This document shows positions 1-64,000 of a DNA stretch of 64,000 nucleotides, one piece after another. The stretch covers positions 5,455,427 to 5,519,426 of the forward strand of contig CBDETK010000013.1 of the NCBI GenBank assembly GCA_965242865.1, read 5' to 3'. Origin of the DNA: Candidatus Latescibacterota bacterium. Lineage in GTDB: Bacteria > Latescibacterota > UBA2968 > UBA8231. How positions within the stretch are numbered: position 1 is the stretch's first letter; the number at the start of each line of letters is the position of its first letter. The translations under genes were made by a program, and so were the position numbers. The notes beneath the pieces were generated by a model. It was not told where the DNA came from. It worked only from the letters and a program-made list of their open reading frames with translations, and searched no databases.

Positions 1-720
1 GGCCCCGAGTTCCTTGGCGGCCGCTGGGAGCAACCCAACCTCCGCGGTGACATCGGCAAAGGTGGCGTTGCCTTGGTTGCGATAGAAGACATCGCGCTGG
101 GGTGCAAAGGCCTCCGGCCCGCAGTACACCGCAATCTCACCGGAGCGGACGCAGGGCTGATGGATTTCGGGGCGGAACGCGGCGTAATTGGCCACGAACA
201 GGTCGAGGTCGCCGTCGCCGTCGTAGTCGGCAAAAGCCGCGCCCGTACTCATCGCCGGGTTGGCTAGGACAGGCCCGGCCACGCCAGCCGCGTCGGTCGC
301 CTCGGCAAACTCCCCGTCGTTGCGGTAGAGGATGTTGGGGCCGTACGCGGTGATGTACAAGTCCAAGTCGCCGTCGCCATCGTAGTCGGCCGCAGCCACG
401 CCTAGCCCATAGCCCGAATGGGCCACGCCGGCCGCGTCGGTTGCCTCTGCGAATTGACCGGTGCCCGCGTTGCGATAGAGCGCGCCCGGGCCGGCGCTGT
501 TGACGAAGTACAGGTCGAGCCACCCATCGGCATCGTAGTCGAAAAAGGCCGCGCCCGACCCCATGGTCTCCATGGGGTACTTTTGCCCTTGCGCCCCATT
601 CTGATGGCGAAAGGCGATCCCGACCTCGGCCGCCACCTCCACGAACTGCACCTCGGCGCGGCCCAGCGCGGCCTGTAGCAGGCCAAAGCAAGCGGCCCCT
701 AAGAGGGCGCGCCGCGTCAC
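1..720 (-). CDS. FG-GAP/VCBS repeat protein (CRTAC1 / ASPIC-UnbV family), N-terminal part; the gene continues beyond the window start
   Basis: Absent from the ORF track because it has no stop in the window. Manual reverse translation from GTG at 720 gives VTRRALLGAACFGLLQAALG (signal-peptide-like). This is followed by repeated units of the type 'AAFFDYDADGWLDLYFVN..LYRN.G.G.F.E.T..AG' and 'DYDGDGDLDLYI/FVAN', the same repeat as in 36141..38225 and 41139..42776. The GTG overlaps the stop of the upstream small ORF (GTGA). Confidence 0.8.
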   Translation of the reverse strand, partial: MTRRALLGAACFGLLQAALGRAEVQFVEVAAEVGIAFRHQNGAQGQKYPMETMGSGAAFFDYDADGWLDLYFVNSAGPGALYRNAGTGQFAEATDAAGVAHSGYGLGVAAADYDGDGDLDLYITAYGPNILYRNDGEFAEATDAAGVAGPVLANPAMSTGAAFADYDGDGDLDLFVANYAAFRPEIHQPCVRSGEIAVYCGPEAFAPQRDVFYRNQGNATFADVTAEVGLLPAAAKELGA

Positions 721-968
721 GGGCACTCGGAGTCCGCGCTGGCTTCGCTGGCCCCGCGCCCGGCGACCATGTTGCGGATCATCTGCGCCACATCGCCAAC
801 GCCCTTGTAGGCCACGGCCGCGACAATGCCGTAAAAGAGGACGCTAGCGACGATAAAAATCGCCTGCCAGACTTCTCGCCAAGGCATCAGCCTACATTCG
901 ACGTAAGCCGCGACCGCGGCGAACAGCAGGGCAAAGCGTACAATGTCTTTCCAGCGTTGGGCTTCCAT
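717..968 (-). CDS. small hydrophobic protein (two predicted TM helices), function unknown
   Basis: 83-aa ORF with two hydrophobic stretches (FALLFAAVAAYV, AIFIVASVLFYGIVAAVAY). It starts 6 nt downstream of the symporter stop, and its own stop overlaps the next start. Confidence 0.5.
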   Translation of the reverse strand: MEAQRWKDIVRFALLFAAVAAYVECRLMPWREVWQAIFIVASVLFYGIVAAVAYKGVGDVAQMIRNMVAGRGASEASADSECP

Positions 969-974
969 AAGGGG

Positions 975-2516
975 TCACTCCATGTTGCTAAAGTCTAACG
1001 GGCGCGGCGGATGCGAGCGCTGGGTGAACGAGGCGACGACCAGCATGGCGAGGCCGCCCAAGACGAGGCTAGTCAGCCCGACGAGGTTGGAGTTTTCGAC
1101 CAACGGCAACAAAAACTCGGGGACCAAGTGCTGGTTTTCGGTCATAATTAGAAAGTTGATCGGCACCAGCGCGCCCAGTATCAGGGCGCAGTACGCCCCC
1201 GGGGTATTGGCCTTTTTCCAATACAGCCCCAAGGCCACGGTGCCGACGCAGCCAGAGAAGTAGATGCTGCCGGTGACGTACATAAAGCGGAAGGCCGTCT
1301 CGGGCAGTTGGTAGAGCGCGCCGAAGAGGGCCAAGAAGGCCGCGAGGATGACGACGATGGCCCGGGTCCAGTAGATCTCGCGCTCGCTCGACAGCCCGCC
1401 CCAAGTGCCATCGGCCTCGCGCCCGCCGCTCGACCGGGCGAGCATGGCCTTGATCGGCGAGACCACGTCGCGGACGATGACGCCGCTCCAAGCCAACAGG
1501 TAGCTGTCGTGGGTGGACATGAAGGCGGCGAACATCCCGGCCATGAGCAGGCCGGCTAGGCCGATGGGCAGGATTTTGCCGAGCATTTCGGGCATGGCGT
1601 AGTGGGGGTCGAGCGCGGGGTCGCCAAAATAGGCCAGCGTCGCGATGCCCCAAAACATCGGCACCATGGCCCGCCCCATGACCGTGGCCGCCGAGATCCA
1701 GAACACGCGGCGGGCCACTCTGGGGCTTTCGGCGCTGAGCGGCCGCATCATTTCGGGTTGCCAAACCACGCCGACCAAGCCGACGCAGAACAAAAACGAG
1801 ATCACCGGGAGGCCGTAGTTGGGATTGGCAATCGGGTCGAAGCCGAGGTCGCCTTTGTGGGTCTCAACGGCTTGGACTATGGTGTCCCAGCCGAGTTGGG
1901 GGTGATTGAGAATGATGTACGTGCCAAAGAAAAAACCCAGTGCCAACAACACGAACTGGGCGAAGTCCGTCAGCACCACCGAGACCATGCCGCCCATTAG
2001 CGTGTAGAAGACGACGATGATCAACATGCCGACCATGACGTAGTTGACGTATTCCCGGTCGAGGCCGGTGAAGCCGACGATGAACTTGCTGCCGAGGATG
2101 GGGAACAGCCCCATGTTGAGGGTGCCGGCGAGGGTGAGGATGATGCCGCCGAGCAGGCGCACGCCGCGGGTGTACTTGAGTTCGTAGAACTCGGGCACGG
2201 TCATCACCTGCAAGTGGCGCAGGCGGCTGACGATAAAGCCGGTGCGACCAATGATTAGCGTGGTGATCAGCGCCATGAGGCCAAAGACAAAGGGCGCGAA
2301 GCCGTACTTAAAGCCCTCCTCGGCCATGTACATGACCGTGACCAACCCGAGCCCGGTCGAGACCATCGTGGCGACGGCCATGTGGGTTTTGAGGCCGCGG
2401 CCGGCGACGAGAAAGTCGGAGATGCCCTTGATGGCACTGCGCGCCAACGTGCCAGCGACGATGGTGCCGCCGACGTAAACGAGGACGATGGCGTAATCGA
2501 TCCAGCTCAGGTGCAT
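975..2516 (-). CDS. sodium:solute symporter family (SSF) transporter
   Basis: 513-aa polytopic membrane ORF. The N-terminus 'IDYAIVLVYVGGTIVAG...ISDFLVAGRGL' and the overall hydrophobic pattern are typical of the SSF family. Confidence 0.88.
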   Translation of the reverse strand: MHLSWIDYAIVLVYVGGTIVAGTLARSAIKGISDFLVAGRGLKTHMAVATMVSTGLGLVTVMYMAEEGFKYGFAPFVFGLMALITTLIIGRTGFIVSRLRHLQVMTVPEFYELKYTRGVRLLGGIILTLAGTLNMGLFPILGSKFIVGFTGLDREYVNYVMVGMLIIVVFYTLMGGMVSVVLTDFAQFVLLALGFFFGTYIILNHPQLGWDTIVQAVETHKGDLGFDPIANPNYGLPVISFLFCVGLVGVVWQPEMMRPLSAESPRVARRVFWISAATVMGRAMVPMFWGIATLAYFGDPALDPHYAMPEMLGKILPIGLAGLLMAGMFAAFMSTHDSYLLAWSGVIVRDVVSPIKAMLARSSGGREADGTWGGLSSEREIYWTRAIVVILAAFLALFGALYQLPETAFRFMYVTGSIYFSGCVGTVALGLYWKKANTPGAYCALILGALVPINFLIMTENQHLVPEFLLPLVENSNLVGLTSLVLGGLAMLVVASFTQRSHPPRPLDFSNME

Positions 2517-2640
2517 GCGTACTCCTGTGGGGCGGTGAATGGGCGGGTAGTAACTAATGGTGTTGAAGCGGTTTCATAACTAGCGTCGGGCCGCCTCAAG
2601 GGACATCAACATGGAAAAGACCGTCTCGATGCGGCCCCAG

Positions 2641-3630
2641 TTAGACGCTACGGTTGTAGATCCAGCTAAACTGTAGCGGCGCGGCGGGCGTTTGCCGGCG
2701 CTCGTTGCGCTCGGCTAGCTTGGCGTAGCGCGGCCCGAGCGAGCACAAGTACTCTTGGGCCGCGGCCGCTTCCCCGGTGAGGCCGGTGAGCGAATCCAAC
2801 CCCCATTGGCGAACTAGGTGCTGGGTGATTTCGGAGTAATGCTTGGCCGTGTACACCCCGAGCCGCTGGGCCACCGTGGAGAAGCGTTCAAAGAGGTTGG
2901 GGCCTTGCCCGTCGGTCATCAGGTGAGCGGGCATGACGACTTGGCGTTTCATCAGGTCGCGGAAGGCCAGTATCGCGCCGTTGGGGTCGAGCTCGAAAAT
3001 TTTCTTGATAAAGCTGGTGTACGCTTTTTCGTGGCGGGCTTCGTCGCCGGCCACGACGCCGCAGATGGTCTTGAGGTGCGAATCGCCGGCCCTTTGCGCC
3101 AAGCGAGCCACATTGCTGTGGGAGATGCGGGTGGCCCGCTCTTGGAAAGACGTATAGACGAAGCCTTTGTAGGGATCTTGGGCGGCCTGCGGGTTGAAGC
3201 CATTGCGCAGCAGGTATTGGATCGTCGTCTCGATGGCGCGCATATCGACGCGGCCGGTGAGGAAGAGGTATTTGTTGAGCAGGTCGCCGTGGCGATTTTC
3301 TTCGGCCGTCCAGCCGCGCGACCACTGGGCCCACGCGCTGGCATCCGTGCCGGTGGTGTCCGACACGCCTTCAAAGCTGTTGAGCAGAGTCTGATAGGTG
3401 GGCAGGGCTTCCTCGGTGATCATGTCGCCGACGAGGACGACGAGGACATCGTCGGGAAGTGCTTGGGCGCGGGCGCGGAACTCGCGGATGGAGTCTTCCC
3501 AGTTTTCCGCGCTCATATTGGGGAGAAAATCGTCGGGCTGCCAACTGTCTTCTACGGGTTTGAGCAACTGGAGCTGGCCTCTGACAAAATCCTCCATGCT
3601 CGCAATGACTTCTCTCTTGTGCGGATTCAA
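2641..3630 (-). CDS. soluble acyl-ACP desaturase (stearoyl-ACP desaturase-like di-iron enzyme)
   Basis: 329 aa with 'LVGDMITEEALPTYQ', 'WTAEENRHGDLLNKYL' and 'VAGDEARHEKAY'. These are the two EENRH/DEARHE di-iron motifs of the FA_desaturase_2 family. Confidence 0.9.
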   Translation of the reverse strand: MNPHKREVIASMEDFVRGQLQLLKPVEDSWQPDDFLPNMSAENWEDSIREFRARAQALPDDVLVVLVGDMITEEALPTYQTLLNSFEGVSDTTGTDASAWAQWSRGWTAEENRHGDLLNKYLFLTGRVDMRAIETTIQYLLRNGFNPQAAQDPYKGFVYTSFQERATRISHSNVARLAQRAGDSHLKTICGVVAGDEARHEKAYTSFIKKIFELDPNGAILAFRDLMKRQVVMPAHLMTDGQGPNLFERFSTVAQRLGVYTAKHYSEITQHLVRQWGLDSLTGLTGEAAAAQEYLCSLGPRYAKLAERNERRQTPAAPLQFSWIYNRSV

Positions 3631-4027
3631 CGGAGTTTCTCCATCACTGAGTGATTGAAAGATACCCTGACCGGGTACGCGGGCGGCATGGTTTATACAT
3701 ACAATAATTGAATATAAGACAAAATGAACAAGTTAAGCTATCGCTTCAAGCGGTTTTCCTCGGTAAGCCTTTTGATACTAATGTTTTATATATGAAACAA
3801 ATGGAAGATAATATAAACTTACGCTTTTGGCCCGTCAACGTGCGGCGCGCTACGCGAGCGAGTGGCTGGCGGCCCCCGCCAAAAGTGGCGAATGCCGCCA
3901 TGAACCCATGTTCCCCTTAAAACTCTATCTGACTGTCTGCCAATAAGTTGTACCCAGCGCAAAGCCGCGGTACGCCTTTTGCTAATAAACCGGGTAGTTC
4001 CCTTACCCCAACAAGGAGGATACCTCG

Positions 4028-4222
4028 GTGAACAAAGGATTTAGTCGGGAGCAAATCGAGCGCGTAGCGCGGATGTACAAATGCAATCAGGACGCCAGCC
4101 GGGCGCTGGGGATCACGATCCGCAGCTTTAGCCGGCTCTGCCGCAAATACGATATTGAATCGCCCTTTGCCCGGCGGCAGCGGCAGTACGGTCGGGCGGC
4201 CCAAAGCACCAAGCCCGAATAG
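4028..4222 (+). CDS. small stand-alone Fis-type (HTH_8-like) DNA-binding protein
   Basis: 64-aa ORF with a GTG start preceded by AAGGAGGA at an 8-nt spacing. 'NQDASRALGITIRSFSRLCRKYDIE' resembles the C-terminal HTH of Fis/NtrC-type regulators. The ORF ends 13 nt before pspA. Confidence 0.55.
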   Translation: MNKGFSREQIERVARMYKCNQDASRALGITIRSFSRLCRKYDIESPFARRQRQYGRAAQSTKPE

Positions 4223-4235
4223 GAGGAGGCATATC

Positions 4236-4901
4236 ATGGGAGCCATAGAGCGGATCGCCGCCATCTGGAAGGCGAACCTCAACGAGGTGTTGGACCGGAT
4301 CGAGGATCCGGCGAAAATGGTGGATCAGATCGTCCGCGACGTAGAGCGCGCCGTTGACCAAGCCGTAGCCGCGCTAGTCAAGGCGCGCGCCACCAAGCGG
4401 CGTCTAGAGCGCGATCTCCAGCGCAACGCCGAGCATATACAGAGGTGGCAAGCAAAGGCCGCGGCCGCAGTAGAGGCCGGCAACGACGAAAGTGCCCGGC
4501 TCGCCTTGATCCAGAAGACGAAGTTGGAGCACGAGCGCGTCGGGCTGGAGCCGGCTCTGGCAGAGCACGGCGATACCGTAGTCCAGCTAGCGGAGCAGGT
4601 CGAGAGCTTGCGTCAAAAGCTGCGCGATGTCCGGGCGCGGCGGAGCAAGCTGATCGCCCGCTGTTGCGCCGAGCGCGACCGCGGTGCCGCCGGCGGAGAA
4701 GACGCGACCACGCTCCGTTTTGCCGCGATCTCGCAGCGGGTGCAGCAAAGCGAATGCGAGCTGGCGCGTTTTGAGGAACAGGTGGATCGGGCCGTTGCTG
4801 AGGCCGAAGTGCTGCGCGAACTAGCGGCTGAACGCCGCGCCGAGCGCGACCGCAAGGTCGCAGAGGAACTGGCCGCGCTAAAAGCGGAAAAGGCATCGTA
4901 A
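4236..4901 (+). CDS. pspA: PspA/IM30 family membrane-stress protein
   Basis: The ATG at 4236 is preceded by AGGAGGAGG. 'IERIAAIWKANLNEVLDRIEDPAKMVDQIVRDVERAVDQA' is the canonical PspA/IM30 N-terminus, and the rest is a long coiled coil. The upstream part of track ORF 4155.. is R/P-rich and overlaps the HTH gene. Confidence 0.9.
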   Translation: MGAIERIAAIWKANLNEVLDRIEDPAKMVDQIVRDVERAVDQAVAALVKARATKRRLERDLQRNAEHIQRWQAKAAAAVEAGNDESARLALIQKTKLEHERVGLEPALAEHGDTVVQLAEQVESLRQKLRDVRARRSKLIARCCAERDRGAAGGEDATTLRFAAISQRVQQSECELARFEEQVDRAVAEAEVLRELAAERRAERDRKVAEELAALKAEKAS

Positions 4902-4918
4902 AGGAGAGGAGGTCCGTC

Positions 4919-5293
4919 ATGTTGGCCAGAATACTAGGTGCGATACTGCTCATTGGGGGCGTTGTTTGGTCGATCAAGCTAATTTGGCCCGTATTCGGCG
5001 GTTTGTTTGGTTTGCTCGGCGCAGTTGTGGTCGGCCTCTTGGCGGCCGGGGCACTCTACGTGGGCCTGCGCTGGCTGCGCGGCGAGAGCCTCTTGGGCCG
5101 GGTTGTCGGGGCCTTGGTCCTACTCGTCGGCGTCGGGCTGGCCTTTAAGGCCGTGTTGAGCTTGGCGTCTAGCGTCTTTGGGATCGCGTTTTTGCTTTTG
5201 CAGGTCGCTTTGGTGCTGGCGATGATCTACGTGGGCTGGCGGTGGCTGGACAACGGCGAGTTTAGCCTGCGAGGACGAGGCGACTATATCTAA
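4919..5293 (+). CDS. PspA-associated integral membrane protein (about 4 TM helices)
   Basis: 124 aa, almost entirely hydrophobic helices. It starts 17 nt after the pspA stop and has an upstream AGGAGAGGAGG. Confidence 0.6.
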   Translation: MLARILGAILLIGGVVWSIKLIWPVFGGLFGLLGAVVVGLLAAGALYVGLRWLRGESLLGRVVGALVLLVGVGLAFKAVLSLASSVFGIAFLLLQVALVLAMIYVGWRWLDNGEFSLRGRGDYI

Positions 5294-5343
5294 AGGCGGT
5301 TTTGGAAGAGCCGGAGCTAGGGGGCGGTGAGGGTGGAGCAGTC

Positions 5344-5372
5344 TTGACTTTGTATGGTATGGTCATTATAAA
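5344..5372 (+). promoter_or_regulatory. candidate sigma70-type promoter (TTGACT - 17 nt - TATAAA)
   Basis: TTGACT at 5344-5349, a 17-nt spacer, and TATAAA at 5367-5372, about 115 nt upstream of the ParA-like ORF. Motif match only. Confidence 0.3.
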
Positions 5373-5486
5373 GGACAGGCAGCAGGTACTATACCTTATC
5401 TCACAAATGCCCATCCTCCCGTAGTATGGGGCGTCCACAAGGGACGCCTCATACCTTTAACCCTCTTAACTAAGGAAGGTACTTAT

Positions 5487-6018
5487 ATGGCCAATAAACA
5501 AGGTCCTGTTTGCGTTTCAGTGATTAACATGAAAGGGGGCGTTGGCAAGACTACAATCGCGACAATGCTGGCTCGCCATGCGACCCTCATGTCCCGCAAA
5601 GTTCTAGCAACTGACTTGGACCCACAGGCTAACCTGTCTCAAGCCCTTATGGGAGGTCGTGCTTATAAGGAGTTCCTAGAGCACAAATCCCCGTCAGTTG
5701 TCGAGGTATTTAAGGAGTATCAGCCCCCAACTCCCGATAAGCCATAATCGAGGCCACTTGATTGATGTCATCGGCGTAGTCATCAATAATTCTACTTATC
5801 ACTATAGTGGCAACCGTGGAGGGCCTGAAGCACAGAGATCAAAGAAGGAAATATGTGCGGAAGCAGCTAAGAATGGATGGCACGTGTTCGAGTCCGAGCT
5901 CCCTTTCTCCCGAGGATTTCCCAAAATAATGCGCGGCGCTTTCAGTCATATTGGAGATGCTGCATACTTTCGGTGTTTTGCGGAAAAATTTTTCGCAAGA
6001 CTCTTTAACGGAGGTTGA
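5487..6018 (+). pseudogene. ParA/Soj-like P-loop ATPase, internally deleted and frame-shifted
   Basis: ORF 5487..5747 carries the deviant Walker A 'NMKGGVGKTT' and 'ATDLDPQANLS'. ORF 5698..6018, in another frame, resumes with the ParA C-terminal 'VIGVVINN...'. The Walker B region (hhhhDcPP) between them is missing. Confidence 0.7.
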
Positions 6019-6024
6019 GAGCGT

Positions 6025-6570
6025 ATGAAGAATCCTATTGAAGCAGCACTGCGCCCAATAGTCCGCCAGTATGGCTTAGGGAGTGTTCTCGAATCGCTGG
6101 GGAGAATTGCGGACGCTCAAGGCGAAAGTTCTGGGCAGCCCAGAGGATCGTCCGATGCCGATAAGGGGAAAAAGCCCAAGAAGCGAAGTGTAAAAGCTAC
6201 GGCACCGGAATACGTTTCCAAGTTGGAACTCTCCTCAGAGAAGATCTCTCCAGTAGCTAATCTTGCGGAGTGCTTTGAGCGCAAGGCGTTTTTGCCCACT
6301 TTCGGCGATATTGCTCACTTCTGTCAGATATACGGAATTGAGGTGCCGGCCTCTAAGACTCGCGCAAGTGCCATCCCAAGAGTTTTCAAGCACCTAGCGG
6401 CGATGGAAACCGAAGAAATTCAAAGGATATTGGACGATGGGCTATTCTCCGGCCCATCGCGTTTGGGGCCTATTGCGGATGCAATCCGGCGCAATGGCAG
6501 GGGCAGCACTTCGCCTGCCTCCTCGTCAGTGCGAAACTCTCCTCTCCAGCCTACCGAGAGACATCCATAG
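6025..6570 (+). CDS. hypothetical protein downstream of the ParA relic
   Basis: 181-aa ORF with lower GC than the flanks. It starts 6 nt after the ParA-like stop. No recognisable motif. Confidence 0.45.
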   Translation: MKNPIEAALRPIVRQYGLGSVLESLGRIADAQGESSGQPRGSSDADKGKKPKKRSVKATAPEYVSKLELSSEKISPVANLAECFERKAFLPTFGDIAHFCQIYGIEVPASKTRASAIPRVFKHLAAMETEEIQRILDDGLFSGPSRLGPIADAIRRNGRGSTSPASSSVRNSPLQPTERHP

Positions 6571-6636
6571 CCCAGCAACGGCGAGTTTAGCCTGCGGCGA
6601 TGGAGAGTTTGAGGGCCTAAAAAGGGATTAAAGTGC

Positions 6637-6690
6637 TTGACAACTGCACTTGTGTTCAGTATATTGGTTGCTACTGAACACAAGTGCAGT
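6637..6690 (+). promoter_or_regulatory. near-consensus promoter (TTGACA-17-TATATT) overlapped by a 19-bp perfect inverted repeat (candidate operator)
   Basis: TTGACA at 6637-6642, a 17-nt spacer, and TATATT at 6660-6665. ACTGCACTTGTGTTCAGTA (6643-6661) is the exact reverse complement of TACTGAACACAAGTGCAGT (6672-6690), with a 10-nt spacer. Confidence 0.45.
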
Positions 6691-6762
6691 AATTGCTCAA
6701 AATGATCCCCCACGTCCTCTCTGGCACCGCCCTGAGTGCCAGTACTCCCTAGGAGGTTTCCA

Positions 6763-7056
6763 ATGCACAGGCAGCGTGCATTCCCCACATCCCCCTCGGT
6801 CGCCCGGCTGGGCGGGGAGCTCAGCGCAGTCATCAATCGGGTGCGGAGTGCTTTCGGGCCCATTCCCATGCGCGGCTCGGCCGGCCGGCCCCAAGTTCAG
6901 CGGGCCGAGCAAGTCGTCGATCAAACCGCCCGTCAGCTCCTCCGCGGCGAAGCGGATTGGAGCGCGTGGTATCGGGTGCTGCGTCAGTACGAAGACGCTT
7001 GGATGCTAGAGCTGGAAAGGATGCGCAGCACCCGAGCCGAGCGCTGTGCGGCTTGA
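6763..7056 (+). CDS. hypothetical protein (97 aa)
   Basis: The ATG at 6763 is preceded by AGGAGG with a 6-nt spacing. The ORF lies downstream of the palindrome/promoter. No recognisable motif. Confidence 0.4.
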   Translation: MHRQRAFPTSPSVARLGGELSAVINRVRSAFGPIPMRGSAGRPQVQRAEQVVDQTARQLLRGEADWSAWYRVLRQYEDAWMLELERMRSTRAERCAA

Positions 7057-7058
7057 GG

Positions 7059-7322
7059 CTAATCGAGGTGGATCTCGTCCACTTTGCCGACGATGGCCGC
7101 GTCCGTAGGCAGTGGAGGGGCAAAAGCATTGCAGGCTTCGCGGGCGACTTCGACGATCACGGCGTCGCCCTCGCGCAGGGCCGCCCAAGTCGCGCAGACC
7201 TCGGCCTCGCCCGTAAGCGCTAGGTGCTCGTTGAGGTCTTGGGTCAGGTGCAATATCTGGCCGCGGAACGGCTCAATGCACTGCGAGAGCACTACAGTGC
7301 CCACCACCTTGGCCAGCTTCAC
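7059..7322 (-). CDS. BMC-P (EutN/CcmL family) microcompartment vertex protein, copy 3
   Basis: GTG at 7322 preceded by GAGGAGG. 'VKLAKVVGTVVLSQ...AAIVGKVDEI' matches the EutN/CcmL fold pattern. The start overlaps the stop of copy 2 (GTGA). Confidence 0.78.
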   Translation of the reverse strand: MKLAKVVGTVVLSQCIEPFRGQILHLTQDLNEHLALTGEAEVCATWAALREGDAVIVEVAREACNAFAPPLPTDAAIVGKVDEIHLD

Positions 7323-7579
7323 GCGACCGCCTCCTCGTCGATAATTCCCACGATCACGCTCCTGCACGGGGGGCGTTTGGCCCCGGTCACCTCGGCCCCG
7401 GCCGCCCCGGACTGAACGACCAACACGCTGCTGCCGATCCCGGCTTGGACTCCATCCACCGCCACCTGCAAAGCACCGCCTTCCTCGCCTTCGGGGCGCA
7501 CCACCATGATCTTCTGCCCGGCGAGCGCGGGATGTTTGCTGCTGGCGACTACGTGGCCAATGACGCGGCAGACCTTCAT
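7319..7579 (-). CDS. BMC-P (EutN/CcmL family) microcompartment vertex protein, copy 2
   Basis: 'MKVCRVIGHVVASSKHPALAGQKIMVV...VIVGIIDE' from the ATG at 7579. The upstream part of track ORF 7319..7927 is R-rich and overlaps copy 1. There is an ATGA overlap with the copy 1 stop. Confidence 0.8.
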   Translation of the reverse strand: MKVCRVIGHVVASSKHPALAGQKIMVVRPEGEEGGALQVAVDGVQAGIGSSVLVVQSGAAGAEVTGAKRPPCRSVIVGIIDEEAVA

Positions 7580-7878
7580 GCGACTTGCTTCTCTAGGGCG
7601 CGTCCAAACGCCTGTAGCGAATCCACGATACCGATGATCAGCGCATCTACTGGCACCTGCTCCATGCCCGGGGCCTGCCGCGCCGAGCTGCCCTGCACGA
7701 CGACGACGAGTTCGCCTTCGCCCGCTTGCACCGCGTCGATGCAGACGAGGTGTTTCTCGGTGTGCTGCAAGCCCTCGGGCGTGGCGGCGAGGATTTCGAC
7801 GATGAGTAGTTTCTCGCCCTCGAGGGCCTCTACCTTGGCGCTGGAAACCACGCGCCCTTTGACGAGGCCGAGTATCAC
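7576..7878 (-). CDS. BMC-P (EutN/CcmL family) microcompartment vertex protein, copy 1
   Basis: 'ILGLVKGRVVSS...VVVVQGSSARQA...PVDALIIGIVD' closely parallels E. coli EutN ('GSSARQA...PVD..VIGIVD'). The GTG start overlaps the ispH stop (GTGA). Confidence 0.85.
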   Translation of the reverse strand: MILGLVKGRVVSSAKVEALEGEKLLIVEILAATPEGLQHTEKHLVCIDAVQAGEGELVVVVQGSSARQAPGMEQVPVDALIIGIVDSLQAFGRALEKQVA

Positions 7879-9131
7879 GGGCGGTCCTCAAAAAGTTGCA
7901 AGCGAGCGGCGTTGATTTCCTGCTCACCGTACCCGTACAAGCCGGCGACCTTCTCCAATACTTGGTTCATGAGGATATCCGGGCAGGACGCGCCCGAGGT
8001 AATGACTAGCCGCACGGGCAGGGAGCGCGGCAGCCAGCCTTCGCTCTCGATTACTTTCTTAGTATGAATGTCGAGATGGCGGATGCGCTGGGCCGATAGG
8101 ATCTCGTCGCTGTTGGCAATGAGAAAGCTCGGCATGGATTGGAGGCATAGCTCGACTAAATGCGAGGTGTTCGAGCTATTGTAGCCGCCGACGATCAGGG
8201 CCAAATCGGCACCGGAACTTAGCAGCGTGCGCGTGGCGTTCTGGTTTTGGTGGGTAGCGTAGCACAGGGTGTCGTTGGTGTCGGCGCAGTGGTAGTCGAG
8301 GTTTTCCGCGCCGTAGCGCTGGCGCATGGCGCGGCGCAAAACAGCGGCCACTTCCTGCGTTTCCTCGGCGAGCATGGTCGTCTGGTTGACCACGGCCACC
8401 CGCTCTAGGTCCCTTTGCGGGTCAAAGCCCGCTGAGCATTTGTCGGCAAAGGTGCGCTCAAAGGCGGCGAGTGGCATCTTGCCCGTGATGTACGCGGCCA
8501 CCTTTTCGGCTTCGGCCGCGTCGAACACCACTAAGGTCTTGGTGTGTGCCTCGGTGTGCGAATGAGTGGCTTGAGTCTCGGCGTGGTTGTACTTGCCGTG
8601 GATGATGATGGTATAGCCTTGGCGGCCCAGCTCTTCGCCGCGCTTCCACACCTTGGACACAAAAGGGCAGGTGGTGTCGTAGTTTTCCCGGTATTCTTCG
8701 GACTCGATGGCGATGCCGCTGTGGCGGAGCGATTCCTCGATCTGCGTGGTGGTGCCAAAGGCCGGAATCAGGGCGATGTCTTCGCTGGTCAATTCCTCCT
8801 CGGCGATCTGGCGGTCCCCCTCGGAGTCGTAGATGAAGCGGACGCCTTGCTTTTTGAGGTCGTTGTTGACTAGGGGGTTGTGGATGATTTCGCTGACGAG
8901 GTACGTGTTGCGCCCCGGGTTTTCCTTTAAGGCCGAAAAGGCCATGTGAATGGCCCGCTCCACCCCGAAGCAAAAGCCAAAGTGCCGGGGGATTAAAACC
9001 TGTAGCTGGCCGATTGCTAGGAGGGTCGGACAGAGCGAACGCTTGCCGTTTTTTAGGCGGTAGTTCTTAACGCGCTCGATGACGGGGCCGGCGTAGTGAT
9101 TGGGGACCCGGTCGAATTGCGAATACGCCAT
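7875..9131 (-). CDS. ispH: 4-hydroxy-3-methylbut-2-enyl diphosphate reductase (long form)
   Basis: 418 aa with 'GFCFGVERAI', 'SEIIHNP', 'TTCPFVSKVW' and 'NSSNTSHL', the LytB/IspH signature blocks including the three Cys ligands. Confidence 0.92.
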   Translation of the reverse strand: MAYSQFDRVPNHYAGPVIERVKNYRLKNGKRSLCPTLLAIGQLQVLIPRHFGFCFGVERAIHMAFSALKENPGRNTYLVSEIIHNPLVNNDLKKQGVRFIYDSEGDRQIAEEELTSEDIALIPAFGTTTQIEESLRHSGIAIESEEYRENYDTTCPFVSKVWKRGEELGRQGYTIIIHGKYNHAETQATHSHTEAHTKTLVVFDAAEAEKVAAYITGKMPLAAFERTFADKCSAGFDPQRDLERVAVVNQTTMLAEETQEVAAVLRRAMRQRYGAENLDYHCADTNDTLCYATHQNQNATRTLLSSGADLALIVGGYNSSNTSHLVELCLQSMPSFLIANSDEILSAQRIRHLDIHTKKVIESEGWLPRSLPVRLVITSGASCPDILMNQVLEKVAGLYGYGEQEINAARLQLFEDRP

Positions 9132-9272
9132 GCAAAGCTCCTCGTGGAATTTTTATCTATGGAAGTACATAGTATGGCATCGGCCTAAACTGTCAATAGG
9201 GTGCTCTGCTCGGGGCCGGGCGATTGGTTATATTGTCCGGCGCTGAATTCACCTGTACGGGAGTGCCAACCC

Positions 9273-10337
9273 ATGAAATTCGTCATTCGCGCCGGCGGGA
9301 TCGGTACGCGGCTGTGGCCCTATAGCCGAGTGCGCAAGCCCAAACAGTTCCACTGCTTGGTCGGCGAGCAGACCATGCTCCAAGCCGCGGTCGCCCGCAT
9401 CAGCGCGATTGCCGCGCCAACCGACATGTACATATCGACCGGACGCCCATTGCAGGCACTGGTGCGCGAACAGGTGCCGGTGCTGCCGCCCGAGCAGCTC
9501 ATCGTCGAGCCGGCTCTGCGTAATACCGGGCCGGCCATCGGCTTGGAGTGCGCCTTATTGGAGGCTCGCCATCCGGGCTGTACGGTCGCCAGCTTGGGAT
9601 CGGACCACTACATAGGCCGGCCCGAGGAGTTTTGCCGCTTGTTGCAGGTGGCCGACCAAGCCCTAACCGACCGGCCCGACTGCTTGTTCACGCTGGGGGT
9701 TGAGCCGACGCGCCCGGAGACCGGGTACGGCTACATCCGCCGCGGCCCGGTGCTGGCCGAGGTGCATGGGACGCCGGTGTACGCGGTCGCCGAGTTTACG
9801 GAAAAGCCCGCGGCCCAACAGGCGGCCGAGTACGCGGCCAGCGGCCACTACTTGTGGAACAGCAACACGTTTGTCTGGAAGGCGGCGACCGTGCTGGAGC
9901 TGTTCGCCCGGTTTGAGCCGGCCATGCACGCCGGGTTGCAGCGCATCCAAGCAGCCGTTGGCACGCCGCAAGAGGAAGCGGTCATCGCCCGCGAGTATCC
10001 CCAACTCAAGCCGATCTCCATCGATCACGCCTTAGTCGAGTGCGCCCCCCAGGTGGCTACGCTCGCGGCGAATATCGACTGGGGCGACATTGGTTCTTGG
10101 GCCGCACTGACGGACGTATTGCCGACGGATGCGGCGGGCAATTTGCTGGCGGATGAGGTGCTGGCGTTGGACGCGGCCGGTTCGACCGTGTACGGGCAAA
10201 GCGACAAGATCGTGCTGCTATTGGGGGTGGAGGACTTGGTGGTGGTGGATACTGAAGACGCGCTGCTGGTGTGCGCCAAGGGGGCGGCGCAGCAGGTGAA
10301 GGACGCGGTGGAGCAACTAAAAGAGAAATACCGCTAG
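9273..10337 (+). CDS. mannose-1-phosphate guanylyltransferase-like sugar nucleotidyltransferase
   Basis: 'MKFVIRAGGIGTRLWPYSRVRKPKQF' (GGxGxRLWP.SR motif) from the ATG at 9273. The 24 codons upstream in the track ORF have no homology-like signal. Confidence 0.82.
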   Translation: MKFVIRAGGIGTRLWPYSRVRKPKQFHCLVGEQTMLQAAVARISAIAAPTDMYISTGRPLQALVREQVPVLPPEQLIVEPALRNTGPAIGLECALLEARHPGCTVASLGSDHYIGRPEEFCRLLQVADQALTDRPDCLFTLGVEPTRPETGYGYIRRGPVLAEVHGTPVYAVAEFTEKPAAQQAAEYAASGHYLWNSNTFVWKAATVLELFARFEPAMHAGLQRIQAAVGTPQEEAVIAREYPQLKPISIDHALVECAPQVATLAANIDWGDIGSWAALTDVLPTDAAGNLLADEVLALDAAGSTVYGQSDKIVLLLGVEDLVVVDTEDALLVCAKGAAQQVKDAVEQLKEKYR

Positions 10338-10428
10338 GCCTAAAATCCCTAGCAGAACTCGCCAAAAACGTCAGTCATTAAGAATTAAAAAAATCGCCAC
10401 CGGCGGGAGGAAGGGTAGCCCGAAGGAG

Positions 10429-13173
10429 CTACGATCGCTCGACGCGCACCTGATCCTTCAGGTCGAGATCGTCGAGCACCTGCCGCAGCTCGGTTTCCAC
10501 GGTCTGGGCAAATTGCGCGGGGACGCGCACGGTGAATTCTATGCCGACGCAAAGGTCTTCTCCAGAGCGCAGCTTGGGCAGCAGTTTGGTTCCCAAGCGA
10601 TTCCAGACTTCGGGCGGCACAACGCCGGTGAGCCTAAGCGCGGTCTTTTGATTGGCTGGACTCGGGGCCGGGGCCGGCTGGGGTGGAGGCTCGGGGCGCG
10701 GCGCGGGTTCCGGTTCTGGCTGGGGCGCATCTTCAGGCGCGGCTTTGAGTGCTTGGGCCTTGGCTTTGGCTACCAAGAACACGTTCTCCTCAAACACCAC
10801 ATCCTCGGCAGCGACCGCCTCTTCATACCACAGCCGATTGAGGTTGGCGCCGGAGGCTAGGCCGAACTCTCCCCGCGCCACAAACTCAACGATCTTCTGA
10901 CGCAAGATCGCGTCGGGATCGATCAGCCGCGTCAACGCGCCGTTCAAAAAACTCTGGCGCAGGCTCGTCAGCGGCCACGCCCCCGCGTCTTTGAACGCGG
11001 CCGGCCAGTGGCGGTCGATGTAGCCGGCCCCCACGTTCTCGTTGAGCAGGGCCTCGGCTTTCAACGCACTGATGATCCGTCCGCAGAGGGTTTGGCTGGC
11101 ACTGGCGTGGCCGGCTCCGAGGTCGATGATCTTGAGCTGGTGCTCTTCTCGATTGTCCGCCAGCGCGACAAAGCGGTAGCCAGCCCATACCTCGTCCTTG
11201 GCCGCTTCCTCTGCGTCGCGAACGTGGGCCTGAAGCTCGGCGCGGTCCGCACGGTCGTATTCTGAGCCGAGGACGCCCTCGGCCACCTCGTGCGCGACGC
11301 GCTTCCAAGCGAGCCATAGCTCGACCTTGTCGCGCAGTTCGCGCCCCGGCTTCCGCGCACACCAGACCAACGAACCGCGGTACAGCCGGGGCGCGGTGCC
11401 CCGCTCCTGCGTCCAATCGCCAATGCGCTCGATCACTCGGTTGCCGCTGGGCCATTCCTCATCCGGGTCGAGGACGATGAGGGCCAAGCGCGGCGAATCC
11501 GGGACTGCGGTGCTGTCTTGGGGGAAGAAGCTCGTCGGCAGGGTCGCACCGCGGTTGAACTCTTCCTCGACCAGCTTGCGGATCGCCGGCTTGATCTCGG
11601 CGGTCTCGTCGAGCGACGCCCGCCGGTCGCTGACGACCTTGCGCAGGGTCGCTTGGTGGTGGATGCGGTAGCCGTCTGTGCCGACTTTGCGGATAAAGAA
11701 CCCCGACCCTTCGAGGGCGGTCGCCGCGCTGTCAATCGTCGTGGTTTCGACTTGGGGCTCCCCGAGCGCAAAGCGCAATTCCGGCAGATGGGCCACCTTA
11801 TCTACCTGCCCGCCAGAGGACTCAAACAGGATGGCCGTGCCCACGCGGCGGTGGATGTCGCGCAACGCGCCCGTGGCATCGGCATCGAGCGGTCTGGCCC
11901 GGGCCGTCAATCCCGCGAGGTCGGCGTCAATCGCCACGTCGAGCCGCGACTCGCCCAACTGGCCCAAGACCACAGCGCGGAACTCGGGCACATCCAACGG
12001 CGCCGCCCCCAGCGTAATCAGCGGCTCGGTGCGCGCCTTGGTAAATTGCTCGCGGGCGGCCCAAGAAATCCATTGCGCGAGCATGGCCAGCGCCCCGCGG
12101 GTTTGCTGGAACTGAGTGAGCGCGCGCCACTTGCGCTGAAAGACCGAAAGGGTGGCCGGATGAAAGGGATAGCACGCGGCAAATCGGCCCCGCAAAAACT
12201 CCTTGGCCTTGGCTTCGGTCGTCGCGGTATCGACCGCCAGCCACTCGGCCGGTAAGCGGGCAGTGCGTTCAAAGCACCAGTCCGCGTACGTCTTGGCGAC
12301 GCGCTTGCGAACGCGCTCGCTGCCGAGGTCCTCAAACAACCGCCGACGCACCACTTCGCTGATCTCGGATTCGTCGTTGGCAATTAGATCGCGGGCGACG
12401 CGGCGCACCACCTTGGTGATTCGGTCTTGCCACTGCTGATCCCAATCGGTCATTTCGACTTGGCTGCGCGGCAGGCTGATGACCGCGGCGGCCTGCGTGC
12501 TGCCGGTGACCGCGACGGTCAGGTTTTGTAGGAAGGCGTGGAAAGGCTCGGCTAGGTCGCGGTGGCGGTTGACGAAGTTCAGGACTTCATCGAACAACAG
12601 CAGCACGGGTGCGTCCGCCGCGGCGAATACGTTGGCGAGTGCCTCGGTGCCCGGTGGCGTGGTTTTTGCGGTCGCCCCGAGCGCGGCCACGCCCGTTTCG
12701 CCGGCCAGTTGGCGGGCTAGATCGATCCAAGGCGTCTCTCGGCCCTCTGCCGGGTCCCAAGCATTGCCGACGAAGACGCCGACGCGGGCGGGCGGAGCTT
12801 TGGCAAGCCCCGCCTCGTTTAGGAGGTCTGCCACCCCGAGGAACTGGGCGGCCTCTGCGCCGGCCTTGGCGATGTGATACAGGGAAGCGAGGGTATGGGT
12901 CTTGCCGCCGCCGAATTGGGTGACGAGCGTGAGGACCGGGGCTGTGTTCTCGGTCTTGCCGGAAAGTCGCCGGAGGACCATGCCGGCGTGTTCCTTTAGG
13001 GCGCGGGTGAAGCAGGTGCGCGAAAAAAATTGCGCGGGCTCGCGGTAATCGGCCGGAGCGGTTTGGGCGACGATTTGCTCTAGGGCGATGGCGAACTCGT
13101 CCGGGCTGAACGAGCGGCCTTCGCGCACTTCCCTGCGGAGCGTTACGATTTTGTACCAAGGGTCGAGGGCCAT
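10429..13173 (-). CDS. DUF499 (COG1483-type) AAA-like ATPase, normal partner of the DUF1156 methylase
   Basis: 914 aa. The N-terminus 'MALDPWYKIVTLRREVREGRS...FAIALEQIV' and Walker A 'QFGGGKTHTLASLYH' are characteristic of DUF499 proteins. A Pro-rich linker (PEPEPAPRPEPPPQPAPAPSP) precedes a small C-terminal domain. Confidence 0.82.
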   Translation of the reverse strand: MALDPWYKIVTLRREVREGRSFSPDEFAIALEQIVAQTAPADYREPAQFFSRTCFTRALKEHAGMVLRRLSGKTENTAPVLTLVTQFGGGKTHTLASLYHIAKAGAEAAQFLGVADLLNEAGLAKAPPARVGVFVGNAWDPAEGRETPWIDLARQLAGETGVAALGATAKTTPPGTEALANVFAAADAPVLLLFDEVLNFVNRHRDLAEPFHAFLQNLTVAVTGSTQAAAVISLPRSQVEMTDWDQQWQDRITKVVRRVARDLIANDESEISEVVRRRLFEDLGSERVRKRVAKTYADWCFERTARLPAEWLAVDTATTEAKAKEFLRGRFAACYPFHPATLSVFQRKWRALTQFQQTRGALAMLAQWISWAAREQFTKARTEPLITLGAAPLDVPEFRAVVLGQLGESRLDVAIDADLAGLTARARPLDADATGALRDIHRRVGTAILFESSGGQVDKVAHLPELRFALGEPQVETTTIDSAATALEGSGFFIRKVGTDGYRIHHQATLRKVVSDRRASLDETAEIKPAIRKLVEEEFNRGATLPTSFFPQDSTAVPDSPRLALIVLDPDEEWPSGNRVIERIGDWTQERGTAPRLYRGSLVWCARKPGRELRDKVELWLAWKRVAHEVAEGVLGSEYDRADRAELQAHVRDAEEAAKDEVWAGYRFVALADNREEHQLKIIDLGAGHASASQTLCGRIISALKAEALLNENVGAGYIDRHWPAAFKDAGAWPLTSLRQSFLNGALTRLIDPDAILRQKIVEFVARGEFGLASGANLNRLWYEEAVAAEDVVFEENVFLVAKAKAQALKAAPEDAPQPEPEPAPRPEPPPQPAPAPSPANQKTALRLTGVVPPEVWNRLGTKLLPKLRSGEDLCVGIEFTVRVPAQFAQTVETELRQVLDDLDLKDQVRVERS

Positions 13174-13301
13174 TTTCAGTTCCTATTGATTTGTTATCTG
13201 CCGTAATTTGGCGCGAAGATCGTCCAAAAACGCCTTTAGCGACGAATCGCTCTTCCCTGCTCGATAGAAGTCCATACCCTCTACCAGTTCAGAAGCGAAG
13301 A

Positions 13302-14546
13302 TTACTCATCAATGAGTCCGCGCAGTATCAGGCTTTCAAACATACCATCTTCCATCTGGCTGGCGAGTGCCGCCGCGATTTCTGTATCCTGAAACAGCGA
13401 GCCTGTAACATCGAAGGGGTCGATCACCGTCCCCTGATTCGCAAGGCGGACATTGAAGAGGCCAATATCGCTTGATTGTGTCTCGCGCTTCATCTTCATG
13501 ATTGCATCGACAAACAGTGGTGAATGCGTGGTGACAACAACTTGGCCTCGACGCTCCTCGACAACAGAGAACAGAAGCCGAGCGATCAGTTCGAGCCGGC
13601 GTGGATGAACGCCGTTTTCGGGTTCCTCCAGTGTTAGGAGAGAGCCGCCCCAAGGGTTCGCAGCGATGGTGCAGAGTGCGAGAACCCGCAGCGTTCCTTC
13701 AGATAAGATGCGAGAGGAATACTCTACGCCTGCCTGCTGGACCAACAGATCCAAGGTGCCGCGTCGCTCGTCTAGTTCGACGTTTAGCGTCTCAATGCTC
13801 GGTACGATTGAGCGCAATGTTCGCAGGACGGCAGCAAAATACTTGGGGTGCTCAGCTCGGAGCTTATATAAAAATGACGCGATGTACTCGCCGTGAATGC
13901 CAATATCCAACACGTCGGCCGGGGACTCCTCCGCCCGCATCTGCATCCGTGGCTCGAAATAGTACGTGCGCCAGTTCAGCAACTCTGAACGGACTTGCTC
14001 TAGCCAAGGGTATCCGTTGCCGCCCAAGCTCCGGTCAGACAGAATAGAGTGGTTCAAGCCGACCGGCTCCTGTCGCGGATGAGCCGGCTTGCCCTTGCGG
14101 CGGATGTGGAAGTTAGATCCCACGCGCTCAATGGCCGCGGCCCCCTTCGGGTTTCCGGCCGCACTGAGTTGAGCCAAATACTCGTCGGCAACGCTGAGTT
14201 GTCCCGATCTAAAATCTATTTCCGGCTCGACGCGATATCGATAACCTCCTTTCTCAGTAGCCAGATCGGCCTCCAGTGTAAACCGTGCAGATTGTTTCTG
14301 AAGCAAAGCGGGTAGTCCTTCCGCAGAAAAAGAGAATGCTTCAAAGGCATAACCGCGTACCGGAAACGATCCTCCGAGTGCGTCGAATAGCGTACGTGCG
14401 TTGCCCATCCACGAAAGAGCTTGGATGGCGTCCAGCAGATTGCTCTTGCCAACAGCATTAGGCCCAAAAAGGACCGCCAAACGGGGCAGGTCGACCGTGA
14501 CTTCGCTGAGCGACTTGAAGTTGCGGACGGTCAGTCTCTTGAGCAT
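13302..14546 (-). CDS. ABC/AAA_15-AAA_21-type ATPase (SMC-like head), full length
   Basis: The ATG at 14546 is preceded by AGGAGAG. 'LKRLTVRNFKSLSEVTV', Walker A 'GPNAVGKSN', signature-like 'LSEGTLRVLAL', Walker B 'LLTLEEPENGVHP' and D-loop/H 'VVTTHSP'. Confidence 0.8.
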   Translation of the reverse strand: MLKRLTVRNFKSLSEVTVDLPRLAVLFGPNAVGKSNLLDAIQALSWMGNARTLFDALGGSFPVRGYAFEAFSFSAEGLPALLQKQSARFTLEADLATEKGGYRYRVEPEIDFRSGQLSVADEYLAQLSAAGNPKGAAAIERVGSNFHIRRKGKPAHPRQEPVGLNHSILSDRSLGGNGYPWLEQVRSELLNWRTYYFEPRMQMRAEESPADVLDIGIHGEYIASFLYKLRAEHPKYFAAVLRTLRSIVPSIETLNVELDERRGTLDLLVQQAGVEYSSRILSEGTLRVLALCTIAANPWGGSLLTLEEPENGVHPRRLELIARLLFSVVEERRGQVVVTTHSPLFVDAIMKMKRETQSSDIGLFNVRLANQGTVIDPFDVTGSLFQDTEIAAALASQMEDGMFESLILRGLIDE

Positions 14547-14625
14547 TTGCGCTCTCCTATCGCGGTATCCCCCAGCGACTCCAATTTCGTTACCCAGCCA
14601 TTGAACCGAAGGCATTTAGCGCGAA

Positions 14626-15195
14626 TCACGGGCGTCCTCCGAGCAGGTTCTTCTGCCAGAGCTCGCCCGGTGTGAAGTTATCGTCGAGCCATACCTGATA
14701 GTCATCTGGGGATAGCTTGCGAACTTCAGTACGACCGTCCCGTAGCTCTAATACGAAAATCTCGTCGAGACCGAACGCATCAACCAGCAAGGGCGATTGT
14801 GTTGCCACAATGACCTGCCTGTCCTCGGCGAGGGACTTTATCATACCCCCGACCAAAGCGATAGCGGCCGAACGGTCGGGCTGAGCACGGGAAAGCATGA
14901 ACCGATAGTCGCCATAGCCCTCATCGATTCGCAATCTAACCTCGGCCTCTATGCGTGGCGTCCGTCGGCTGCCGCCATGTAATTGGTCATCGGCTCCTCC
15001 TTGGCTACCGATGAACTCGGCGAGCCTGCGATGCTCGAGCATCCAACTCAGCATTTCAAAGAAGCGAATGAAATTCGACTTGCCTGAGCCGTTGGCACCG
15101 ATTAGGACCGCCGCCTTGGGAATTCCCGCAAGCTCAACATCGGCCAACGACCGGAAGCCGCGGATGCGGACGGATTCGATCATTGTTGAGTCCAT
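14626..15195 (-). CDS. short ABC-type ATPase paralog lacking the central region (Walker A and C-terminal H-loop only); possibly a decayed gene
   Basis: From the ATG at 15195: 'MIESVRIRGFRSLADVEL', Walker A 'GANGSGKSN' and 'LSWML', then directly 'VIVATQSPLLVD...GELWQKNLLGGRP'. At about 189 aa it has no ABC signature or Walker B segment, compared with 414 aa for its downstream neighbour. Confidence 0.55.
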   Translation of the reverse strand: MDSTMIESVRIRGFRSLADVELAGIPKAAVLIGANGSGKSNFIRFFEMLSWMLEHRRLAEFIGSQGGADDQLHGGSRRTPRIEAEVRLRIDEGYGDYRFMLSRAQPDRSAAIALVGGMIKSLAEDRQVIVATQSPLLVDAFGLDEIFVLELRDGRTEVRKLSPDDYQVWLDDNFTPGELWQKNLLGGRP

Positions 15196-15205
15196 TTCGT
15201 TCCTT

Positions 15206-15238
15206 TCACCTCGGTGCCGCCAAGAGCATGGCGTCGAT
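15206..15238 (-). repeat. relic D of the DUF1156 methylase 3' end
   Basis: The minus strand reads ATCGACGCCATGCTCTTGGCGGCACCGAGGTGA (IDAMLLAAPR*). The genuine methylase end is CTCGACGCCATGCTGCTGGCGGTGCCGAGGTGA (LDAMLLAVPR*). That is 5 mismatches in 33 nt by manual alignment. The relic lies 10 nt upstream of the ATG at 15195. Confidence 0.7.
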
Positions 15239-15242
15239 GTAG

Positions 15243-15719
15243 TTATTTCTGGCATAGATCTCGTCGTCCAAGTAGTCTCTTGTGGGTAGGCGTGAAACGC
15301 TGGTTCGTACGTGTGGTGTAGATCTTGCCTCGTGGTCGGTTTATCAGATCCCTGTTCTTGAAATCCTCGCCTAGTCTCTTCTCTCTTTCACTGCTCTCAT
15401 TAGTAAACAATAGACGCGCTCCACTGATTTGGGCTAAGGCGATGATGTGCGAATCGTCTGAAACGCATTTACCCTTGATCGCCTCTGCTTTAGCGTTGAC
15501 CTGATCTTCGTTCATGGTCCTCATTTTGCCCGCTTCTCCTAACGTACTCGCCCATTCTCTAAATGTTGGCGAACCGTCTTTAAGTTCTTCAAGTAGCTTG
15601 CCGCCGACTATCAAGCGTTCTGATCCTGCGTTGATCCAATCATAGAATTTCTCGCCTGCCTCAGATTGACTGGGACCGAAAACTTCATTGGCTACATTCG
15701 CATCAACAATTGCACACAT
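15243..15719 (-). CDS. PIN-like (DUF4411-like) putative nuclease
   Basis: 158 aa. 'CAIVDANVANEVF' is a first-strand Asp, and 'VSDDSHIIALAQISGARLLFTNES' is a PIN-like D...hhA.A...hhT.E pattern. It starts 4 nt after the upstream ATPase stop. Confidence 0.5.
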   Translation of the reverse strand: MCAIVDANVANEVFGPSQSEAGEKFYDWINAGSERLIVGGKLLEELKDGSPTFREWASTLGEAGKMRTMNEDQVNAKAEAIKGKCVSDDSHIIALAQISGARLLFTNESSEREKRLGEDFKNRDLINRPRGKIYTTRTNQRFTPTHKRLLGRRDLCQK

Positions 15720-15722
15720 GGC

Positions 15723-17081
15723 TCAACTCCTTTCAGCCTTTCGTCTCTTCCAAATAGACCGTTCCATTTCATTGATGAAGAACTGCCGATATACCGGAGG
15801 GGCATTCAGGACGTTTCCCTCGGCGTCTATTTCTAGTGAATGAATATGTACGTCGAGGTCGCGTCGCTCGAAGAAGAGAATGGAAACGTCTTCGGGTTTC
15901 AGGTTCCCCTCGCTGTCGCGAACGTCCATGCGCACCCGGCTGAGCAGGTGATCGCTATGCGTCTCAATCACCAATTGACGCTCCGGCCCGGCAATTTGGC
16001 AGAATAGACTGCCCAGAGCGGCTTGGGCACTGGGATGGAGATGTACTTCCGGTTGCTGGAGCAGAAAAATGGACGGGGCGTCTGAACGCAGTAACTCGGT
16101 GACGACAGGGAGCACTTGGCTCACTCCATAACCTACGTCAATCAAGTTGCGTTGCGGCCCCTTAACCCTTTTCCCGTATTTTCGGATCTGCACCTGAAAA
16201 GGCTCGGTCTCCTTCTTGTCGAAAGACTTGACCGAGATTTCGTCAAAAAGGCCGGCGTCTTGACCAAATTTTTCGAGCGCGTCCTTGAGGGTTTCCCATT
16301 GCTTTTTATGCTGGAAATACAAATTGGACAGGTACATGGGAATGTAGTCGCCTTCGGGGTCCTGTGTCGGGAGTGCGGGGTCGTAGGTACGACGTGGCTT
16401 GGAGCGAACAGGTGCGCTGGCATACGGTTCGGATGCGTGAAAGAGAAAACGGCCTGATTGGCTAGCGTATATAACCTCTTTGATTTTTTTTAAGTCCGCT
16501 TTTGTAGGAGCCGCTGCACCTGCTAGTGCGTTCCATTGATGATTTTCTTCGAGCGTTTCTGTAAAATGCCAAATAAGCGACAAAAGAGAAAGTCGATCGT
16601 CCCGACTCCAATCCAGAAAGTGGACGGCCTCATCAGATAGATGATGCTTCCAAGCCCCCCTTTTTGTCCCGAAGCAAACCTCCCTTTGCGAGAGACGATA
16701 TTCGATCCACGTATCCTTTTGAGAAAGGCGTCTGCGCTCCGGCACCGGGACGCTTCCCTTCTTTTTGAAGATCGCTTCAAAATGGAACGGTTCTGTGTCG
16801 CTACGTATCTGAGTAGTGAATGCAAATCCCGCCTCAAAAGCATCTGCTCGACCACCCCGTCCTCGGTAATGGGCGATCTCGTCGAAGCTGCCGAGGTCGT
16901 AAGGCTCTTTCTTAAAATCGGGGTTTTTCTGCCGGTAGGCGACATCCCAGAGTGCCCGGATCAGGGCCATGAACGAGGTCTTGCCGGTGCTGTTCTCCCC
17001 GACAAGTAGCGTCAGTGGTGCTAAACGGGCGGTCTGTTTTTCGCGGAAGCAGCGAAAGTTTTTGATCGTGATTTGGTCCAT
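15723..17081 (-). CDS. AAA_21/DUF3696-like ABC-type ATPase
   Basis: 452 aa. 'ITIKNFRCF', Walker A 'GENSTGKTS', 'VGYGVSQVLPVV' (remembered as a DUF3696-type signature), Walker B 'IFLLQQPEVHLHP' and 'VIETHSDHLL'. Confidence 0.82.
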   Translation of the reverse strand: MDQITIKNFRCFREKQTARLAPLTLLVGENSTGKTSFMALIRALWDVAYRQKNPDFKKEPYDLGSFDEIAHYRGRGGRADAFEAGFAFTTQIRSDTEPFHFEAIFKKKGSVPVPERRRLSQKDTWIEYRLSQREVCFGTKRGAWKHHLSDEAVHFLDWSRDDRLSLLSLIWHFTETLEENHQWNALAGAAAPTKADLKKIKEVIYASQSGRFLFHASEPYASAPVRSKPRRTYDPALPTQDPEGDYIPMYLSNLYFQHKKQWETLKDALEKFGQDAGLFDEISVKSFDKKETEPFQVQIRKYGKRVKGPQRNLIDVGYGVSQVLPVVTELLRSDAPSIFLLQQPEVHLHPSAQAALGSLFCQIAGPERQLVIETHSDHLLSRVRMDVRDSEGNLKPEDVSILFFERRDLDVHIHSLEIDAEGNVLNAPPVYRQFFINEMERSIWKRRKAERS

Positions 17082-17102
17082 GCGATTCCCTTTTTTGTGC
17101 TT

Positions 17103-17235
17103 TTAGCGCGGCACCGCTAGTAGGAGGCGTTTTTCGTTGCAGCCTTGAGGATAGGGGGCGGATAGGGCGTTGGCAAGGCGGAGGAAGTCCTCGGCACAAA
17201 TCAGCGTCCGCAGCCTCTAAGGCGATGGCGGATGA
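17103..17235 (-). pseudogene. relic B of the DUF1156 methylase 3' end (about 130 nt, decayed)
   Basis: The minus strand reads ..DFLRLANALSAPYPQGCNEKRLLLAVPR* against the genuine ..DFLRLANALSALYPQGCNEKRLLDAMLLAVPR*. A 68-nt core has 3 mismatches and includes a 34-nt identical run. There are in-frame deletions and an upstream in-frame TAG. The relic lies 21 nt upstream of the ATG at 17081. Confidence 0.85.
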
Positions 17236-17277
17236 GAGATGCGGATACGACCGCCGCACACCGATCTACTAGGAATC

Positions 17278-17529
17278 TCACGAATCCGCAATCGATACAG
17301 CGGCCAGTGTATCTTTGGCAATAATGGCATGCGCGTAGGCCGTGCAGGCGCGAATGTCGTCTGGTTCCAGTTCGGGGTAATCCGCTAGAATGGCCTTTGT
17401 CGTCACGCCCTGTGCCATCAGGCTCAGGATGAGTTCCACTGAAATTCGCATGTCGCGAATGATGGGCTTGCCGCCAAAGACTTCCGGGCGGGCGGTGATG
17501 CGCTTGAGCAGTTCGGGATTAGGGATCAT
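17278..17529 (-). CDS. DUF433 (COG2442) antitoxin-like protein
   Basis: 83 aa. 'ITARPEVFGGKPIIRDMRISVELILSLMAQGVTTKAILADYPELEPDDIRAC' is the typical DUF433 pattern. Confidence 0.85.
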   Translation of the reverse strand: MIPNPELLKRITARPEVFGGKPIIRDMRISVELILSLMAQGVTTKAILADYPELEPDDIRACTAYAHAIIAKDTLAAVSIADS

Positions 17530-17553
17530 GTCCTCTCCGTAGATTACGTCCGG

Positions 17554-17602
17554 CTACCTCGGCACCGCCAGCAGCATGGCGTCGAGTGAGGCGTTTTTTT
17601 CG
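17554..17602 (-). repeat. relic C of the DUF1156 methylase 3' end
   Basis: 17556-17586 is identical (31 nt) to 18865-18895. The minus strand reads ..SLDAMLLAVPR* with a TAG stop. The relic lies 24 nt upstream of the DUF433 ATG at 17529. Confidence 0.85.
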
Positions 17603-17615
17603 GAACCAATAGGAG

Positions 17616-17843
17616 TCATCGGTTCTGCGTGATGAGCCGACTTCTGCTTTCCTCGCGTGGCTTTGAGGGCGGCTTGGTTTCAAAGGGATTACTTACCCGA
17701 CTGCCGCTATCTTCCCACACTCCCAATTCTTCGAGTTCTCGGCGCATTTGTAGCGCCTCTTCGACGATCTTAGGATCAACCGCCGGATTCTTTGCGATCT
17801 GCTCTTTGGTGAGCATGGGCACAAGTAGGTCTTTTTTTAGCAT
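17616..17843 (-). CDS. small hypothetical protein (75 aa) downstream of the protease
   Basis: ORF starting 11 nt after the protease stop, with similarly lowered GC. Charged and helical-looking, with no motif. Confidence 0.4.
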   Translation of the reverse strand: MLKKDLLVPMLTKEQIAKNPAVDPKIVEEALQMRRELEELGVWEDSGSRVSNPFETKPPSKPREESRSRLITQNR

Positions 17844-17854
17844 AGAGACTCCTT

Positions 17855-18748
17855 TTAGGGGAAATAACGGTTATGGACTAGACTATTTGCTTCTTCCTTG
17901 AATGCAAGATCTCCGAAAAACCAGAAGTATTCCTTGATCAAGTTGCTCAACGTAGGATCGGCTTCTAAGTCATCAATTTTGAGCTTCAATTCAGCAAGAA
18001 CATCTCGGTTAATTCCACGTCCATGAGTACCCCATCTTTTTTGATCGTTAAGTGCTTGGGCGATTTCTTCCGCACGTTTCTCCTTTTCTTTTTGAGTAAC
18101 AGGTTTCTTTGTAGAACCGTGTGTTGACCAATCCTTGAATTTGTACTTTACAAGCCAATGTTGAATGAGTCGAACTGATAGCTCGGCTGCCAATTCATAT
18201 TGACGCAAATCAGCAGCATCAAGTTTCTGAAGCAGCACCAAATCCGCACTTGTCAGGGTGCCTTCTTCGGCTTTTTTGACAAAGCGTTCGTACTGTTCAA
18301 GATAAGAAAGAACCGATATAGGGATGGGTTTGTCTTCTATATACAATTGGGGATCAACCGGCCCCAAACAAGAGAAGTAGTCCATCAAAATTGCGTCCCC
18401 GGACATCACGAGCACCGTCCCTGCCGACATCGCCTTATCGGGAATGAGAAACTTCACCTCTTTGTAGTAATGCCTGAGCGTGGTAACAATGCGTTCGGCG
18501 ACCTCGACAATGCCACCAGTTGTATCAATGATCACGAGCGAACCTTCGCGGCGTTCCGGGACCCTTTCGATAGCCAACCTGACGCGGTGATCGACCGACT
18601 CCATGATTGGACCGAAAATTGTCAGCGCATCCATACAGGTATGCTTCTCAATTTCAGCGAGCTTGGAATTAAGCCACTCGACCGCGATTGAATCGCTCGT
18701 ATCTGGATTCTTTTGTGGGACCGGCTGCGCGGTGATGTCATCGGCCAT
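17855..18748 (-). CDS. SDH-family (serine dehydrogenase proteinase) ClpP/SppA-fold serine protease
   Basis: 297 aa. 'IIDTTGGIVEVAERIVTTLRHYYKEVKFLIPDKAMSAGTVLVMSGDAILMDYFSCLGPVDPQL' matches the family core with its nucleophile Ser in 'AMSAGT'. A hand count of one 60-nt line (18001) gives 27/60 G+C. Confidence 0.78.
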   Translation of the reverse strand: MADDITAQPVPQKNPDTSDSIAVEWLNSKLAEIEKHTCMDALTIFGPIMESVDHRVRLAIERVPERREGSLVIIDTTGGIVEVAERIVTTLRHYYKEVKFLIPDKAMSAGTVLVMSGDAILMDYFSCLGPVDPQLYIEDKPIPISVLSYLEQYERFVKKAEEGTLTSADLVLLQKLDAADLRQYELAAELSVRLIQHWLVKYKFKDWSTHGSTKKPVTQKEKEKRAEEIAQALNDQKRWGTHGRGINRDVLAELKLKIDDLEADPTLSNLIKEYFWFFGDLAFKEEANSLVHNRYFP

Positions 18749-18862
18749 GGAGTGAACTCCTGCTCTCGGGGATTCGATTCATGTTGTCTCTGCGTATGCT
18801 TCGATTTTTAGAGTACTTAACCAGAATTTTTGCTTTGCGTCAACCTTTTGCTGAATCACGCG

Positions 18863-21774
18863 TCACCTCGGCACCGCCAGCAGCATGGCGTCGAGGAGGC
18901 GTTTTTCGTTACAGCCTTGAGGGTAGAGGGCGGATAGGGCGTTGGCAAGGCGGAGGAAGTCGGGGCCGCGATCTTGCTCGGCGCTGATTAGCGTCCGTAG
19001 GGCGGTGGCGTGGCCGGTGGATTGGAGCAGCATGGCGGTGTGGACGCGGTCGAGGGTGGTGTCGCCAAGCGTGGCGGAAAGGGGGTCGTCGGAGGATTCG
19101 CCGTATTGTGGGCGCGGCTCCCGGACGAGCGTGGGGGTGCTGTCCTGCTGGTCGGGGAAGAGCGTCTGCTGGGCGTCGGCTCCGCTTTCGATGTACGTGG
19201 CTGCGGCGGCCGCGCCGTCTTCGCCGAAGAGCTTTTGGGCGCGCTCGGCTACGGAGAGGAGGCGCACGACGCCCTTTTCTTGGCCGATGATGCGGTCGGT
19301 TTGGGCGGCGAGGTCAATGCCCATGGGCTGGGCGAAGCGGCGCACGACATCGAAGGGGAGCGCGAATCCCGTGGCCGCGGCTTGGGCGACGGCTTCTTCG
19401 TCGGCCTCGTCGGCTTGGTCCTGATTTTCTGCAACAGGGGCCGTGCTCTGGAGCGTCCACAGGAAGAGCGCGGTTAGGCGGGCGTCCGCTTCCAATGCGC
19501 CGTGCGTTTGCGCCTCGGCCGTGCCGAGCACCTGTTGCAGGGCGGCGCGACCGACGACTTCCCAGACTTTTTCCAAGTAATCGGGCAGGCCGATTAGATC
19601 GCCTTCGGCGGTTTCGACAGCGCGGTAGCGGCTGAAAATTTCGAGGGCCGGGCCGATGCAGGCGAAAACCAGATCGGCCCCGCGGATGCCTTCGGCTTGC
19701 AAGCGGTCGATCCAGTCGGCGACGCGGACCGGCAGTTCGCGCAGGACATCGGCCCAATCGCCGATGGGGGCGTCGTCGGGACGGGGGCGGCAGATGAGGT
19801 GGACGCTGGTGGCGAGGGCAGCGGAATCGCGGGCGCGGAGACGGGTCGCGCTTTCGGTAGCAATCGGCCACGATCCGGTTATGGTCCAACCGCCGCGAAT
19901 CATGCCCGAGAGCAACGCTTCCCAGCCTTCCGTTGTTTTATGAGCGAAGACGACCGAGCCGATGCCTTCTTCGCTCAGTACGCGGCGACCTTCGGCAAAG
20001 GCTTTCGCCATCGTCTCCTCGAACCATGCGCGGTCTTTTGGGCGGCCGTCGGCCTGCTTGGTCTCGTCTTGTACGGCCTCGGCGGTCTTGGGCGAGAGCA
20101 GGTTGTCAGGATCGAAGGGATCGCGCAGTAGCGGATTGTTGGGTAGCGTACGTTTGAGCCAGACGAGGAAGAAGTCGGAGAGATCGGAATAGGGAATCGC
20201 GTCGTAGTACGGCGGGTCTGTGAAATAGACGCTGGTGGCTTGGTCGGGGAGTGGGTGGTCGGTGGCGTCGGCGGATTGAAGTTGGCCTGAAACTGCAGAT
20301 CGGGCGAATTGTATGACTTCACAAGTTGCACCTATACCTGATAGGAAAACCCCCCGCGCATTGCTCTTTGGTGTAGATTCACAGAAATCCCACACAATGG
20401 GAATGGCTTGACGTGCAAAGAGATTTACAGGGTTTTCAGCATTGCTTTCCCACCGAGTAAGGGAGTTGTTGCCATCCGCCATTCTGCCTAAAAGCAATGC
20501 GATTAGGGTTTGTTGAATGCTTGGCGTGAGCGTTACGCTAGATCGGCCCAACCCAACCAACGCCACCTTCTGCCGCGCCGTAAACAAATCCCCCCACTGC
20601 ATCATACCATATCGCTGCACACGAAAGCCCAACGTGCCGATTGGTGGCAACGGCTCATCCGGCACCGGGCAAAGCCCCTGCCGCCCACCCCGCTCCCACT
20701 CGTCCAACATCCGCGCCACCCGCTCCTGCGCCACCCGCACCGCCGCATAATCCGCCCCGTCTCGCCGGGCCGCACCGTCACCACCGCCGTCATCCGCGCC
20801 CCACCCGTCCGCCTTCCCTCCGCGTCAAAAACCACATCCGCGCCGCCCCGTTGGGCCGCAAGCTGCGCCCGCACCCGCTCCGGCGGCAGCACCGCGCCGC
20901 AGCACAAACAAGTCGCTCGCGCTCGCGCCACCGTGCCGCCGCGCACCTCTCGATCCGCCTGCGGCTCAACCACCGCAAACTCGACGCTCGGCGGCTCCCC
21001 CTCGCAACGCTCAACCCGATGCTGCAACGCCCGCTTGCGCTTGGCCTTCTTGCACAACCAAAACGAGCGCATCAGGGGAATCTCCGCGCCGCAGTTGGGC
21101 GCTTCGCAGCGCACCGTGCGCGCCCACAAGTAGGCAATCGGCGTGGCCCCATCCGGGTCCCTCGGATACAGCTCGGCCAATTCCCGCTCGGCCTGCCGCT
21201 TAATTTCGCCGCCGACCCGACGCAACTCCTCGGCCAGCCCCGGCCCGTGCCGCGGAATATCCTCCAGCATCACCTTGAGAATCAGACACGCCACCGGATT
21301 TAGGTCGCTGGCAAACGCCTCGCAACCCAGCCGCAACGCCTCCAGCGGAATCGACCCGCCGCCGGCAAACGGATCCACCACCAGCGGCGGCTCCGCGCCA
21401 TGCGCCGCTTGCACCAACGCCCGGCTCACGTCGAGATGGGTGCGGTCCGCCGCATTCTTCCAATTGGCAAAGTTGGCAATGAACGCCAGTAACCCCTGCC
21501 GCAGCTCCAAGTCATTCGCCAGCGGCTGCCGCACCGCGAGCAGAATGTTCCGCGCTTGCCGCTTAAAGTCCTCCGGACAGTGCGCGTCGCACGGGTCTGG
21601 CAGCAGCAACGCCAGCAACACCGCCCGCGACGAGGCCAACGGCCGCCGCGCCCACCACAAGTGCAACGTACTCGGATGCCCATGCCGAATCGACTTCTCC
21701 CGCGCCGCGTACTGAGAAACCTCAGCAATGGGAAAATCAACTTCGGCGAGACGTTTGCAGACGCGGGGGATCAT
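18863..21774 (-). pseudogene. DUF1156 (COG1743-type) Zn-ribbon DNA methyltransferase, interrupted by a 1-nt frameshift near 20752
   Basis: N-terminal ORF 20602..21774: 'EVDFPIAEVSQYAAREKSIRHGHPSTLHLWWARRP', the SAM-binding 'DPFAGGGSIPLEA' and Cys pairs 'CEAPNCG'/'CLCCG'. C-terminal ORF 18863..20740: 'FTDPPYYDAIPYSDLSDFF' (DPPY catalytic motif). The frames join as ..RPGETGR/DYAAVRVAQE.. only if one nucleotide is added in GGGGCGGATT. Confidence 0.85.
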
Positions 21775-21855
21775 GGATTCTCTTTCCGTTCCTGCCGAGG
21801 CGGGATGGTGCTGGCACAGCTAAACCTGCGGTTCGGCGTCGTCATTGGCCGGTGC

Positions 21856-22065
21856 TTATCCGCGCTCCAGTTCGGCCGGATGCATGCTGAGATATTCACG
21901 AACCTCCAACTGCATTCGGTCGATCTCGGCGAGAAATCCCGCCACCGAGCCTCGGTAATTTTCAGGATGGGTTTCCACATTGCGTAGATGGGCTATTTGA
22001 CGCTGGAAATGCGCGATTCGCCCCAGAGTGACGTCGAGTTCGCGATCGTTTGCAATCATGGTCAT
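21856..22065 (-). CDS. small helical protein (69 aa) coupled to the upstream NTase
   Basis: Its ATG overlaps the NTase stop (ATGA at 22062-22065). Predicted helical, with no motif. Confidence 0.45.
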   Translation of the reverse strand: MTMIANDRELDVTLGRIAHFQRQIAHLRNVETHPENYRGSVAGFLAEIDRMQLEVREYLSMHPAELERG

Positions 22066-22502
22066 TCCCCCGTGATTTCAACGATGCCACGTTCAGTACC
22101 ATCGCGTTTGAGTTGCCAATCTTCGATGGCGGATTCTTCGCCACCGATGGCCGCCAAGCGGCGAACCCAGAACACACTACATCCAAAATGATCTTGGGCC
22201 GTTCCGTGATAGAACAGGAGTCGGGCTTCGCCGACTAGTGACCCCATATCGAAATTGTCATCCATAATCATGAAGATGTCCACATCGTTGGGTTCGTATT
22301 TTTCAGTAATAAACGAGCCGAATACGATGAATCGAGCTAGATAGCCAGTTTGCGCCGCGATCTGATAGATGCGTTCGAGGCGCATGGCAAGCAGCTTTCG
22401 GCGATGCGATCCCGTTCCAAAACGGCTGACTGTTTCGGCGAGCGAAGCCGTATAGACGCCAAAAGGAAGATCACCCATTGCGGTAAAGTCAGGTAGGGGC
22501 AT
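22062..22502 (-). CDS. minimal nucleotidyltransferase-fold protein (pol-beta superfamily)
   Basis: 146 aa. 'FIVFGSFITEKYEPNDVDIFMIMD' is the GS...DxD NTase motif. Confidence 0.65.
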   Translation of the reverse strand: MPLPDFTAMGDLPFGVYTASLAETVSRFGTGSHRRKLLAMRLERIYQIAAQTGYLARFIVFGSFITEKYEPNDVDIFMIMDDNFDMGSLVGEARLLFYHGTAQDHFGCSVFWVRRLAAIGGEESAIEDWQLKRDGTERGIVEITGE

Positions 22503-22642
22503 AGACCCTCCTGTTGATGAGAACCATTCTAATGAGACAGTCGGTTAGATCGTGCATCCCCGCGGCCAGCCCATTCCATCTTTCATCCCCCAAGGCCGTC
22601 GCTATACAGATTCCACGAAGATAAACAGTATTATTAGTTTAA

Positions 22643-25600
22643 TCACTCAGTTCCTGATTTTTGAACAATAAATGCTTTCATACCACCTGCATAGAATTGA
22701 ATTTGAACTTTATGACTTGACGATATACTAGTATCTATCATTGAATTTCTTTTTTTTAAGAAAAGAGGTATCTTATACTGAAGATCTATAATACGCACGT
22801 ATAATCTTTTTTTATATTTGACTATAACAGCATCAAATATCTCAGGATTACCTTCATCATCTTTCCAATAATCTTGCATACATAAGCTAGTTCTAAAACG
22901 TTGCTGAATTTTTCTCATGTGTCTCCTAAAATAAGAGAATTTTCTGTTATATGCTTCTGCGATACCCAAAAAGTAATGATATCTCATAGGGTCTTGTTCA
23001 AGTATAGGCCCATTAGAGCGAACTAAATCAAATAACTTAGATCGGCTGGCACTATGGTGTAAGTTACGCCCATAGTGCTGGAACAATAGCTTTGATACTT
23101 CATCTAAGTGAGTATATTTTTCAAGTTCACGCACCTTTGCACCTAAAGCATCCTCATCATTTTTCTGGGAGTAATAATAGAAGTATAAAATTAGGGCGTA
23201 TGGCTTTAAATCTTCTTTTTTATACAAGTCACTTATAAAATTGATATATTTTTCATCATTAGCAGAAGAAGAATGATGCTTTTTTCTATATCTGGCTTCT
23301 ATTTCGGCAATGGTTTCAATCCCTTCATGAAGCTGTCTTTTCGCTCGATCTAATAAATCTTCAATCGAAATTATACTACGCAATTCTGTTTCTTGGGTAA
23401 GAGAAAATGTTTCTAAATACCATATCTCAAACCGTAAGTATTCTCGGAAACTGTATATACTAAAGGGATCTTCTATCATTTTTATATAAAATAATTCCCT
23501 CGCTTCGTCAATATAAGGTTGTACTGCACTATGTATAACTTGCTCACGATCTAGCAACTGGGCTAGTTTAAAATTGAGAACTGCTCGTCGATGTGTTAAT
23601 CTGTGACTTCTTCGATATAAGAAACTTTCTGCATATATGATACGTTCGATGCCACGTTCTAAAGATTTCTGAGTTCCTCGGTATTGTAAATTTGTAGCGT
23701 AGTGAAGGTTGAAATGAGGATCATCAGAAAATTCATTTGCACATATATCATATAGATTATCAATCTTAGATTGTGTAAATTCTTCTGCCGTTATCATTGC
23801 TTTTAGTATATCTACAATTAAACGGGAATTATGAGGAGTATAAGTTAATTTTTTAAATATTTTTTGGTATTCCACAAATCTTTTATCTGAATCACTTAGA
23901 TACATCTCTATAAGTAAGTCTGAAATTACCGGATGACGAGTTCGAAAATATAGGTCGGGTTCATCTCCCGATATATTTTTTTCTTCTTGGACCAAAATTC
24001 CTTTTGCATCGTATTCTATGACGTCACGTTTGAATGTACCCCAATCTTTAGACACCAGTTTCATCAATAAACTGGAAGGCATTAAAATTTTGAATCTATA
24101 TAATAATGATGTATATAGAAATGACTCCTTAGCCTTTTCTGATAGTTGTTCATATGCGCTCCGTAATATCTGGTCATGATGTCCATCTGTAACTATGGAT
24201 AGCAGAGACACAAAAGCATCTCCTTTATAATCTCGAACAACCGTAGAGGCGAGAGAGTTTCTTTCTTTTTCATCTCTGACAGTGATAATCTTTGAGTCAT
24301 CTAATTTCTTAATCAGATCTGATGCTTCTTTTTTGTTAAAATTAGTATTGATCTCCAGTTGATGCAGGTTGGGATATGATCGGTTATGGGTTAATTTTTG
24401 TAGGATATTTTCCCTTATGGGAACCAGCATCACTATATTAGATCCAGAGAGTTGTTGTATGCTGAGATTCGACCGCAATTCAATCATTGATTTAAAGAAA
24501 CTGTCTACCTCACATTCATCAAATAGAAGCATGATATTTTCAGTGTCAACAGCACTGATTAGTTCACATAAATCTACTTCTCTAATATCTTGAGGCTCTA
24601 ATATCTCAAATACTGCTACATCTAAGTCAGAGTCAAGAATACTATGGACTAATCTATAGCAGAAAGTCGTTTTGCCGACACCATAGGATCCAGTTATTGC
24701 AATAATAGGAATTACAAATTCTTCAGAATTGAAAAATTGTTCTAATTTATTGATTATCTCTTTTTGACAATCTAATCTTATTACATCATAATTCTGCTTT
24801 ATCGCAAAATAAGATGGTCTTTCTCCCGTATAAAATTGCTCTGGTGAAATGTATTCAAATCTGGTATGTGGATTAATCTGGACAAGACTGCTTCCAAGCC
24901 TCTTAATAAGCCTATTAGATATATTTATGGGAGAACTGTCTTTTTGGCGAAACTGCGGTTTTCGCCTTCTTATAGCTGATTCTTCACTCGATTTTTCCCA
25001 ATCTTCATATTTTTGATAGAATTCAGAAGCAGTGCATTTTATAATTCTAATACTGCTGCTCTCAAGGTATGGTAGCATATCTTCCTGTATGGTGGGATCT
25101 ACCAATAGTATATCTCTCTTATTTCGGTAATTATATCGATCAAAACGATCAAGAAGAAATTTAGCAAACGGATCTCTAAATGAGTATCCAATCACGAGAA
25201 GTTGAATACGGGGCGAGATGTGTTCTAGGGCCTGTAACACTATCTTGTAAAAACCGTTAACGGATTCAAAATCTCTTGTTGAAAAAATGAATGGATATTT
25301 GGCTCTATCACTAATACAACCATTTAGCTTAATGTATTTTATCTCATCGTTTGCTGGATTGTAATGATATTCATGCAAATTTTTTGCAGGCTTCAGGATT
25401 TTATTTTCGTCCGATGTACTAAATACTCTATCAAAAGCCTTCTCAACTATAATATCCAAATTGGTCGTAATGATCTCTTTCCAAGGTAGGCGAGCAATTG
25501 TAGTATGAAATGCAGTGGGTTCTAGATTTCTAAGACATTTTTCTACTATATCATCAAACTCTTTGCGATCAAATTGAGGATTTCGACTAAGCACATCAAC

Positions 25601-25807
25601 ATATTCAATAATACTGTCGGTTTGATAACTATTTCCAGACTTTGCTTTGTGATAACCCATTAATTGACTACTTAGATACACATTATCATCGGTTATAGAA
25701 GCACCTGCGCCTAAGAACAGAATCGTATTACCCGATATGATATTAGGAAATATGTCTCTTCGTAAAGTTTCACTTCCTTTTTCTTGGACATCTGTTATAT
25801 GGTACAT
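22643..25807 (-). CDS. SIR2-like (SIR2_2) domain fused to a P-loop STAND-type NTPase and a long helical C-terminal region
   Basis: 1054 aa. N-terminus: 'ILFLGAGAS', 'ITTNLDIIVEKAF', 'IKLNGC' and 'VIGYSFRDP' (SIR2_2 pattern). Middle: Walker A 'ITGSYGVGKTT' and Walker B 'IMLLFDECEV'. Very AT-rich: line 22681 is 19/60 G+C, against 47/60 for line 20761 in the methylase. Confidence 0.82.
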   Translation of the reverse strand: MYHITDVQEKGSETLRRDIFPNIISGNTILFLGAGASITDDNVYLSSQLMGYHKAKSGNSYQTDSIIEYVDVLSRNPQFDRKEFDDIVEKCLRNLEPTAFHTTIARLPWKEIITTNLDIIVEKAFDRVFSTSDENKILKPAKNLHEYHYNPANDEIKYIKLNGCISDRAKYPFIFSTRDFESVNGFYKIVLQALEHISPRIQLLVIGYSFRDPFAKFLLDRFDRYNYRNKRDILLVDPTIQEDMLPYLESSSIRIIKCTASEFYQKYEDWEKSSEESAIRRRKPQFRQKDSSPINISNRLIKRLGSSLVQINPHTRFEYISPEQFYTGERPSYFAIKQNYDVIRLDCQKEIINKLEQFFNSEEFVIPIIAITGSYGVGKTTFCYRLVHSILDSDLDVAVFEILEPQDIREVDLCELISAVDTENIMLLFDECEVDSFFKSMIELRSNLSIQQLSGSNIVMLVPIRENILQKLTHNRSYPNLHQLEINTNFNKKEASDLIKKLDDSKIITVRDEKERNSLASTVVRDYKGDAFVSLLSIVTDGHHDQILRSAYEQLSEKAKESFLYTSLLYRFKILMPSSLLMKLVSKDWGTFKRDVIEYDAKGILVQEEKNISGDEPDLYFRTRHPVISDLLIEMYLSDSDKRFVEYQKIFKKLTYTPHNSRLIVDILKAMITAEEFTQSKIDNLYDICANEFSDDPHFNLHYATNLQYRGTQKSLERGIERIIYAESFLYRRSHRLTHRRAVLNFKLAQLLDREQVIHSAVQPYIDEARELFYIKMIEDPFSIYSFREYLRFEIWYLETFSLTQETELRSIISIEDLLDRAKRQLHEGIETIAEIEARYRKKHHSSSANDEKYINFISDLYKKEDLKPYALILYFYYYSQKNDEDALGAKVRELEKYTHLDEVSKLLFQHYGRNLHHSASRSKLFDLVRSNGPILEQDPMRYHYFLGIAEAYNRKFSYFRRHMRKIQQRFRTSLCMQDYWKDDEGNPEIFDAVIVKYKKRLYVRIIDLQYKIPLFLKKRNSMIDTSISSSHKVQIQFYAGGMKAFIVQKSGTE

Positions 25808-26078
25808 CTCAAATCCTTATAGTCTATATTGCGTTATAGATGGAAGTCATTGGGAACGGAAAAACGTATGATGACGCCCTTGTTCCTCGTGGTTCTACTT
25901 GGGAAATAAGTCTAGATTAGCCCATTCCAACGCTTTTTCTTCCCACAATCGAATTCGGCGTTTCGGACCACTTCTACTCAAGAAAACCTATCGCCCGCTC
26001 GTCCAAATATATCTATCATGTTCAAAATATCGTATCCTCTACACTAGGTCAAGTGTCTCCATAGTCGCCGCTATCGCA

Positions 26079-26202
26079 CCCACCACAAGTGCAGCGTACT
26101 CGGATGCCCATGCCGAATCTACTTCTCCCGCGCCGCGTGCTTGGAAACCTCGGCAATGGGAAAATCGACTTCAGCGAGACACTTGCATTCATGAGGGATC
26201 AT
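26079..26202 (-). pseudogene. relic of the DUF1156 methylase 5' end (first 41 codons, with a premature TAG)
   Basis: 124 nt align without gaps to 21651-21774, with 15 mismatches by manual count. The relic reads MIPHECKCLAEVDFPIAEVSKHAAREK* against the genuine MIPRVCKRLAEVDFPIAEVSQYAAREKSIRHG.. Its ATG overlaps the HEPN-1 stop (ATGA). Confidence 0.88.
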
Positions 26203-26594
26203 AGTACGCGTTTCTCGGCCCAACGGACGACGGCTTCGGCGATAGTGATGGCTTCGGCGTACTCCTGAGCGGTAACAGGCTCTATATCGCCGGGATAGCG
26301 CGTGGTGGTGGCGTATTTAGTCAACTTGCAGGCTTGACTGATCGGTGCTGGTATGACTTCTCCCTCGTCTTCGAGTAGTGATAATAGGCGGTCGAGATCA
26401 TGCACGTAAGGGAACTCGATGTTGCGTACGATCATCACGGCCTTGATAGATTTTTCGGCGGCCTGCTGAGCATTGAAGCACAAATTTTCGAGATAGACCC
26501 CGGGCACCTCGTTCTTTGCTTGAGTCAGGTCGCTTCGGGCGCGGTTTATCCATTCCCGGGGATCGCCAGGCGGAAAGCGTTCAGGAGGCTTCAT
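26199..26594 (-). CDS. HEPN domain protein (toxin-like), pair 1
   Basis: From the ATG at 26594: 'MKPPERFPPGDPREWINRARSDL..A......LCFNAQQAAEKSIKAV...FPYVHDL' is a classical HEPN (PF05168-like) pattern. It is the same length as pair 2 and has a 14-nt overlap with its MNT. Confidence 0.85.
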   Translation of the reverse strand: MKPPERFPPGDPREWINRARSDLTQAKNEVPGVYLENLCFNAQQAAEKSIKAVMIVRNIEFPYVHDLDRLLSLLEDEGEVIPAPISQACKLTKYATTTRYPGDIEPVTAQEYAEAITIAEAVVRWAEKRVL

Positions 26595-26895
26595 AGACGA
26601 TCCTTCCTTCCTGTAGGGCGGGCTTGATGACCAATGCGTGGGTGTCCTTATACCGCTCGACCGATTGGGGCGTGACGACGATGGCGTCAACTGCTGCGCC
26701 AACCCTGTGCAGGTTCTGATAAATCTGCCCCATAAGTTCAAGCGGGTTCGCGCACTCTTTTATAATAAGCAGATCGACATCGCTGTGGCGGTTCATGTCG
26801 CCGCGAGCAGCCGACCCAAAGAGAATGATTTTCTCTGGTTGGGCAACTTTCACAATGCGGCGAATAATGTCGTCCAGAATCGCTTGTTCGAGCAT
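26581..26895 (-). CDS. minimal nucleotidyltransferase (MNT, antitoxin-like), pair 1
   Basis: 'ILFGSAARGDMNRHSDVDLLII' (GSxxRG..DxD). Start chosen at MLEQAIL to match paralog 27338..27652. Confidence 0.85.
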   Translation of the reverse strand: MLEQAILDDIIRRIVKVAQPEKIILFGSAARGDMNRHSDVDLLIIKECANPLELMGQIYQNLHRVGAAVDAIVVTPQSVERYKDTHALVIKPALQEGRIVYEAS

Positions 26896-26955
26896 CTTCT
26901 TAATCCCACGTTCTATCGTTTGCAATCACGTTGAATGGCGTGTACCGATTGCGGA

Positions 26956-27351
26956 TTAGCCCACAAGTTCCCCGGCCCAGCGGACGACGTTTGTGGCGAT
27001 CTCTATCGCTTCGGCGTACTCCTGAGCGGTAACAGGCCCTGTGTCGCCGGGATAGCGCGTGGTGGTGGCAAATGGAGTGAGCTTTCTGGCCTGTCCAACG
27101 GCGTCCGGGATCGCTTCGCCTGCTGCCTTGAGCAGGGAAAGCAATCGGGCCAAATCATGCACGTAGGGAAAGCCGATGCCGCGCTTGAGCATCACCGCCT
27201 TAATCGCTTTCTCAGCGGCTTGCTGTGCATCAAAGCACAAGTCTTCAAGATAGGCACCGGGAGTGCGGTCTTTTGCCCGAACCAAATTGCTTCTGGCTCG
27301 ATTCATCCACTCTCGTGGGTCGTCCGATGGAAAGCGTTCAGGCGGCTTCAT
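26956..27351 (-). CDS. HEPN domain protein (toxin-like), pair 2
   Basis: 131-aa paralog of 26199..26594 ('LCFDAQQAAEKAIKAV...FPYVHDL'). Confidence 0.85.
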   Translation of the reverse strand: MKPPERFPSDDPREWMNRARSNLVRAKDRTPGAYLEDLCFDAQQAAEKAIKAVMLKRGIGFPYVHDLARLLSLLKAAGEAIPDAVGQARKLTPFATTTRYPGDTGPVTAQEYAEAIEIATNVVRWAGELVG

Positions 27352-27652
27352 ACACCACCTTTCCCTCCTGTAGAGCGGGCTTTATTACCAGCGCGTGGCT
27401 GTCCTTATACCGCTCTACAGAGTCGGGCGTGACGACGATAGCATCGACGGCTGCCCCGACGCCATCGAGATTCATATAAATATCACCCATGAGTTCAAGC
27501 GCGTTCGCGCATTCTTTTATAATGAGCAGATCGACATCGCTATGGCGGTTCATGTCGCCGCGAGCGGCCGACCCAAAGAGAATGATCTTCTCCGGTTGAG
27601 CCACTTCTATAATGCGGCGAATAATGTCGTCCAGAATCGCTTGTTCGAGCAT
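27338..27652 (-). CDS. minimal nucleotidyltransferase (MNT, antitoxin-like), pair 2
   Basis: 104-aa paralog of 26581..26895 ('ILFGSAARGDMNRHSDVDLLII'). Confidence 0.85.
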   Translation of the reverse strand: MLEQAILDDIIRRIIEVAQPEKIILFGSAARGDMNRHSDVDLLIIKECANALELMGDIYMNLDGVGAAVDAIVVTPDSVERYKDSHALVIKPALQEGKVVYEAA

Positions 27653-27688
27653 CTTTTCAACCCCATTAGCATTTGCCTGCGCGGAAGA

Positions 27689-28924
27689 TCACGACGGTTT
27701 CGGCTCCTTCCACAAGCGGACGATGAAGCGGTGCTCTTCCTCGATCAGGTCCGGCTCAGTGCCGTTGTGGTCTCGCATAGCTCTAATAATCCGATTGCGT
27801 ACACCCATGCCAAAATGCTCAACATAGCCGTAATCTCGAAGGATTTCTTTTAGCAATTCATTTCTGGCGGCCCGTAAACCTTCCTTCATCTTCTCTACCG
27901 TCACTCCATTAGGAAGACGCCCGGGCGAGATTACTTCTAGGCGATCACGATACAAAGAGACTTCGATGTCTGTGCCGACGAGCGTATAATCGCGGTGTGC
28001 AACCGCATTCACGATGGTTTCACGAACCGCGGCCCGTGGAAGCGACTTCTTGCGGCGTCTCCTTCCACCATCGAGCCACGCGACAGAGCCCATGTTACGG
28101 GCTACGAAATCTACCGCTCGGTCAATGACCCCCTTATCCATAACACTTTTTTTTGCCGATAACATCGGAACGAGAGGACCTCGAATCAGTTCTTCATCTA
28201 CAGTATTGTACGCCTTTTCATTTTCTGGGAACGCCGCCGCCGTAATGCCCGACTGCGGCAGCCTGCGGTTCGGGTTCTTGCCGAAGAGGAGCAAGCCCGC
28301 GACTGTTCCGACAGTCGTTCCCGCCGCTTCCGCAAGAAGATCAATGCTCACAAGAACTCGACGCCATTCTTCGGTATTCTGCGCCGTTGGCACATCGCGC
28401 TTCTGGATAACACGAAAGTAGTTCCCGATTCGGTCCAGATCGAGTTCCTCCAGTCCCGTCTCAAGTACGGGCTTGATGTCATAGCGCATGATACGGGCTG
28501 ACTGGTAGAGGCGTCCTTCTTCATCGCGACTTGCCTCTCGTGAACTGCTACCGACCCGCACGAACGTCCACCAAGCTTTGCCGCGTTTAGCCTTGTACGG
28601 CTTATCCGGCGCATCGCTAGGAAGAGATACTATGCCGACGGTTTTCCCCTCTCCCCAGTCCACGGTCTCCCAGTAGGGGATCGTCGCCGGACGGATGTGG
28701 GTACGCGCAGTTTCCATCACCCATTCTTCGACTTTGCTCGGCTCGCAGGTGAGACCGGAAACCGAGCCATCGTCCTCGACGCCGAGGAGAATGTGCCCAC
28801 CTTCTAGGTTGAGTAGGGCGGCGATTTCAGTGGCGAGTCGTTCGGGGCGAACGTCGGAGCGCTTGAACTCCACGCCGGAACTCTCGCCATTGCGGATTAG
28901 TTCGATCAAATCGGTTTTGTTCAT
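27689..28924 (-). CDS. COG2865-type protein (AlbA_2/Schlafen-like N-domain plus HATPase_c_4-like and wHTH C-terminal part), copy a
   Basis: 411 aa. 'LIRNGESSGVEFKR' (AlbA_2 N-terminus) and 'VNAVAHRDY...ISPGRLP' (C-terminal module). It starts 8 nt after the PHP-ATPase stop. Confidence 0.78.
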   Translation of the reverse strand: MNKTDLIELIRNGESSGVEFKRSDVRPERLATEIAALLNLEGGHILLGVEDDGSVSGLTCEPSKVEEWVMETARTHIRPATIPYWETVDWGEGKTVGIVSLPSDAPDKPYKAKRGKAWWTFVRVGSSSREASRDEEGRLYQSARIMRYDIKPVLETGLEELDLDRIGNYFRVIQKRDVPTAQNTEEWRRVLVSIDLLAEAAGTTVGTVAGLLLFGKNPNRRLPQSGITAAAFPENEKAYNTVDEELIRGPLVPMLSAKKSVMDKGVIDRAVDFVARNMGSVAWLDGGRRRRKKSLPRAAVRETIVNAVAHRDYTLVGTDIEVSLYRDRLEVISPGRLPNGVTVEKMKEGLRAARNELLKEILRDYGYVEHFGMGVRNRIIRAMRDHNGTEPDLIEEEHRFIVRLWKEPKPS

Positions 28925-28932
28925 AGTTCACC

Positions 28933-31644
28933 TCAGAATCCGTATTTCCGGCGGCGACGCTCAAAAGCATCCTTGCCACCTTCGAGAATCTCCTCAACCA
29001 TTTCCCGCACCGGGTGTGCATCAATGGAGCCTATATGTTTGGGATCAATGTAGGCATTCCCCTCGTCCCCACCTCCAGTGGCGGTGAGGCCAACGATCAG
29101 TTCGGCGTCCCCAAGCACCAAGATGTTGGCATTGTGAGTCGAGAAGACGAATTGGCGACGGCGTTTCTCCTCGCGCATTCTGGGAACCACCCCTTCGGTG
29201 ATGAATCGGTTGTCGAGGTCGTCCTCCGGCTGATCGACGATGAGCGGCGCATCGGACTCTAGCAGGAGGAGCAGCAACACAGCGGTCGCTTTTTGGCCCG
29301 TTGAGAGCGCTTCGAGTGCTTGCCATGACGGCGGTTTGCCGGAAGGAGCCGTGTTGAGCTGGATTGTGGTCGCGGGGGAAAGTTCCAACTCTTCAATGTG
29401 CATCAAAGTCTCGGCCGACGCCTCGGCAAGCCGTTGCGCTTGGGCTGGTGGAATTTTGTAGGTTCGGTGAACGGCATCCGCGCCTGTCCGACAGCTATCG
29501 ACGAATTGCGGCAGCGAGAAGTTCTCCGCTCGGGCGAGGATGGCTAAGGCCTCGGAGAGACGGCCGCGGATCTCATCGCGGAGCAACCGGATCAGCAGCT
29601 CGCGGTTGCCTGCGGCGGTGACCGCCACTTGGACGCGGGGGCGCAGTTTCTTGCTGACTGCTTGCGCGGCTCTGTCCAAACTCCTGAACTCCTCCGCTTT
29701 GATATCTTCCCATTCGGCGAGCAGCATACGCCGTCGTTCAAGGAGTTCTTTTTCTAACCGTTTCAATAAGAACTTGCGCTCCCCGAGCGGGCGAAGGTTC
29801 TCGATTTCGCGCCTAAGACGAATGAACTCTTGCCCGTCTATTGCCGATTTCTGAAGCTCGCGCAGAATTTTCTCATAGTCGGCTTGGACCTTTTCTTGGC
29901 ACTCGTTCCAGCGAGCGCGGATTTCGGCGATTCCTTCATCTGCTTGCTTTAGTGCTTCTGCAAGTTGACCCGCCAATTTATCGAGATTAGTGCTCAGGCT
30001 TTCCAATATGTCATTGCCGCCCGCAAGAATTTTCTTACCCGGTAGATCTCGGAGTGCCCTTTCAGACAAGAACACCCGGTCTATCGGGAGCTCTTGGCGG
30101 AGAAGATCGAGGCATTCGCGGAAATTCTGTAGGCGCTCGGGCATCGAATTGAGCACCCGCTCCTCGCGTACGAGCAAGCTCTTTTCTCGCAGGCGATCTT
30201 CAAGACCGACTTCTCGAAAGCGTTCTAGGGTCTCCTCAAGTCTTGGCAGGGCGGCTAGACGCTCCTCGATTTGCTGGAGCTCGGTGCATACCTCTACTAT
30301 GGACCGCCGCGTCTTCTCGAGTTCTCGGCGGAGATCGGCCTTGCGCCGGGCCGAGGAATGGTCTCGCTCGACGAAGCGGTCGAGAAGGCGCGTGAGCTTT
30401 TCGGGACTCTTGGTGAGTTCGGAAATTTCGTGCTGTCCGTACACCTCGACGCGAGGGAGTATCTCTTTTGGAAGCAGGTTCGACATATTGCCGTCCTCCT
30501 CGCGCACCACGGGCGGGTTTGGAATGGTCCGCTCAATGCGGTACTCGCGTGGCGCCGGGCGGTCACAGCGCACGAGAAGCGAGACTTTCGTCCCGCTGCG
30601 GAGCACTTGGCGCACGATTCCTTTGTGGGCCTTGTCGGCCTCCTCGCCGATAGGCTCCAATCCGAGCGCGTAGCGCAGGCTCTCGATGATGGTTGATTTG
30701 CCGGTGCCGCGCCCGCCGACTAAGACGTTCATGTTCGGATTGAAGCGAATGGCTGCACCATCCAGAAAGCCACCTTCCCAAGTCAGGGAAACGAGTTCGG
30801 CGTGGTCGTCGGGCGTGGAGTCGCTGTTCAGCCGAATTCTCGACCCGGGATCGAGAAAAGCCTGCCGTAGCCCCTCAACCGTGATCTCGGACATCTTGAT
30901 CCAGCATGTAGCCGAAGGGTCTTTCAGATCGCTCGGCTTAACGACATCCTTCGCGTTGATCGCGGCTACGGCTAGATTTTCATCTGCGGGATGGTTTCGC
31001 TGATAGTCTGGATTCTCGTTCTGGACAATTGGACGTACCTCGGGGGGCAGGCTGGCGACAGGCCCAGGGATCTGGATCGCGAGCAGGTCTTTAGCACGCC
31101 ATGCGTTGATCCGCGCTTGGCCTTCGAGTGCTTTGAAAAGCCCTTTGGCGTTTGTCACGTGCGCGGCGATGGCGACTCCGCCCTGTTGCTCGACCATTGT
31201 AAGTACCTTGTCGAACGGCTCGCTCGACAAATTCGCTGAAGGGCCAGTCTTTCGGATTCTAAACTCGCCTAGAAACCGATCCAAACTGTTCTTATCAGCA
31301 TTCGGCGGATAGATGCACAGGATGTGAATGCCTTCAGACGAAGAGAGCTCGAAACCGGGGAATATCGTGACGTTGGTATGTTGGGCGGCTTCTTGGAACG
31401 CGGCTACTCCGCTCGCGTCGTTGTGATCGGTGATGGCGAGCACGGAGACGCCGATTTCGACTGCCTGCTCGACAATGGCTTTCGCGTGCTCGCGAGCATC
31501 GCCGCTGGTTTGCTGGCCTCGGAAGGTTGCGCCGTAGCCGTGTGGGTTTACTTGGAGGGCGCATCGATGAAATACAGCACCCGCTGGCAACCCGCTGGCC
31601 TTGGCGATAGGGTCCTTAGCCCTCACACTCGACATGGTCTCCAT
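28933..31644 (-). CDS. PHP-domain phosphoesterase fused to an SMC/ABC-like coiled-coil ATPase (Ppl-like / TrlF-like architecture)
   Basis: 'FHRCALQVNPHGY', 'AITDHND', 'GFELSS' and 'IAAHV' (PHP motifs). Walker A 'GGRGTGKST', a long coiled coil, then 'LSTGQKA', 'LIVDQPEDDLD' and 'VFSTHNANI'. The start at ATG 31644 (METMSS) has GAGAGGG upstream. The longer track start 31731 overlaps the neighbouring relic. Confidence 0.85.
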   Translation of the reverse strand: METMSSVRAKDPIAKASGLPAGAVFHRCALQVNPHGYGATFRGQQTSGDAREHAKAIVEQAVEIGVSVLAITDHNDASGVAAFQEAAQHTNVTIFPGFELSSSEGIHILCIYPPNADKNSLDRFLGEFRIRKTGPSANLSSEPFDKVLTMVEQQGGVAIAAHVTNAKGLFKALEGQARINAWRAKDLLAIQIPGPVASLPPEVRPIVQNENPDYQRNHPADENLAVAAINAKDVVKPSDLKDPSATCWIKMSEITVEGLRQAFLDPGSRIRLNSDSTPDDHAELVSLTWEGGFLDGAAIRFNPNMNVLVGGRGTGKSTIIESLRYALGLEPIGEEADKAHKGIVRQVLRSGTKVSLLVRCDRPAPREYRIERTIPNPPVVREEDGNMSNLLPKEILPRVEVYGQHEISELTKSPEKLTRLLDRFVERDHSSARRKADLRRELEKTRRSIVEVCTELQQIEERLAALPRLEETLERFREVGLEDRLREKSLLVREERVLNSMPERLQNFRECLDLLRQELPIDRVFLSERALRDLPGKKILAGGNDILESLSTNLDKLAGQLAEALKQADEGIAEIRARWNECQEKVQADYEKILRELQKSAIDGQEFIRLRREIENLRPLGERKFLLKRLEKELLERRRMLLAEWEDIKAEEFRSLDRAAQAVSKKLRPRVQVAVTAAGNRELLIRLLRDEIRGRLSEALAILARAENFSLPQFVDSCRTGADAVHRTYKIPPAQAQRLAEASAETLMHIEELELSPATTIQLNTAPSGKPPSWQALEALSTGQKATAVLLLLLLESDAPLIVDQPEDDLDNRFITEGVVPRMREEKRRRQFVFSTHNANILVLGDAELIVGLTATGGGDEGNAYIDPKHIGSIDAHPVREMVEEILEGGKDAFERRRRKYGF

Positions 31645-31654
31645 TTTGGCCCTC

Positions 31655-31906
31655 TCATTCGTCCCGTGTTTTCCATTTTTCAGAAGTCTTTTGACCTTCC
31701 CTAACTTCCACCGGCTGCTTGAGCGCGTCAACGCTCAGATAGTAGTGAGCTACCTTGGTGACCTCGTGCCACGGAAATCGCACGGGGTCTCGGATCGGCT
31801 CTTGAAGCTCTGGCGCACTCGCGCAGTGGGTCACCACGTAGAGCCAGTAGCAGTCGCGGCGATCCTCGGCGACGCGCCGCTCGTTGGGCGTCAGCAGGAT
31901 AAGGAA
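31655..31906 (-). pseudogene. C-terminal fragment of a PD-(D/E)xK / DUF3883-like nuclease domain, no usable start
   Basis: Manual translation directly after an in-frame TAA (31907-31909) gives FLILLTPNERRVAEDRRDCYWLYVVTHCASAPELQEPIRDPVRF... This matches the 'f.LT.NE...A.....Y.LYvV.....P.l..I.DP' tail I remember for DUF3883-type domains. The upstream catalytic part is absent. Confidence 0.35.
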
Positions 31907-32095
31907 TTAGGGCTTTTTCGTTGAGCCAAGCGGTCGCCTCGGGCCGTGCGGCTATCGGCGGCCGATTTGTGAAATCCTCAATGAACCGCAAGAATACCTC
32001 TATTTTCTCGACGTGCATCACACGAAAAGTATCGGCGTAATCTGAGCAACCTAGACACATCGTGCATCTTCCCCGATCTAGCTGTTTTGAAAGAG

Positions 32096-33646
32096 TCATC
32101 TGAAGCTTATAAAGCTGAAGCGGTTTCGTTTCAACTCAGCCAAAAACGCTTGGCCTTCGCCTCTCAGCGTTTCCTCGCGCCACACTTGATAGATCAGGAG
32201 CCAGAAGCGGTCCTTCTCTTGGGTCTCCATATCCTTCAACTTATTGGCGCGTCTTCGTATCGCCTCCCGAATTCTCTTAATCCTGTAGCGTTTTGCGTAC
32301 TTTAGTAGTAACACATCCGAGAGGCAGTCATCTATCGCGATGACCTCTATGAACTTGTCCTCCAGCGTACTCAACTGAAGGTTATGTTTGAGCGAGTAAT
32401 ACAAGGCATGGGCGATGGCATCCGAATAGATTCTCTGAATTCCAATCACTAGGAGATGTTCAATAAAATCAAGAATGACTTTCTCGATTCCATCATAGCG
32501 ATGCTTGTCGAACACGTGCTTGTCTAAGATTGGAGCAAGATATGGATATAGCAGTGCCAAGTTGATAGTCTCCTGAACGAAGAGACGCTTAGCTCGGCTA
32601 TCGAGACTCGGAGGCACCATCTTGATAGCGTAGTTCAAAACGGCATAGGTCTCCGCTCCATGCGCTAGTTTCAGTGCCAAGTCCAGGAGCGAACGAACCT
32701 TCCCGAAGCGAACGGTTGCGCCTTTGGCTGGCAATCGGAAGTTGTTCAACTCTCGAACCCAGTCTTTTTGGATTGGAAGTGGCATCGGCAAGATTTCAGT
32801 CTTACGGTCGTTCAGAACAAGCTCGTATTCGCGCAGTTGCATCCCAAGGTCATGGATGAATTTCTCAGCTTCGTCATAGGTTTTCGCGTAAAAGGTGTAA
32901 TCGTCAATATAGCGGCTAAACCTCTCGTATCCCTTCTTGGTCATCTCATAATCAATTCTGGTCAGTATTATCTCTGAGACGACGTTGGATGAGTGTGGCC
33001 CGATCAAGATCCCATTGGTTTGTCCATCTCGGATACCCTGGGTGGCTTTGTCCAGAAGATTTCCTGCCAATAAGACCGAGCGGCACTTTTTCGACTTACT
33101 ACGACCATGTAGGGCCCATGGGATTGAATGAGTGTAGATGCTGGGAAAGCAATTTGATATATCAGTGTAAACGACATAATGCGCTCCCATCATTTCGCGA
33201 ATGTCTATTTCTTCATGCTCGAAGTGTTCCTTTCCCTTGTAATTCATTCGGAAAACACGCTCACTTGACGTTTTCCGAACAAAGAGACGGCTCACGGGTG
33301 TCTTCGGTTTTGCGCAGTGCCCTTTAATTGTCGCCCAATGCTGCTTCAGGGCTAGACACTGGACAAGGTGGCTTTCGGGATGGGGAACCCCCATCTGACG
33401 AGGGATATTGACGGCGTGTAGTGGTTCGTAGCGGATGAAATCGTGCTTTCGTTTCTTAAAGGTCTTATCCAAATTTTTTGAGTCTTTTTCTGTTGTTGGC
33501 TTTAGAAGAATGTTCGGGGCATAGGCTGAAAGCCCTTTGGAGGTAAAACATGGCGGAAGTTTTTCACTGAATAGGCCATAGTCAACCAAGCCTATGAATG
33601 CTTCGTCCTCCGAAAGGCCGAGCCCTGTCGTTTGTCTCCTTACCAT
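32096..33646 (-). CDS. reverse transcriptase, stand-alone Abi/UG (defence-associated) type with a helical C-terminal domain
   Basis: 516 aa. 'YTDISNCFPSIYTHSIPWAL' (RT motifs 1-2), 'GILIGPHSSNVVSE' (motif 4) and 'RYIDDYTFY' (YxDD catalytic motif 5). There is no maturase or endonuclease domain, and only 45 nt of upstream spacer. Confidence 0.86.
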   Translation of the reverse strand: MVRRQTTGLGLSEDEAFIGLVDYGLFSEKLPPCFTSKGLSAYAPNILLKPTTEKDSKNLDKTFKKRKHDFIRYEPLHAVNIPRQMGVPHPESHLVQCLALKQHWATIKGHCAKPKTPVSRLFVRKTSSERVFRMNYKGKEHFEHEEIDIREMMGAHYVVYTDISNCFPSIYTHSIPWALHGRSKSKKCRSVLLAGNLLDKATQGIRDGQTNGILIGPHSSNVVSEIILTRIDYEMTKKGYERFSRYIDDYTFYAKTYDEAEKFIHDLGMQLREYELVLNDRKTEILPMPLPIQKDWVRELNNFRLPAKGATVRFGKVRSLLDLALKLAHGAETYAVLNYAIKMVPPSLDSRAKRLFVQETINLALLYPYLAPILDKHVFDKHRYDGIEKVILDFIEHLLVIGIQRIYSDAIAHALYYSLKHNLQLSTLEDKFIEVIAIDDCLSDVLLLKYAKRYRIKRIREAIRRRANKLKDMETQEKDRFWLLIYQVWREETLRGEGQAFLAELKRNRFSFISFR

Positions 33647-33691
33647 AGAAATCTCCTTTGAGGACTGTCGCCTTCAAGTGACCGAGGCTGC

Positions 33692-34930
33692 CTACCCTGT
33701 GCTGCGCTCTTTCCACAGCCGAACCGTGAAGCGGTAATCCTCCGCTATCAGGTCCGGCTCGGTGCCGTTGTGGGCCAACATGCCGGGAATGATCTTGTTC
33801 CGCACGCCCATTCCACGCGCATCCACATAGCCGTAGTCGCGCATCACGTTGACTAGCGTCTGATTGCGGGCGTAGCGCAGTCCCAAGCGCATCCCGGCCG
33901 GCGTCACCGTGTTGGGCAAGCGACCCGGGCTGACCACTTCGAGGCGGTCGGAGAATATGACCAGCATGATGTCCGTTCCCACGATGCTATAATCGCGGTG
34001 TACTAGGGCGTTGGCCACGGCCTCGCGCACCGCTTCTTCGGGAAATTCCCAGCGGTCAATCCGCCGCGCCCCTTCCAAGTAGGCGGAAGGCGTCGTATTG
34101 CGCCGCACGAAATCCCACGCCTTATCTACAAGCCCCAGCTTGACAAACTCCCCATCCTCGGGGTCGCAGAGCGGAACCATAGGACCGTTGAGATCCTCGT
34201 CCGCACGGGTTGCATAATCCGGCTCCCGGCCTACGTAGCAAATCGCGCGAATGCCCGATTGCGGAAGAAACCGCTTGGGGTTCTTGCCGAACAGGAGCAT
34301 TCCGTCCACGGTTGCGACCATCCGGCCCGCTGTTGGGGTCGCAAGTTCGAGGTTTTGCAGCAGCCTTTGCCATTGATCGACATCGCTTGCCGGCGGAACG
34401 CTGCTGCCCAGAACGCGGCCAAAGTAATCGCGCAAGTGCCGCTGGCTGAGCGAGTCGATTGCCGTGCCGAGGACGGGCTTTAAGCCGTAACGGAACAGTC
34501 CCCCTTGTAAGTAGAGCCGTTCTTCTTCCTCGCGGCCAGCGGCTCGCGTGGTAGTACCGACGCGTACCTGAGTAACCCAATTTTCTCCGCGCTTAGCCTT
34601 GTACGGCTTATCCGGCGCATCGCGAGGCAGAGATATAATGCCGACGGTTTTCCCCTCTCCCCAGTCCACGGTCTCCCAATAGGGAATCGTCGCCGGCAAA
34701 ACGTGGGTACGCGCCGTTTCCATCACCCATTCTTCGACCTTGCGCGGCTCTCGCATGAGACCGGTAACCGAGCCATTGTCTTCGACGCCGAGGAAAATGT
34801 ACCCGCCTTCGAGATTGAGTAGAGCCACAATTTCCGCGGCGAGTCGTTCCGGGCGAAGATCGGCGCGTTTGAACTCCACGCCGGAGTTCTCGCCGCTGCG
34901 AATCAGTTCGACTAAGTCGTCTTTGTTCAT
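33692..34930 (-). CDS. COG2865-type protein (AlbA_2-like N-domain plus HATPase_c_4-like/wHTH), copy b
   Basis: 412-aa paralog of 27689..28924. I count 19 differences in the first 114 residues of the two track translations. Confidence 0.78.
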   Translation of the reverse strand: MNKDDLVELIRSGENSGVEFKRADLRPERLAAEIVALLNLEGGYIFLGVEDNGSVTGLMREPRKVEEWVMETARTHVLPATIPYWETVDWGEGKTVGIISLPRDAPDKPYKAKRGENWVTQVRVGTTTRAAGREEEERLYLQGGLFRYGLKPVLGTAIDSLSQRHLRDYFGRVLGSSVPPASDVDQWQRLLQNLELATPTAGRMVATVDGMLLFGKNPKRFLPQSGIRAICYVGREPDYATRADEDLNGPMVPLCDPEDGEFVKLGLVDKAWDFVRRNTTPSAYLEGARRIDRWEFPEEAVREAVANALVHRDYSIVGTDIMLVIFSDRLEVVSPGRLPNTVTPAGMRLGLRYARNQTLVNVMRDYGYVDARGMGVRNKIIPGMLAHNGTEPDLIAEDYRFTVRLWKERSTG

Positions 34931-34945
34931 GGCTTTATTCCCGCG

Positions 34946-36058
34946 TCACCGCGCAAAAAGTTCCCCCGCTTCCATCGTCAACTCGCGGCCCTGACCGCCG
35001 TCCTCGCGCACCACGAGTTGCCCGGCGGCGTATTCCACAGCGGCGACGCCGGCGAAGTCGGGGGGAATTTCCATGAGAAAGTTGGCGTAGTGAAAGACTT
35101 GGGTCTCGTCCGCATCGATGAAGCGCAAAATTTGGCGGCCAAAGATAGGGCCCTTTTGGACGAGTATCGGCCCGGGCTGATGTAAGCCCGTGGTGCCAAA
35201 CTCCAAGCCGCGGGCAAAGGGCTTGCCGTCGCGGACGTGCCGCCAAGCGTCGAACCACGGGTAGTCCGCTGTCGGCCAGATATAGCCGATCAGCAGCCCT
35301 TGGCCGGCGTTGATGGCCGTGGTCCAGCCGTATTCCGCTTCGACGATATAGGACACCACGGCCGGGGCCGCGTCATCCGTCAGATGGCGCATATCGACCT
35401 CGGTGCCGTCCTTTTTGCGGGCGTAGGGCCAGCGCACCTCCGGATCCTCTGGCGTCGGCATGGGCGTTTCCTGCATGAAGCCGCGCGTGCCGTTGGCGTC
35501 AACGCGGGTGCTCGCGTCCAAAAAGGGCGGGCCAATGGTCGGGTGCTGGACGATGTTGTACACGCGGCCCAAATGGCGCGTGTTGGTAACGGCCTCGGCC
35601 ACGGCAACCACGGCTTGGTCCTGATGCAGGCGAATCGAGCGTGCGACCGTTAGGCCGGCTAGGGGCAGCTCGGCCGATAGCTGGGCCACGAGAAAGCCAT
35701 CCGTAGCGCGGACGTCCTCGTCTTTTGTCCACCACACGCGCGTGGCCTCGCCGTGCCAGCCCATGCCGTGAGCTTGCTCGGCTTCGGTGGCCGGTCCCCA
35801 GCGGTCGAGGCACAGGAAGTGCCCCATGGAGCGCGGTTCCATGGGCGGGGCTTGGTCCGGGGTAGCACTGAAGGACCAAGAGTCCCATTGCAGGGGGTTG
35901 AGCGGGTTGCTTTTGAGGTGGAAATCGGCAATGGAGCCGCCGCCTAAATCGACGACTAACACCGCGGCTTGGCCGTCGAGGACGAGGCGGGGGCGGTCTG
36001 CGGCCGGGCTGGGCGCAGCGGCCCAGAGGAAGGTTGTGAGGCAGAGAATCCATCTCAT
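34946..36058 (-). CDS. secreted hypothetical protein (beta-rich; possibly mutarotase-like fold)
   Basis: 370 aa with signal peptide 'MRWILCLTTFLWAAAPSPA'. GC and codon style match the host. The fold suggestion is a guess only. Confidence 0.6.
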   Translation of the reverse strand: MRWILCLTTFLWAAAPSPAADRPRLVLDGQAAVLVVDLGGGSIADFHLKSNPLNPLQWDSWSFSATPDQAPPMEPRSMGHFLCLDRWGPATEAEQAHGMGWHGEATRVWWTKDEDVRATDGFLVAQLSAELPLAGLTVARSIRLHQDQAVVAVAEAVTNTRHLGRVYNIVQHPTIGPPFLDASTRVDANGTRGFMQETPMPTPEDPEVRWPYARKKDGTEVDMRHLTDDAAPAVVSYIVEAEYGWTTAINAGQGLLIGYIWPTADYPWFDAWRHVRDGKPFARGLEFGTTGLHQPGPILVQKGPIFGRQILRFIDADETQVFHYANFLMEIPPDFAGVAAVEYAAGQLVVREDGGQGRELTMEAGELFAR

Positions 36059-36140
36059 TGTGGTGCTCCTTTACGGGTGAAGGAATGGGCAACGGAACGC
36101 AACAACGTACTAGAAATTGACAGCAGGCAAAAGACGGCAG

Positions 36141-38225
36141 ATGTTGTTTCTAATGAGCGTCGTTCTGGTTGCTACCCTGTCTATTTCCATCCTCGCCCTA
36201 AGCGGCTGCCGCGAACCGGCCGGCCGCTCCGAGGCGTTCCGCGAATCGTACTACCGGGGCTTGGACTTGCTGGAGCGCTATCGGCTCCGGGCGGCCGAGC
36301 GGGCCTTTGCCCAGTGCGTCCGGCTGGAGCCCGAGGCGGCCGAGGGCTACTGGCAGCTAGGACGGGTGCGGCTCGTGCAGGGGCGGCTCGAAGAAGGCGT
36401 GGAGTTGCTGGAACGAGCTGCGGTGCTCGACCCTGCCTTGACGGCCGCGCGGTCTTTGGCGTTGGAGACCTTTTTGGGGCGGGGGAAAGAGGCACTCGAA
36501 GAGGGGCGGTTTGAACAGGCGGAAAGCTATTTGCAGCGGGCACTGGCCGCCGATCCCCAAGGCTACGAATCGCTCTACTGGGCGGCGATTGCCGCGCTGT
36601 GGCAGCAGGACTACGTGCGGGCCGACTCGATCTTGCAGCAGGCCGTGGCCTTGCATCCCGAGCCGTTGGAATTGCGCTGGCACCGGCAGTGGTTGCAGGA
36701 GGCCTTGGGGCGGCCGGCCACCGGGGCCTTTGCCGATGCCGTGCCGCCGGGACCGATCGGCGGGCGGTTTAGCGAAATCGGGGCCGAGGTGGGGGTCGAT
36801 AAGTTCGACGGGGGCCGCGCCAGTGCGTGGGCCGACTACGACGAGGATGGCGACCTCGACTTGGTCGTCATCGGCCATCCCGCCTTGGCGTACTTTCGCA
36901 ACGACGGCGCGCGCTTTGCCGAGCGGACGCAGGCGGCCGGATTGGTGCGGCCCGAGGGCGGCATTGGGGTGCAGACGGCCGACTACGACAACGACGGCGA
37001 CGCCGATCTATATGTGACGCGCGATGGCTGGTTTGGCGGCGGGGTGAACGCGCTCTTCCAAAACGACGGCCGGGGGGGCTTTGCCGATGTGACCCAAGCG
37101 TCGGGCACGGGCGATCCCGGGTCGAGCTTTTGCGCGGCGTGGAGCGACTTCAACCGCGACGGCTATCTCGACCTCTACGTGGCCAACGGCACGGGCGCGA
37201 CCGGGGATTCGACCAATGTGCTCTACCGCAATCAGGGCGACGGCACCTTTGCCGACGTGGCGGCGGCCGCTGGGGTGGCTCACCAGGGGCAGACGTTGAG
37301 CGCGGCGTGGGGCGACTTTGACGGCGATGGCTGGCCCGACCTGTACGCGTGCAATTTTACCGAGCCGAATGTGCTTTTCCGCAATCGGGGCGACGGCACT
37401 TTTGCCGATCAGACGGTCACGGCCGGCGTAGGGGCCGAGTACATCGACGGCTTTATAACGTTTGTCCTCGACTACGACAACGACGGTGCGCTGGATATTT
37501 TCGTGGGCAACTGGAGCCAGTACTCGGTAGTGCTGGCCGACCGCGTCGCCGGAAAGTCAACCAGCCAGCGCGACCGGCCGGTGCTTTTCCGCAATCGGGG
37601 CGACGGCACCTTCGCCGATGTGACCCAAGCCGCCGGGCTGGCGCGGGCGCTGGGCACGATGAGTGGCGTTCCCGGGGATGTGGATAACGACGGCTACATA
37701 GACATCTACCTCGGCAACGGCGGGCCGCAGATGGGCCGGCGCGAGCCGGATGTGCTTTTCCGCAATCAGGGCGACGGGACCTTTGCCGATGCGACCGAAG
37801 CGGCTGGCTTGGGGCACTTGGGAAAATCGCACGGCGTGACCTTTGCCGATTACGACCGCGACGGCGACCTCGACCTGTACGCGCCCGTGGGCGGCGCCCA
37901 ACCCGGCGACCAGTGGCCCAACGCATTCTACCGCAGCGAAGGCTTTGGCAATCACTACTTGGTCTTGGAATTGGAAGGCGTCGAGAGCAATCGCGACGGG
38001 ATCGGGGCCAAGGTCTGGGTGCATTCCGGCGAGTTAATGCAGTTTGCCGAAGTGGCTTCGGGGTACAGCTTTGGCAACAGCAACAGCCTAGAGCTGGAAT
38101 TTGGTTTGGGGCAACGGCTGCGGGTCGAGCGCATTGAGGTGGCGTGGCCCAGCGGGCAGGTTGACGTGCATCGGGACATTGAGGCCGACCAGCACTTGCT
38201 GCTGCGGGAGGGGGAGACGCGGTGA
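36141..38225 (+). CDS. lipoprotein with N-terminal TPR region, FG-GAP/VCBS repeats and a C-terminal ASPIC/UnbV domain (CRTAC1 family)
   Basis: The ATG at 36141 gives 'MLFLMSVVLVATLSISILALSGC' (lipobox). There are repeated 'DYDNDGDxDLYV' units, and the C-terminus 'NRDGIGAKVWV...SGYSFGNSNSLELEFGLG' is ASPIC/UnbV-like. Confidence 0.85.
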   Translation: MLFLMSVVLVATLSISILALSGCREPAGRSEAFRESYYRGLDLLERYRLRAAERAFAQCVRLEPEAAEGYWQLGRVRLVQGRLEEGVELLERAAVLDPALTAARSLALETFLGRGKEALEEGRFEQAESYLQRALAADPQGYESLYWAAIAALWQQDYVRADSILQQAVALHPEPLELRWHRQWLQEALGRPATGAFADAVPPGPIGGRFSEIGAEVGVDKFDGGRASAWADYDEDGDLDLVVIGHPALAYFRNDGARFAERTQAAGLVRPEGGIGVQTADYDNDGDADLYVTRDGWFGGGVNALFQNDGRGGFADVTQASGTGDPGSSFCAAWSDFNRDGYLDLYVANGTGATGDSTNVLYRNQGDGTFADVAAAAGVAHQGQTLSAAWGDFDGDGWPDLYACNFTEPNVLFRNRGDGTFADQTVTAGVGAEYIDGFITFVLDYDNDGALDIFVGNWSQYSVVLADRVAGKSTSQRDRPVLFRNRGDGTFADVTQAAGLARALGTMSGVPGDVDNDGYIDIYLGNGGPQMGRREPDVLFRNQGDGTFADATEAAGLGHLGKSHGVTFADYDRDGDLDLYAPVGGAQPGDQWPNAFYRSEGFGNHYLVLELEGVESNRDGIGAKVWVHSGELMQFAEVASGYSFGNSNSLELEFGLGQRLRVERIEVAWPSGQVDVHRDIEADQHLLLREGETR

Positions 38226-39607
38226 GGGGGTCGGCTGCCATCGCGCTCTTGTTGGCCGGGTGCGCCGCGCCGGACGCGCCCGAGGCCCATCGCCAAGCGC
38301 AGGCGCTGATCGCCGGTCGGCCCCTGCGGACCTTGAGTCCGGCCGAATTGGCTCAAGCCGAACAGCTCGTCACACGGGCGCGGGACCTCGACCCGACGCG
38401 GCCCGAGGCGACTTTTGCCTTGGCCGCGCTCTACGTGGCGCGCGGTGCGTACGAAGACGCGACCGCGCTCTACCGCAGCCTAGTGGAAGCGCACCCGGAC
38501 GACGGGCGGGCCTACGCCGAGTTGGGGTTTAGCTTGGCCGCGCAAGGGCGCTATAGCGGCGCGTTGCGCGCCTATCAGGATGCCGTGCGCCGAGGCGAGA
38601 AATCGGCGCGGCTGTACGCGCGGCTGGGCCACGCCTATCAGGCGCTGGGGCACTTGCGGGAAAACCTCCACGCGGCGCAGGCGGCCTATCGCGCATCCCT
38701 CCAGCTTGCGCCCGAGCAGGCCGAGGTGCGCTACCAGCTAGCGCGCGTAGCGGCGCGGTTGGGGCAAGATGAGGAGGCGCGGACGCTGATGCAGCAGGCA
38801 CTCGACGCCGCGCCCCAAGACTTGGGGATCCGGGCCGACCTCGCCGCGCTCTACCGAGAGGCCGGTCAACGGGAACAGGCGCACGCCGCACTCGTCGAGG
38901 GGTTGGCGGCTGGCGATGGGGGGGGCGAGGAAGCGGTCTTGTACTGCGAGTTGGGGCGGCTGCTCTGGGAGGAAGGGGATGGCGTCGGTGCCCTAGCCCA
39001 GTTTGAACGGGCGCGGGCGGCCGATCCCGACCTGCCCCCGGTCTATCGCTATTTAGGTTTGATCCACAGCGCGGCCGGGCGGCTGGACTCGGCACTCGCC
39101 GCGTTTGTCGAGTTGGCGAACCAACAGCCTAGAGATGCAGCGGCCCAAGTGAGCATCGGCATCGTCCACAGCCGCACAGGTGCGCTCGCCGCGGCTGAAG
39201 AGGCGTTTGAAACGGCCCTCGCGTTGGGCGGTGCCGAAGGGGACGCGGCCCTGAAGTTGGGCGGGTTGTACGTGCATCAGCGGCGGCTACGCGCGGCCGT
39301 GCAGGTGTTCAAAGAAGCCACGGTCGCGCACCCGCACCACGCCGAGCTTTTTGCGTCGCTCGGCGATGTCTATCGGCAGTTGGGCTTGCTCGCCGCGGCC
39401 GCGCAGGCCGGCGAAGAGGCCGTCCGGCTCGAACCGGAGCGGGCGCTGTGGCGCTTCCATCTCGCCGCGACGTACGAAAAATTAGATCCCGAGCGAGCGC
39501 GGGCCGAGTGGCGCGCGTACGCATCACTGGCCGAGGGCGACGAGCGCGAGGCCCAGCGGTTGGCGCAGGTTCGCTCGCGCCGGCAAACTTTGCAACAGGA
39601 GGAATGA
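38222..39607 (+). CDS. TPR-repeat lipoprotein
   Basis: 461 aa. 'AIALLLAGC' lipobox and multiple A/L/Y/G-rich 34-residue repeats. The GTG start overlaps the preceding stop (GTGA). Confidence 0.78.
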   Translation: MRGSAAIALLLAGCAAPDAPEAHRQAQALIAGRPLRTLSPAELAQAEQLVTRARDLDPTRPEATFALAALYVARGAYEDATALYRSLVEAHPDDGRAYAELGFSLAAQGRYSGALRAYQDAVRRGEKSARLYARLGHAYQALGHLRENLHAAQAAYRASLQLAPEQAEVRYQLARVAARLGQDEEARTLMQQALDAAPQDLGIRADLAALYREAGQREQAHAALVEGLAAGDGGGEEAVLYCELGRLLWEEGDGVGALAQFERARAADPDLPPVYRYLGLIHSAAGRLDSALAAFVELANQQPRDAAAQVSIGIVHSRTGALAAAEEAFETALALGGAEGDAALKLGGLYVHQRRLRAAVQVFKEATVAHPHHAELFASLGDVYRQLGLLAAAAQAGEEAVRLEPERALWRFHLAATYEKLDPERARAEWRAYASLAEGDEREAQRLAQVRSRRQTLQQEE

Positions 39608-40470
39608 TGATCGACCTAGTGGCTTTTGACCTCGACGGCACGGTGCTCGACTCAGAGGGGCGGTTGGCGGCTTCGGCCGTGGCCGCGCTCGAGGAACTGA
39701 TCGGGCGCGGCATCCCCATCGCCAGCATCAGCGGGCGCAGCATGCTCCGCATCGAACATTGTTTTGCAGCCCATCCAGCCTTGGCGCGGGCACTCTACAT
39801 GGCCGGCTACAACGGCTCGGTGATTCTCGGGCCGGGCGAAGGGGCCGGGCGCACGGTGTTGCGCGAGGAGCGGCTGGACGAGGCGTCCTTTGCCCAGCTC
39901 GTCGAATACGGGCGCGCCGAGGGGCTGAACCTGATCTACTGCCTATTTGAACGCACGGCCGCGGGGATCGCCGAGGAGTACCGCCACGTCCGGCCCATCG
40001 ATCACCTCGAAGCACTCGGCGGCCCGGGCATGGTGCTCGACGCGGATTTGTACGCGCGTTGCCAGCGCGGCGAGTTCGGCGCACCGCCCAAGATCATGCT
40101 GGAGGTCGCCCCCGAGCGACGGGACCAGCACATCGCCGCGATCGAGGCCCTGTGCGGCGATCAGGTCTATGTGGCGTGGGCACTGCCCGACCGGGTGGAA
40201 TTTATGCGGCGGGGCGTGGATAAGGGCGTGGCCTTGCGGACGCTGGCCGAGCGGGTGGGCGGGTGCGTGGAGCGCGTCTTGGCGATTGGGGACGCGGACA
40301 ACGACTTGCCCATGTTGCGCGCGGCCGGGACCGGGGTGTTGCTGGGCAATGCAAAGGACGAGGTAAAAGCGGCCGTGGCCGGAGAGGACGTGCGGATTGG
40401 CCCGGGGATGGCCGAGGATGGCTTCGCCAAAATGGTGTGGGAATACGCGCTGGACGGGGAGCAGCCGTGA
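39604..40470 (+). CDS. HAD-superfamily hydrolase, Cof-type (IIB)
   Basis: 'MMIDLVAFDLDGTVLD' (DxDGT motif I), 'ISGRS' and 'LAIGDADNDLPML' (motif IV). There is an ATGA overlap with the TPR gene stop. Confidence 0.85.
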   Translation: MMIDLVAFDLDGTVLDSEGRLAASAVAALEELIGRGIPIASISGRSMLRIEHCFAAHPALARALYMAGYNGSVILGPGEGAGRTVLREERLDEASFAQLVEYGRAEGLNLIYCLFERTAAGIAEEYRHVRPIDHLEALGGPGMVLDADLYARCQRGEFGAPPKIMLEVAPERRDQHIAAIEALCGDQVYVAWALPDRVEFMRRGVDKGVALRTLAERVGGCVERVLAIGDADNDLPMLRAAGTGVLLGNAKDEVKAAVAGEDVRIGPGMAEDGFAKMVWEYALDGEQP

Positions 40471-41138
40471 TGCGGGTGTTGTGCGGAATCGCGCTGTGGG
40501 TCGCCGTGGCGTCCGCGGAGGAGGGCGGGGAGATGGTACAGATCGAGGGGAAGAATCACAGGTTCTACCTAGACAAGTACGAGGTGACCAACGCGGAGTA
40601 TGCCGCGTTTTTGACCGCCAAGGGAAACGCCAAAGTGGAAGGGGTGTTCTGGGTGGAACTGGGCAGCCGATATACGGCCCTCGTGGAGCAAGACAGCGTG
40701 TATCAGGTCAAAGAAGGGTTTGCGCGGCATCCGGTCATTGAGGTGTCGTGGTACGGGGCCAGGGCCTATTGCCGGTGGGCGGGCAAGCGCCTGCCGACCG
40801 AGGAGGAATGGCAATTCGCCTGCGCCGGGGCCGACGCGCGAAAGTACCCGTGGGGAGCAGACTTCGAGGCGGGACGCGCCAACATCTTCGGCGACGCGGA
40901 CGGCTACCGGCGGACCGCGCCGGTGGGGTCCTTTCCGCGGGGGGCCAGCCCCTTTGGCCTCTTGGATATGGGCGGCAATGTGTGGGAGTGGACGCAAGGC
41001 GGCGAGAAAATGCAGTTTCTGCGTGGGGGATCGTGGATCAACGGCCCCACCTTGGCCCAGTGCAACAAGCGGACCAACACCAAGGACTCGCACTCGTACA
41101 TCAAGGGCAACACCATAGGCTTCCGCTGCGCCCGCTAA
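40470..41138 (+). CDS. secreted FGE-sulfatase (SUMF1-like) domain protein
   Basis: 'YLDKYEVTNAEYAAFL', 'HPVIEVSWYGARAYCRWAGKRLPTEEEW', 'GNVWEWT' and 'RGGSW...GFRCA'. A signal peptide follows the ATG at 40470, which overlaps the HAD stop. Confidence 0.85.
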   Translation: MRVLCGIALWVAVASAEEGGEMVQIEGKNHRFYLDKYEVTNAEYAAFLTAKGNAKVEGVFWVELGSRYTALVEQDSVYQVKEGFARHPVIEVSWYGARAYCRWAGKRLPTEEEWQFACAGADARKYPWGADFEAGRANIFGDADGYRRTAPVGSFPRGASPFGLLDMGGNVWEWTQGGEKMQFLRGGSWINGPTLAQCNKRTNTKDSHSYIKGNTIGFRCAR

Positions 41139-42776
41139 ATGCTCGCGCCCATTTTTGCCCTCCTGCTCGTCGGAGCCAGCACCCGGGCCGATCCCTTTTT
41201 CGTGGATGCGACGCGGGAAGCCGGCTTGGACCATCCCACCATCAGCGGCGGCCCGCACAAGCGCTTCATCCTCGAATCGATCGGCAGCGGCGCGGCGTTT
41301 TTCGACTACGACCGCGATGGCGACCTCGACCTGTACGTGGCCAATGGCTCGACCTACGCCAACTATGGCACAGGGCCGGGCAATGTGCTCTACCGCAACG
41401 ACGGCGGTGCCTTTGTGGCGCGGGTCGCCGGCGTGGAAGATTCGAGTTGGAGCATGGGAGTAGCGGTGGGGGATTACGACGGCGACGGGCAGCGCGATCT
41501 CTATGTGACCAACTACGGGGCGGACGCGCTCTATCGCAATCGCGGCGACGGCACCTTTGCCGCAGTCGCCGCGCCGCCCGGGGTTGCCGGCGATCGCTTC
41601 AGCACGAGCGCGGCGTTTTTCGACTACGACCGCGACGGCGACCTCGACCTGTACGTGGCCCATTACGTGATCTTCGACATTGAGCCGGTGCTGCAAGACC
41701 CGGAATTGGCAGACCCTTGCGTCTATTTGGGCGGGCTGCGGGTCTTTTGCGGGCCGCAGGGCATGGCGGGCGGGCGGGATCGGCTCTACCGCAACGACAG
41801 CGGCCGCTTTGCCGATGTCACGGTCGCGTCCGGCGTGGCCGAGGCCAATGCCCACTATGGCTTGGGCGTGGTGCCGGCCGACTTGGACCGCGACGGCGAC
41901 TTAGACCTGTTCGTGGCCAACGACGAGACGCCCAATGCGCTGTTCCGCAACGACGGCGGCCGCTTGATCGATGTAGCCTTGGCGGCCGGCGTGGCGTACA
42001 ACGGCGATGGCGAGGCCGAGGCGAGCATGGGGGTGGATGCGGCCGATTGCGACGGCGATGGCGATTTGGACCTGTATGTGACCAACTTCTACGGCGAGAC
42101 CAATACGCTCTATTTGAACTCGGGCGACGGAACCTTTATCGACGCCACGAGCGAGCGCGGCTTGGCCGCCCCTACGGTGGGCTATCTAGGTTGGGGGACG
42201 CGCTTTTTTGACTTCGACTTCGACGGCGACTTGGACCTGTTCGTTGCCAACGGCCACATCTATCCCCAAGTGGATCACGCCCAGGCCGGAGGCACGTATG
42301 CCCAGCGCAACCAGCTTTTTGCCAACGCGGGCCCGGGCGTCTTTGCTGCGGTGGAAGGGGCCGGTCCCGGGCTGCTGGTGCAAAAGTCGAGCCGGGCGGC
42401 CATCAGCGGCGACTACGACCAAGACGGCGATGTCGATCTGTTCACGACCAATATCGACGATAGCCCGACGCTCTTGCGCAACGAGACGCCCTCCGGTCGC
42501 TACCTCGTGGTGCAAATCGAACCGGAAGCCGTCGGCACTTGGGTGCGGCTGGTCGCGGGCGGGCGGACGCAGGTGCGGCAGGTCGGTGGGGCGGCGAGCT
42601 ATTTGGGCCACAGCGACGGGCGGCTCCACTTTGGCGTGGGCCGAGCCGAGCGCGTGGAACGCTTGGAGGTGGTGTGGCCCGATGGCGCGGTGACGCGGCG
42701 GGAGGATCTGCCGGTGGATGAGCTGGTGATCGCATATAAGGAGGGGAAATTGGGCCGTGTGCATAAGCGGCCGTGA
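41139..42776 (+). CDS. FG-GAP/VCBS repeat protein with ASPIC/UnbV C-terminal domain (CRTAC1 family)
   Basis: 545 aa with a signal peptide, repeated 'FFDYDRDGDLDLYVAN' units, and the C-terminus 'GGAASYLGHSDGRLHFGVG...VEVVWPDG'. It starts at the nucleotide following the FGE-gene stop. Confidence 0.87.
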   Translation: MLAPIFALLLVGASTRADPFFVDATREAGLDHPTISGGPHKRFILESIGSGAAFFDYDRDGDLDLYVANGSTYANYGTGPGNVLYRNDGGAFVARVAGVEDSSWSMGVAVGDYDGDGQRDLYVTNYGADALYRNRGDGTFAAVAAPPGVAGDRFSTSAAFFDYDRDGDLDLYVAHYVIFDIEPVLQDPELADPCVYLGGLRVFCGPQGMAGGRDRLYRNDSGRFADVTVASGVAEANAHYGLGVVPADLDRDGDLDLFVANDETPNALFRNDGGRLIDVALAAGVAYNGDGEAEASMGVDAADCDGDGDLDLYVTNFYGETNTLYLNSGDGTFIDATSERGLAAPTVGYLGWGTRFFDFDFDGDLDLFVANGHIYPQVDHAQAGGTYAQRNQLFANAGPGVFAAVEGAGPGLLVQKSSRAAISGDYDQDGDVDLFTTNIDDSPTLLRNETPSGRYLVVQIEPEAVGTWVRLVAGGRTQVRQVGGAASYLGHSDGRLHFGVGRAERVERLEVVWPDGAVTRREDLPVDELVIAYKEGKLGRVHKRP

Positions 42777-43014
42777 CGAAGGTGCTGCTCGCCTTGCTCG
42801 ATGGCCCAACACCGGCGACTTTGCTGGCCATATCAACGGCGTCTAGCGTATTATAAGGGTGTCAACAAAAACGAGGATTTTCCTAGAAACCTGAAGGAAC
42901 AATCATGCAACGGCCTCGCAGCTACAAAAACCCGCCTATATAGCAATTCTAAATTATTCAAGAGATGTTATATATTGCTGTAATTCCTACTTCTTTGGAG
43001 CTATCCAAATTACC

Positions 43015-46000
43015 ATGAAGCCACTCTACTTTACCGCCTGTGCTCCTCATCCAAAGGTCGCGCCTGCCTTAGCGTCCCAAGTCCAGGAAAGCCTACGTCC
43101 TTACACTGCGTATCTGAGATCTGCGCTTGATGCTGCTAAAAAGCGCGAGTCGCGGTCTGTGTGTCGGTGGGAGCCTGTCCCGCAAGAGTATCCACTTCGA
43201 ATTACCCCTATGGACTCGCTCTTGGCAGTGGAAGCCGAGGGGTATAACTACCGGCTCGAAGGCTGGTCGGGCGACGCGCCGGATATGCCGTTATTCGTCG
43301 GAGACCAGTACCGGCCGATGGTCCCCAAGCGCGTTGAGCGAGTTGACGACGGATTGCTCCTCGTTCTAGACAGCGAGGTTGACCCGGACGACCGGATATT
43401 CTGGGAGGGCGAGCCTTGCACATTAACGCCCGCAGAGTCGATCTGGCCGGCTAAGTTGGTTGCACGGCGCGACGACGGTACCGTCGCGTCCCTGTTCCAA
43501 CGCAGGGAAGAAGCCAAGCGCGTTGTTTTGGTCGTAGAGGGCTGTGCTCCTGTTGTTCTCGAGGACGAGCGTGGCACCGAGCTACCCCATCGGGTGACCG
43601 AGCCACATGAAGGTGCCACGCGCCTTCGCGTCGGCAGAGAGGAGATTTCTTGGAACGGTCAACGAACCCTGACGCTGGAGGAACCGCCAGACCAAGACTT
43701 TCTCCTCGCCGACAACGGCGTCCGGTGGGCGTGGGCGGACGACGGTGGACGTGGGCGGCGACAGCGCGGGGTCTGGATTCAACTCCTGCCCCCTGACGAG
43801 GTGGATAGCGAGGCGGCCTTGGATATTCGGACAGCATACATGGAGGAAGGCGTTCGCGAAGTCCGTACGAAAAAAGGCAACAACCCGCAGCATGCCTTCA
43901 AGGTTTGGGGATTCCAGCGCGATAATTATCGGCTCGAATTAGATCGGCTCCCACCCGAGGGATCGACATTTTTCATCCCGTCCAGCACTTCGGGCCTACA
44001 ACGCCAGCGGCAGGCAGTGTTCCGTTTTAAGGACAACCCACTGCCCCACCACGGCCCTCTCCTAAGGCTTTGTGAAGCACCGGATAAGGTCCATTGGCCA
44101 AAGTTCCGACCAAAGGAAAAGGACGTTTCCCACTGGTATTTGCTCAACGACGAGCATTGGTGGGGCACTAGCCAGCAACGGGAGTTCGTAGAAAAGGCCC
44201 TTGGTACGCCGGACTTCGCGTTTCTCGAAGGGCCGCCTGGGTCGGGTAAAACCCATGCCATTTGTGAGTTGGTGCTCCAGTTCATCGACCGGGGACTGAA
44301 TGTGTTGCTCTGCTCTACGACCCATGTCGCCGTGGACAACGTACTGGAGCGACTCGTCGGTGATGGCGAGTTTGAGCAAGTTGAAGCCGTGCGGATCGGG
44401 CTTGCAGACCGAGTGGACCAAACCATCCGCACTGTACAGATTGATGAACGCATCTCGGCCTTGGTGGAGACTTGGCGTGACGTTGGAACCTTCGCCGACT
44501 TGGATACCGCCGACTTGGAGCGAGTCGCCGAGGCGACAATCCTCTCGTCCGTGAACCTGACGTGCGGCACCTCCACAGGCATCCTCGCGCATCCCTACAT
44601 CCGCCGGTCAGACGCCGGGCGCGACAACGATACCGGCCCGAGTTGGCCCTACTTTGATGTTTTGATCATTGACGAGGCCAGCAAGACGACCTTCCAAGAA
44701 TTTCTGGTCCCCGCCCAACTCGCCCGCAAGTGGATCGTAGTCGGCGATGTGCGGCAACTGCCTCCCTTCTCTGAGCCTAAAGATCTCGAAGCGAGTATTG
44801 CCGAAGTCAGCGACGCGAACGACGCAATGCTCTCGGACGCCCAGCAAGCGGCACTGCTGATCTTGTTCCGCCTCCAACGACCGGAAGCGGGGGTTAGACG
44901 GGTCAGATGGTTGATTGAGGAGTCGAACGATGTGCTTGATGCGCTTAGTGCGGAAATCGAGGCTCGGACCCACACACCCGAGATCGTGCGCGTTGTCCAA
45001 GGCCGGTCCGTGGGGAATAAAGTATCCATCGCCGATATTGAGGCCGGTCAACCTGTGGCACTGCATTTATTAGCGGCCGATTGGATTCTCTTTCCACCTA
45101 AGTTGCGAAATCGCCTCGCGCCTTATCTGCCGCCGGATGGGCTTGCGTTGCGCGACTGGGGCCCGGATTCTGCCCGTGCGTACCAATTTGTACGCTGGCT
45201 TGAGCAACGAGGCCGCTTCAAAAATCCCGTGCGAGAGCAACGGCGTCAGTTCCAAACTGCCGATGAGTTGGCTGCCCGCCAGCGGGGTTTTCTGCGCGAG
45301 GAGTCTTGGGCCAAGCAGGTATCGTGGCGGCTTGGGAGGGTTCATCAACTTGCCAGTGCTCGAGACGAGCGACAGAGTAAACGACGCCAAGATGAAGTTG
45401 ATAGCCTTATGCCCGCCGTGGAACCCTACTCTAAATGGGTGCCCCTAGCCATTGACGCAATCCGAGATGTCGGAGTTCGCAGTGTAATTGAGTCCTTCCG
45501 GGTGCGTAGGAGCAACCATCGGGTTCGCCGCCTGAGCGCCCTCACCGAGGCACTTCCAACGCATGTTTGGAATGAGCGGGCGGTACTGATCGAGTACCAG
45601 CACCGTATGCACCCGGACATCTCAAAGTTTCCGAGAGAGCAGTTCTATGAGGGAGTGGCACTGAAGGACGCAAACACCCTTGATGGGCGCGACAAACGGG
45701 ACGGTTGGTCCTTCATGCCCAAGGTGCCCGCACGACGAGTGTGGGTGGATGTGCGTGGCCACGAGGAACGCGGCGTCAACCAAGCTGAGATCAAAGCTAT
45801 GCAGAGTTGGTTGGAGACTTGGCGGGATTACGCTAAAACTCACCCGAGAACCGATGGCAAGCCTTGGACAGTGGCCTGCCTCTCGTTCTACCATCGGCAG
45901 GAATTGGAGACGCGAAACATGCTCCGGCGACTCACCAGAGTGCAGCGTGCGGAGACGCGCTTCGCGCTTCCCAACACGACGATTGTATGCGCGACGGTTG

Positions 46001-46215
46001 ACCGCTTCCAAGGCCGAGAGGCCGACCTCGTGTTGCTGAGTCTCAGAAACACCTCTCGACCAGGGCACATGGACAGCCCCAATAGGCTCAATGTCGGGGT
46101 CACTCGCGCCCGGTTTCTGCTCGTCATCTTAGGTCGCCGGAAGTACTTCGCCGATTGTCCATCCGAGGAACTCAACGCGCTTGCAAACGCCACGCCGTTG
46201 TTCAGTCTTGCTTGA
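43015..46215 (+). CDS. Upf1/DNA2-like superfamily 1B helicase (AAA_11/AAA_12) with an about 380-aa unknown N-terminal region
   Basis: 1066 aa. Motif I 'LEGPPGSGKTH', II 'VLIIDEASK', III 'VVGDVRQLPPF', 'EYQHRMHPDISKFPREQFY', V 'TVDRFQGREADLV' and VI 'RLNVGVTRAR'. Confidence 0.88.
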   Translation: MKPLYFTACAPHPKVAPALASQVQESLRPYTAYLRSALDAAKKRESRSVCRWEPVPQEYPLRITPMDSLLAVEAEGYNYRLEGWSGDAPDMPLFVGDQYRPMVPKRVERVDDGLLLVLDSEVDPDDRIFWEGEPCTLTPAESIWPAKLVARRDDGTVASLFQRREEAKRVVLVVEGCAPVVLEDERGTELPHRVTEPHEGATRLRVGREEISWNGQRTLTLEEPPDQDFLLADNGVRWAWADDGGRGRRQRGVWIQLLPPDEVDSEAALDIRTAYMEEGVREVRTKKGNNPQHAFKVWGFQRDNYRLELDRLPPEGSTFFIPSSTSGLQRQRQAVFRFKDNPLPHHGPLLRLCEAPDKVHWPKFRPKEKDVSHWYLLNDEHWWGTSQQREFVEKALGTPDFAFLEGPPGSGKTHAICELVLQFIDRGLNVLLCSTTHVAVDNVLERLVGDGEFEQVEAVRIGLADRVDQTIRTVQIDERISALVETWRDVGTFADLDTADLERVAEATILSSVNLTCGTSTGILAHPYIRRSDAGRDNDTGPSWPYFDVLIIDEASKTTFQEFLVPAQLARKWIVVGDVRQLPPFSEPKDLEASIAEVSDANDAMLSDAQQAALLILFRLQRPEAGVRRVRWLIEESNDVLDALSAEIEARTHTPEIVRVVQGRSVGNKVSIADIEAGQPVALHLLAADWILFPPKLRNRLAPYLPPDGLALRDWGPDSARAYQFVRWLEQRGRFKNPVREQRRQFQTADELAARQRGFLREESWAKQVSWRLGRVHQLASARDERQSKRRQDEVDSLMPAVEPYSKWVPLAIDAIRDVGVRSVIESFRVRRSNHRVRRLSALTEALPTHVWNERAVLIEYQHRMHPDISKFPREQFYEGVALKDANTLDGRDKRDGWSFMPKVPARRVWVDVRGHEERGVNQAEIKAMQSWLETWRDYAKTHPRTDGKPWTVACLSFYHRQELETRNMLRRLTRVQRAETRFALPNTTIVCATVDRFQGREADLVLLSLRNTSRPGHMDSPNRLNVGVTRARFLLVILGRRKYFADCPSEELNALANATPLFSLA

Positions 46216-46224
46216 AAGGAAACA

Positions 46225-47328
46225 ATGAAAGCTAGCCTCAAAAAAGAAGTCGAGATTCGAGACATCGCGGTATTTGCAGAACTCGCCGTATGGGAGGAGA
46301 GACCGGACCTTCAGAGCCTGTGCGTCGCGGCTCAGGATCAAGGTGTCCTCAACGAGGCCGCGGTTGATACCGTCCTACCGGGGCTGTCGCCGCGTGCTCA
46401 GAAGAACCTGTTGCGCCACTTGGGCTACATTCAACTTGTTGATCAAAACGGAGCACTGACCGCCCTCGGACGCCGTTGTGCATCGTCGGGCGAGGCCCCG
46501 GCTTGGGAGCAGGGTGTATATCGCCTGCTCGTGGCATCCCATCCTCTCTTTGATAGCCATGTCCTCGATTTCAGACGCGCCCCCGGCGATTGGCGCGACC
46601 GCGACTTTGACAACCACGAGCCGCTTCCGGCAGGGGTCTCGGCTAAACGCGACAGGGTGTTCACGTCGGTATTCCAGTCTAAGCGATTCAACGTATCGAA
46701 GTTTCCGGCAGCACAAGGCCAAAATCCGGTCTGCCGCATTGAAGGTACGACCAAGGGAACGTTGCAGTGGGATATCGACCTCGCGTCGGGCGACAACGAG
46801 TGGACGATTGAAGGACAGGTGAGCGGAGATAGGAACCGGCGCGGCAAGTTCCAGTCCGCGCCTGAGTCGGTGGAGCCGGATGAGTTGGTCGATATTTTCG
46901 CGGACTGGGAGCCGCAGCACTGGGATGTGCGAATGGGTCGCCTCGCCATGGCGTATGACGGCAAGATTGGGCAGGGCGGACGCGAGTCGTTTCTGCGGTC
47001 CCGGAAGTACAAAAATAAGCAGGTCAAGAGTTTTGGCTCGTTTGATGAGGTCGTAGTCCGAGATGTACCGGTCGGCCCGGCGACGAAGGAGGATGCTCGT
47101 ACTTGGGCAACTGCCATCCTCATCGCTCAAGCCAAGGCCGAGGACAAATACATAGTGCCCGACACTTATCAGTCGGATTGGTCAAACATTATCGACGGTA
47201 CTCCACTGGCAAAGTGGGCTGGGGATGCCCCCGATCCGGTGGCACTCTCCGAGGTGAACGGTCGCCCCCTCGCTGACCGGATGAGGTGGTTGCTCGCCGC
47301 GGGGACCGATCTAGAAATGGAGGCATGA
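46225..47328 (+). CDS. hypothetical protein (367 aa), possible N-terminal winged-helix
   Basis: The ATG lies 9 nt after the helicase stop, with AAGGAAA upstream. 'SPRAQKNLLRHLGYIQLVDQNGALTALGRR' looks wHTH-like. The rest is unrecognised. Confidence 0.6.
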   Translation: MKASLKKEVEIRDIAVFAELAVWEERPDLQSLCVAAQDQGVLNEAAVDTVLPGLSPRAQKNLLRHLGYIQLVDQNGALTALGRRCASSGEAPAWEQGVYRLLVASHPLFDSHVLDFRRAPGDWRDRDFDNHEPLPAGVSAKRDRVFTSVFQSKRFNVSKFPAAQGQNPVCRIEGTTKGTLQWDIDLASGDNEWTIEGQVSGDRNRRGKFQSAPESVEPDELVDIFADWEPQHWDVRMGRLAMAYDGKIGQGGRESFLRSRKYKNKQVKSFGSFDEVVVRDVPVGPATKEDARTWATAILIAQAKAEDKYIVPDTYQSDWSNIIDGTPLAKWAGDAPDPVALSEVNGRPLADRMRWLLAAGTDLEMEA

Positions 47329-49229
47329 TGCGTCGCGGACCGATTCAACCCGAAGATAAACAGGAATGGATTGACCAGAGGGAGAAAGAGCTTTCGCTTT
47401 GGGAGCAGGGCAAGAAGGGTACGCAAATTGACCTTCCTTGGACCGAATTGAGCAGCCCCGACTCCCTCAATGATGTGCAGTCGCTCGTGGCGAATGCTCG
47501 TAGCGTCATCCTTGCCATCGGTACGACAACAACCTCGCGCAAATTGATTGACGCTGTCTTACAATATCTTCCTGCACAATGCCGGCTCTATGTTTACGGA
47601 GCTAGTGACCTTGAGACCGAATTGGTTCAAAAGATCGCGGGCATGGGCGACCGAGTCCTCGCTCGCTTGGGGCACCGTCCACCTGCCGACTGGCTCATCG
47701 TTGATAAAGGGCGCGCCGGACGCCTTATCGTAGGGCCTACCGCCGAGCACCAAAAATGGGTGCTCCCCGTCAGCGGCGACTTAGCAAGATCGCTGTTCGA
47801 GGCATTTTGTGTGCTATTCTGGTTTCACGCAACGAGCGAAGCCCTGCCGGACGATAACGGCAATGTCGCCTTCCGGCCTCCGCTGGCGGCTCCGTTCAAA
47901 GACCCCGGTCCCGACATCCCACTCCCGGCTGGTCGGCTCCTCCTTGGCGGAGAACTCGACGATCCAGTTTCTGACGCCGAGTTCCGAATTTCACCGAACG
48001 CTTCGGATCCCGGACATGCGCGGGTGCTGTTCATCCCTCCCACTGACGACCTGGCGAGCGGCGGGACAGGTCGCCCTGTCGATCTCGAGCTTCCGACGGC
48101 ACTCTGTCGCCGGGGTCACCGAGTGCTGTGGGTTGATACCGGTCTTCCGAGGACGACGGTTACACGTCAGCGCATGGTTATGAACCTCGTGGAAGCCCCG
48201 ATTGCACTCCAAATTGAATGGCCAGCCGCCACAGCAATAGACTTCCTCCACCGTTTTGAACGTGCGGCGAAACAACCCGCTTGGGAGTTCCATCCAGCGC
48301 GGCGGCTCGACGCTATTAAGGGCGAGGTGCTACTGAACGGGGCGACGCAACCCGCCAAGATCGCTCCCTCTGTCTCGCTGGACGCTGGCGATGTGGACGC
48401 ACCACTGCTGGACTTCGACTCTGCCCGCCCCGCTCGCTTGCCCGATGTCCCGCCCCTCGCCTTGGAAGCGGCTATCAAGTGGCGACTAGTACCGGCTACT
48501 TTGCCGCGGGGTGCCCGCCGCGCCGAGATCGTCCGCCACTGGACAGCGGTGGATGAGTGGACATCGCGGACAGTGGAAAGCCTCCGCGATGCGCTTGACG
48601 AACTTGAGAACCAAGAAGGACTGTTGAGCAAACTTCGCCAATGGCTTCCTTCTCGGGATGGGAACTCGGCCTTGGAACGCGAAAAACTACGCGACGAACT
48701 TGACGACCTCGGCGAATCGCCCCCAAGTCAGATAGCGGCCCAAGCCGAGGAGCGCATGACACGCCTCGCCGCGGTCGTCAACCGTTTGGATGGACTGCGG
48801 CGTACCACTCACGACCAGCAACAGGACGCCGAGGACGCCAAGGCTGAAGACGCCCAGCGAGACATTTGGAAAAAGCGCGTCGAAGATGCCAAGACCAAGC
48901 TGGAAGAAATTCGACAGAAGTTGGCGGAGAATGAGATAGCCCAAGGCGAGGCGGCGGAAAAACGGCAAAAGATCGAGAAACTGGGTCGTGTTGCATCGGA
49001 AGAATTTCGTTTCAAGAAACCGCCTCGACTTGCAACTCCAGCAACGAGCGAGGTGGATTCGCACCCGCCGATTCCGTCAGAAGCACCTCCTGAGATAGGG
49101 GAGCTCTACGAACATGGCGAAAAGCGTTTTCTCGCCATTCGCACATGGGAACAACTTAGGCCGGCGCAGTCTGTTGCGAGGCGGCTTCGGGCCGAACCCG
49201 TGGTTGCTACAAACCCTTCAAAAGTGTAA
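47325..49229 (+). CDS. hypothetical protein (about 634 aa) with a C-terminal coiled-coil, charged region
   Basis: The ATG at 47325 overlaps the upstream stop (ATGA). The C-terminal third is E/K/R/Q/A-rich (..DAEDAKAEDAQRDIWKKRVEDAKTKLEEIRQKLAENE..). No catalytic motif recognised. Confidence 0.6.
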   Translation: MMRRGPIQPEDKQEWIDQREKELSLWEQGKKGTQIDLPWTELSSPDSLNDVQSLVANARSVILAIGTTTTSRKLIDAVLQYLPAQCRLYVYGASDLETELVQKIAGMGDRVLARLGHRPPADWLIVDKGRAGRLIVGPTAEHQKWVLPVSGDLARSLFEAFCVLFWFHATSEALPDDNGNVAFRPPLAAPFKDPGPDIPLPAGRLLLGGELDDPVSDAEFRISPNASDPGHARVLFIPPTDDLASGGTGRPVDLELPTALCRRGHRVLWVDTGLPRTTVTRQRMVMNLVEAPIALQIEWPAATAIDFLHRFERAAKQPAWEFHPARRLDAIKGEVLLNGATQPAKIAPSVSLDAGDVDAPLLDFDSARPARLPDVPPLALEAAIKWRLVPATLPRGARRAEIVRHWTAVDEWTSRTVESLRDALDELENQEGLLSKLRQWLPSRDGNSALEREKLRDELDDLGESPPSQIAAQAEERMTRLAAVVNRLDGLRRTTHDQQQDAEDAKAEDAQRDIWKKRVEDAKTKLEEIRQKLAENEIAQGEAAEKRQKIEKLGRVASEEFRFKKPPRLATPATSEVDSHPPIPSEAPPEIGELYEHGEKRFLAIRTWEQLRPAQSVARRLRAEPVVATNPSKV

Positions 49230-49272
49230 TACGTCACAGCATTCACACGGAGTCCAAACAAGGAGAAAATCA

Positions 49273-50001
49273 ATGGAACACGAAGAAACCATGGAACCCA
49301 AACTTCCAGGAGGGCCAATCGCAAACAGGCCACTCCATTTCATTTTCCTCGCAGACTGCTCGTACTCGATGTCAGGCGAGAAAATTCAAGCACTCAACCA
49401 CGCGATTAAAGAGGCCATTCCGCACATGCGGGATGTCGCAGAAGGCAATCCGAACGCCGAGGTTTTGGTGCGGGCGATCGAGTTCTCGTCCGGTGCCCAG
49501 TGGCATATTCCGCAACCGACGAATGTCGATGTGTTTGAGTGGAACGACCTCTCGGCCAACGGCTCGACTTCAATGGGACGCGCTCTGTCTCTGGTTACTG
49601 AGGCACTCAAGACCCCGCCCATGCCGGAGCGTGCGCTACCTCCCGTGCTGGTGCTCATCAGTGACGGACAGCCCACGGACGACTTCAATGGGGGGCTTCA
49701 AGCATTGATGGCCGAGCCTTGGGGCACGAAGGCCGTGCGCCTCGCTATCGCCATTGGCGCAGACGCGGATATCGATGTTCTCCAACGCTTCATCGGGCAT
49801 GCAGAAATCCAACCGCTGCAAGCCAACAACGCTCAAGATTTGGTCAATTATATCCGCTGGGCATCCACCGCAGTTTTGCAGGCCGCCTCCGCGCCAGCGA
49901 GCCAGACGCAGAGTGCTCCGGCCGGGGTCAATGTGCCGTTGCCTCCACCGCCGAAACCCGATCCGAAATCCGGGCCGACGGATGCCAATGATGTCTGGTA
50001 G
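49273..50001 (+). CDS. TerY-like von Willebrand factor A (vWA) domain protein
   Basis: The ATG at 49273 is preceded by AAGGAGAA. MIDAS 'FLADCSYSMSG' (DxSxS), 'GSTSMG' and 'LISDGQPTD'. Confidence 0.85.
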   Translation: MEHEETMEPKLPGGPIANRPLHFIFLADCSYSMSGEKIQALNHAIKEAIPHMRDVAEGNPNAEVLVRAIEFSSGAQWHIPQPTNVDVFEWNDLSANGSTSMGRALSLVTEALKTPPMPERALPPVLVLISDGQPTDDFNGGLQALMAEPWGTKAVRLAIAIGADADIDVLQRFIGHAEIQPLQANNAQDLVNYIRWASTAVLQAASAPASQTQSAPAGVNVPLPPPPKPDPKSGPTDANDVW

Positions 50002-50953
50002 CCACGAAATAGACGCGAGACCAAGCCGACGACCCGGATTCGCCATTGAGCGGGTAATCGGTGCAAACCACCTGCGATCTGGCAAGCCCTGCCAAGACGA
50101 GGCAGGGCTTTGGATGGTGGCCGACACTGTGGCCCTTGCCATCGCTGACGGTCATGGTTCGAGCAAACACGCCGACATCGGTGCCCGCCTCGCAGTCCAA
50201 GTGGCTCTTACCGCGCTCGTGCGATTCGCCGAGGACTTGGGTGAGCGCACTTCAAACCTGAGCGAAGTCCAGAAATACGCCGAGCATCCACTCCGCGTTC
50301 AGATCGTCCGGGAATGGAAAGAGAGAGTCCACACCAAGTCTGGAGACAGTGAAACACCACTCGTGGATTATGGCTCGACACTCTTGGTCGCTTTAGCAAC
50401 GCCGGACTTTTTACTCGTTGGACAACTCGGTGATGGCGATATACTACTCGTCAACGAGGCTGGTACAGTTGATGTCCCACTACCTGCTGACCCGGAGGCG
50501 TTTGCCGACGAGACTCCTAGCCTGTGTCTCCCAGAAGCCGAGCACTCATTTCGTCTGCGAGTCCTGCCGACACCGAAGCAAGAGACGCTTCTCCTGCTCT
50601 CGACCGATGGGTACAGCAAGTCGTACCCCACGGACGCCGCGTTCAAGGAGATCGGCCCGGATTATCTCGACCTCATACGCAAGGATGGGGTCGCCAAATT
50701 GACCCTTCTCTTGAGGGGCTTTCTCGAGGCGGTTACTAATCAGGGGAGTGGTGATGACATCGCCCTCGCGCTTCTCCACTGGTCGCCACCAGCGAGCCAG
50801 ACTGCTATGGATTCTTCTAACGCATCGTCGGGGCAGGATGGAATAGTACAGCGGATTCGAGCCAAAATTGGGGCATTCATTGGGAACAAGAACGAAACTC
50901 AAAATAATGGAGAAATTGCCAATGCAAAAACCAGAACTACTGAAGACCGCTGA
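49988..50953 (+). CDS. PP2C-family protein phosphatase
   Basis: 'ALAIADGHGSSKH', 'VGQLGDGD', 'LSTDGY' and 'GSGDDIALALL', the PP2C metal-binding Asp motifs. The start overlaps the end of vWA by 14 nt. Confidence 0.85.
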   Translation: MMSGSHEIDARPSRRPGFAIERVIGANHLRSGKPCQDEAGLWMVADTVALAIADGHGSSKHADIGARLAVQVALTALVRFAEDLGERTSNLSEVQKYAEHPLRVQIVREWKERVHTKSGDSETPLVDYGSTLLVALATPDFLLVGQLGDGDILLVNEAGTVDVPLPADPEAFADETPSLCLPEAEHSFRLRVLPTPKQETLLLLSTDGYSKSYPTDAAFKEIGPDYLDLIRKDGVAKLTLLLRGFLEAVTNQGSGDDIALALLHWSPPASQTAMDSSNASSGQDGIVQRIRAKIGAFIGNKNETQNNGEIANAKTRTTEDR

Positions 50954-52214
50954 TGGAACGCGCATCATCGCCGACACCCTGCTTGGTCAAGGGGGCCAAG
51001 GCGAGGTCTGGAAAGCCACTGATGGCGGGAAGTCTGTCGCGGTGAAGGTCTATCACCGAGATACGGCGACTACAGAACAAAAAGAGGGACTCGAGCGGTT
51101 GGTTGAAAAAGGCTCGCCTGCGCCCTGTTTTTTGTGGCCGATGGCGATGGTAGCGGATACTCAATCAGAGAGATATGGCTACATCATGCCCATCCGGGAG
51201 CCTAACTTTCGAGGACTGGAAGACTTCATGGCGCGGCGGATCCGCCCATCAATGCGTGCATTGCTCACGGCAGGCAGGAAACTCGCGGATGGATTTCTCC
51301 GCCTCCACAGTCGAGGTCTCTGCTATCGGGACATTTCCTTCGCCAATGTATTCTTTGATCCGAAGACCGGCGATATCCTCATCTGCGACAACGACAATGT
51401 TGACATAACGGGATCCGAAACGGGCGGTGTGCTGGGGACCCAGCGTTTTATGGCCCCCGAGGTGGTTCGGAGAGAGGCGGCCCCATCTGCTGATACGGAT
51501 CGCTACTCGCTGGCAGTACTGCTGTTTTTTCTTTTGTACGGTGGTCATCCCCTTGACGGTCAACTGGAAGCGAACATTCGCTGCCTCGATGTTCCCGCCT
51601 TGGAGAGTCTCTATGGGTCTGACCCGCTTTACATCTGGGATCCGAGCGACGATTCCAACCGTCCTGTCCCCGGCATTCACAACAACCCCATCGCCTTTCG
51701 CCACATGTACCCTGAAACGCTGGCAACCCTGTTTCAACGGTCATTCACGGACGGATTGCACTACCCATCCAAACGTGTGCGCGAGTCGGAGTGGAGGAAG
51801 GCTTTCGCGAGCACCATCGACAGTATCTGGCTGTGCGAGTGCAGTGCTGAAAACTTCTATGAGCCTGCGGTCGTGGCATCGTCTGGCGGCAAGCACTGCT
51901 GGTCATGCAAGAAGCCGCTGGTCCTCCCACCGCGCATTCGGATTGACGACGACATCGTCTTGCTCAATCGCACTACCCAACTGTTCGGCTACCATGTTGG
52001 TCAGACCCGCGACGATACCCCAATCGCGGAAGTCGTTCAGAACCCCCAAGTTCCGAACCTTTTCGGCTTGCGAAACCTGACCGCAGAGAAGTGGACACTG
52101 ACCAAGCCGGACGGGTCGGTGGTTGATGTTCCGCCTGACCGTGCAGCACCGATTCTCAACGGCAACCGCATCAACTTCGGGCCGCAAACGGGAGAGGTGC
52201 GAGTACAGTCCTAA
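50922..52214 (+). CDS. Ser/Thr protein kinase with C-terminal Cys-pair (Zn-ribbon-like) and beta-rich (FHA-like?) extension
   Basis: 'LLGQGGQGEVWKA...VAVKVY' (G-loop and Lys), 'CYRDISFANVFF' (catalytic loop), 'ICDNDN' (DFG-equivalent) and 'GTQRFMAPEV' (APE). C-terminus 'CECSAEN...CWSCKKP'. The start could be 50907 or 50922; GGAGA lies 8 nt before 50922. Confidence 0.85.
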   Translation: MQKPELLKTADGTRIIADTLLGQGGQGEVWKATDGGKSVAVKVYHRDTATTEQKEGLERLVEKGSPAPCFLWPMAMVADTQSERYGYIMPIREPNFRGLEDFMARRIRPSMRALLTAGRKLADGFLRLHSRGLCYRDISFANVFFDPKTGDILICDNDNVDITGSETGGVLGTQRFMAPEVVRREAAPSADTDRYSLAVLLFFLLYGGHPLDGQLEANIRCLDVPALESLYGSDPLYIWDPSDDSNRPVPGIHNNPIAFRHMYPETLATLFQRSFTDGLHYPSKRVRESEWRKAFASTIDSIWLCECSAENFYEPAVVASSGGKHCWSCKKPLVLPPRIRIDDDIVLLNRTTQLFGYHVGQTRDDTPIAEVVQNPQVPNLFGLRNLTAEKWTLTKPDGSVVDVPPDRAAPILNGNRINFGPQTGEVRVQS

Positions 52215-52407
52215 GATGTCGGACAGTCAGTCGCGAGGACACACTGCTTAGACCGCCGGGATATATGTCGCTGGCGGCTCAGCTTTGGGCTTTGAGACGC
52301 AACAATCGCACCGGCCCACCGGCCCCCCCAACCGCTCCTTGTGCCGCGTCACGCAGCGGCGTAACTTATGCAAAAAGCAAGACTTACCCAACACAGGAGC
52401 TTCCGCC

Positions 52408-53832
52408 ATGACGCCTCCCAACATTCTCTGGATCTGCACGGATCAGCAACGCTACGACACCATCGGCGCACTCGGTTATACCCACGTCGATACGCCGCAT
52501 GTCGATCGGCTGGTCGCCGAGGGCGTGGCCTTTACTCGCGCCTATTGTCAAAGCCCGATCTGCACGCCGAGCCGGGCGAGTTTTCTCACTGGCCAGTACG
52601 CCAGCGCCGTCCACATCAATGGCAATGGCCTCGATAGTTTTCCCGGGCACCCGCCGCTGGTCACGCGGCTGTTGGCCGAGGCCGGGTACGACTGCGGGCT
52701 GATTGGCAAGCTGCACTTGGCCAGCGCCCATCGCCGCATTGAGCCGCGCGTCAACGACGGGTATCGCTATTGGGAATACAGCCACGCGCCCCGCGACGAC
52801 TGGCCGCAGGGGCACGGCTATGCCGATTGGGTGCGGGAAAAGGGGGAAGTTTTAGGCGAGTTGATGAAGCAATATCCCTGCGGATTGCCGGCCGAATTCC
52901 ACCAGACGACGTGGTGCGCCGAGAAGACCATTGAGTTTATGAGCCAAAAGCGCGATGGCCCTTGGCTGGCCAGCGTCAATATCTACGACCCCCACCCGCC
53001 GTTCAATCCGCCGCAGAGCTACCGCGACCGCTTTGACCCAGCGACCATGCCCGGGCCGCTGTTTGCCGACAGCGACTTGGCGCAGCAGGAAAAGCTAGCG
53101 GCGATTGACTTCCAGTCCAAGGGGCGGCGGCCCGACCAACTCGACATCCGCGACCCCTTGCACCAAGACCGCCCGACGCCCGGGGCGGACGCGCACGTGT
53201 TGCAGGCGGCGTACTGCGCGATGATCAAGCAAATTGACGACCAAGTGGGCCGGATGCTGGCCGCGCTCGAAGACGCGGGCCAGCGCGACAATACCGTGGT
53301 GATTTTTACCTCTGACCACGGCGAAATGCTCGGCGACCACGGGCTGATCCAAAAGGGGTGCCGCTTTTACGAGGGCTTGGTGCGGGTGCCGCTGATTTTT
53401 TCTTGGCCGGGGCACTTTGAGCAGGGCTTGGTGCGCGGCGATCTGGTCGAGCTGACCGATAAAGCACCGACGCTGCTGGAGCTAGCCGGGCTGGAGGTGC
53501 CGGAGCGGATGACCGGCCGCTCGCTCGGGCCGATTTTGCGCGGCGAAAGCGCGGCCCCACACCGCGACTTCGTCCGTTGCGAGTACTACGACGCGTTGGC
53601 CGCGCCCGATGGCACCTTTGCCACCATGTACCGCGACGAGCGCTACAAGTTGGTGCTCTACCACGGGCACGGTTTGGGCGAGCTATACGACTTGGACGAA
53701 GACCCCGGCGAGTTCGAGAACATGTGGGATGAGCCGCAAGCGCAGCCGCTCAAGCTGGAACTGATGCAAAAGAGCTTCGACGCTTCGATGCTGGCGATGG
53801 ACCGGGGGCCCCGGCGCGTCGGGCCGATGTGA
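52408..53832 (+). CDS. sulfatase (formylglycine-dependent, arylsulfatase-like)
   Basis: 'PNILWICTDQQRYD' and 'SPICTPSRASFLTGQY' (C-x-P-x-R formylglycine motif), plus 'FTSDHGEMLGDHG'. The ATG at 52408 has AGGAG upstream. Confidence 0.9.
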   Translation: MTPPNILWICTDQQRYDTIGALGYTHVDTPHVDRLVAEGVAFTRAYCQSPICTPSRASFLTGQYASAVHINGNGLDSFPGHPPLVTRLLAEAGYDCGLIGKLHLASAHRRIEPRVNDGYRYWEYSHAPRDDWPQGHGYADWVREKGEVLGELMKQYPCGLPAEFHQTTWCAEKTIEFMSQKRDGPWLASVNIYDPHPPFNPPQSYRDRFDPATMPGPLFADSDLAQQEKLAAIDFQSKGRRPDQLDIRDPLHQDRPTPGADAHVLQAAYCAMIKQIDDQVGRMLAALEDAGQRDNTVVIFTSDHGEMLGDHGLIQKGCRFYEGLVRVPLIFSWPGHFEQGLVRGDLVELTDKAPTLLELAGLEVPERMTGRSLGPILRGESAAPHRDFVRCEYYDALAAPDGTFATMYRDERYKLVLYHGHGLGELYDLDEDPGEFENMWDEPQAQPLKLELMQKSFDASMLAMDRGPRRVGPM

Positions 53833-54650
53833 TGGAGCGGCAGCAGCGGGTGACGCGGCGGCCAATCTGGCGCTTCCGCGAGGCAGCCCAAGCGGCCGCA
53901 GACGACTTGGTAACGGTTGAGGAGCCGCTGGAGATCCGCGTGGACGAGACGCCGATCGCAGTGGTCATGCGCACCCCGCGCCACGACTTTGAGCTCGCGG
54001 CCGGTTTTTTGTGTACCGAGGGACTGATCCAAACGCCGCAGGACTTGGGCGCGATCTCGTATTGCACGGCCGCGGAACCGCCCAACGAGGAGAATATCGT
54101 CGAGGTCAAGCTGGCCGCGGGCGTGGGCTTTGATCGGCAGCGGCTCCAGCGCAACTTTTACGCCTCGTCGAGTTGCGGAGTCTGCGGCAAGGCCAGCATT
54201 GAGGCCATCGCCGGCGAGGCCCCCGCGCTGACGGAAAACTTTACCGTGCCGCTGGCCGTGCTCTACGGCCTCGGCGACCGCATGCGCCAAGCACAGGACG
54301 TATTTGAGCAAACCGGCTCCCTGCACGCTGCGGCCCTGTTTGATCGGGCGGGCGACTTGCTCGTTTTGCGCGAGGACGTGGGCCGGCACAACGCGGTTGA
54401 CAAGCTCATCGGCCACTACGCGCTGCGCAACGAGCCGGTGCCAGCCCAGAGCGTGCTAATGGTCAGCGGCCGCACCAGCTTTGAGATCGTGCAAAAGGCG
54501 TGGATGGCCGGGATTGCGGTGGTCGCCGCGGTATCCGCGCCGTCGAGCTTGGCGGTGGATCTGGCGCGGGAATCGGGGATGACGCTGGTGGGGTTTTTGC
54601 GCGGGCGCGGGTTCAATGTGTATGCGGGGGGCGAGCGAATTGCTGCGTAG
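53832..54650 (+). CDS. fdhD: formate dehydrogenase accessory sulfurtransferase FdhD
   Basis: 'SSCGVCGKASIE' and 'GRHNAVDKLIG' are signature blocks. The start (GTG 53829 or ATG 53832) overlaps the sulfatase stop. Confidence 0.88.
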   Translation: MERQQRVTRRPIWRFREAAQAAADDLVTVEEPLEIRVDETPIAVVMRTPRHDFELAAGFLCTEGLIQTPQDLGAISYCTAAEPPNEENIVEVKLAAGVGFDRQRLQRNFYASSSCGVCGKASIEAIAGEAPALTENFTVPLAVLYGLGDRMRQAQDVFEQTGSLHAAALFDRAGDLLVLREDVGRHNAVDKLIGHYALRNEPVPAQSVLMVSGRTSFEIVQKAWMAGIAVVAAVSAPSSLAVDLARESGMTLVGFLRGRGFNVYAGGERIAA

Positions 54651-54758
54651 GAGCGGGGGTTTCCCTATATCCTTCCCGTGCGCGATCGACCTCCGAATGC
54701 TTGAGGGGCGGGGCGCACCAAGCATCGTCGTTTAATTTTTTACGTAAAGGAGAGGACC

Positions 54759-55631
54759 ATGCCCAAGAGAAATCAGGCCAAAAGACCGCAACTCAAACTC
54801 TGCGCCGCGGCGTGGACGTTGACCAACTACCCGTCTGAAGCCAAGCCGTGGTCCATGGACCGCAAGGTCCGTGCGGCTAAGGACGCTGGCTTTGTCGGAT
54901 TTAGCGCGGGGGCCGATCCCGAGATCGCCGAGGCTTGCGCCAAGCACGGGCTACAGCTCGTCGGCGGGGTCGATGTAGCCACGGCAGAAGAGGCCGCCCC
55001 GAAACTAGCGGCCTTTAAGGAAGCGGGTGCCGAGCACGTCAATGTCCAGCTCTGCGACCACGACACGGCCATCCCCAAGGCGGTGACGGTGGCGCGGGCG
55101 GTGATGAAGGCGGGCGCCGCACTCGGGATCAAGCCGGCGATTGAATGGCACCGCGACACCTGCACTGAGACGCCGGAGAAGGGGCTAGTGCTGGCCGCGC
55201 AGTACGAGAAACGCTACGAGGAAAAGTTGCGCACCAATTTTGACCACTCGCATCCGGCGATCATTAAGCAGCTGCGGCCGGCCAACTTCTGGGAGCGCAT
55301 CGCCGAATACCGCCCGGACCTGCTCAACATGAGCGAGTTGATTCACTTCCGCACCTTTACCGGCAGCCATTGCCAGACGCCGGTCACCAATGGCCGCGGC
55401 GCACTGGACGCGGATTTTATCACTTGGCGCGACCACTTTCTCGAGCACTTGCTCTATCACTGGATTAAGGGCCAGCGCGGCGGCACCACGCTATGGGCGG
55501 TCGTCGAATTGGGGCCGAAGGGTTCGGGCTACGCGCTCGATTGTTTCCCGGACGTATGGAAGGACGCGATCGTCGCCCGCGACGAGATCGACAAGGCGTT
55601 CAAGGGGGCGTTGAGAAAAGCGAAGAAGTAG
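54759..55631 (+). CDS. hypothetical enzyme, possibly a xylose-isomerase-like TIM-barrel protein
   Basis: 290-aa ORF with host-like composition and a GGAGAGGA RBS. The fold assignment is a weak impression only. Confidence 0.5.
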   Translation: MPKRNQAKRPQLKLCAAAWTLTNYPSEAKPWSMDRKVRAAKDAGFVGFSAGADPEIAEACAKHGLQLVGGVDVATAEEAAPKLAAFKEAGAEHVNVQLCDHDTAIPKAVTVARAVMKAGAALGIKPAIEWHRDTCTETPEKGLVLAAQYEKRYEEKLRTNFDHSHPAIIKQLRPANFWERIAEYRPDLLNMSELIHFRTFTGSHCQTPVTNGRGALDADFITWRDHFLEHLLYHWIKGQRGGTTLWAVVELGPKGSGYALDCFPDVWKDAIVARDEIDKAFKGALRKAKK

Positions 55632-55747
55632 CGTTTGACTTAGAGCCTATACGAAAATCATCTGAGGTCGAGTTCAAATCGTTTGACTGGATTCCCGCTG
55701 TTGCGAGAATGACGGGTGCTGTCTCTACGGCTTGTAGGTGCTAGGCG

Positions 55748-57115
55748 TTAATACACCCGCACCACAGTCCCCCGCTCGGCCGCAAGCCGCTCGGCTACGG
55801 CTTCTTGGGTCACCGGATTTTCCGGCCACTCCTCCGGGGCCACGTGCGACAGCCGCAACAACAAGCGCGCGAGCTGCCCGACGTATTCCTTTAACTCCCG
55901 CACATTGAGCTTGTCGGCGGTGTCGGCTGGCTCGTGGTGGTAGTTGGAATCGGCGTGGCGACCGCTAAAGCGCCAGCGCCACAAATGCGCCGCGTCAATG
56001 CCCGCGCGCAAAAAGGGGAAATGGTCTGAAGTCGCGTCGAGTTGGGACATTACGTGGCACTTCAGCCCATCGCCCATCGCGTCGAGCTGCGCCTGCACCA
56101 AGCCGCGCAAATGCCCAAACCCCAGCACCACCCCCTTGATCGGCCCGGTCGATAGCTCGTCGAGATTGATCGCCAGTCGCGGCTTTTCGCCGCCGAGTTG
56201 CCGCACGTATTCGCTCGACCCTTGGAACGTCTGCTCCTCGGCACTATACGTCGCAAAGCACAGGCTCATGCCCGGCTCAACCCCGAGCGCCGCTTTCAGT
56301 CCGGCCAATACGCGGGCGGTCTCCAGCACCGCAATGGTCCCCGAGGCATTGTCGTTGCCCCCTGGGGCGTCGTACACCGTGTCGTGGTGCCCGCCCAACA
56401 CCAGCCGCTCTTGGGGCCAGCGCGTCCCGGGCAGCGAGGCGACTACGTTGTGCGCGGATGCTCGGTAAAATCGGCTCTCGACGGCGAGCTTGAGCGGCCG
56501 GCCCTCGTCGGCCCACTTTTGCAACAAGGCCCCGTGTTCCCGCGAGGTCGTCACCGTTGGCATGGTCAACTCAGCGGTCTCTGGCTCGCGCCAATCCCCG
56601 CCGTTGTGGTACTCCACGCGCCGCCCATCCTTTGGATCAATCGCTACCACCGCCACCGCGCCGGCGTCGCCCAGTGCTTTGAGCCGCACATTGGGGGGAG
56701 AAGGCGCGGTAAAAGGCTCCAGCGCTAGGTGCATTACGGCGATGCTCCCGTTGAGCTGGCCGCGCACCCGGTCGATTTCGTGCGCCGTGCCGTATCCGGC
56801 GTGGACTATTGGGGCTTGGAGGTCGCACGGTGGACAGCGGTTATAGGGCAAGAGGTCGATTTTTACGCCCCCCACCGTGGCCTCGGCCCGGTTGTACGCC
56901 CAAGTATTCAGCGCAAACTCCTTTAGCGCCGCATCGGCCAGTCCGGCCTGTGCAAACTGCTCCCGCAGGTATGCTACCGCTTGGTACTCCTCGGCCGAAG
57001 AAGCCCAGCGCGGCCCGATTTGCTCGCACAACACTTCTACGTGCGTGCCGATCTGCGAGCCGGTCCAAGCCTCGCCAAAAATCCAGCGGTCAATTGCTCG
57101 CCAATTCAGTTCCAT
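55748..57115 (-). CDS. M28-family zinc aminopeptidase with PA domain
   Basis: 'LVLGGHHDTV', 'GGNDNASGTIAVLE', 'FATYSAEEQTFQGS' and 'SDHFPF' are the M28 metal-ligand blocks. Confidence 0.85.
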   Translation of the reverse strand: MELNWRAIDRWIFGEAWTGSQIGTHVEVLCEQIGPRWASSAEEYQAVAYLREQFAQAGLADAALKEFALNTWAYNRAEATVGGVKIDLLPYNRCPPCDLQAPIVHAGYGTAHEIDRVRGQLNGSIAVMHLALEPFTAPSPPNVRLKALGDAGAVAVVAIDPKDGRRVEYHNGGDWREPETAELTMPTVTTSREHGALLQKWADEGRPLKLAVESRFYRASAHNVVASLPGTRWPQERLVLGGHHDTVYDAPGGNDNASGTIAVLETARVLAGLKAALGVEPGMSLCFATYSAEEQTFQGSSEYVRQLGGEKPRLAINLDELSTGPIKGVVLGFGHLRGLVQAQLDAMGDGLKCHVMSQLDATSDHFPFLRAGIDAAHLWRWRFSGRHADSNYHHEPADTADKLNVRELKEYVGQLARLLLRLSHVAPEEWPENPVTQEAVAERLAAERGTVVRVY

Positions 57116-57240
57116 CGCGTCCCTTTCTCGAAGTTGACCATTCCTCTATGCGTCCCCGTAGGATAGGCAAATGTTGTTGCTCGACCAAAGGGGCGTTAGA
57201 TTCCCCCCACAATGGACCCTTAAAAAGTTAGGTGCCGCCG

Positions 57241-59826
57241 ATGAATAGCCCGAAACTTCTCTCGCGTCTCGTGGTGGCCAGCGCAGCGCTGTGGGCCAAT
57301 GGGGCCGAGGATTTGCTGGCTCAAGCAGGCCATCGGATCGACCGCCGTGCCAACCAAGTCGTCGTCGAAGCCGACCACTGGCAACGCTGGGAATTTGCGC
57401 CCGGTACGATTGAGGTTTCCCCGCTCGGGGAGGTGCGGCCCAATCGCGTCCGCAAAAACACCAATGCCGCGCTGGACATCGTCGATTTTCTGCGCCACAA
57501 CCCGCCCGATTACCTCTCCAAGAAAGAGCCTGAAGCCATCGCCCTCCTCGACGCCATTCAGGGCGGGTCCAACCGCGCTGGCGTCGTCGCAGCCCTAGAC
57601 GGCGACTTGACCACGTACTGGGAGCCTGATCCGGTTGCGGAGCACGTAGATATGTCGTCTCAGTGGTGGTTTACCGTGGATTTGGGGCGCGTCGTTTTTA
57701 TCGACAAAATCGCGTTAAAATTCGTCGAGGAGGGCATGGGCGATCCCTTTCTTTTGTTTGACGTGCTCGTGTCGGACGGGCAGAAGCCCGTACAGGCCAT
57801 TGGCGGGTCGAGCCTCGAGTTCTTTCCGGTGCTCCAGACGCTAAAGCCCAACAAAAGCCAGCGAACCTTTGCGGTCGAGCTCGACCCCGTGGGGCTCGAC
57901 CAGCGCCGGGCCGTGGCCCGCTTTGTCCAAGTGGTCGTGCAGGCCAGCGATTTTGGTCGCGGCCGAGAAGTATCCCCAGCCGAGTACGATCAGTTGCCGG
58001 CTGAAGACCGCGGAATCGTCGAGTATCGCAAGCGTCAAGTGGATGGGCGGGAGATCGCGGTCAAACGGGAAGTGTACGAGGCCCTCGATCCCCAGCGGCA
58101 GGGGGCGATCCGCTACTTTCGGCGCGAGCGGCCCCGGTTGGCCGAACTCGAAGTGTGGACCCAAGGCGACGACTTGGCCAGCGGGGCCCTGCGACGCAAT
58201 GGGTCCATTTCTACTACGGTGCCCGGCAGCATCAATCCCCAGTTGATGATCGACGGCGATGTGACCAGCGTAGAGGGGCTGTCCCTGTTCAACATTGAGA
58301 ATCGGTTGGAAGACGAGTTGTTCATCGACTTGGGCTCGTTCTTTTGGATTCACAGCCACCGGATGAGTTTCACCGAGTACACGCTTGGGAACTACCGCTT
58401 GGAGTTTTCGGACGGTTCGCGGGAAGTAGATGGGGGCCTCAAGTGGACTACGGCCATGCGGCGCGAGCAAGTAAAGCGGGGCGTGGCCGGGGCCCTCAAC
58501 GTCGATGGCAATGACTTCGATCCAATAAAGGGGCGCTTTTTTCGCTTGGTGTTTGAAGTAGAACACGTGCGCCTGCCCAACCGAAGCGCGAGCCGGTTGA
58601 GCGAGATACAACTGTTTGGCGAGGGGTTTTTGCCAGAGGTGCAGCTCGAGTCCGACCTGATCCGGTTGGGGGGCAGCCGCAACTTGGTCGCCCTCGAATG
58701 GGACGCACACGCGCCTTCCGGCACTGAGGTGCAGCTTCAGACGCGCACCGGCGACACCTTGGGCGAGATTTTGCACTACTTCAAAAAGGATGGGACCGAA
58801 ATCTCCGAAACGGCCTACAACAAGCTGTTGAGCATTTTTCGCGGCGAGATCGTGGCCGAGGAAGTCGCCGGCGCAGACTGGGAGCCGTGGAGTACACCCT
58901 ACGACGACCCGGCAGGCAGCCCTATCACTTCGCCGTCGCCGCGGGAGTTTCTCAAGGTGCGGGCGACCTTGCGCTCGGCCTCGCCCGATGTGGCGGCGAG
59001 TTTGTCCGGGCTGCGGCTGCGCTTTGCCGAGCCGGTGGCGCGCCGGCTCTTGGGTGAGGTGGTGCCCAGTCAGGTGGAGCGGTTGGGAGTCGAGGCGCCT
59101 TTTGCGGTGTATGTGCGACCCGAGTTTGACCCCGGGGATGGCGGGTTCAACGAGTTGTTGTTGGAAGCACCGGCGGGCATGGAACTGACATATAGGGAGT
59201 TGTTGGGAAGTGCGGACGGGGCGGATTTTTCCCCATTGGCCGCGGCGGTGCTAGCCGCTAGCGCAGACCGGGTGCATTTGTCCTTTGCTCCGTTGGGGCC
59301 GGAGAGCGAGGTAGCGGTGTTGCGGATCGACTTTGCGGGGCGGCTGTTTTCTCGGGGGGGGCCGCTTAAAGTGCAACTGCGCCGCGGAGAAGATGGCGAG
59401 GGAATCTGGCAGCGCGTCGATCGCGGGGAAGCGGTGGAAACCGTGGGCCGCAATCGGCTGTTGGTGGTGGGGCAGCCGCACCAGCACTCGATTTTTGCGG
59501 ATTTGGCGATCGAGCCAGCGGTATTGACGCCGAATGGGGATGGGGTCAACGACGCGGTGGCATTGCGCTTTTCAGTGGTGTTGGTGGAAGGGAGTCCGCG
59601 GGTTGAGGCCACGATCTACGATTTGGAGGGCCGCTTGGTGCACCAACTGGGCGAGCAGCGCGATTTTGCCGCGGGGATGTACGAACTGAGGTGGGACGGA
59701 CGGGACGAACAGGGAACCCTCGCGCCGCCGGGGGTGTACCTAATCCACCTGCGGCTGGACGCCAACACGTCGGGCGCGGACCTGCGGCGGGAAGAATTGG
59801 TCCGCACCCTAGTCGTGGCCTATTAA
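57241..59826 (+). CDS. large secreted protein with discoidin-like region(s) and a C-terminal 'TPNGDGVND' beta-sandwich domain
   Basis: Signal peptide follows the ATG at 57241. The C-terminus 'LTPNGDGVNDAVALRF...IYDLEGRLVHQL...WDGRDEQG..APPGVYLIHL' resembles FlgD-Ig / CHU_C-type terminal domains. Confidence 0.7.
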   Translation: MNSPKLLSRLVVASAALWANGAEDLLAQAGHRIDRRANQVVVEADHWQRWEFAPGTIEVSPLGEVRPNRVRKNTNAALDIVDFLRHNPPDYLSKKEPEAIALLDAIQGGSNRAGVVAALDGDLTTYWEPDPVAEHVDMSSQWWFTVDLGRVVFIDKIALKFVEEGMGDPFLLFDVLVSDGQKPVQAIGGSSLEFFPVLQTLKPNKSQRTFAVELDPVGLDQRRAVARFVQVVVQASDFGRGREVSPAEYDQLPAEDRGIVEYRKRQVDGREIAVKREVYEALDPQRQGAIRYFRRERPRLAELEVWTQGDDLASGALRRNGSISTTVPGSINPQLMIDGDVTSVEGLSLFNIENRLEDELFIDLGSFFWIHSHRMSFTEYTLGNYRLEFSDGSREVDGGLKWTTAMRREQVKRGVAGALNVDGNDFDPIKGRFFRLVFEVEHVRLPNRSASRLSEIQLFGEGFLPEVQLESDLIRLGGSRNLVALEWDAHAPSGTEVQLQTRTGDTLGEILHYFKKDGTEISETAYNKLLSIFRGEIVAEEVAGADWEPWSTPYDDPAGSPITSPSPREFLKVRATLRSASPDVAASLSGLRLRFAEPVARRLLGEVVPSQVERLGVEAPFAVYVRPEFDPGDGGFNELLLEAPAGMELTYRELLGSADGADFSPLAAAVLAASADRVHLSFAPLGPESEVAVLRIDFAGRLFSRGGPLKVQLRRGEDGEGIWQRVDRGEAVETVGRNRLLVVGQPHQHSIFADLAIEPAVLTPNGDGVNDAVALRFSVVLVEGSPRVEATIYDLEGRLVHQLGEQRDFAAGMYELRWDGRDEQGTLAPPGVYLIHLRLDANTSGADLRREELVRTLVVAY

Positions 59827-61308
59827 AAGCTGCTGGCCCCGCGCTCGATGCTTTTGACTCTCTTCGCCCAGCCCGAGCGCTTCGCAGGCATCGCCTAAGT
59901 AGAGGTGGCCGCGCCCGTCTTCGGGGTCTAACTCGACAAAGCGTTGGTAGGCCCTGCGGGCCGCGGCAAAGTCCCCGAGCTGGGCATGGGCCACCCCGAG
60001 GTTGAAGTGGGCTTTGGCGTATTGGGGGGCGAGGCTGGTGGCGCGGGCAAAAAGTCGCGCGGCTTCCTTGAAGCGGCGTTGCTGGGCGGCGATCAACCCG
60101 AGCATGTAGGGCGGCTCGACGAGGGCGGAGTCGAGTTGGGCGGCTTGGGCAAAGGTCTGGGCCGCCCTTTCGAGGAATCCCGCCTGATAGTGAGCGTGGC
60201 CTAGATGCACGTGTAGAACCGGGTTTTCCGGCACTAGCTCGATGGCCCGCTCAAAGTGCCGGGCCGCCTGTTTTTGTCGGCCCTGCTCGGCGAGGAGGAG
60301 GCCGAGGCCGATGTGGGCGTCTTGGTGATCCGGGTTGATTGCGACCGTGCGCTGAAACTCCAACAAGGCTTGGTCCATTTCGCCGACCATCCGGTGCTTC
60401 AAGCCCATGTTGTAGTGATCGCGCGCCGAGCCAATGGGGAGCGATTGGTGCGTCGGCCGGGAGATTTCCGAGTGCAACCCCCGATGCTGCTGGCGCAGGC
60501 TTTCCGAGCGCGCCATTTCCCGCTTGCCCGCTTCGCCGCGGCCTAGGCGGAGATAGACGTTGCCGAGGTTGAGGCGGAGCTTGGGCGAGTTGGGGTTGAG
60601 TTCGGTGGCCTTGAGGAGGGCGCGCAAAGCCGCTTCATTGTCGCCGCTGTCGCGCTGGGCCAGCCCCAAGAGAAAGTGCGCTTCGGCGTCTTGCGGGTCG
60701 AAGCGCACCGCTTTTTTGAACGCGCTGGCCGCCTCAGCCGGGAACCCCTTTTCGCGGTGGATTTTGCCCAATTTCTTGTGGGCTGGGGCCAAGGTGGAAT
60801 CGGCCGCCAAGGCCGCAGTGTACGCGGCTTGGGCCTGATTTACCTCTTGGCGATAGCCGTGTAGTAAGCCCAAGTTGTAGTGCGCGGTTGCGCGGTGGGG
60901 ATCGAGCGCGATCGATTGCTCAAAGGCGGCCCGTGCGGCTTGGACATCGCGGTGCTGGTTTGGGCTATACGCTCGGGCGGTGTAGCGGGCCGTGTGGACG
61001 ATGCCGAGGATTTCGTACAACTCGGCGCGCGTGTGGTTGGTTTGCGGCGCGAGTTCAATCGCGTGTTCGATGGCGCGCAGGGCTTGGGGAAATTGGCCCA
61101 AGGCCAGATAAGAACGGGCGAGATAGTGGTGGACCTCGTAATCGTCGGCGCGGGAAGCCAGGGCTTTGTGAAAGGCGACGATGGCTTCGCCGTAGCGTTC
61201 CTGAGCAAAGGCGTACATTCCGGCGCGGACCAAGGGGTCGCGCTCCTTGGGGGTACAGGCACAGAGGAGACAAAGGGCGACCCCAAGCCAAGACTGAAAG
61301 CGGGCCAT
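59809..61308 (-). CDS. TPR-repeat lipoprotein
   Basis: The ATG at 61308 gives 'MARFQSWLGVALCLLCAC' (lipobox). Many TPR units follow (..YNLGLLH.., ..HFLLGLAQ.., ..LNLGNVYLRLG..). The longer track start is upstream of the signal peptide. Confidence 0.8.
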   Translation of the reverse strand: MARFQSWLGVALCLLCACTPKERDPLVRAGMYAFAQERYGEAIVAFHKALASRADDYEVHHYLARSYLALGQFPQALRAIEHAIELAPQTNHTRAELYEILGIVHTARYTARAYSPNQHRDVQAARAAFEQSIALDPHRATAHYNLGLLHGYRQEVNQAQAAYTAALAADSTLAPAHKKLGKIHREKGFPAEAASAFKKAVRFDPQDAEAHFLLGLAQRDSGDNEAALRALLKATELNPNSPKLRLNLGNVYLRLGRGEAGKREMARSESLRQQHRGLHSEISRPTHQSLPIGSARDHYNMGLKHRMVGEMDQALLEFQRTVAINPDHQDAHIGLGLLLAEQGRQKQAARHFERAIELVPENPVLHVHLGHAHYQAGFLERAAQTFAQAAQLDSALVEPPYMLGLIAAQQRRFKEAARLFARATSLAPQYAKAHFNLGVAHAQLGDFAAARRAYQRFVELDPEDGRGHLYLGDACEALGLGEESQKHRARGQQLLIGHD

Positions 61309-61531
61309 GGTGCGTCTTTCTAAGGATCGAGGGCATCTTGTCCTCGATCCCGGACGTAGCGGAAACAGCAGAAAAGGCATACGCAAAGTAAGTGTCGCGT
61401 ACTTATGATATGAGAAGAGACGCCCTATTGTCCATCTTGAAGCCAACCGCCCCTAGCTGGGTTGCGTTGCTGGATTTTGGTTGCTGGGTCTTTTCGTATT
61501 TCCTACCGTTACTTGCCTTGCAGAGGAAGCC

Positions 61532-63766
61532 ATGTCAACCATGATCCATTTTCGCCTCATCCTGTTCTCAGTGCTCGGAGCATTGACCGCGCCCGTTGAC
61601 GCCGAACTGGAGGTCGTCCAGCTCGGAGGCGAGGGTGGGTTGGCTTGGGAGAGTGGCGGCGGAGCGATTCCCGCGCTGGTCATCCTCGACCCGGCGACCG
61701 TTGATCAGTCCAATACGCCCGGCGGCGTCATCGACTTTGCGCCGGTTGACCGCGCCCATTGGATCTTTCCGCAGCAGGCCGATACCACAGACAACATCTT
61801 GATCGGCGTCAACTCCAAAGAGCGCGGGGGCCGCGTCTTTACGCCCATTCCCTCCTTTCGGTTTCTCGAAGCCGACTTTCCCCAGATGTTTGACGACGAC
61901 GGCAACACCGCCTTGGCGGTGAAATCCTCGGGCACCGGGGGCACCGGCGCCTTTGGCCTCCTCATTGAATTCGACTTGGGGGCCATCTTTGGCGTCAATC
62001 GGTTCAAGTTCTTCCCCCGCAATGCCGACCCGGCCTTTCCGGCTCCTGACTTCCAGTCCCAAGACGACTTTTTGAAGGGCTACGAAATTTTTGTCAACGA
62101 CGGCCGCCCGGAATCGCGCCGCGAGGGCAGTCTGATTTGGGAAACGGTGGCCTTTGAGGGGCAAAACCAAGAAGCGGTGGTGGATGTGCGCATTCCCACC
62201 CGCTTTGTGCGCTTTTTGCGGCTCAAGTCCCTGACGGCCGCGGACTTTGAGATCGCCGAGTTCCAAGTGTTCAGCGAGGGGTTTGTGCCGCAGGCCGTGT
62301 ACATTTCCAACGTATTCGATTTTGGCGATCCAGCGCTTTTGGGCCGGTTGCGCTGGGTTGAAGAGCAGGTGGGCGACCCAACGCGCTCTAGGGTGCAGGT
62401 CCGCACTCGCAGTGGCGATGATCCCCAGCCGGTCGAGTTCACGCGGGTCGGCAAGCAATCCTCGGGGCGACTTGAACAGCGGGGCGATACCGTGTTCGAC
62501 ATCCCCATTGACGCGCCTTGGAAGCGAGCCGAAGAGGTGGAAGACAGCGAACTCCAGGGCCTGATCGCCAACGTCCTCGACAACGAAGCGATGGACGGGC
62601 GCGAGGCGCTGTTGACGTTTGGCCAGTTGCCTTTTGCCCAGCGGTCCCAGATCACCCTCGACGAGGCGCACTACAACAAGCTGGCGAGCGACCAAAGATC
62701 GGTGATTCGCGACGACCTCACCAATTGGAGCCCTTGGTCGCCCCCCTATTCGCCCGAAGGCATCGTCGCCCCAGACCAATTGCCGGACCCAGGAACGGGG
62801 ACGCTGATCGTATCGCCGAGCCCCCGGCGCTATTTTCAAGTCATGCTCGAATTCTTCAACGCCGAGGTCGATGCCGCGACTGGCATCGGCGGGGTGGCGT
62901 GGGATGTTTTCCGGCCGGTCTTTGCGGACTCCCTCATCGCCGAGATTTTGCCCCGCACCGCCACTTTAGGCCAAGCCACCCGCTTCACATACGGCGTACT
63001 GGTCAAAGCCACGGCCCAGAATGCGGGCTTTGACCGCTTTGAAATTAGTACCCCGCTGCGCCCCGCGTCGATTGGCCAAGTGGAAATACGCCGGCCCGAT
63101 GGCACGACCGAAGCGGCGGATTTTTCCGGCTCGTCCCTCGCGGCTCTCCCAGTGGAGCAACATGGTTTTAGCGTGGTGGCCGTGCGCGACGACGGCTTTG
63201 TCATGGCCTTCCCGCGGATTGCGGAGGATGGGGCCGTCTTGACCTTGGAATTTGAGAATGCGGTCTTGCGCTTGGGCACTCGGTTTGCCGGCCGGGCGCT
63301 CAACGCGGACAACGCGGTGCTGGGGCAAGTGGTGTTGGCTGGCAATGCCGCGAATTTGAGTCGGGAGGGTATGGAGGATCCCGACCGCCGCGCCGTGGGC
63401 ACCCTCGATCCAGAAAACCTCTTTGTCAACGTGCCGATCACCGACGACCTGCTCGTGAATGTGGCGGCCGTTCCCAGCGTTTTTACCCCCAATGGCGACG
63501 GGGTCAACGAGCGAGCGGCCATTACCTACGATATAACCAACATCGCGCACCCCACCCGGGTGCGGCTCCGGATCTACGATTTGAGTGGCCGGTTGATCCG
63601 CAACCTCTACGAAGGCTTGGATACGAGCGGTCGCTTCCCCCGCTTTTGGGATGGCCGCGACGATGGGGACGACCCCGTCCCGCCGGGCCACTACATCTTT
63701 GCTGTTGCTTTGGATGCGGGGACCGGCGAGGAAAAGCGGTCGGGGATCGTCAAAGTAGCGTATTGA
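61532..63766 (+). CDS. large secreted protein, paralogous in architecture to 57241..59826 (same C-terminal domain)
   Basis: The ATG at 61532 (GAGGAAG upstream) gives signal peptide 'MSTMIHFRLILFSVLGALTAPVDA'. C-terminus 'FTPNGDGVNERAAITY...IYDLSGRLIRNL...WDGRDDGDDPVPPGHYIF'. Confidence 0.7.
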   Translation: MSTMIHFRLILFSVLGALTAPVDAELEVVQLGGEGGLAWESGGGAIPALVILDPATVDQSNTPGGVIDFAPVDRAHWIFPQQADTTDNILIGVNSKERGGRVFTPIPSFRFLEADFPQMFDDDGNTALAVKSSGTGGTGAFGLLIEFDLGAIFGVNRFKFFPRNADPAFPAPDFQSQDDFLKGYEIFVNDGRPESRREGSLIWETVAFEGQNQEAVVDVRIPTRFVRFLRLKSLTAADFEIAEFQVFSEGFVPQAVYISNVFDFGDPALLGRLRWVEEQVGDPTRSRVQVRTRSGDDPQPVEFTRVGKQSSGRLEQRGDTVFDIPIDAPWKRAEEVEDSELQGLIANVLDNEAMDGREALLTFGQLPFAQRSQITLDEAHYNKLASDQRSVIRDDLTNWSPWSPPYSPEGIVAPDQLPDPGTGTLIVSPSPRRYFQVMLEFFNAEVDAATGIGGVAWDVFRPVFADSLIAEILPRTATLGQATRFTYGVLVKATAQNAGFDRFEISTPLRPASIGQVEIRRPDGTTEAADFSGSSLAALPVEQHGFSVVAVRDDGFVMAFPRIAEDGAVLTLEFENAVLRLGTRFAGRALNADNAVLGQVVLAGNAANLSREGMEDPDRRAVGTLDPENLFVNVPITDDLLVNVAAVPSVFTPNGDGVNERAAITYDITNIAHPTRVRLRIYDLSGRLIRNLYEGLDTSGRFPRFWDGRDDGDDPVPPGHYIFAVALDAGTGEEKRSGIVKVAY

Positions 63767-63812
63767 TACTAGGCACCGTGAATTTTTCACGCAGAATTGG
63801 GAGGGTGCGGCA

Positions 63813-64000
63813 TTGAACGTCCGCGGAGCGAATTTAACGATTGGGCTAGCACTGTTGGTCGCGTCCCAAACCGTGCTCTTCGCCCAAGACTACGGCTCCC
63901 GCCTAGGGATTCAGCGCGGCGGCCAAGTCAGCTTTGAGCCTCGGGGGCCGGGCGTACTCTTTGGTGCCCTCGATCCCGCTGTGCAGAAGTGGTACGTGCC
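63813..64000 (+). CDS. 5' end of a secreted protein gene (partial, runs out of the window)
   Basis: TTG at 63813 preceded by GGGAGGG. Manual translation gives LNVRGANLTIGLALLVASQTVLFAQDYG.., which is signal-peptide-like. The frame is open to the window end. Confidence 0.35.
   Translation, partial: MNVRGANLTIGLALLVASQTVLFAQDYGSRLGIQRGGQVSFEPRGPGVLFGALDPAVQKWYV

Follow-up and report, generated by a model that had tools for sequence, protein, structure and literature searches.

The block at positions 27,689–34,930 of the window, the 64,000-nucleotide stretch of Candidatus Latescibacterota DNA that was analyzed, is made of known kinds of genes: a DRT4 reverse transcriptase (RT), a TrlF-TrlG module and a spare TrlG, carried as cargo in a known hotspot. 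The RT, TrlF with TrlG-a, and TrlG-b are very probably independent cassettes that form a mosaic within a degraded Hma (helicase-methylase-ATPase) locus, which by gene content was placed at 10.4–34.9 kb of the window. The earlier note had proposed either a composite system or two single-gene systems captured between duplicated COG2865 anchors. The second proposal was the closer one, and its notion of independent cargo was retained. Its anchors were not, since COG2865-a is the partner of TrlF, COG2865-b is an orphan TrlG allele, and the true frame is the degraded Hma locus, which the note had not recognized. The features are listed in Table 1.

Table 1. Features of the block and of the surrounding Hma locus, in window positions.
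Feature	Position	Strand	Description
TrlG-b (COG2865-b)	33692..34930	-	412 aa, intact; AlbA_2 + HATPase_c_4 (Pfam)
RT	32096..33646	-	516 aa; assigned to DRT4/UG15; RVT_1 (Pfam)
Small ORF s51	31962..32099	-	~46-51 codons
hmaA relics	31655..31966	-	56-nt piece + NOV_C tail, directly upstream of trlF
TrlF	28933..31644	-	903 aa from ATG 31644; PHP + AAA_23/AAA_21/SMC_N (Pfam)
TrlG-a (COG2865-a)	27689..28924	-	411 aa; AlbA_2 + HATPase_c_4 (Pfam)
trlG-a 5' segment common to trlG-b (34511-34930)	28505..28924	-	recombined N-terminal domain region
Two MNT (nucleotidyltransferase)-HEPN toxin-antitoxin-like pairs	26199..27652	-	embedded cargo; NTP_transf_2, HEPN (Pfam)
SIR2-STAND NTPase	22643..25807	-	1054 aa; SIR2_2 + nSTAND_NTPase5 (Pfam)
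hmaB (DUF1156 DNA methylase)	18863..21774	-	two overlapping ORFs, 21774..20602 and 20740..18863
Cargo between hmaB and hmaC	13302..18748	-	HEC-01A/NsnB-like ABC ATPases, 158-aa ORF, SDH-type protease
hmaC (DUF499 ATPase)	10429..13173	-	914 aa; distal end of the Hma locus

The co-directional, tightly spaced layout described in the earlier note was verified in full, including gene order, gaps, the YIDD motif, the ATGA overlap and the paralog repeat; all five features of the block are minus-strand and occupy the positions given there. TrlG-b is followed by the RT after 45 nt, and the RT stop overlaps the next start in an ATGA read from the sequence at 32099-32096. A 60-aa ORF ends at 31655 and the trlF ATG at 31644 follows 10 nt on, while 8 nt separate the trlF stop from the trlG-a start.

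The RT was compared with profiles of defense-related reverse transcriptases, as the earlier note had proposed. It matched PADLOC PDLC02178 (Drt4) at E=1.8e-152, with residues 11-514 on profile positions 12-501 of 506. Against the NCBIfam Drt4 model it scored 424.7 bits (E=5.5e-127), just under the equivalog cut-off of 450 bits, so it is labelled a member of the DRT4 clade and not a strict equivalog. The motif RYIDDY occupies residues 245-250, with YIDD at 246-249. In a phmmer comparison with the solved UG15 structure 21ou_A (175 bits, E=3e-50), Tyr125 of that enzyme aligned with Y136 of the RT, and D240/D241 aligned with D248/D249. The roles of Tyr125 in priming and of the catalytic aspartates in the UG15 enzyme are taken from PMC12783706. 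The putative priming residue Y136 was invariant in 26 RT homologues. An Rfam search of the window matched no family. The earlier description of an Abi/UG-type, protein-priming RT without ncRNA was thus upheld, and on these matches the enzyme is classified as a DRT4/UG15 reverse transcriptase of class 1 UG/Abi.

Close relatives of the RT (78-85% identity) stand alone between core genes at four related loci (L001, L008, L165, L170; related loci are designated by L numbers), and in a wider RT set, 73 of 79 loci lack COG2865 genes within 10 kb. The RT is accordingly predicted to be an autonomous single-gene module with neither an ncRNA nor an obligate partner. By analogy with characterized DRT4, it would prime on its own tyrosine Y136 and make random ssDNA without a template. 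Protected from host exonucleases by a DNA-binding protein of the phage, the ssDNA would become toxic and cause abortive infection.

In TrlF, a PHP phosphoesterase at the N-terminus is joined to a Rad50/SMC-like ABC ATPase that contains a coiled-coil insert. The protein scored 513.2 bits against NCBIfam TrlF_fam_ATP (cut-off 350 bits), with residues 51-931 on profile positions 2-944. The Walker A motif GGRGTGKS, the signature STGQK, the Walker B/D-loop DQPEDDLD and the H-loop STH were invariant in 14 homologues. The earlier note had named both a TrlF annotation and the defense protein Ppl for this PHP-ATPase; the family assignment held, and the likeness to Ppl is one of architecture only. Identity with Ppl was rejected because the score against NCBIfam Ppl_antiphage (195.3 bits) is far under the equivalog cut-off of 1000 bits and because a TrlG is constantly found downstream. 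The PADLOC Ppl profile gave E=9.5e-42 over two matched stretches, the best-scoring of which covers residues 805-926 only.

A TrlG homologue starts 6-45 nt past TrlF in all 79 related TrlF loci that have room for one. On this evidence COG2865-a is no anchor but the TrlG that constantly accompanies TrlF of this subfamily. From gene order and family membership, TrlF and TrlG-a are considered a separate two-gene module, as in the Photorhabdus TRL operon. The obligatory partnership is indicated for this TrlF subfamily only, and distant plasmid members of the TrlF family (30-36% identity) are solo.

Both COG2865 paralogs were classified by motif and fold as Schlatpases, in which a Schlafen (AlbA_2) domain is combined with a GHKL ATPase. 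The motif definitions were those of a preprint (bioRxiv 10.64898/2026.05.29.728809). Residues E14, E19, K21, N39, G42, G43, E302 and N306 were invariant in 31 sequences; E14-x4-E19-x-K21 forms the nuclease motif, and E302/N306 are the GHKL residues. In a Foldseek search, an AF2 model of TrlG-a matched 3lmm at E=1e-16, as well as SLFN13/14 and GHKL kinases. We infer a division of labor in which TrlF may sense or process foreign DNA and TrlG may be the growth-arresting effector, acting through ATP-driven oligomerization and RNA/tRNA cleavage; the biochemical activities in the block are all predicted ones. An effector role for TrlG fits Photorhabdus, in which loss-of-function trlG mutations, including S16N within the nuclease motif, abolish the growth arrest caused by the operon (PMC7554251).

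TrlG-b is up to 72% identical to TrlGs that directly follow TrlF (L118, L152, L150), and homologues of 87-88% identity were found without TrlF or RT. By these similarities it is an orphan TrlG allele without a TrlF of its own, which recombination probably left beside the RT. A recount confirmed the earlier observation of 19 differences between the paralogs over the first 114 residues and of long near-identical runs in their DNA. The longest identical runs are 41 nt (28632-28672 / 34638-34678) and 31 nt, and a repeat finder reported 300 nt at 83% identity (28505-28804 / 34511-34810). The fraction of identical residues encoded by the same codon was 0.77 in codons 1-118 and 0.46 in the rest, against a background of 0.38-0.46. 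This synonymous-codon signal is confined to codons 1-118 and shows that the paralogs have recombined, with a recent exchange of the N-terminal domain region between a and b.

TrlG alleles are also shuffled relative to TrlF. The identities of TrlG and TrlF were weakly correlated (Spearman 0.14), and TrlF pairs of 80-90% identity had TrlGs at a median of 56% identity. At L178, TrlF is 89% identical and TrlG is ~49% identical. TrlG-b could be read as a working second partner of the single TrlF, with alternative Schlatpase alleles that broaden recognition or resistance, like alternative specificity subunits. The shuffling and the N-terminal exchange agree with this reading, as do the intact TrlG-b with all of its catalytic motifs and the presence of two TrlG-like genes with one TrlF at L080, L085 and L104. 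Nevertheless, such two-TrlG loci are rare (~3/80), and near-identical alleles of TrlG-b persist as orphans without any TrlF, so that TrlG-b is not TrlF-dependent. We consider a second-partner role unlikely.

The composite reading holds that all five genes act jointly, with an RT-made DNA product, a PHP/SMC-like effector and two COG2865 regulators. It is suggested by co-directional genes with gaps of 8-45 nt and one ATGA overlap, by the lack of a terminator-like site within the block, and by the five-gene order kept in L080/L081. However, the co-occurrence comparison proposed in the earlier note showed none beyond chance: TrlF was found within 10 kb of the RT in 0/79 RT loci, and an RT within 8 kb of TrlF in 0/80 TrlF loci. 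RT and TrlFG were found together only in the window and in the syntenic L080/81. Those loci come from a close relative (TrlF 90-93%, TrlG-a 95% identical) and occupy the same site in its chromosome, so they count as one event and give no independent support. Sister genomes hold either module alone at the same hotspot, TrlFG only in L181, L179 and L178, and RT only in L083/84, L166 and L167-169. In addition, experiments have shown DRT4 to work as a single gene (PMC12783706). In published work on Hma, embedded cargo has the same orientation in 96.7% of cases, and tight co-directional packing is the ordinary look of Hma embedding. The composite system is therefore extremely improbable, and this part of the earlier proposal was abandoned in favor of independent cassettes.

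A local module of just TrlG-b and the RT was also considered, in which the Schlafen/GHKL protein regulates or partners DRT4 in this clade. A TrlG-b-type sequence lies immediately upstream of every Hma-located RT relative of 74-89% identity. Stop/start overlap is frequent among L080, L083/84, L166, L167-169 and L003-005, and the closest relatives (L080, L083, L166) keep the junction with overlapping stop and start codons. The conserved junction, together with a 270-aa GHKL-only remnant whose ORF is intact in two loci, makes some local coupling possible, either transcriptional or functional. Even the stand-alone L165 retains ~180 nt of the trlG-b 3' end. Against such a module, trlG-b decays beside an intact RT ORF, from full length (412 aa in the window; L080) to 270 aa (L083, L166), 91-128 aa (L167-169), the ~180 nt of L165 and finally none. 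TrlG-b is absent from L001, L008 and L170, full-length homologues exist without the RT, and COG2865 genes are missing near most loci of the wider RT set, as given above. The pattern is that expected if the RT had inserted once, in an ancestor, behind a trlG gene and decay had followed, and we regard a dedicated TrlG-b/RT module as very unlikely.

The sequence between the RT and trlF was assigned to the small ORF s51 and to hmaA. The start of s51 lies in the ATGA overlap, and in the window the frame stays open into the hmaA relic, giving an ORF of 123 codons (32099..31728). In L083/L084, L080-82 and L005 the RT is followed by a 51-aa ORF with 72-75% identity to s51. No such ORF follows the RT of L001, L008 or L165, in which homology stops within 20 nt of the end of the RT gene. 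A Pfam search of s51 gave no match. The relic comprises a 56-nt piece (31966-31911) and a NOV_C tail (31901-31696, in a frame ending at 31655), which matched hmaA of L166 in blastn at 84% and 82% identity. The nuclease-tail relic reported earlier is real: the translation of 31655-31900 is a C-terminal NOV_C fragment (Pfam E=1e-5), with 74% identity in tblastn to NOV_C residues 146-215 of a protein in a related locus. It is the 3' end of hmaA, which encodes a SNF2 helicase carrying a NOV_C nuclease at its C-terminus. Intact hmaA was found at the same site in L181, L083 and L166, and the hmaA-trlF junction is intact in L181 and L087. Of the hmaA gene that formerly lay ahead of trlF here, only the NOV_C tail survives.

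The remaining Hma genes lie downstream. HmaC matched its PADLOC profile at E=1.6e-93 (positions 1-846 of 941) and Pfam DUF499. The PADLOC HmaB profile matched two adjacent ORFs (E=2.8e-54 and 3.3e-61; profile positions 6-182 and 480-799), which indicates that hmaB is split, probably by a frameshift. Intact hmaB of 989-990 aa is present in L083 and L181, and L087 gave an HmaA match at E=3e-168. The SIR2-STAND gene lies inside an insert that has 33-36% GC in the GC profile, and on each side of this insert is a copy of the first 128 nt of hmaB (26075-26202 and 21647-21774, 88% identical). MNT-HEPN genes likewise follow TrlG in L080, L181 and L179. The cargo between hmaB and hmaC was identified with Pfam AAA_21/AAA_15 and SDH_protease and with PADLOC HEC-01A and NsnB; one of its ABC ATPases is truncated to 209 aa. 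Among TrlFG loci, 45/80 have hma genes in their flanks.

With hmaA reduced to relics and hmaB split, the Hma system itself looks broken. The damage to both genes, the truncated ABC ATPase and the fusion of the small ORF to an hmaA fragment would also suit a block of decaying junk, the functionless leftovers of a dying Hma island. This reading is highly improbable, as none of the four large ORFs of the block is shortened and all retain their invariant catalytic residues, and close relatives retain these genes at 82-97% identity. The scaffold is probably dead and the cargo intact.

For annotation, tight same-strand packing inside a scaffold such as Hma does not indicate a joint mechanism, and a block of this kind is easily mislabelled as a new RT-based multi-gene system. 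A Schlafen-GHKL partner accompanies TrlF in every examined locus of the subfamily, more than half of the sampled TrlF-TrlG pairs lie in or beside Hma loci, and TrlG alleles and domains swap far faster than TrlF diverges. Constant pairing, Hma location and TrlG swapping make TrlF-TrlG a good candidate for phage defense. A conserved Rad50/SMC-like PHP-ATPase may pair with an exchangeable Schlafen-GHKL effector, the N-terminal nuclease domain and the C-terminal part of TrlG may recombine independently, and extra orphan alleles such as TrlG-b may provide a reservoir or alternative partners. Inserted cassettes have duplicate copies of certain gene ends on their two sides, namely the NOV_C tail of hmaA, the trlG 5' region and the initial 128 nt of hmaB, which suggests how embedded cassettes might be acquired. 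Hma cargo may be exchanged by homologous recombination through such short conserved gene ends; Hma would then be a platform resembling an integron but working without a dedicated integrase. Taken jointly, a very widespread but experimentally unrecognized TrlF-TrlG defense system with an exchangeable effector and Hma cargo swapped through short gene ends are tentative proposals that we hold to be possible but doubtful. An abortive-infection-type module that misfires could be a possible explanation of the temperature restriction of Photorhabdus.

Compared with known systems, the locus resembles Hma with embedded cassettes (Payne et al. 2021; bioRxiv 10.1101/2024.01.29.577857; Liu et al. 2024, PMC11232893) in that hmaB and hmaC are present and the cargo is co-directional between the hma genes. 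Unlike the intact layout of L181 and L087, hmaA-trlF-trlG-(MNT-HEPN)-hmaB, it keeps hmaA only as ~300 nt of relics and has a split hmaB. Hma is a published hotspot for embedded defense cargo (bioRxiv 10.1101/2024.01.29.577857; PMC11232893), and the accessible parts of the papers cited here for Hma do not name TrlF-TrlG or DRT4 among the embedded systems.

The RT resembles DRT4 (Gao et al. 2020; mechanism in Wang et al., Nat Commun 2025, PMC12783706) in its full-length profile match, YxDD palm, helical C-terminal domain, conserved priming tyrosine, lack of ncRNA and stand-alone close relatives. Its sequence similarity to the solved enzyme is only modest by the phmmer score given above. Unlike DRT4, it usually lies within Hma loci in this lineage, behind a trlG gene or remnant, and is followed here by a small conserved ORF. 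TrlF shares the PHP domain and the ABC ATPase with coiled-coil insert with Ppl, the single-gene PHP-ATPase defense protein (Gao et al. 2020), and a 'Ppl' is reported as inserted in Halomonas hma loci (PMC11232893). Ppl acts alone, whereas this TrlF subfamily always has TrlG downstream, and the best PADLOC Ppl stretch is the C-terminal ATPase end only. The paralogs share the E(x)4(D/E)xK motif, the N..GG Schlafen box, the GHKL E/N motif and the fold matches with Schlatpases such as SLFN-pAgo (bioRxiv 10.64898/2026.05.29.728809), and they may cleave tRNA. Unlike SLFN-pAgo, they contain no Argonaute or other sensor domain, and their partner is a separate TrlF or none.

The closest counterpart of the TrlF-TrlG-a pair is the TRL operon of Photorhabdus laumondii, trlR-trlF-trlG (Hapeshi et al. 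2020, PMC7554251). That operon lies between polA and dsbA and includes the small regulator trlR, whereas the pair here is embedded in Hma, with an hmaA relic and a small ORF lacking a Pfam match upstream of trlF. Its known phenotype, temperature-triggered growth arrest, belongs to Photorhabdus only (PMC7554251). The two proteins and their order are the same, a large PHP-ATPase above the TrlF cut-off followed by an AlbA_2 + HATPase_c_4 protein with the domains of TrlG-a, and Ser16, which is mutated in temperature-tolerant Photorhabdus, falls in the nuclease motif that is invariant here.

The block holds two COG2865 genes on either side of a reverse transcriptase (RT) and a PHP-ATPase. The gene order, strand, spacings, ATGA overlap and YIDD motif described in the earlier note were all borne out by coordinates and sequence, and a GAGGG resembling a ribosome-binding site precedes the ATG at 31644. 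Overall, the two COG2865 proteins share 59% identity. Alignment reproduced the reported 19 differences in their first 114 residues and the long near-identical DNA runs, the longest identical ones being 41 and 31 nt. In the GC profile, the block lies within a foreign island (~10-35 kb), and the surrounding genome has 62-69% GC. A scan of the whole window found no tRNA and no att-type tRNA site. A promoter and terminator consensus scan of the block was uninformative, with fewer sites than in shuffles.

Features of the block and its surroundings (window positions)
Feature	Position	Strand	Details
COG2865-b (TrlG-b)	34930..33692	minus	412 aa; 45 nt gap to RT
Reverse transcriptase	33646..32096	minus	516 aa; ATGA overlap with small ORF
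Small ORF	32099..31728	minus	123 codons
Small ORF, as compared across loci	31962-32099		about 46-51 codons; start overlaps RT stop; contains C-x2-C (CTMCLGC)
hmaA remains, 56-nt piece	31966-31911
hmaA remains, relic	31901-31655
60-codon ORF	31837..31655	minus	frame differs from small ORF; 10 nt gap to PHP-ATPase
PHP-ATPase (TrlF)	31644..28933	minus	903 aa; 8 nt gap to COG2865-a
COG2865-a (TrlG-a)	28924..27689	minus	411 aa
hmaC	10429-13173		HmaC match, E=1.6e-93
ABC-ATPase genes	13302-17081		three, HEC-01A/NsnB-type, between hmaB and hmaC
hmaB	18863-21774		two ORFs in different frames, 139 nt overlap
hmaB first 128 nt, two copies	21647-21774 and 26075-26202		88% identical
SIR2 + STAND NTPase gene	22643-25807		1054 aa
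Upf1-like helicase and two following genes	43015-49229	same strand	1066-aa SF1 helicase (AAA_11/AAA_12), then 367-aa and 647-aa proteins

The PHP-ATPase had been likened to both Ppl and the "TrlF family AAA-like ATPase". The TrlF assignment held (NCBIfam, 513 bits against a cut-off of 350) and the Ppl one did not (195 bits against 1000). The name TrlF comes from the "temperature restricting locus" trlR-trlF-trlG of Photorhabdus, in which TrlF is a large protein annotated "histidinol phosphatase" and TrlG carries AlbA_2 (14-128) and HATPase_c_4 (298-365) domains (PMC7554251). This TrlG domain set is the COG2865 architecture of the window pair. Metagenome contigs were scanned with a TrlF-homologue alignment, giving 80 loci at 56-70% identity. 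A COG2865 gene begins 6-45 nt past the trlF stop in 79 of them, and in the sole exception only 2 nt of sequence are left after trlF. In about one third, the downstream gene is nearer to COG2865-b than to COG2865-a (72% in L118, 70% in L152), an observation by which both window paralogs are assigned, from sequence, to the TrlG family. More remote members of the TrlF family, carried by plasmids (30-36% identity), occur solo, without TrlG; the pairing is therefore a property of the window TrlF subfamily. A PDB sequence search with TrlF matched only SMC-head P-loops and gave no structural lead.

Classification against UG/Abi/DRT HMMs, proposed earlier as a check, returned Drt4 for the RT, both in PADLOC (E=1.8e-152, full length) and in NCBIfam (424.7 bits, slightly below the equivalog cut-off of 450). 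Residues 29-489 matched solved UG15/DRT4 structures (E=3e-50). In the characterised enzyme, Tyr125 primes and D240/D241 are catalytic (PMC12783706); they align with Y136 and D248/D249, and Y136 is invariant among 26 homologues. The RT is thus a DRT4-clade member. The Abi/UG-type RT without ncRNA that the earlier note recognised agrees with this result and with the Rfam scan, which gave no match in the whole window, retron, DRT and group II intron RNAs included. DRT4 acts as a single gene: it makes protein-primed, untemplated random ssDNA and causes cell death when a phage DNA-binding protein shields this ssDNA from exonucleases (PMC12783706).

One of the two readings in the earlier note was a composite system of RT, PHP-ATPase and COG2865 proteins. 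An RT-alignment scan of one genome per species yielded 79 loci (33-82% identity). No TrlF-like gene lay within 10 kb in any of them (0/79), and only six had any COG2865-like sequence. Conversely, none of the 80 TrlF loci had an RT within 8 kb. Decisive evidence comes from the surroundings of the nearest relatives, several of which occupy one chromosomal site, flanked by TPR/FG-GAP genes and a DUF4432 gene. At this site, L181 carries intact hmaA - trlF - trlG - MNT - HEPN - hmaB without RT, L178 and L179 carry TrlFG without RT, and L083/84, L166 and L167-169 carry the RT without TrlFG. Both modules are present in the window and in the close L080/81 loci (TrlF 90-93%, TrlG-a 95% identical). Stand-alone RT relatives (78-85% identity) lie between core genes in L001, L008, L165 and L170. 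On these counts, single-module sister loci and stand-alone RTs, the preset check found no co-occurrence of the RT clade and PHP-ATPase beyond chance. The RT and TrlFG do not move as one unit, and the composite system is not supported. Each element of the block belongs to a known kind.

COG2865-b is an orphan TrlG allele, and upstream of the RT it forms a decay series in which the RT ORF is intact throughout. TrlG-b is complete in the window and in L080, reduced to its GHKL part in L083 and L166 (an ORF of 270 aa), a remnant of 91-128 aa in L167-169 or ~180 nt in L165, fragmentary in L003-005, and wholly missing in L001, L008 and L170. Full-length homologues (87-88%) without TrlF or RT, followed by MNT-HEPN, occur in L174-177. 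That TrlG-b and the RT, neighbours here, are functionally linked is very improbable, and these data do not require it. In the simplest history, the RT would have landed once behind a trlG gene, after which TrlG-b and RT would have been retained or lost independently.

A family search with the small ORF behind the RT returned no match. It is 72-75% conserved after the RT in Hma-embedded copies (L083, 11548-11700; L005, 11547-11693) and missing behind stand-alone RT copies. One Latescibacterota genome has two copies of a trlG-b tail plus RT (L003, 11389-12947; L004, 11344-13375), each with a 1.5-2 kb insertion near the RT 3' end, ~45 nt apart in position.

Recombination between the bracketing paralogs, as proposed earlier, was upheld for their N-termini and not for excision. 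Over codons 1-118, 77% of the residues identical between the two paralogs are encoded by the same codon, against 46% downstream and a background of 38-46% against orthologues. In the C-terminal part, TrlG-b of the window is 77% identical to its L080 counterpart, against only 47% in the N-terminal domain. This pattern indicates that the N-terminal nuclease domain has been exchanged between TrlG allele lineages. Conservation was ruled out as the source of the similarity; among orthologues the N-terminal domain is more divergent (57-69% identity) than the remainder (72-75%), and the synonymous codons are common to the two paralogs only. The deletion product, a chimeric trlG beside DUF4432, was found in no genome. 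The orphan TrlGs of L174-177 are b-like over their whole length. TrlG and TrlF identities are almost uncoupled (Spearman 0.14, 2,485 pairs): TrlF pairs at 80-90% identity have a median TrlG identity of 56%, and in L178 the TrlF is 89% but the TrlG only ~49% identical to that of the window.

The nuclease-tail relic recognised earlier proved to be the 3' remains of hmaA, a SNF2 helicase with a C-terminal NOV_C nuclease, of the helicase-methylase-ATPase (Hma) defence system. In L087, PADLOC HmaA matches the intact protein (E=3e-168), and HmaB matches the gene that follows trlG. As in the window, hmaB is split in L167 and L179; in L083 and L181 it is intact (989-990 aa). The split hmaB and lost hmaA suggest that the Hma scaffold is decaying in the window lineage while its cargo is intact. 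Between and around hmaB and hmaC lie HEC-01A-like ABC ATPases, an SDH protease, the low-GC SIR2-STAND gene and two MNT-HEPN pairs. Other defence genes are very often "embedded" between hma genes of this published system (bioRxiv 10.1101/2024.01.29.577857), and Septu, PARIS and Ppl insertions have been reported in Halomonas hma (PMC11232893). Here, hma genes flank 45 of the 80 TrlFG loci (27 with both hmaA and hmaB) and 10 of the 79 RT loci. Tight same-strand packing is thus what Hma cargo normally looks like, and the whole block is cargo in a decayed Hma locus.

Several further arrangements were seen around hma genes. The duplicated hmaB ends flank an insert of 33-36% GC, and the SIR2-STAND insert looks like a cassette at the hmaB 5' end with gene-end duplication. 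L080, L085, L088, L089, L090, L093, L127 and L146 carry the hmaA NOV_C tail twice, the extra copy aligning over 45-209 nt at 79-97% identity to the resident one. The extra copy lies downstream of an inserted cassette, either immediately ahead of trlF or behind trlG, and the cassette holds Fic/DOC, Fic-like_C, a further COG2865 gene or AAA_21-DUF4276. These duplicated tails suggest that cargo may enter by recombination at conserved hma gene ends. In L085 (2186-3733), a 515-aa COG2865 protein with an added C-terminal Fic-like_C domain lies between hmaA and the duplicated tail, and an ordinary trlF-trlG pair follows downstream; this is the second case of a single TrlF accompanied by two TrlG-like genes. 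Among the window ABC-ATPase genes, a 209-aa HEC-01A-type protein joins the N- and C-terminal profile ends and appears internally deleted, and a 158-aa ORF has no family match. In Candidatus Multivorans, L020 (1-11542) reads hmaA - small ORF - TIR (ThsB-like) - hmaB - hmaC - RT, the RT (57% identical to the window RT) directly behind hmaC; hma genes flank the RT in L016 and L021 too. DRT4-type RTs therefore associate with Hma in a second lineage, at a different position. Outside the island, the Upf1-like helicase and its two following genes, whose products have no Pfam match, may form another defence-type operon.

In TrlG, a Schlafen-type AlbA_2 domain is joined to a GHKL ATPase, an architecture named "Schlatpase"; the SLFN-pAgo Schlatpase shows ATP-driven tetramerisation and tRNA cleavage (bioRxiv 10.64898/2026.05.29.728809, 2026 preprint). 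The nuclease motif E(x)4(D/E)xK (E14...E19-F-K21), the N..GG box (N39, G42, G43) and the GHKL pair E302/N306 are all invariant in 31 TrlG sequences. Over its whole length, the AlphaFold model (pLDDT 70) matched 3lmm, a COG2865 structure (E=1e-16), and its single domains matched SLFN13/SLFN14 and GHKL kinases. In Photorhabdus, growth arrest was lost via TrlG substitutions including S16N and never via TrlF mutations (PMC7554251); Ser16 falls inside the nuclease motif invariant in the window family. Because of these motifs, fold matches and substitutions, TrlG would be the toxic effector. TrlF, in which a PHP phosphoesterase is joined to a Rad50/SMC-like ABC ATPase whose motifs are invariant, would be the partner that senses or processes DNA.

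The block is made up of a DRT4-clade RT, the TrlF-TrlG pair, an orphan TrlG allele and the remains of hmaA. It is of mild interest that TrlF and TrlG are invariably paired and strongly associated with Hma, that TrlG is shuffled in a modular way, and that duplicated hma ends surround cargo. The literature on Ppl mechanism and COG2865 gave no earlier description of TrlF-TrlG as a phage-defence system. It is possible, if rather doubtful, that TrlFG represents a widespread defence system, so far unrecognised, whose Schlafen effector can be exchanged, and that Hma is a recombination-based cassette platform.

Follow-up and report, generated by a model that had tools for sequence, protein, structure and literature searches.

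The locus raises the question of what two sizeable proteins, here called A and B, contribute to an operon in which they lie between a helicase gene and a vWA–PP2C–kinase (TerY-P) triad. The first-pass annotation of the window, i.e., the whole stretch of 64,000 nucleotides from a Candidatus Latescibacterota genome, had placed them at the centre of this operon as the likeliest site of a novel effector or sensor domain, and both open reading frames were recovered at the positions and lengths given there. The explanation favoured here, held at somewhat better than even confidence, is that A and B belong, as non-enzymatic partners of a UPF1-like helicase, to the core of a mobile cassette of the defence type, with A as an adaptor and B as a former nuclease that now serves as a sensor or scaffold. 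The features of the cassette are as follows.

42982..52330, + strand: whole mobile cassette, approximate insertion limits from homology breakpoints against same-genus genomes
43015..46215, + strand: UPF1-like SF1 helicase, 1066 aa, MkoA/CnuH-like (Pfam AAA_11, AAA_12; PADLOC MkoA 1e-73)
46225..47328, + strand: protein A, 367 aa, a winged helix embedded in an adaptor module (AF2 pLDDT 94, pTM 0.85)
46297..46494, + strand: winged helix-turn-helix (wHTH) of A, residues 25-90
47325..49229, + strand: protein B, 634 aa counted from the start codon within the ATGA; tandem PLD lacking HKD, then a coiled coil and a C-terminal domain (AF2 pLDDT 89; alignments A3, A7)
47430..48359, + strand: PLD fold of B in two lobes, spanning residues ~36-345 (lobe 1 about 39-175)
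48525..48995, + strand: coiled-coil region of B, residues 401-557 (long helices in the AF2 model; in-frame gap in alignment A1)
49062..49214, + strand: end of B, residues ~580-630, with a conserved tail and a small alpha/beta domain (conservation; model)
49273..50001, + strand: TerY-type vWA protein with intact MIDAS motif (Pfam VWA_2, VWA)
49982..50953, + strand: PP2C phosphatase (Pfam PP2C_2, 8.5e-44)
50910..52214, + strand: Ser/Thr kinase with C-terminal Cys pairs (Pfam Pkinase 5.9e-19); start uncertain between 50868, 50910 and 50922

Composition, mobility and spread of the cassette

The helicase matches the MkoA-type PADLOC models PDLC03920 (1.1e-73) and PDLC03921 (2.9e-46), its closest relatives in the PDB are SEN1, SMUBP-2, UPF1 and DNA2, and its Walker A (GPPGSGKT) and Walker B (DEAS) motifs can be read in the translation. 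Downstream of A and B, three overlapping genes follow one another, with Pfam matches to VWA_2, PP2C_2 and Pkinase, as expected of a TerY-P triad. The motifs DCSYS, GSTS and SDG are visible in the vWA protein, and catalytic motifs are kept in the translations of the helicase, vWA, PP2C and kinase genes. The kinase also matches PADLOC PD-T4-6, mad6 and the kinase portion at the N-terminus of the MkoA model (1e-8), while no PADLOC model was matched by the vWA and PP2C proteins.

The order helicase-A-B-vWA-PP2C-kinase is identical in 16 of 16 loci, which come from Latescibacterota, Gammaproteobacteria, Myxococcota, Planctomycetota and Alphaproteobacteria (at least five phyla), and no gene beyond these six was found to be common to them. 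Both A and B are intact and syntenic in all 16 genomes; the poor conservation or frequent disruption that had been named as grounds for discarding them was not seen, and they are not chance open reading frames. They are also the fastest-evolving proteins of the cassette, as illustrated by locus L016, where identities are 57% for the helicase, 42% for A, 37% for B, 75% for the vWA protein and 62% for the kinase. The left edge of the cassette, at 42982, is where homology to a cassette-bearing genome of the same genus (G139) begins, and at the right edge, ~52330, homology to cassette-less genomes resumes just upstream of a sulfatase gene; FdhD also lies downstream of the cassette. Protein B is present in 6 of the 168 genomes of the phylum and in 3 of the 31 of the genus, and the same chromosomal slot in sister genomes is either empty or occupied by McrBC or by an AAA_15/21+HNH pair; the cassette is mobile and sited in a defence hotspot. 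No recognisable toxic effector was found among its genes, an uncommon situation in a defence system.

The expectation of translational coupling within the operon stood as regards tight co-translation, but the ATGA had been assigned to the wrong junction: in the window this overlap joins A to B, and 9 nt separate the helicase stop from the start of A. Across loci, both the helicase/A and the A/B junctions are for the most part 4-nt overlaps, the former in 11 of 15 related loci. Promoter and terminator scans returned counts no higher than the chance level.

Protein A is a recurrent module and a probable adaptor

The wHTH-like stretch suspected near the N-terminus of A is a genuine winged helix: the AF2 model, made as the annotation had proposed, has a three-helix bundle and a beta wing at residues 25-90, set on a long beta-ribbon that leads into a beta-rich domain. 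A search of a 5.8-billion-protein set yielded 133 homologues, and by HMM search the whole module recurs in 554 protein clusters, either alone or fused to other domains, so the prediction of a novel domain does not hold for A, which is a recurrent adaptor module. As well, Pfam, NCBIfam and PADLOC gave no match to A even at E 10. An HMM search of the PDB with its profile returned coiled-coil noise or nothing, Foldseek against the PDB gave no significant match, a wide structural search (VIA) listed the wHTH as its sole entry, and an ESM Atlas search with residues 91-367 gave no usable match. No fused form longer than 1034 aa was found, which counts as weak evidence.

Residues that are nearly invariant across the A superfamily are mostly structural-looking (G82, G97, G197, W233, P285, A291, W294 and W355), with R26, E95, R118 and D362 in addition, and no catalytic-looking cluster is formed. 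Pfam detects no HEPN RNase domain in A, which ends after the adaptor module; a HEPN-type N-terminus is limited to the distant relatives P0332 and P0334, which both have an Rx4-6H motif, the former with a weak HEPN_Swt1 match. Relatives add domains to the module or encode a neighbouring PLD protein, and an adaptor role therefore fits. Moreover, A fits the description of the "elongated wHTH" partner of UPF1-like helicases in CoCoNuT relatives (PMC11090510), and is predicted to bind DNA or RNA as an adaptor.

Protein B is a tandem PLD without its catalytic residues

The three-part architecture outlined for B, i.e., a globular N-terminal half, a long coiled coil and a short tail, was upheld, with a PLD fold, a coiled coil and a small domain in that order. 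A PLD-like segment lacking the HxK lysine had been noticed and left uncalled; the fold is indeed that of the PLD superfamily, with two alpha/beta lobes, while the signature of active enzymes, HxK(x)4D(x)6G(S/T)xN in each lobe, is missing. In profile alignments with HKD PLDs, the H, K and N of lobe 1 correspond to P120, D122 and P138, and those of lobe 2 to D271, G273 and a gap. At these positions, no conserved His or Lys occurs in the 73 sequences of alignment A3 or in the sister-family sequences of A7. Inspection of the alignments for conserved residues, also advised beforehand, showed instead that the two B families, at ~24% identity, have R87, Y89, R114 and E172 without exception; R283 and E298 also count among the invariant residues of B. 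No metal-site or nucleophile motif is evident. B scores as well against the HKD-less FAM83 DUF1669, the TrmB sugar-binding domain and vaccinia F13 as against active nucleases, and to our knowledge these HKD-less folds are binders or scaffolds.

In the 5.8-billion-protein set, 85 homologues of B were found, and B has no match in Pfam, NCBIfam or PADLOC (MkoB included) even at E 10. Profiles of B and of its N-terminal half, searched by HMM against the PDB, returned coiled-coil noise or nothing. In hhalign, comparisons with a small Nuc-like PLD alignment and with one plasmid PLD sequence were not significant, and the match to the plasmid PLD proteins described below became significant only with family alignments on both sides. 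The N-terminal half of B is a known fold, a tandem PLD, and the proposal of a novel domain fails for this protein too, with an HKD-bearing relative in the same operon slot. A classical effector role is unlikely, since all catalytic HKD residues are gone; as for the suggested "effector or sensor", a sensor or scaffold is the better half.

Compared with most homologues (~748 aa), the B of the window has ~115 fewer residues of coiled coil, an in-frame difference (alignment A1), and short-coil forms also occur in distant lineages and on one independent sponge metagenome contig. The C-terminal part is the most conserved stretch between the window family and the sister family, with P584, P589, G592, L594, R601, L603, W608, A618, R620 and L621 conserved, and residues 593-627 form strands and a helix in the AF2 model.

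Plasmid relatives and a sister system

Related operons of helicase, A-like, tandem HKD-PLD and RtcR-like genes are carried by plasmids of Vibrio rumoiensis, V. aerogenes and Pontibrevibacter nitratireducens, where their annotation goes no further than helicase, hypothetical protein, PLD-like protein and sigma-54 regulator. They were reached only through the helicase search, tblastn of A and B against plasmids giving no match. The first three genes are in matching order. Their helicases are 33–39% identical to that of the cassette, whose N-terminal ~290 residues lie outside the match; the A-like protein of 365–369 aa, encoded between helicase and PLD, aligns with A over its full length (hhalign 99.9%, E 4e-31), and the PLD protein aligns with the N-terminal 400 residues of B over 359 columns (96.4%, E 1e-9). 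However, the plasmid PLD has two canonical HKD motifs (PLDc_2 8e-27) and no coiled coil, and it matches MkoB in PADLOC at 2.7e-11, while the fourth gene encodes a CARF-AAA+-HTH (RtcR-type) regulator in place of the TerY-P triad. As part of the favoured explanation, and with the same slight lean towards it, B appears to descend from a tandem-PLD nuclease filling this slot, with every catalytic HKD residue lost on the way.

In addition, a sister system from metagenomes keeps the helicase (40%), A and B (25%) and has an AAA+ protein, DUF1257 and a small radical-SAM protein; no TerY-P kinase triad was found in the sister loci. The sister A carries an extra C-terminal domain of ~190 aa. Its assignment as HEPN from Rx4-6H strings was rejected, as the Arg varies among the sequences and the segment has an alpha/beta appearance; a PLD-like assignment from HDR and SNS motifs, a weak Atlas lead alone (MIT_C, 13% of one cluster) without hhalign support, was likewise not adopted.

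Proposed function and alternative explanations

The six-gene cassette is probably an anti-phage system, putatively related to Mokosh and CoCoNuT. In the evolutionary part of the favoured explanation, the A module would travel with helicases of this clade, carrying or adjoining an effector in relatives, and B would have gained the long coiled coil that separates its PLD core from the conserved C-terminal domain. Overlapping stops and starts may keep helicase, A and B in a fixed ratio, and the three could assemble into a nucleic-acid surveillance complex through helicase–A and A–B contacts, in which the dead PLD cleft and the wHTH would bind RNA or ssDNA without cleaving it. The coiled coil of B might serve in dimerisation or spacing of the complex, whose state would be read or set by the vWA/PP2C/kinase triad through a contact of B with the vWA protein or the kinase. 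The output would then be growth arrest driven by phosphorylation, or a control exerted on the helicase, and PLD cleavage would play no part in it.

Three other explanations were weighed, each of them improbable. The strongest of these, though still unlikely, is that B remains an effector, a nuclease or phosphodiesterase whose PLD scaffold uses a different set of catalytic residues, and to which the helicase feeds substrate as in Mokosh. The invariant R87-x-Y89 and R114, for instance, might form such a set, with Tyr or water as the nucleophile; the invariance of these residues and of E172 in both B families, the active PLD in the ancestral slot and the lack of another obvious effector in the cassette speak for it. 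Nevertheless, the six key HKD residues of the two lobes have become Pro, Asp, Gly or a gap, no metal site or nucleophile motif stands out, and the HKD-less PLD folds, which B resembles equally well, are binders or scaffolds as far as known. The effector could instead reside in A, with B regulating an unrecognised toxin or nuclease in the beta-rich residues 91-367, which are without an assigned fold and could conceal an enzyme. This is the least probable of the three: the near-invariant residues of A do not gather into anything resembling an active site, and relatives with added domains or an adjoining PLD fit an adaptor.

Finally, the cassette may have nothing to do with immunity and be a stress or RNA-quality-control module, in which TerY-P acts as a metal/stress switch on the helicase, a reading given about as little weight as the last. 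UPF1-like helicases do work in RNA surveillance, and no toxin can be recognised. Against this stand the patchy distribution across phyla, the discrete insertion in a slot otherwise holding McrBC or an ATPase+HNH pair, the kinship to Mokosh-type helicases and PLD defence proteins, and the fast evolution of the non-enzymatic parts.

A broader version of the explanation in which A and B are non-enzymatic partners of the helicase is offered tentatively, at perhaps one chance in a few: helicase-A-B could be the core of a distinct immune family, in which a PLD nuclease turned into a reader of nucleic acids, without catalysis and mounted on a coiled-coil stalk, and output passes through interchangeable signalling modules, possibly the eukaryote-like kinase/phosphatase/vWA switch in the cassette and the AAA+ ATPase with the small radical-SAM enzyme in the sister family. 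If true, a defence system would offer a documented instance of an effector converted into a sensor. The cassette itself has the helicase, adaptor and PLD scaffold retained, the nuclease chemistry removed and a kinase switch added. If the cassette is anti-phage, a PLD partner could act by binding rather than cutting, and the system would be a clean one for learning what TerY-P triads sense and phosphorylate. An active PLD on plasmids, a dead PLD with AAA+/radical SAM and a dead PLD with TerY-P would provide three-way natural controls.

Comparison with known systems

The HKD-less PLD-fold binding modules FAM83 DUF1669, the TrmB/TrmBL2 C-terminal domain and vaccinia F13 have no sequence relationship to B, and what they bind (a kinase; sugars or DNA; membrane) is no certain guide to the ligand of B. 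Mokosh type I consists of MkoA, a helicase with a kinase part, and the PLD protein MkoB. The cassette helicase matches MkoA (1e-73), its separate kinase matches the kinase part of that model (1e-8), and a PLD-fold partner is also present. However, B lacks both HKD and any MkoB match (E up to 10), the kinase has a gene of its own, and A, vWA and PP2C are extra.

In CoCoNuT type II/III-A (cnuH-cnuE plus TerY-P), a UPF1-like helicase is followed by an elongated-wHTH protein, CnuE, of which A is a candidate counterpart, and the arrangement of such helicases with this protein and TerY-P has been described (PMC11090510). The cassette has a helicase of this clade and, in A, a wHTH, together with coiled coils and a TerY-P triad with a zinc-ribbon-like kinase tail. 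It differs in having no HEPN (type II/III-A), no McrB/McrC (CnuB/C) genes in the window or in any of the 16 loci (type II/III), and its wHTH module and PLD/coiled-coil protein on separate genes with the PLD inactivated. The CnuE of type III-C joins wHTH, coiled coil and two PLD domains in one protein, and TerY-P is stated never to accompany that type (Bell et al., eLife 2024, PMC11090510). More widely, the helicase–nuclease pairing of Mokosh and CoCoNuT type resembles MOV10L1/PLD6 of the animal piRNA pathway (bioRxiv 10.1101/2022.12.12.520048).

Organization of the operon and its conservation

The cassette consists of a UPF1/SEN1/SMUBP-2-like helicase gene, the genes for proteins A and B, and the TerY-P triad (vWA, PP2C and Ser/Thr kinase), and is followed in the window by a sulfatase gene and then an FdhD gene.

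43015-46215, (+), helicase (stop codon 46213-46215)
46225-47328, (+), protein A, 367 aa
47325-49229, (+), protein B, 634 aa counted from the ATG of the ATGA overlap with the stop of A
49273-50001, (+), vWA protein
49982-50953, (+), PP2C phosphatase
~50910-52214, (+), Ser/Thr kinase

These coordinates of A and B agree with the first-pass annotation; the ATGA coupling to the helicase that it also described has to be reassigned to the A/B junction, since in the window the helicase stop lies 9 nt before the ATG of A. Across the loci compared, the Hel/A junction is a 4-nt overlap in 11 of 15 and the A/B junction in 8 of 16, with the remaining junctions ranging from -1 to +8 nt.

Neither A nor B matched Pfam, NCBIfam or PADLOC models, permissive thresholds included, and a set of 5.8 billion proteins yielded 133 homologues of A and 85 of B. 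Scanning a single genome for each species gave 16 loci, which belong to Latescibacterota, Gammaproteobacteria, Myxococcota/Polyangia, Planctomycetota and Alphaproteobacteria. The first-pass annotation named poor conservation or frequent disruption of the two ORFs as grounds against its reading; the order Hel-A-B-vWA-PP2C-STK is identical and free of stops in all sufficiently long loci. An all-against-all ORF comparison of the loci found no conserved gene beyond the six, and thus no McrBC genes accompany the cassette. The sequences of A and B change faster than those of the enzymes, as seen between locus L016 and the window (identity: Hel 57, A 42, B 37, vWA 75, PP2C 53 and STK 62%). B is present in 6/168 genomes of the phylum and 3/31 of the genus.

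Protein A and the Hel-A-B core

A profile run against 1.84 billion representatives placed the A module in 554 clusters, in which the whole ~365-aa module exists in three forms: alone, with an added ~190-aa C-terminal alpha/beta domain carrying the conserved motifs CDRYV, PHDRYLLV and WQMSNS, or preceded by an N-terminal HEPN-type segment. The last form occurs in two proteins, P0332 and P0334, both with an Rx4-6H motif, and in P0332 the segment matches HEPN_Swt1 weakly, below the threshold.

The long form of A retrieved a sister family of metagenome loci (L017-L045; for example L036, 5037-14986), which encode a classical AAA+ ATPase, a helicase, a long A, a B-like protein, a DUF1257 protein and a small radical-SAM (Fer4_12) protein. 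The sister helicase is 40% identical to that of the window over its full length, the sister A is A with the extra ~190-aa domain, and the B-like protein (~25% identical to B) likewise lacks the HKD motif and has the same C-terminal domain. TerY-P genes were not found in these loci by tblastn. The core that is conserved is thus Hel-A-B, and TerY-P is one among several accessory modules that can take each other's place. This analysis turned up no name for the sister system.

Protein B and its plasmid relatives

The helicase, used as a probe, also retrieved operons on plasmids of Vibrio rumoiensis, V. aerogenes and Pontibrevibacter, which encode a helicase, a 365-369 aa hypothetical protein, a 506-510 aa 'PLD-like domain' protein and an RtcR-type CARF-AAA+-HTH protein.

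L062, 512-7340, plasmid operon
L064, 546-7371, plasmid operon
L063, 8599-15162, plasmid operon

The plasmid helicases are MkoA-like and 33-39% identical to the window helicase, and homology to A extends over the full length of the 365-369 aa protein (hhalign 99.9%, E 4e-31, 342 columns). The plasmid PLD protein has a tandem pair of canonical HKD motifs (PLDc_2 8e-27). It matches MkoB weakly and DrmC strongly, and its homology with B spans B residues 13-398 (hhalign 96.4%, E 1.1e-9, 359 columns). In the hhalign alignment, His, Lys and Asn of the first HKD correspond to P120, D122 and P138 of B, those of the second to D271, G273 and a gap, and the only HKD residue retained is the first Asp, D127. 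B therefore descends from the PLD effector found in operons of this type, and has been inactivated and extended by a coiled coil. The V. aerogenes operon lies ~2 kb from cas2/cas1.

The AlphaFold2 model of B (pLDDT 89, 73 sequences as input) has long helices at residues 401-557 and a small alpha/beta domain at 593-627. The window's B is ~115 coiled-coil residues shorter than most homologues (~748 aa), the variation lying at window 48969 (B residue ~548). Short forms, 584-670 aa long, are seen again at 44-58% identity and also in distant lineages, relatives 91-95% identical to the window's B are both short (P0003) and long (P0002), and a sponge-metagenome contig covers the short form gap-free; the short coiled coil looks like length variation, not damage. 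One sponge-metagenome contig tracks the window to 48733 and then continues into an apparent mid-vWA coding sequence (window 48733 and 48995, run X5); it represents a deletion variant or else a chimeric assembly.

Chromosomal slot

The sulfatase gene is universal in same-genus genomes, and the slot directly upstream, which differs between them, is an integration hotspot in the genus. G131, and apparently G130, G136 and G142, have an empty or almost empty slot, because there the DUF362 gene of the left flank is no more than about 3.5 kb from the sulfatase. The slot holds the cassette only in G139, an AAA_15/21 ATPase and HNH pair followed by the cassette in G141, and McrB with McrC in G137. Homology of the window with cassette carriers starts at 42982, and with all relatives picks up again at ~52330.

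In G137 the region upstream of the sulfatase, together with the 5' end of the gene, occurs as a direct duplicate of ~350 bp flanking the insert (window 52330-52680, including the initial ~270 nt of the gene; L058 14071-14419 versus 15162 onward), and G124, G145 and G125 have a similar partial 5' copy upstream of the full gene; the duplicate looks like a recombination scar. On the left, the cassette adjoins an FG-GAP/ASPIC gene (41139-42776) that other genus genomes carry at a different chromosomal place, distant from the sulfatase locus, and the expected DUF362 gene is absent from the 64-kb window; the left side has thus been rearranged or belongs to a variable region of very large size. GC content falls to 0.35-0.39 at 22001-26000, against ~0.6 elsewhere.

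Proposed roles

We lean slightly towards A as an adaptor and B as a pseudo-nuclease within a defence-type system, and hold the mechanistic details beyond these roles far more loosely. In such a scheme, A would tie the helicase to B, which would bind nucleic acid and not cut it, the coiled coil might dimerise or space the complex, and the intact vWA, PP2C and kinase could form a regulatory or output switch. Less probably, A itself might be the effector; against this, the near-invariant residues of its superfamily look structural. B might also be active, as a non-canonical enzyme. R87, Y89, R114, W166 and E172 are invariant in the 73 sequences, and no conserved His or Lys occupies the HKD positions in the same set. 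A stress role of a non-immune kind for the whole cassette is a further alternative to the adaptor and pseudo-nuclease reading.

Comparison with known systems

In the literature compared, which left out the 2012 TerY-P paper, no description of this arrangement was found. The cassette resembles Mokosh in that its helicase matches the MkoA model at 1e-73, and its separate kinase matches the kinase part of the same model. In this clade, the protein encoded after the helicase is typically CnuE, in which an elongated wHTH is fused to an effector; TerY-P is included in type II/III-A CoCoNuTs, and type III-C CnuE combines wHTH, coiled coil and two PLDs (Bell et al., PMC11090510). Unlike CoCoNuTs, the cassette lacks McrBC and HEPN, encodes its wHTH module and its PLD protein in separate genes, has a PLD that is dead through loss of HKD, and joins TerY-P with a PLD-type partner.
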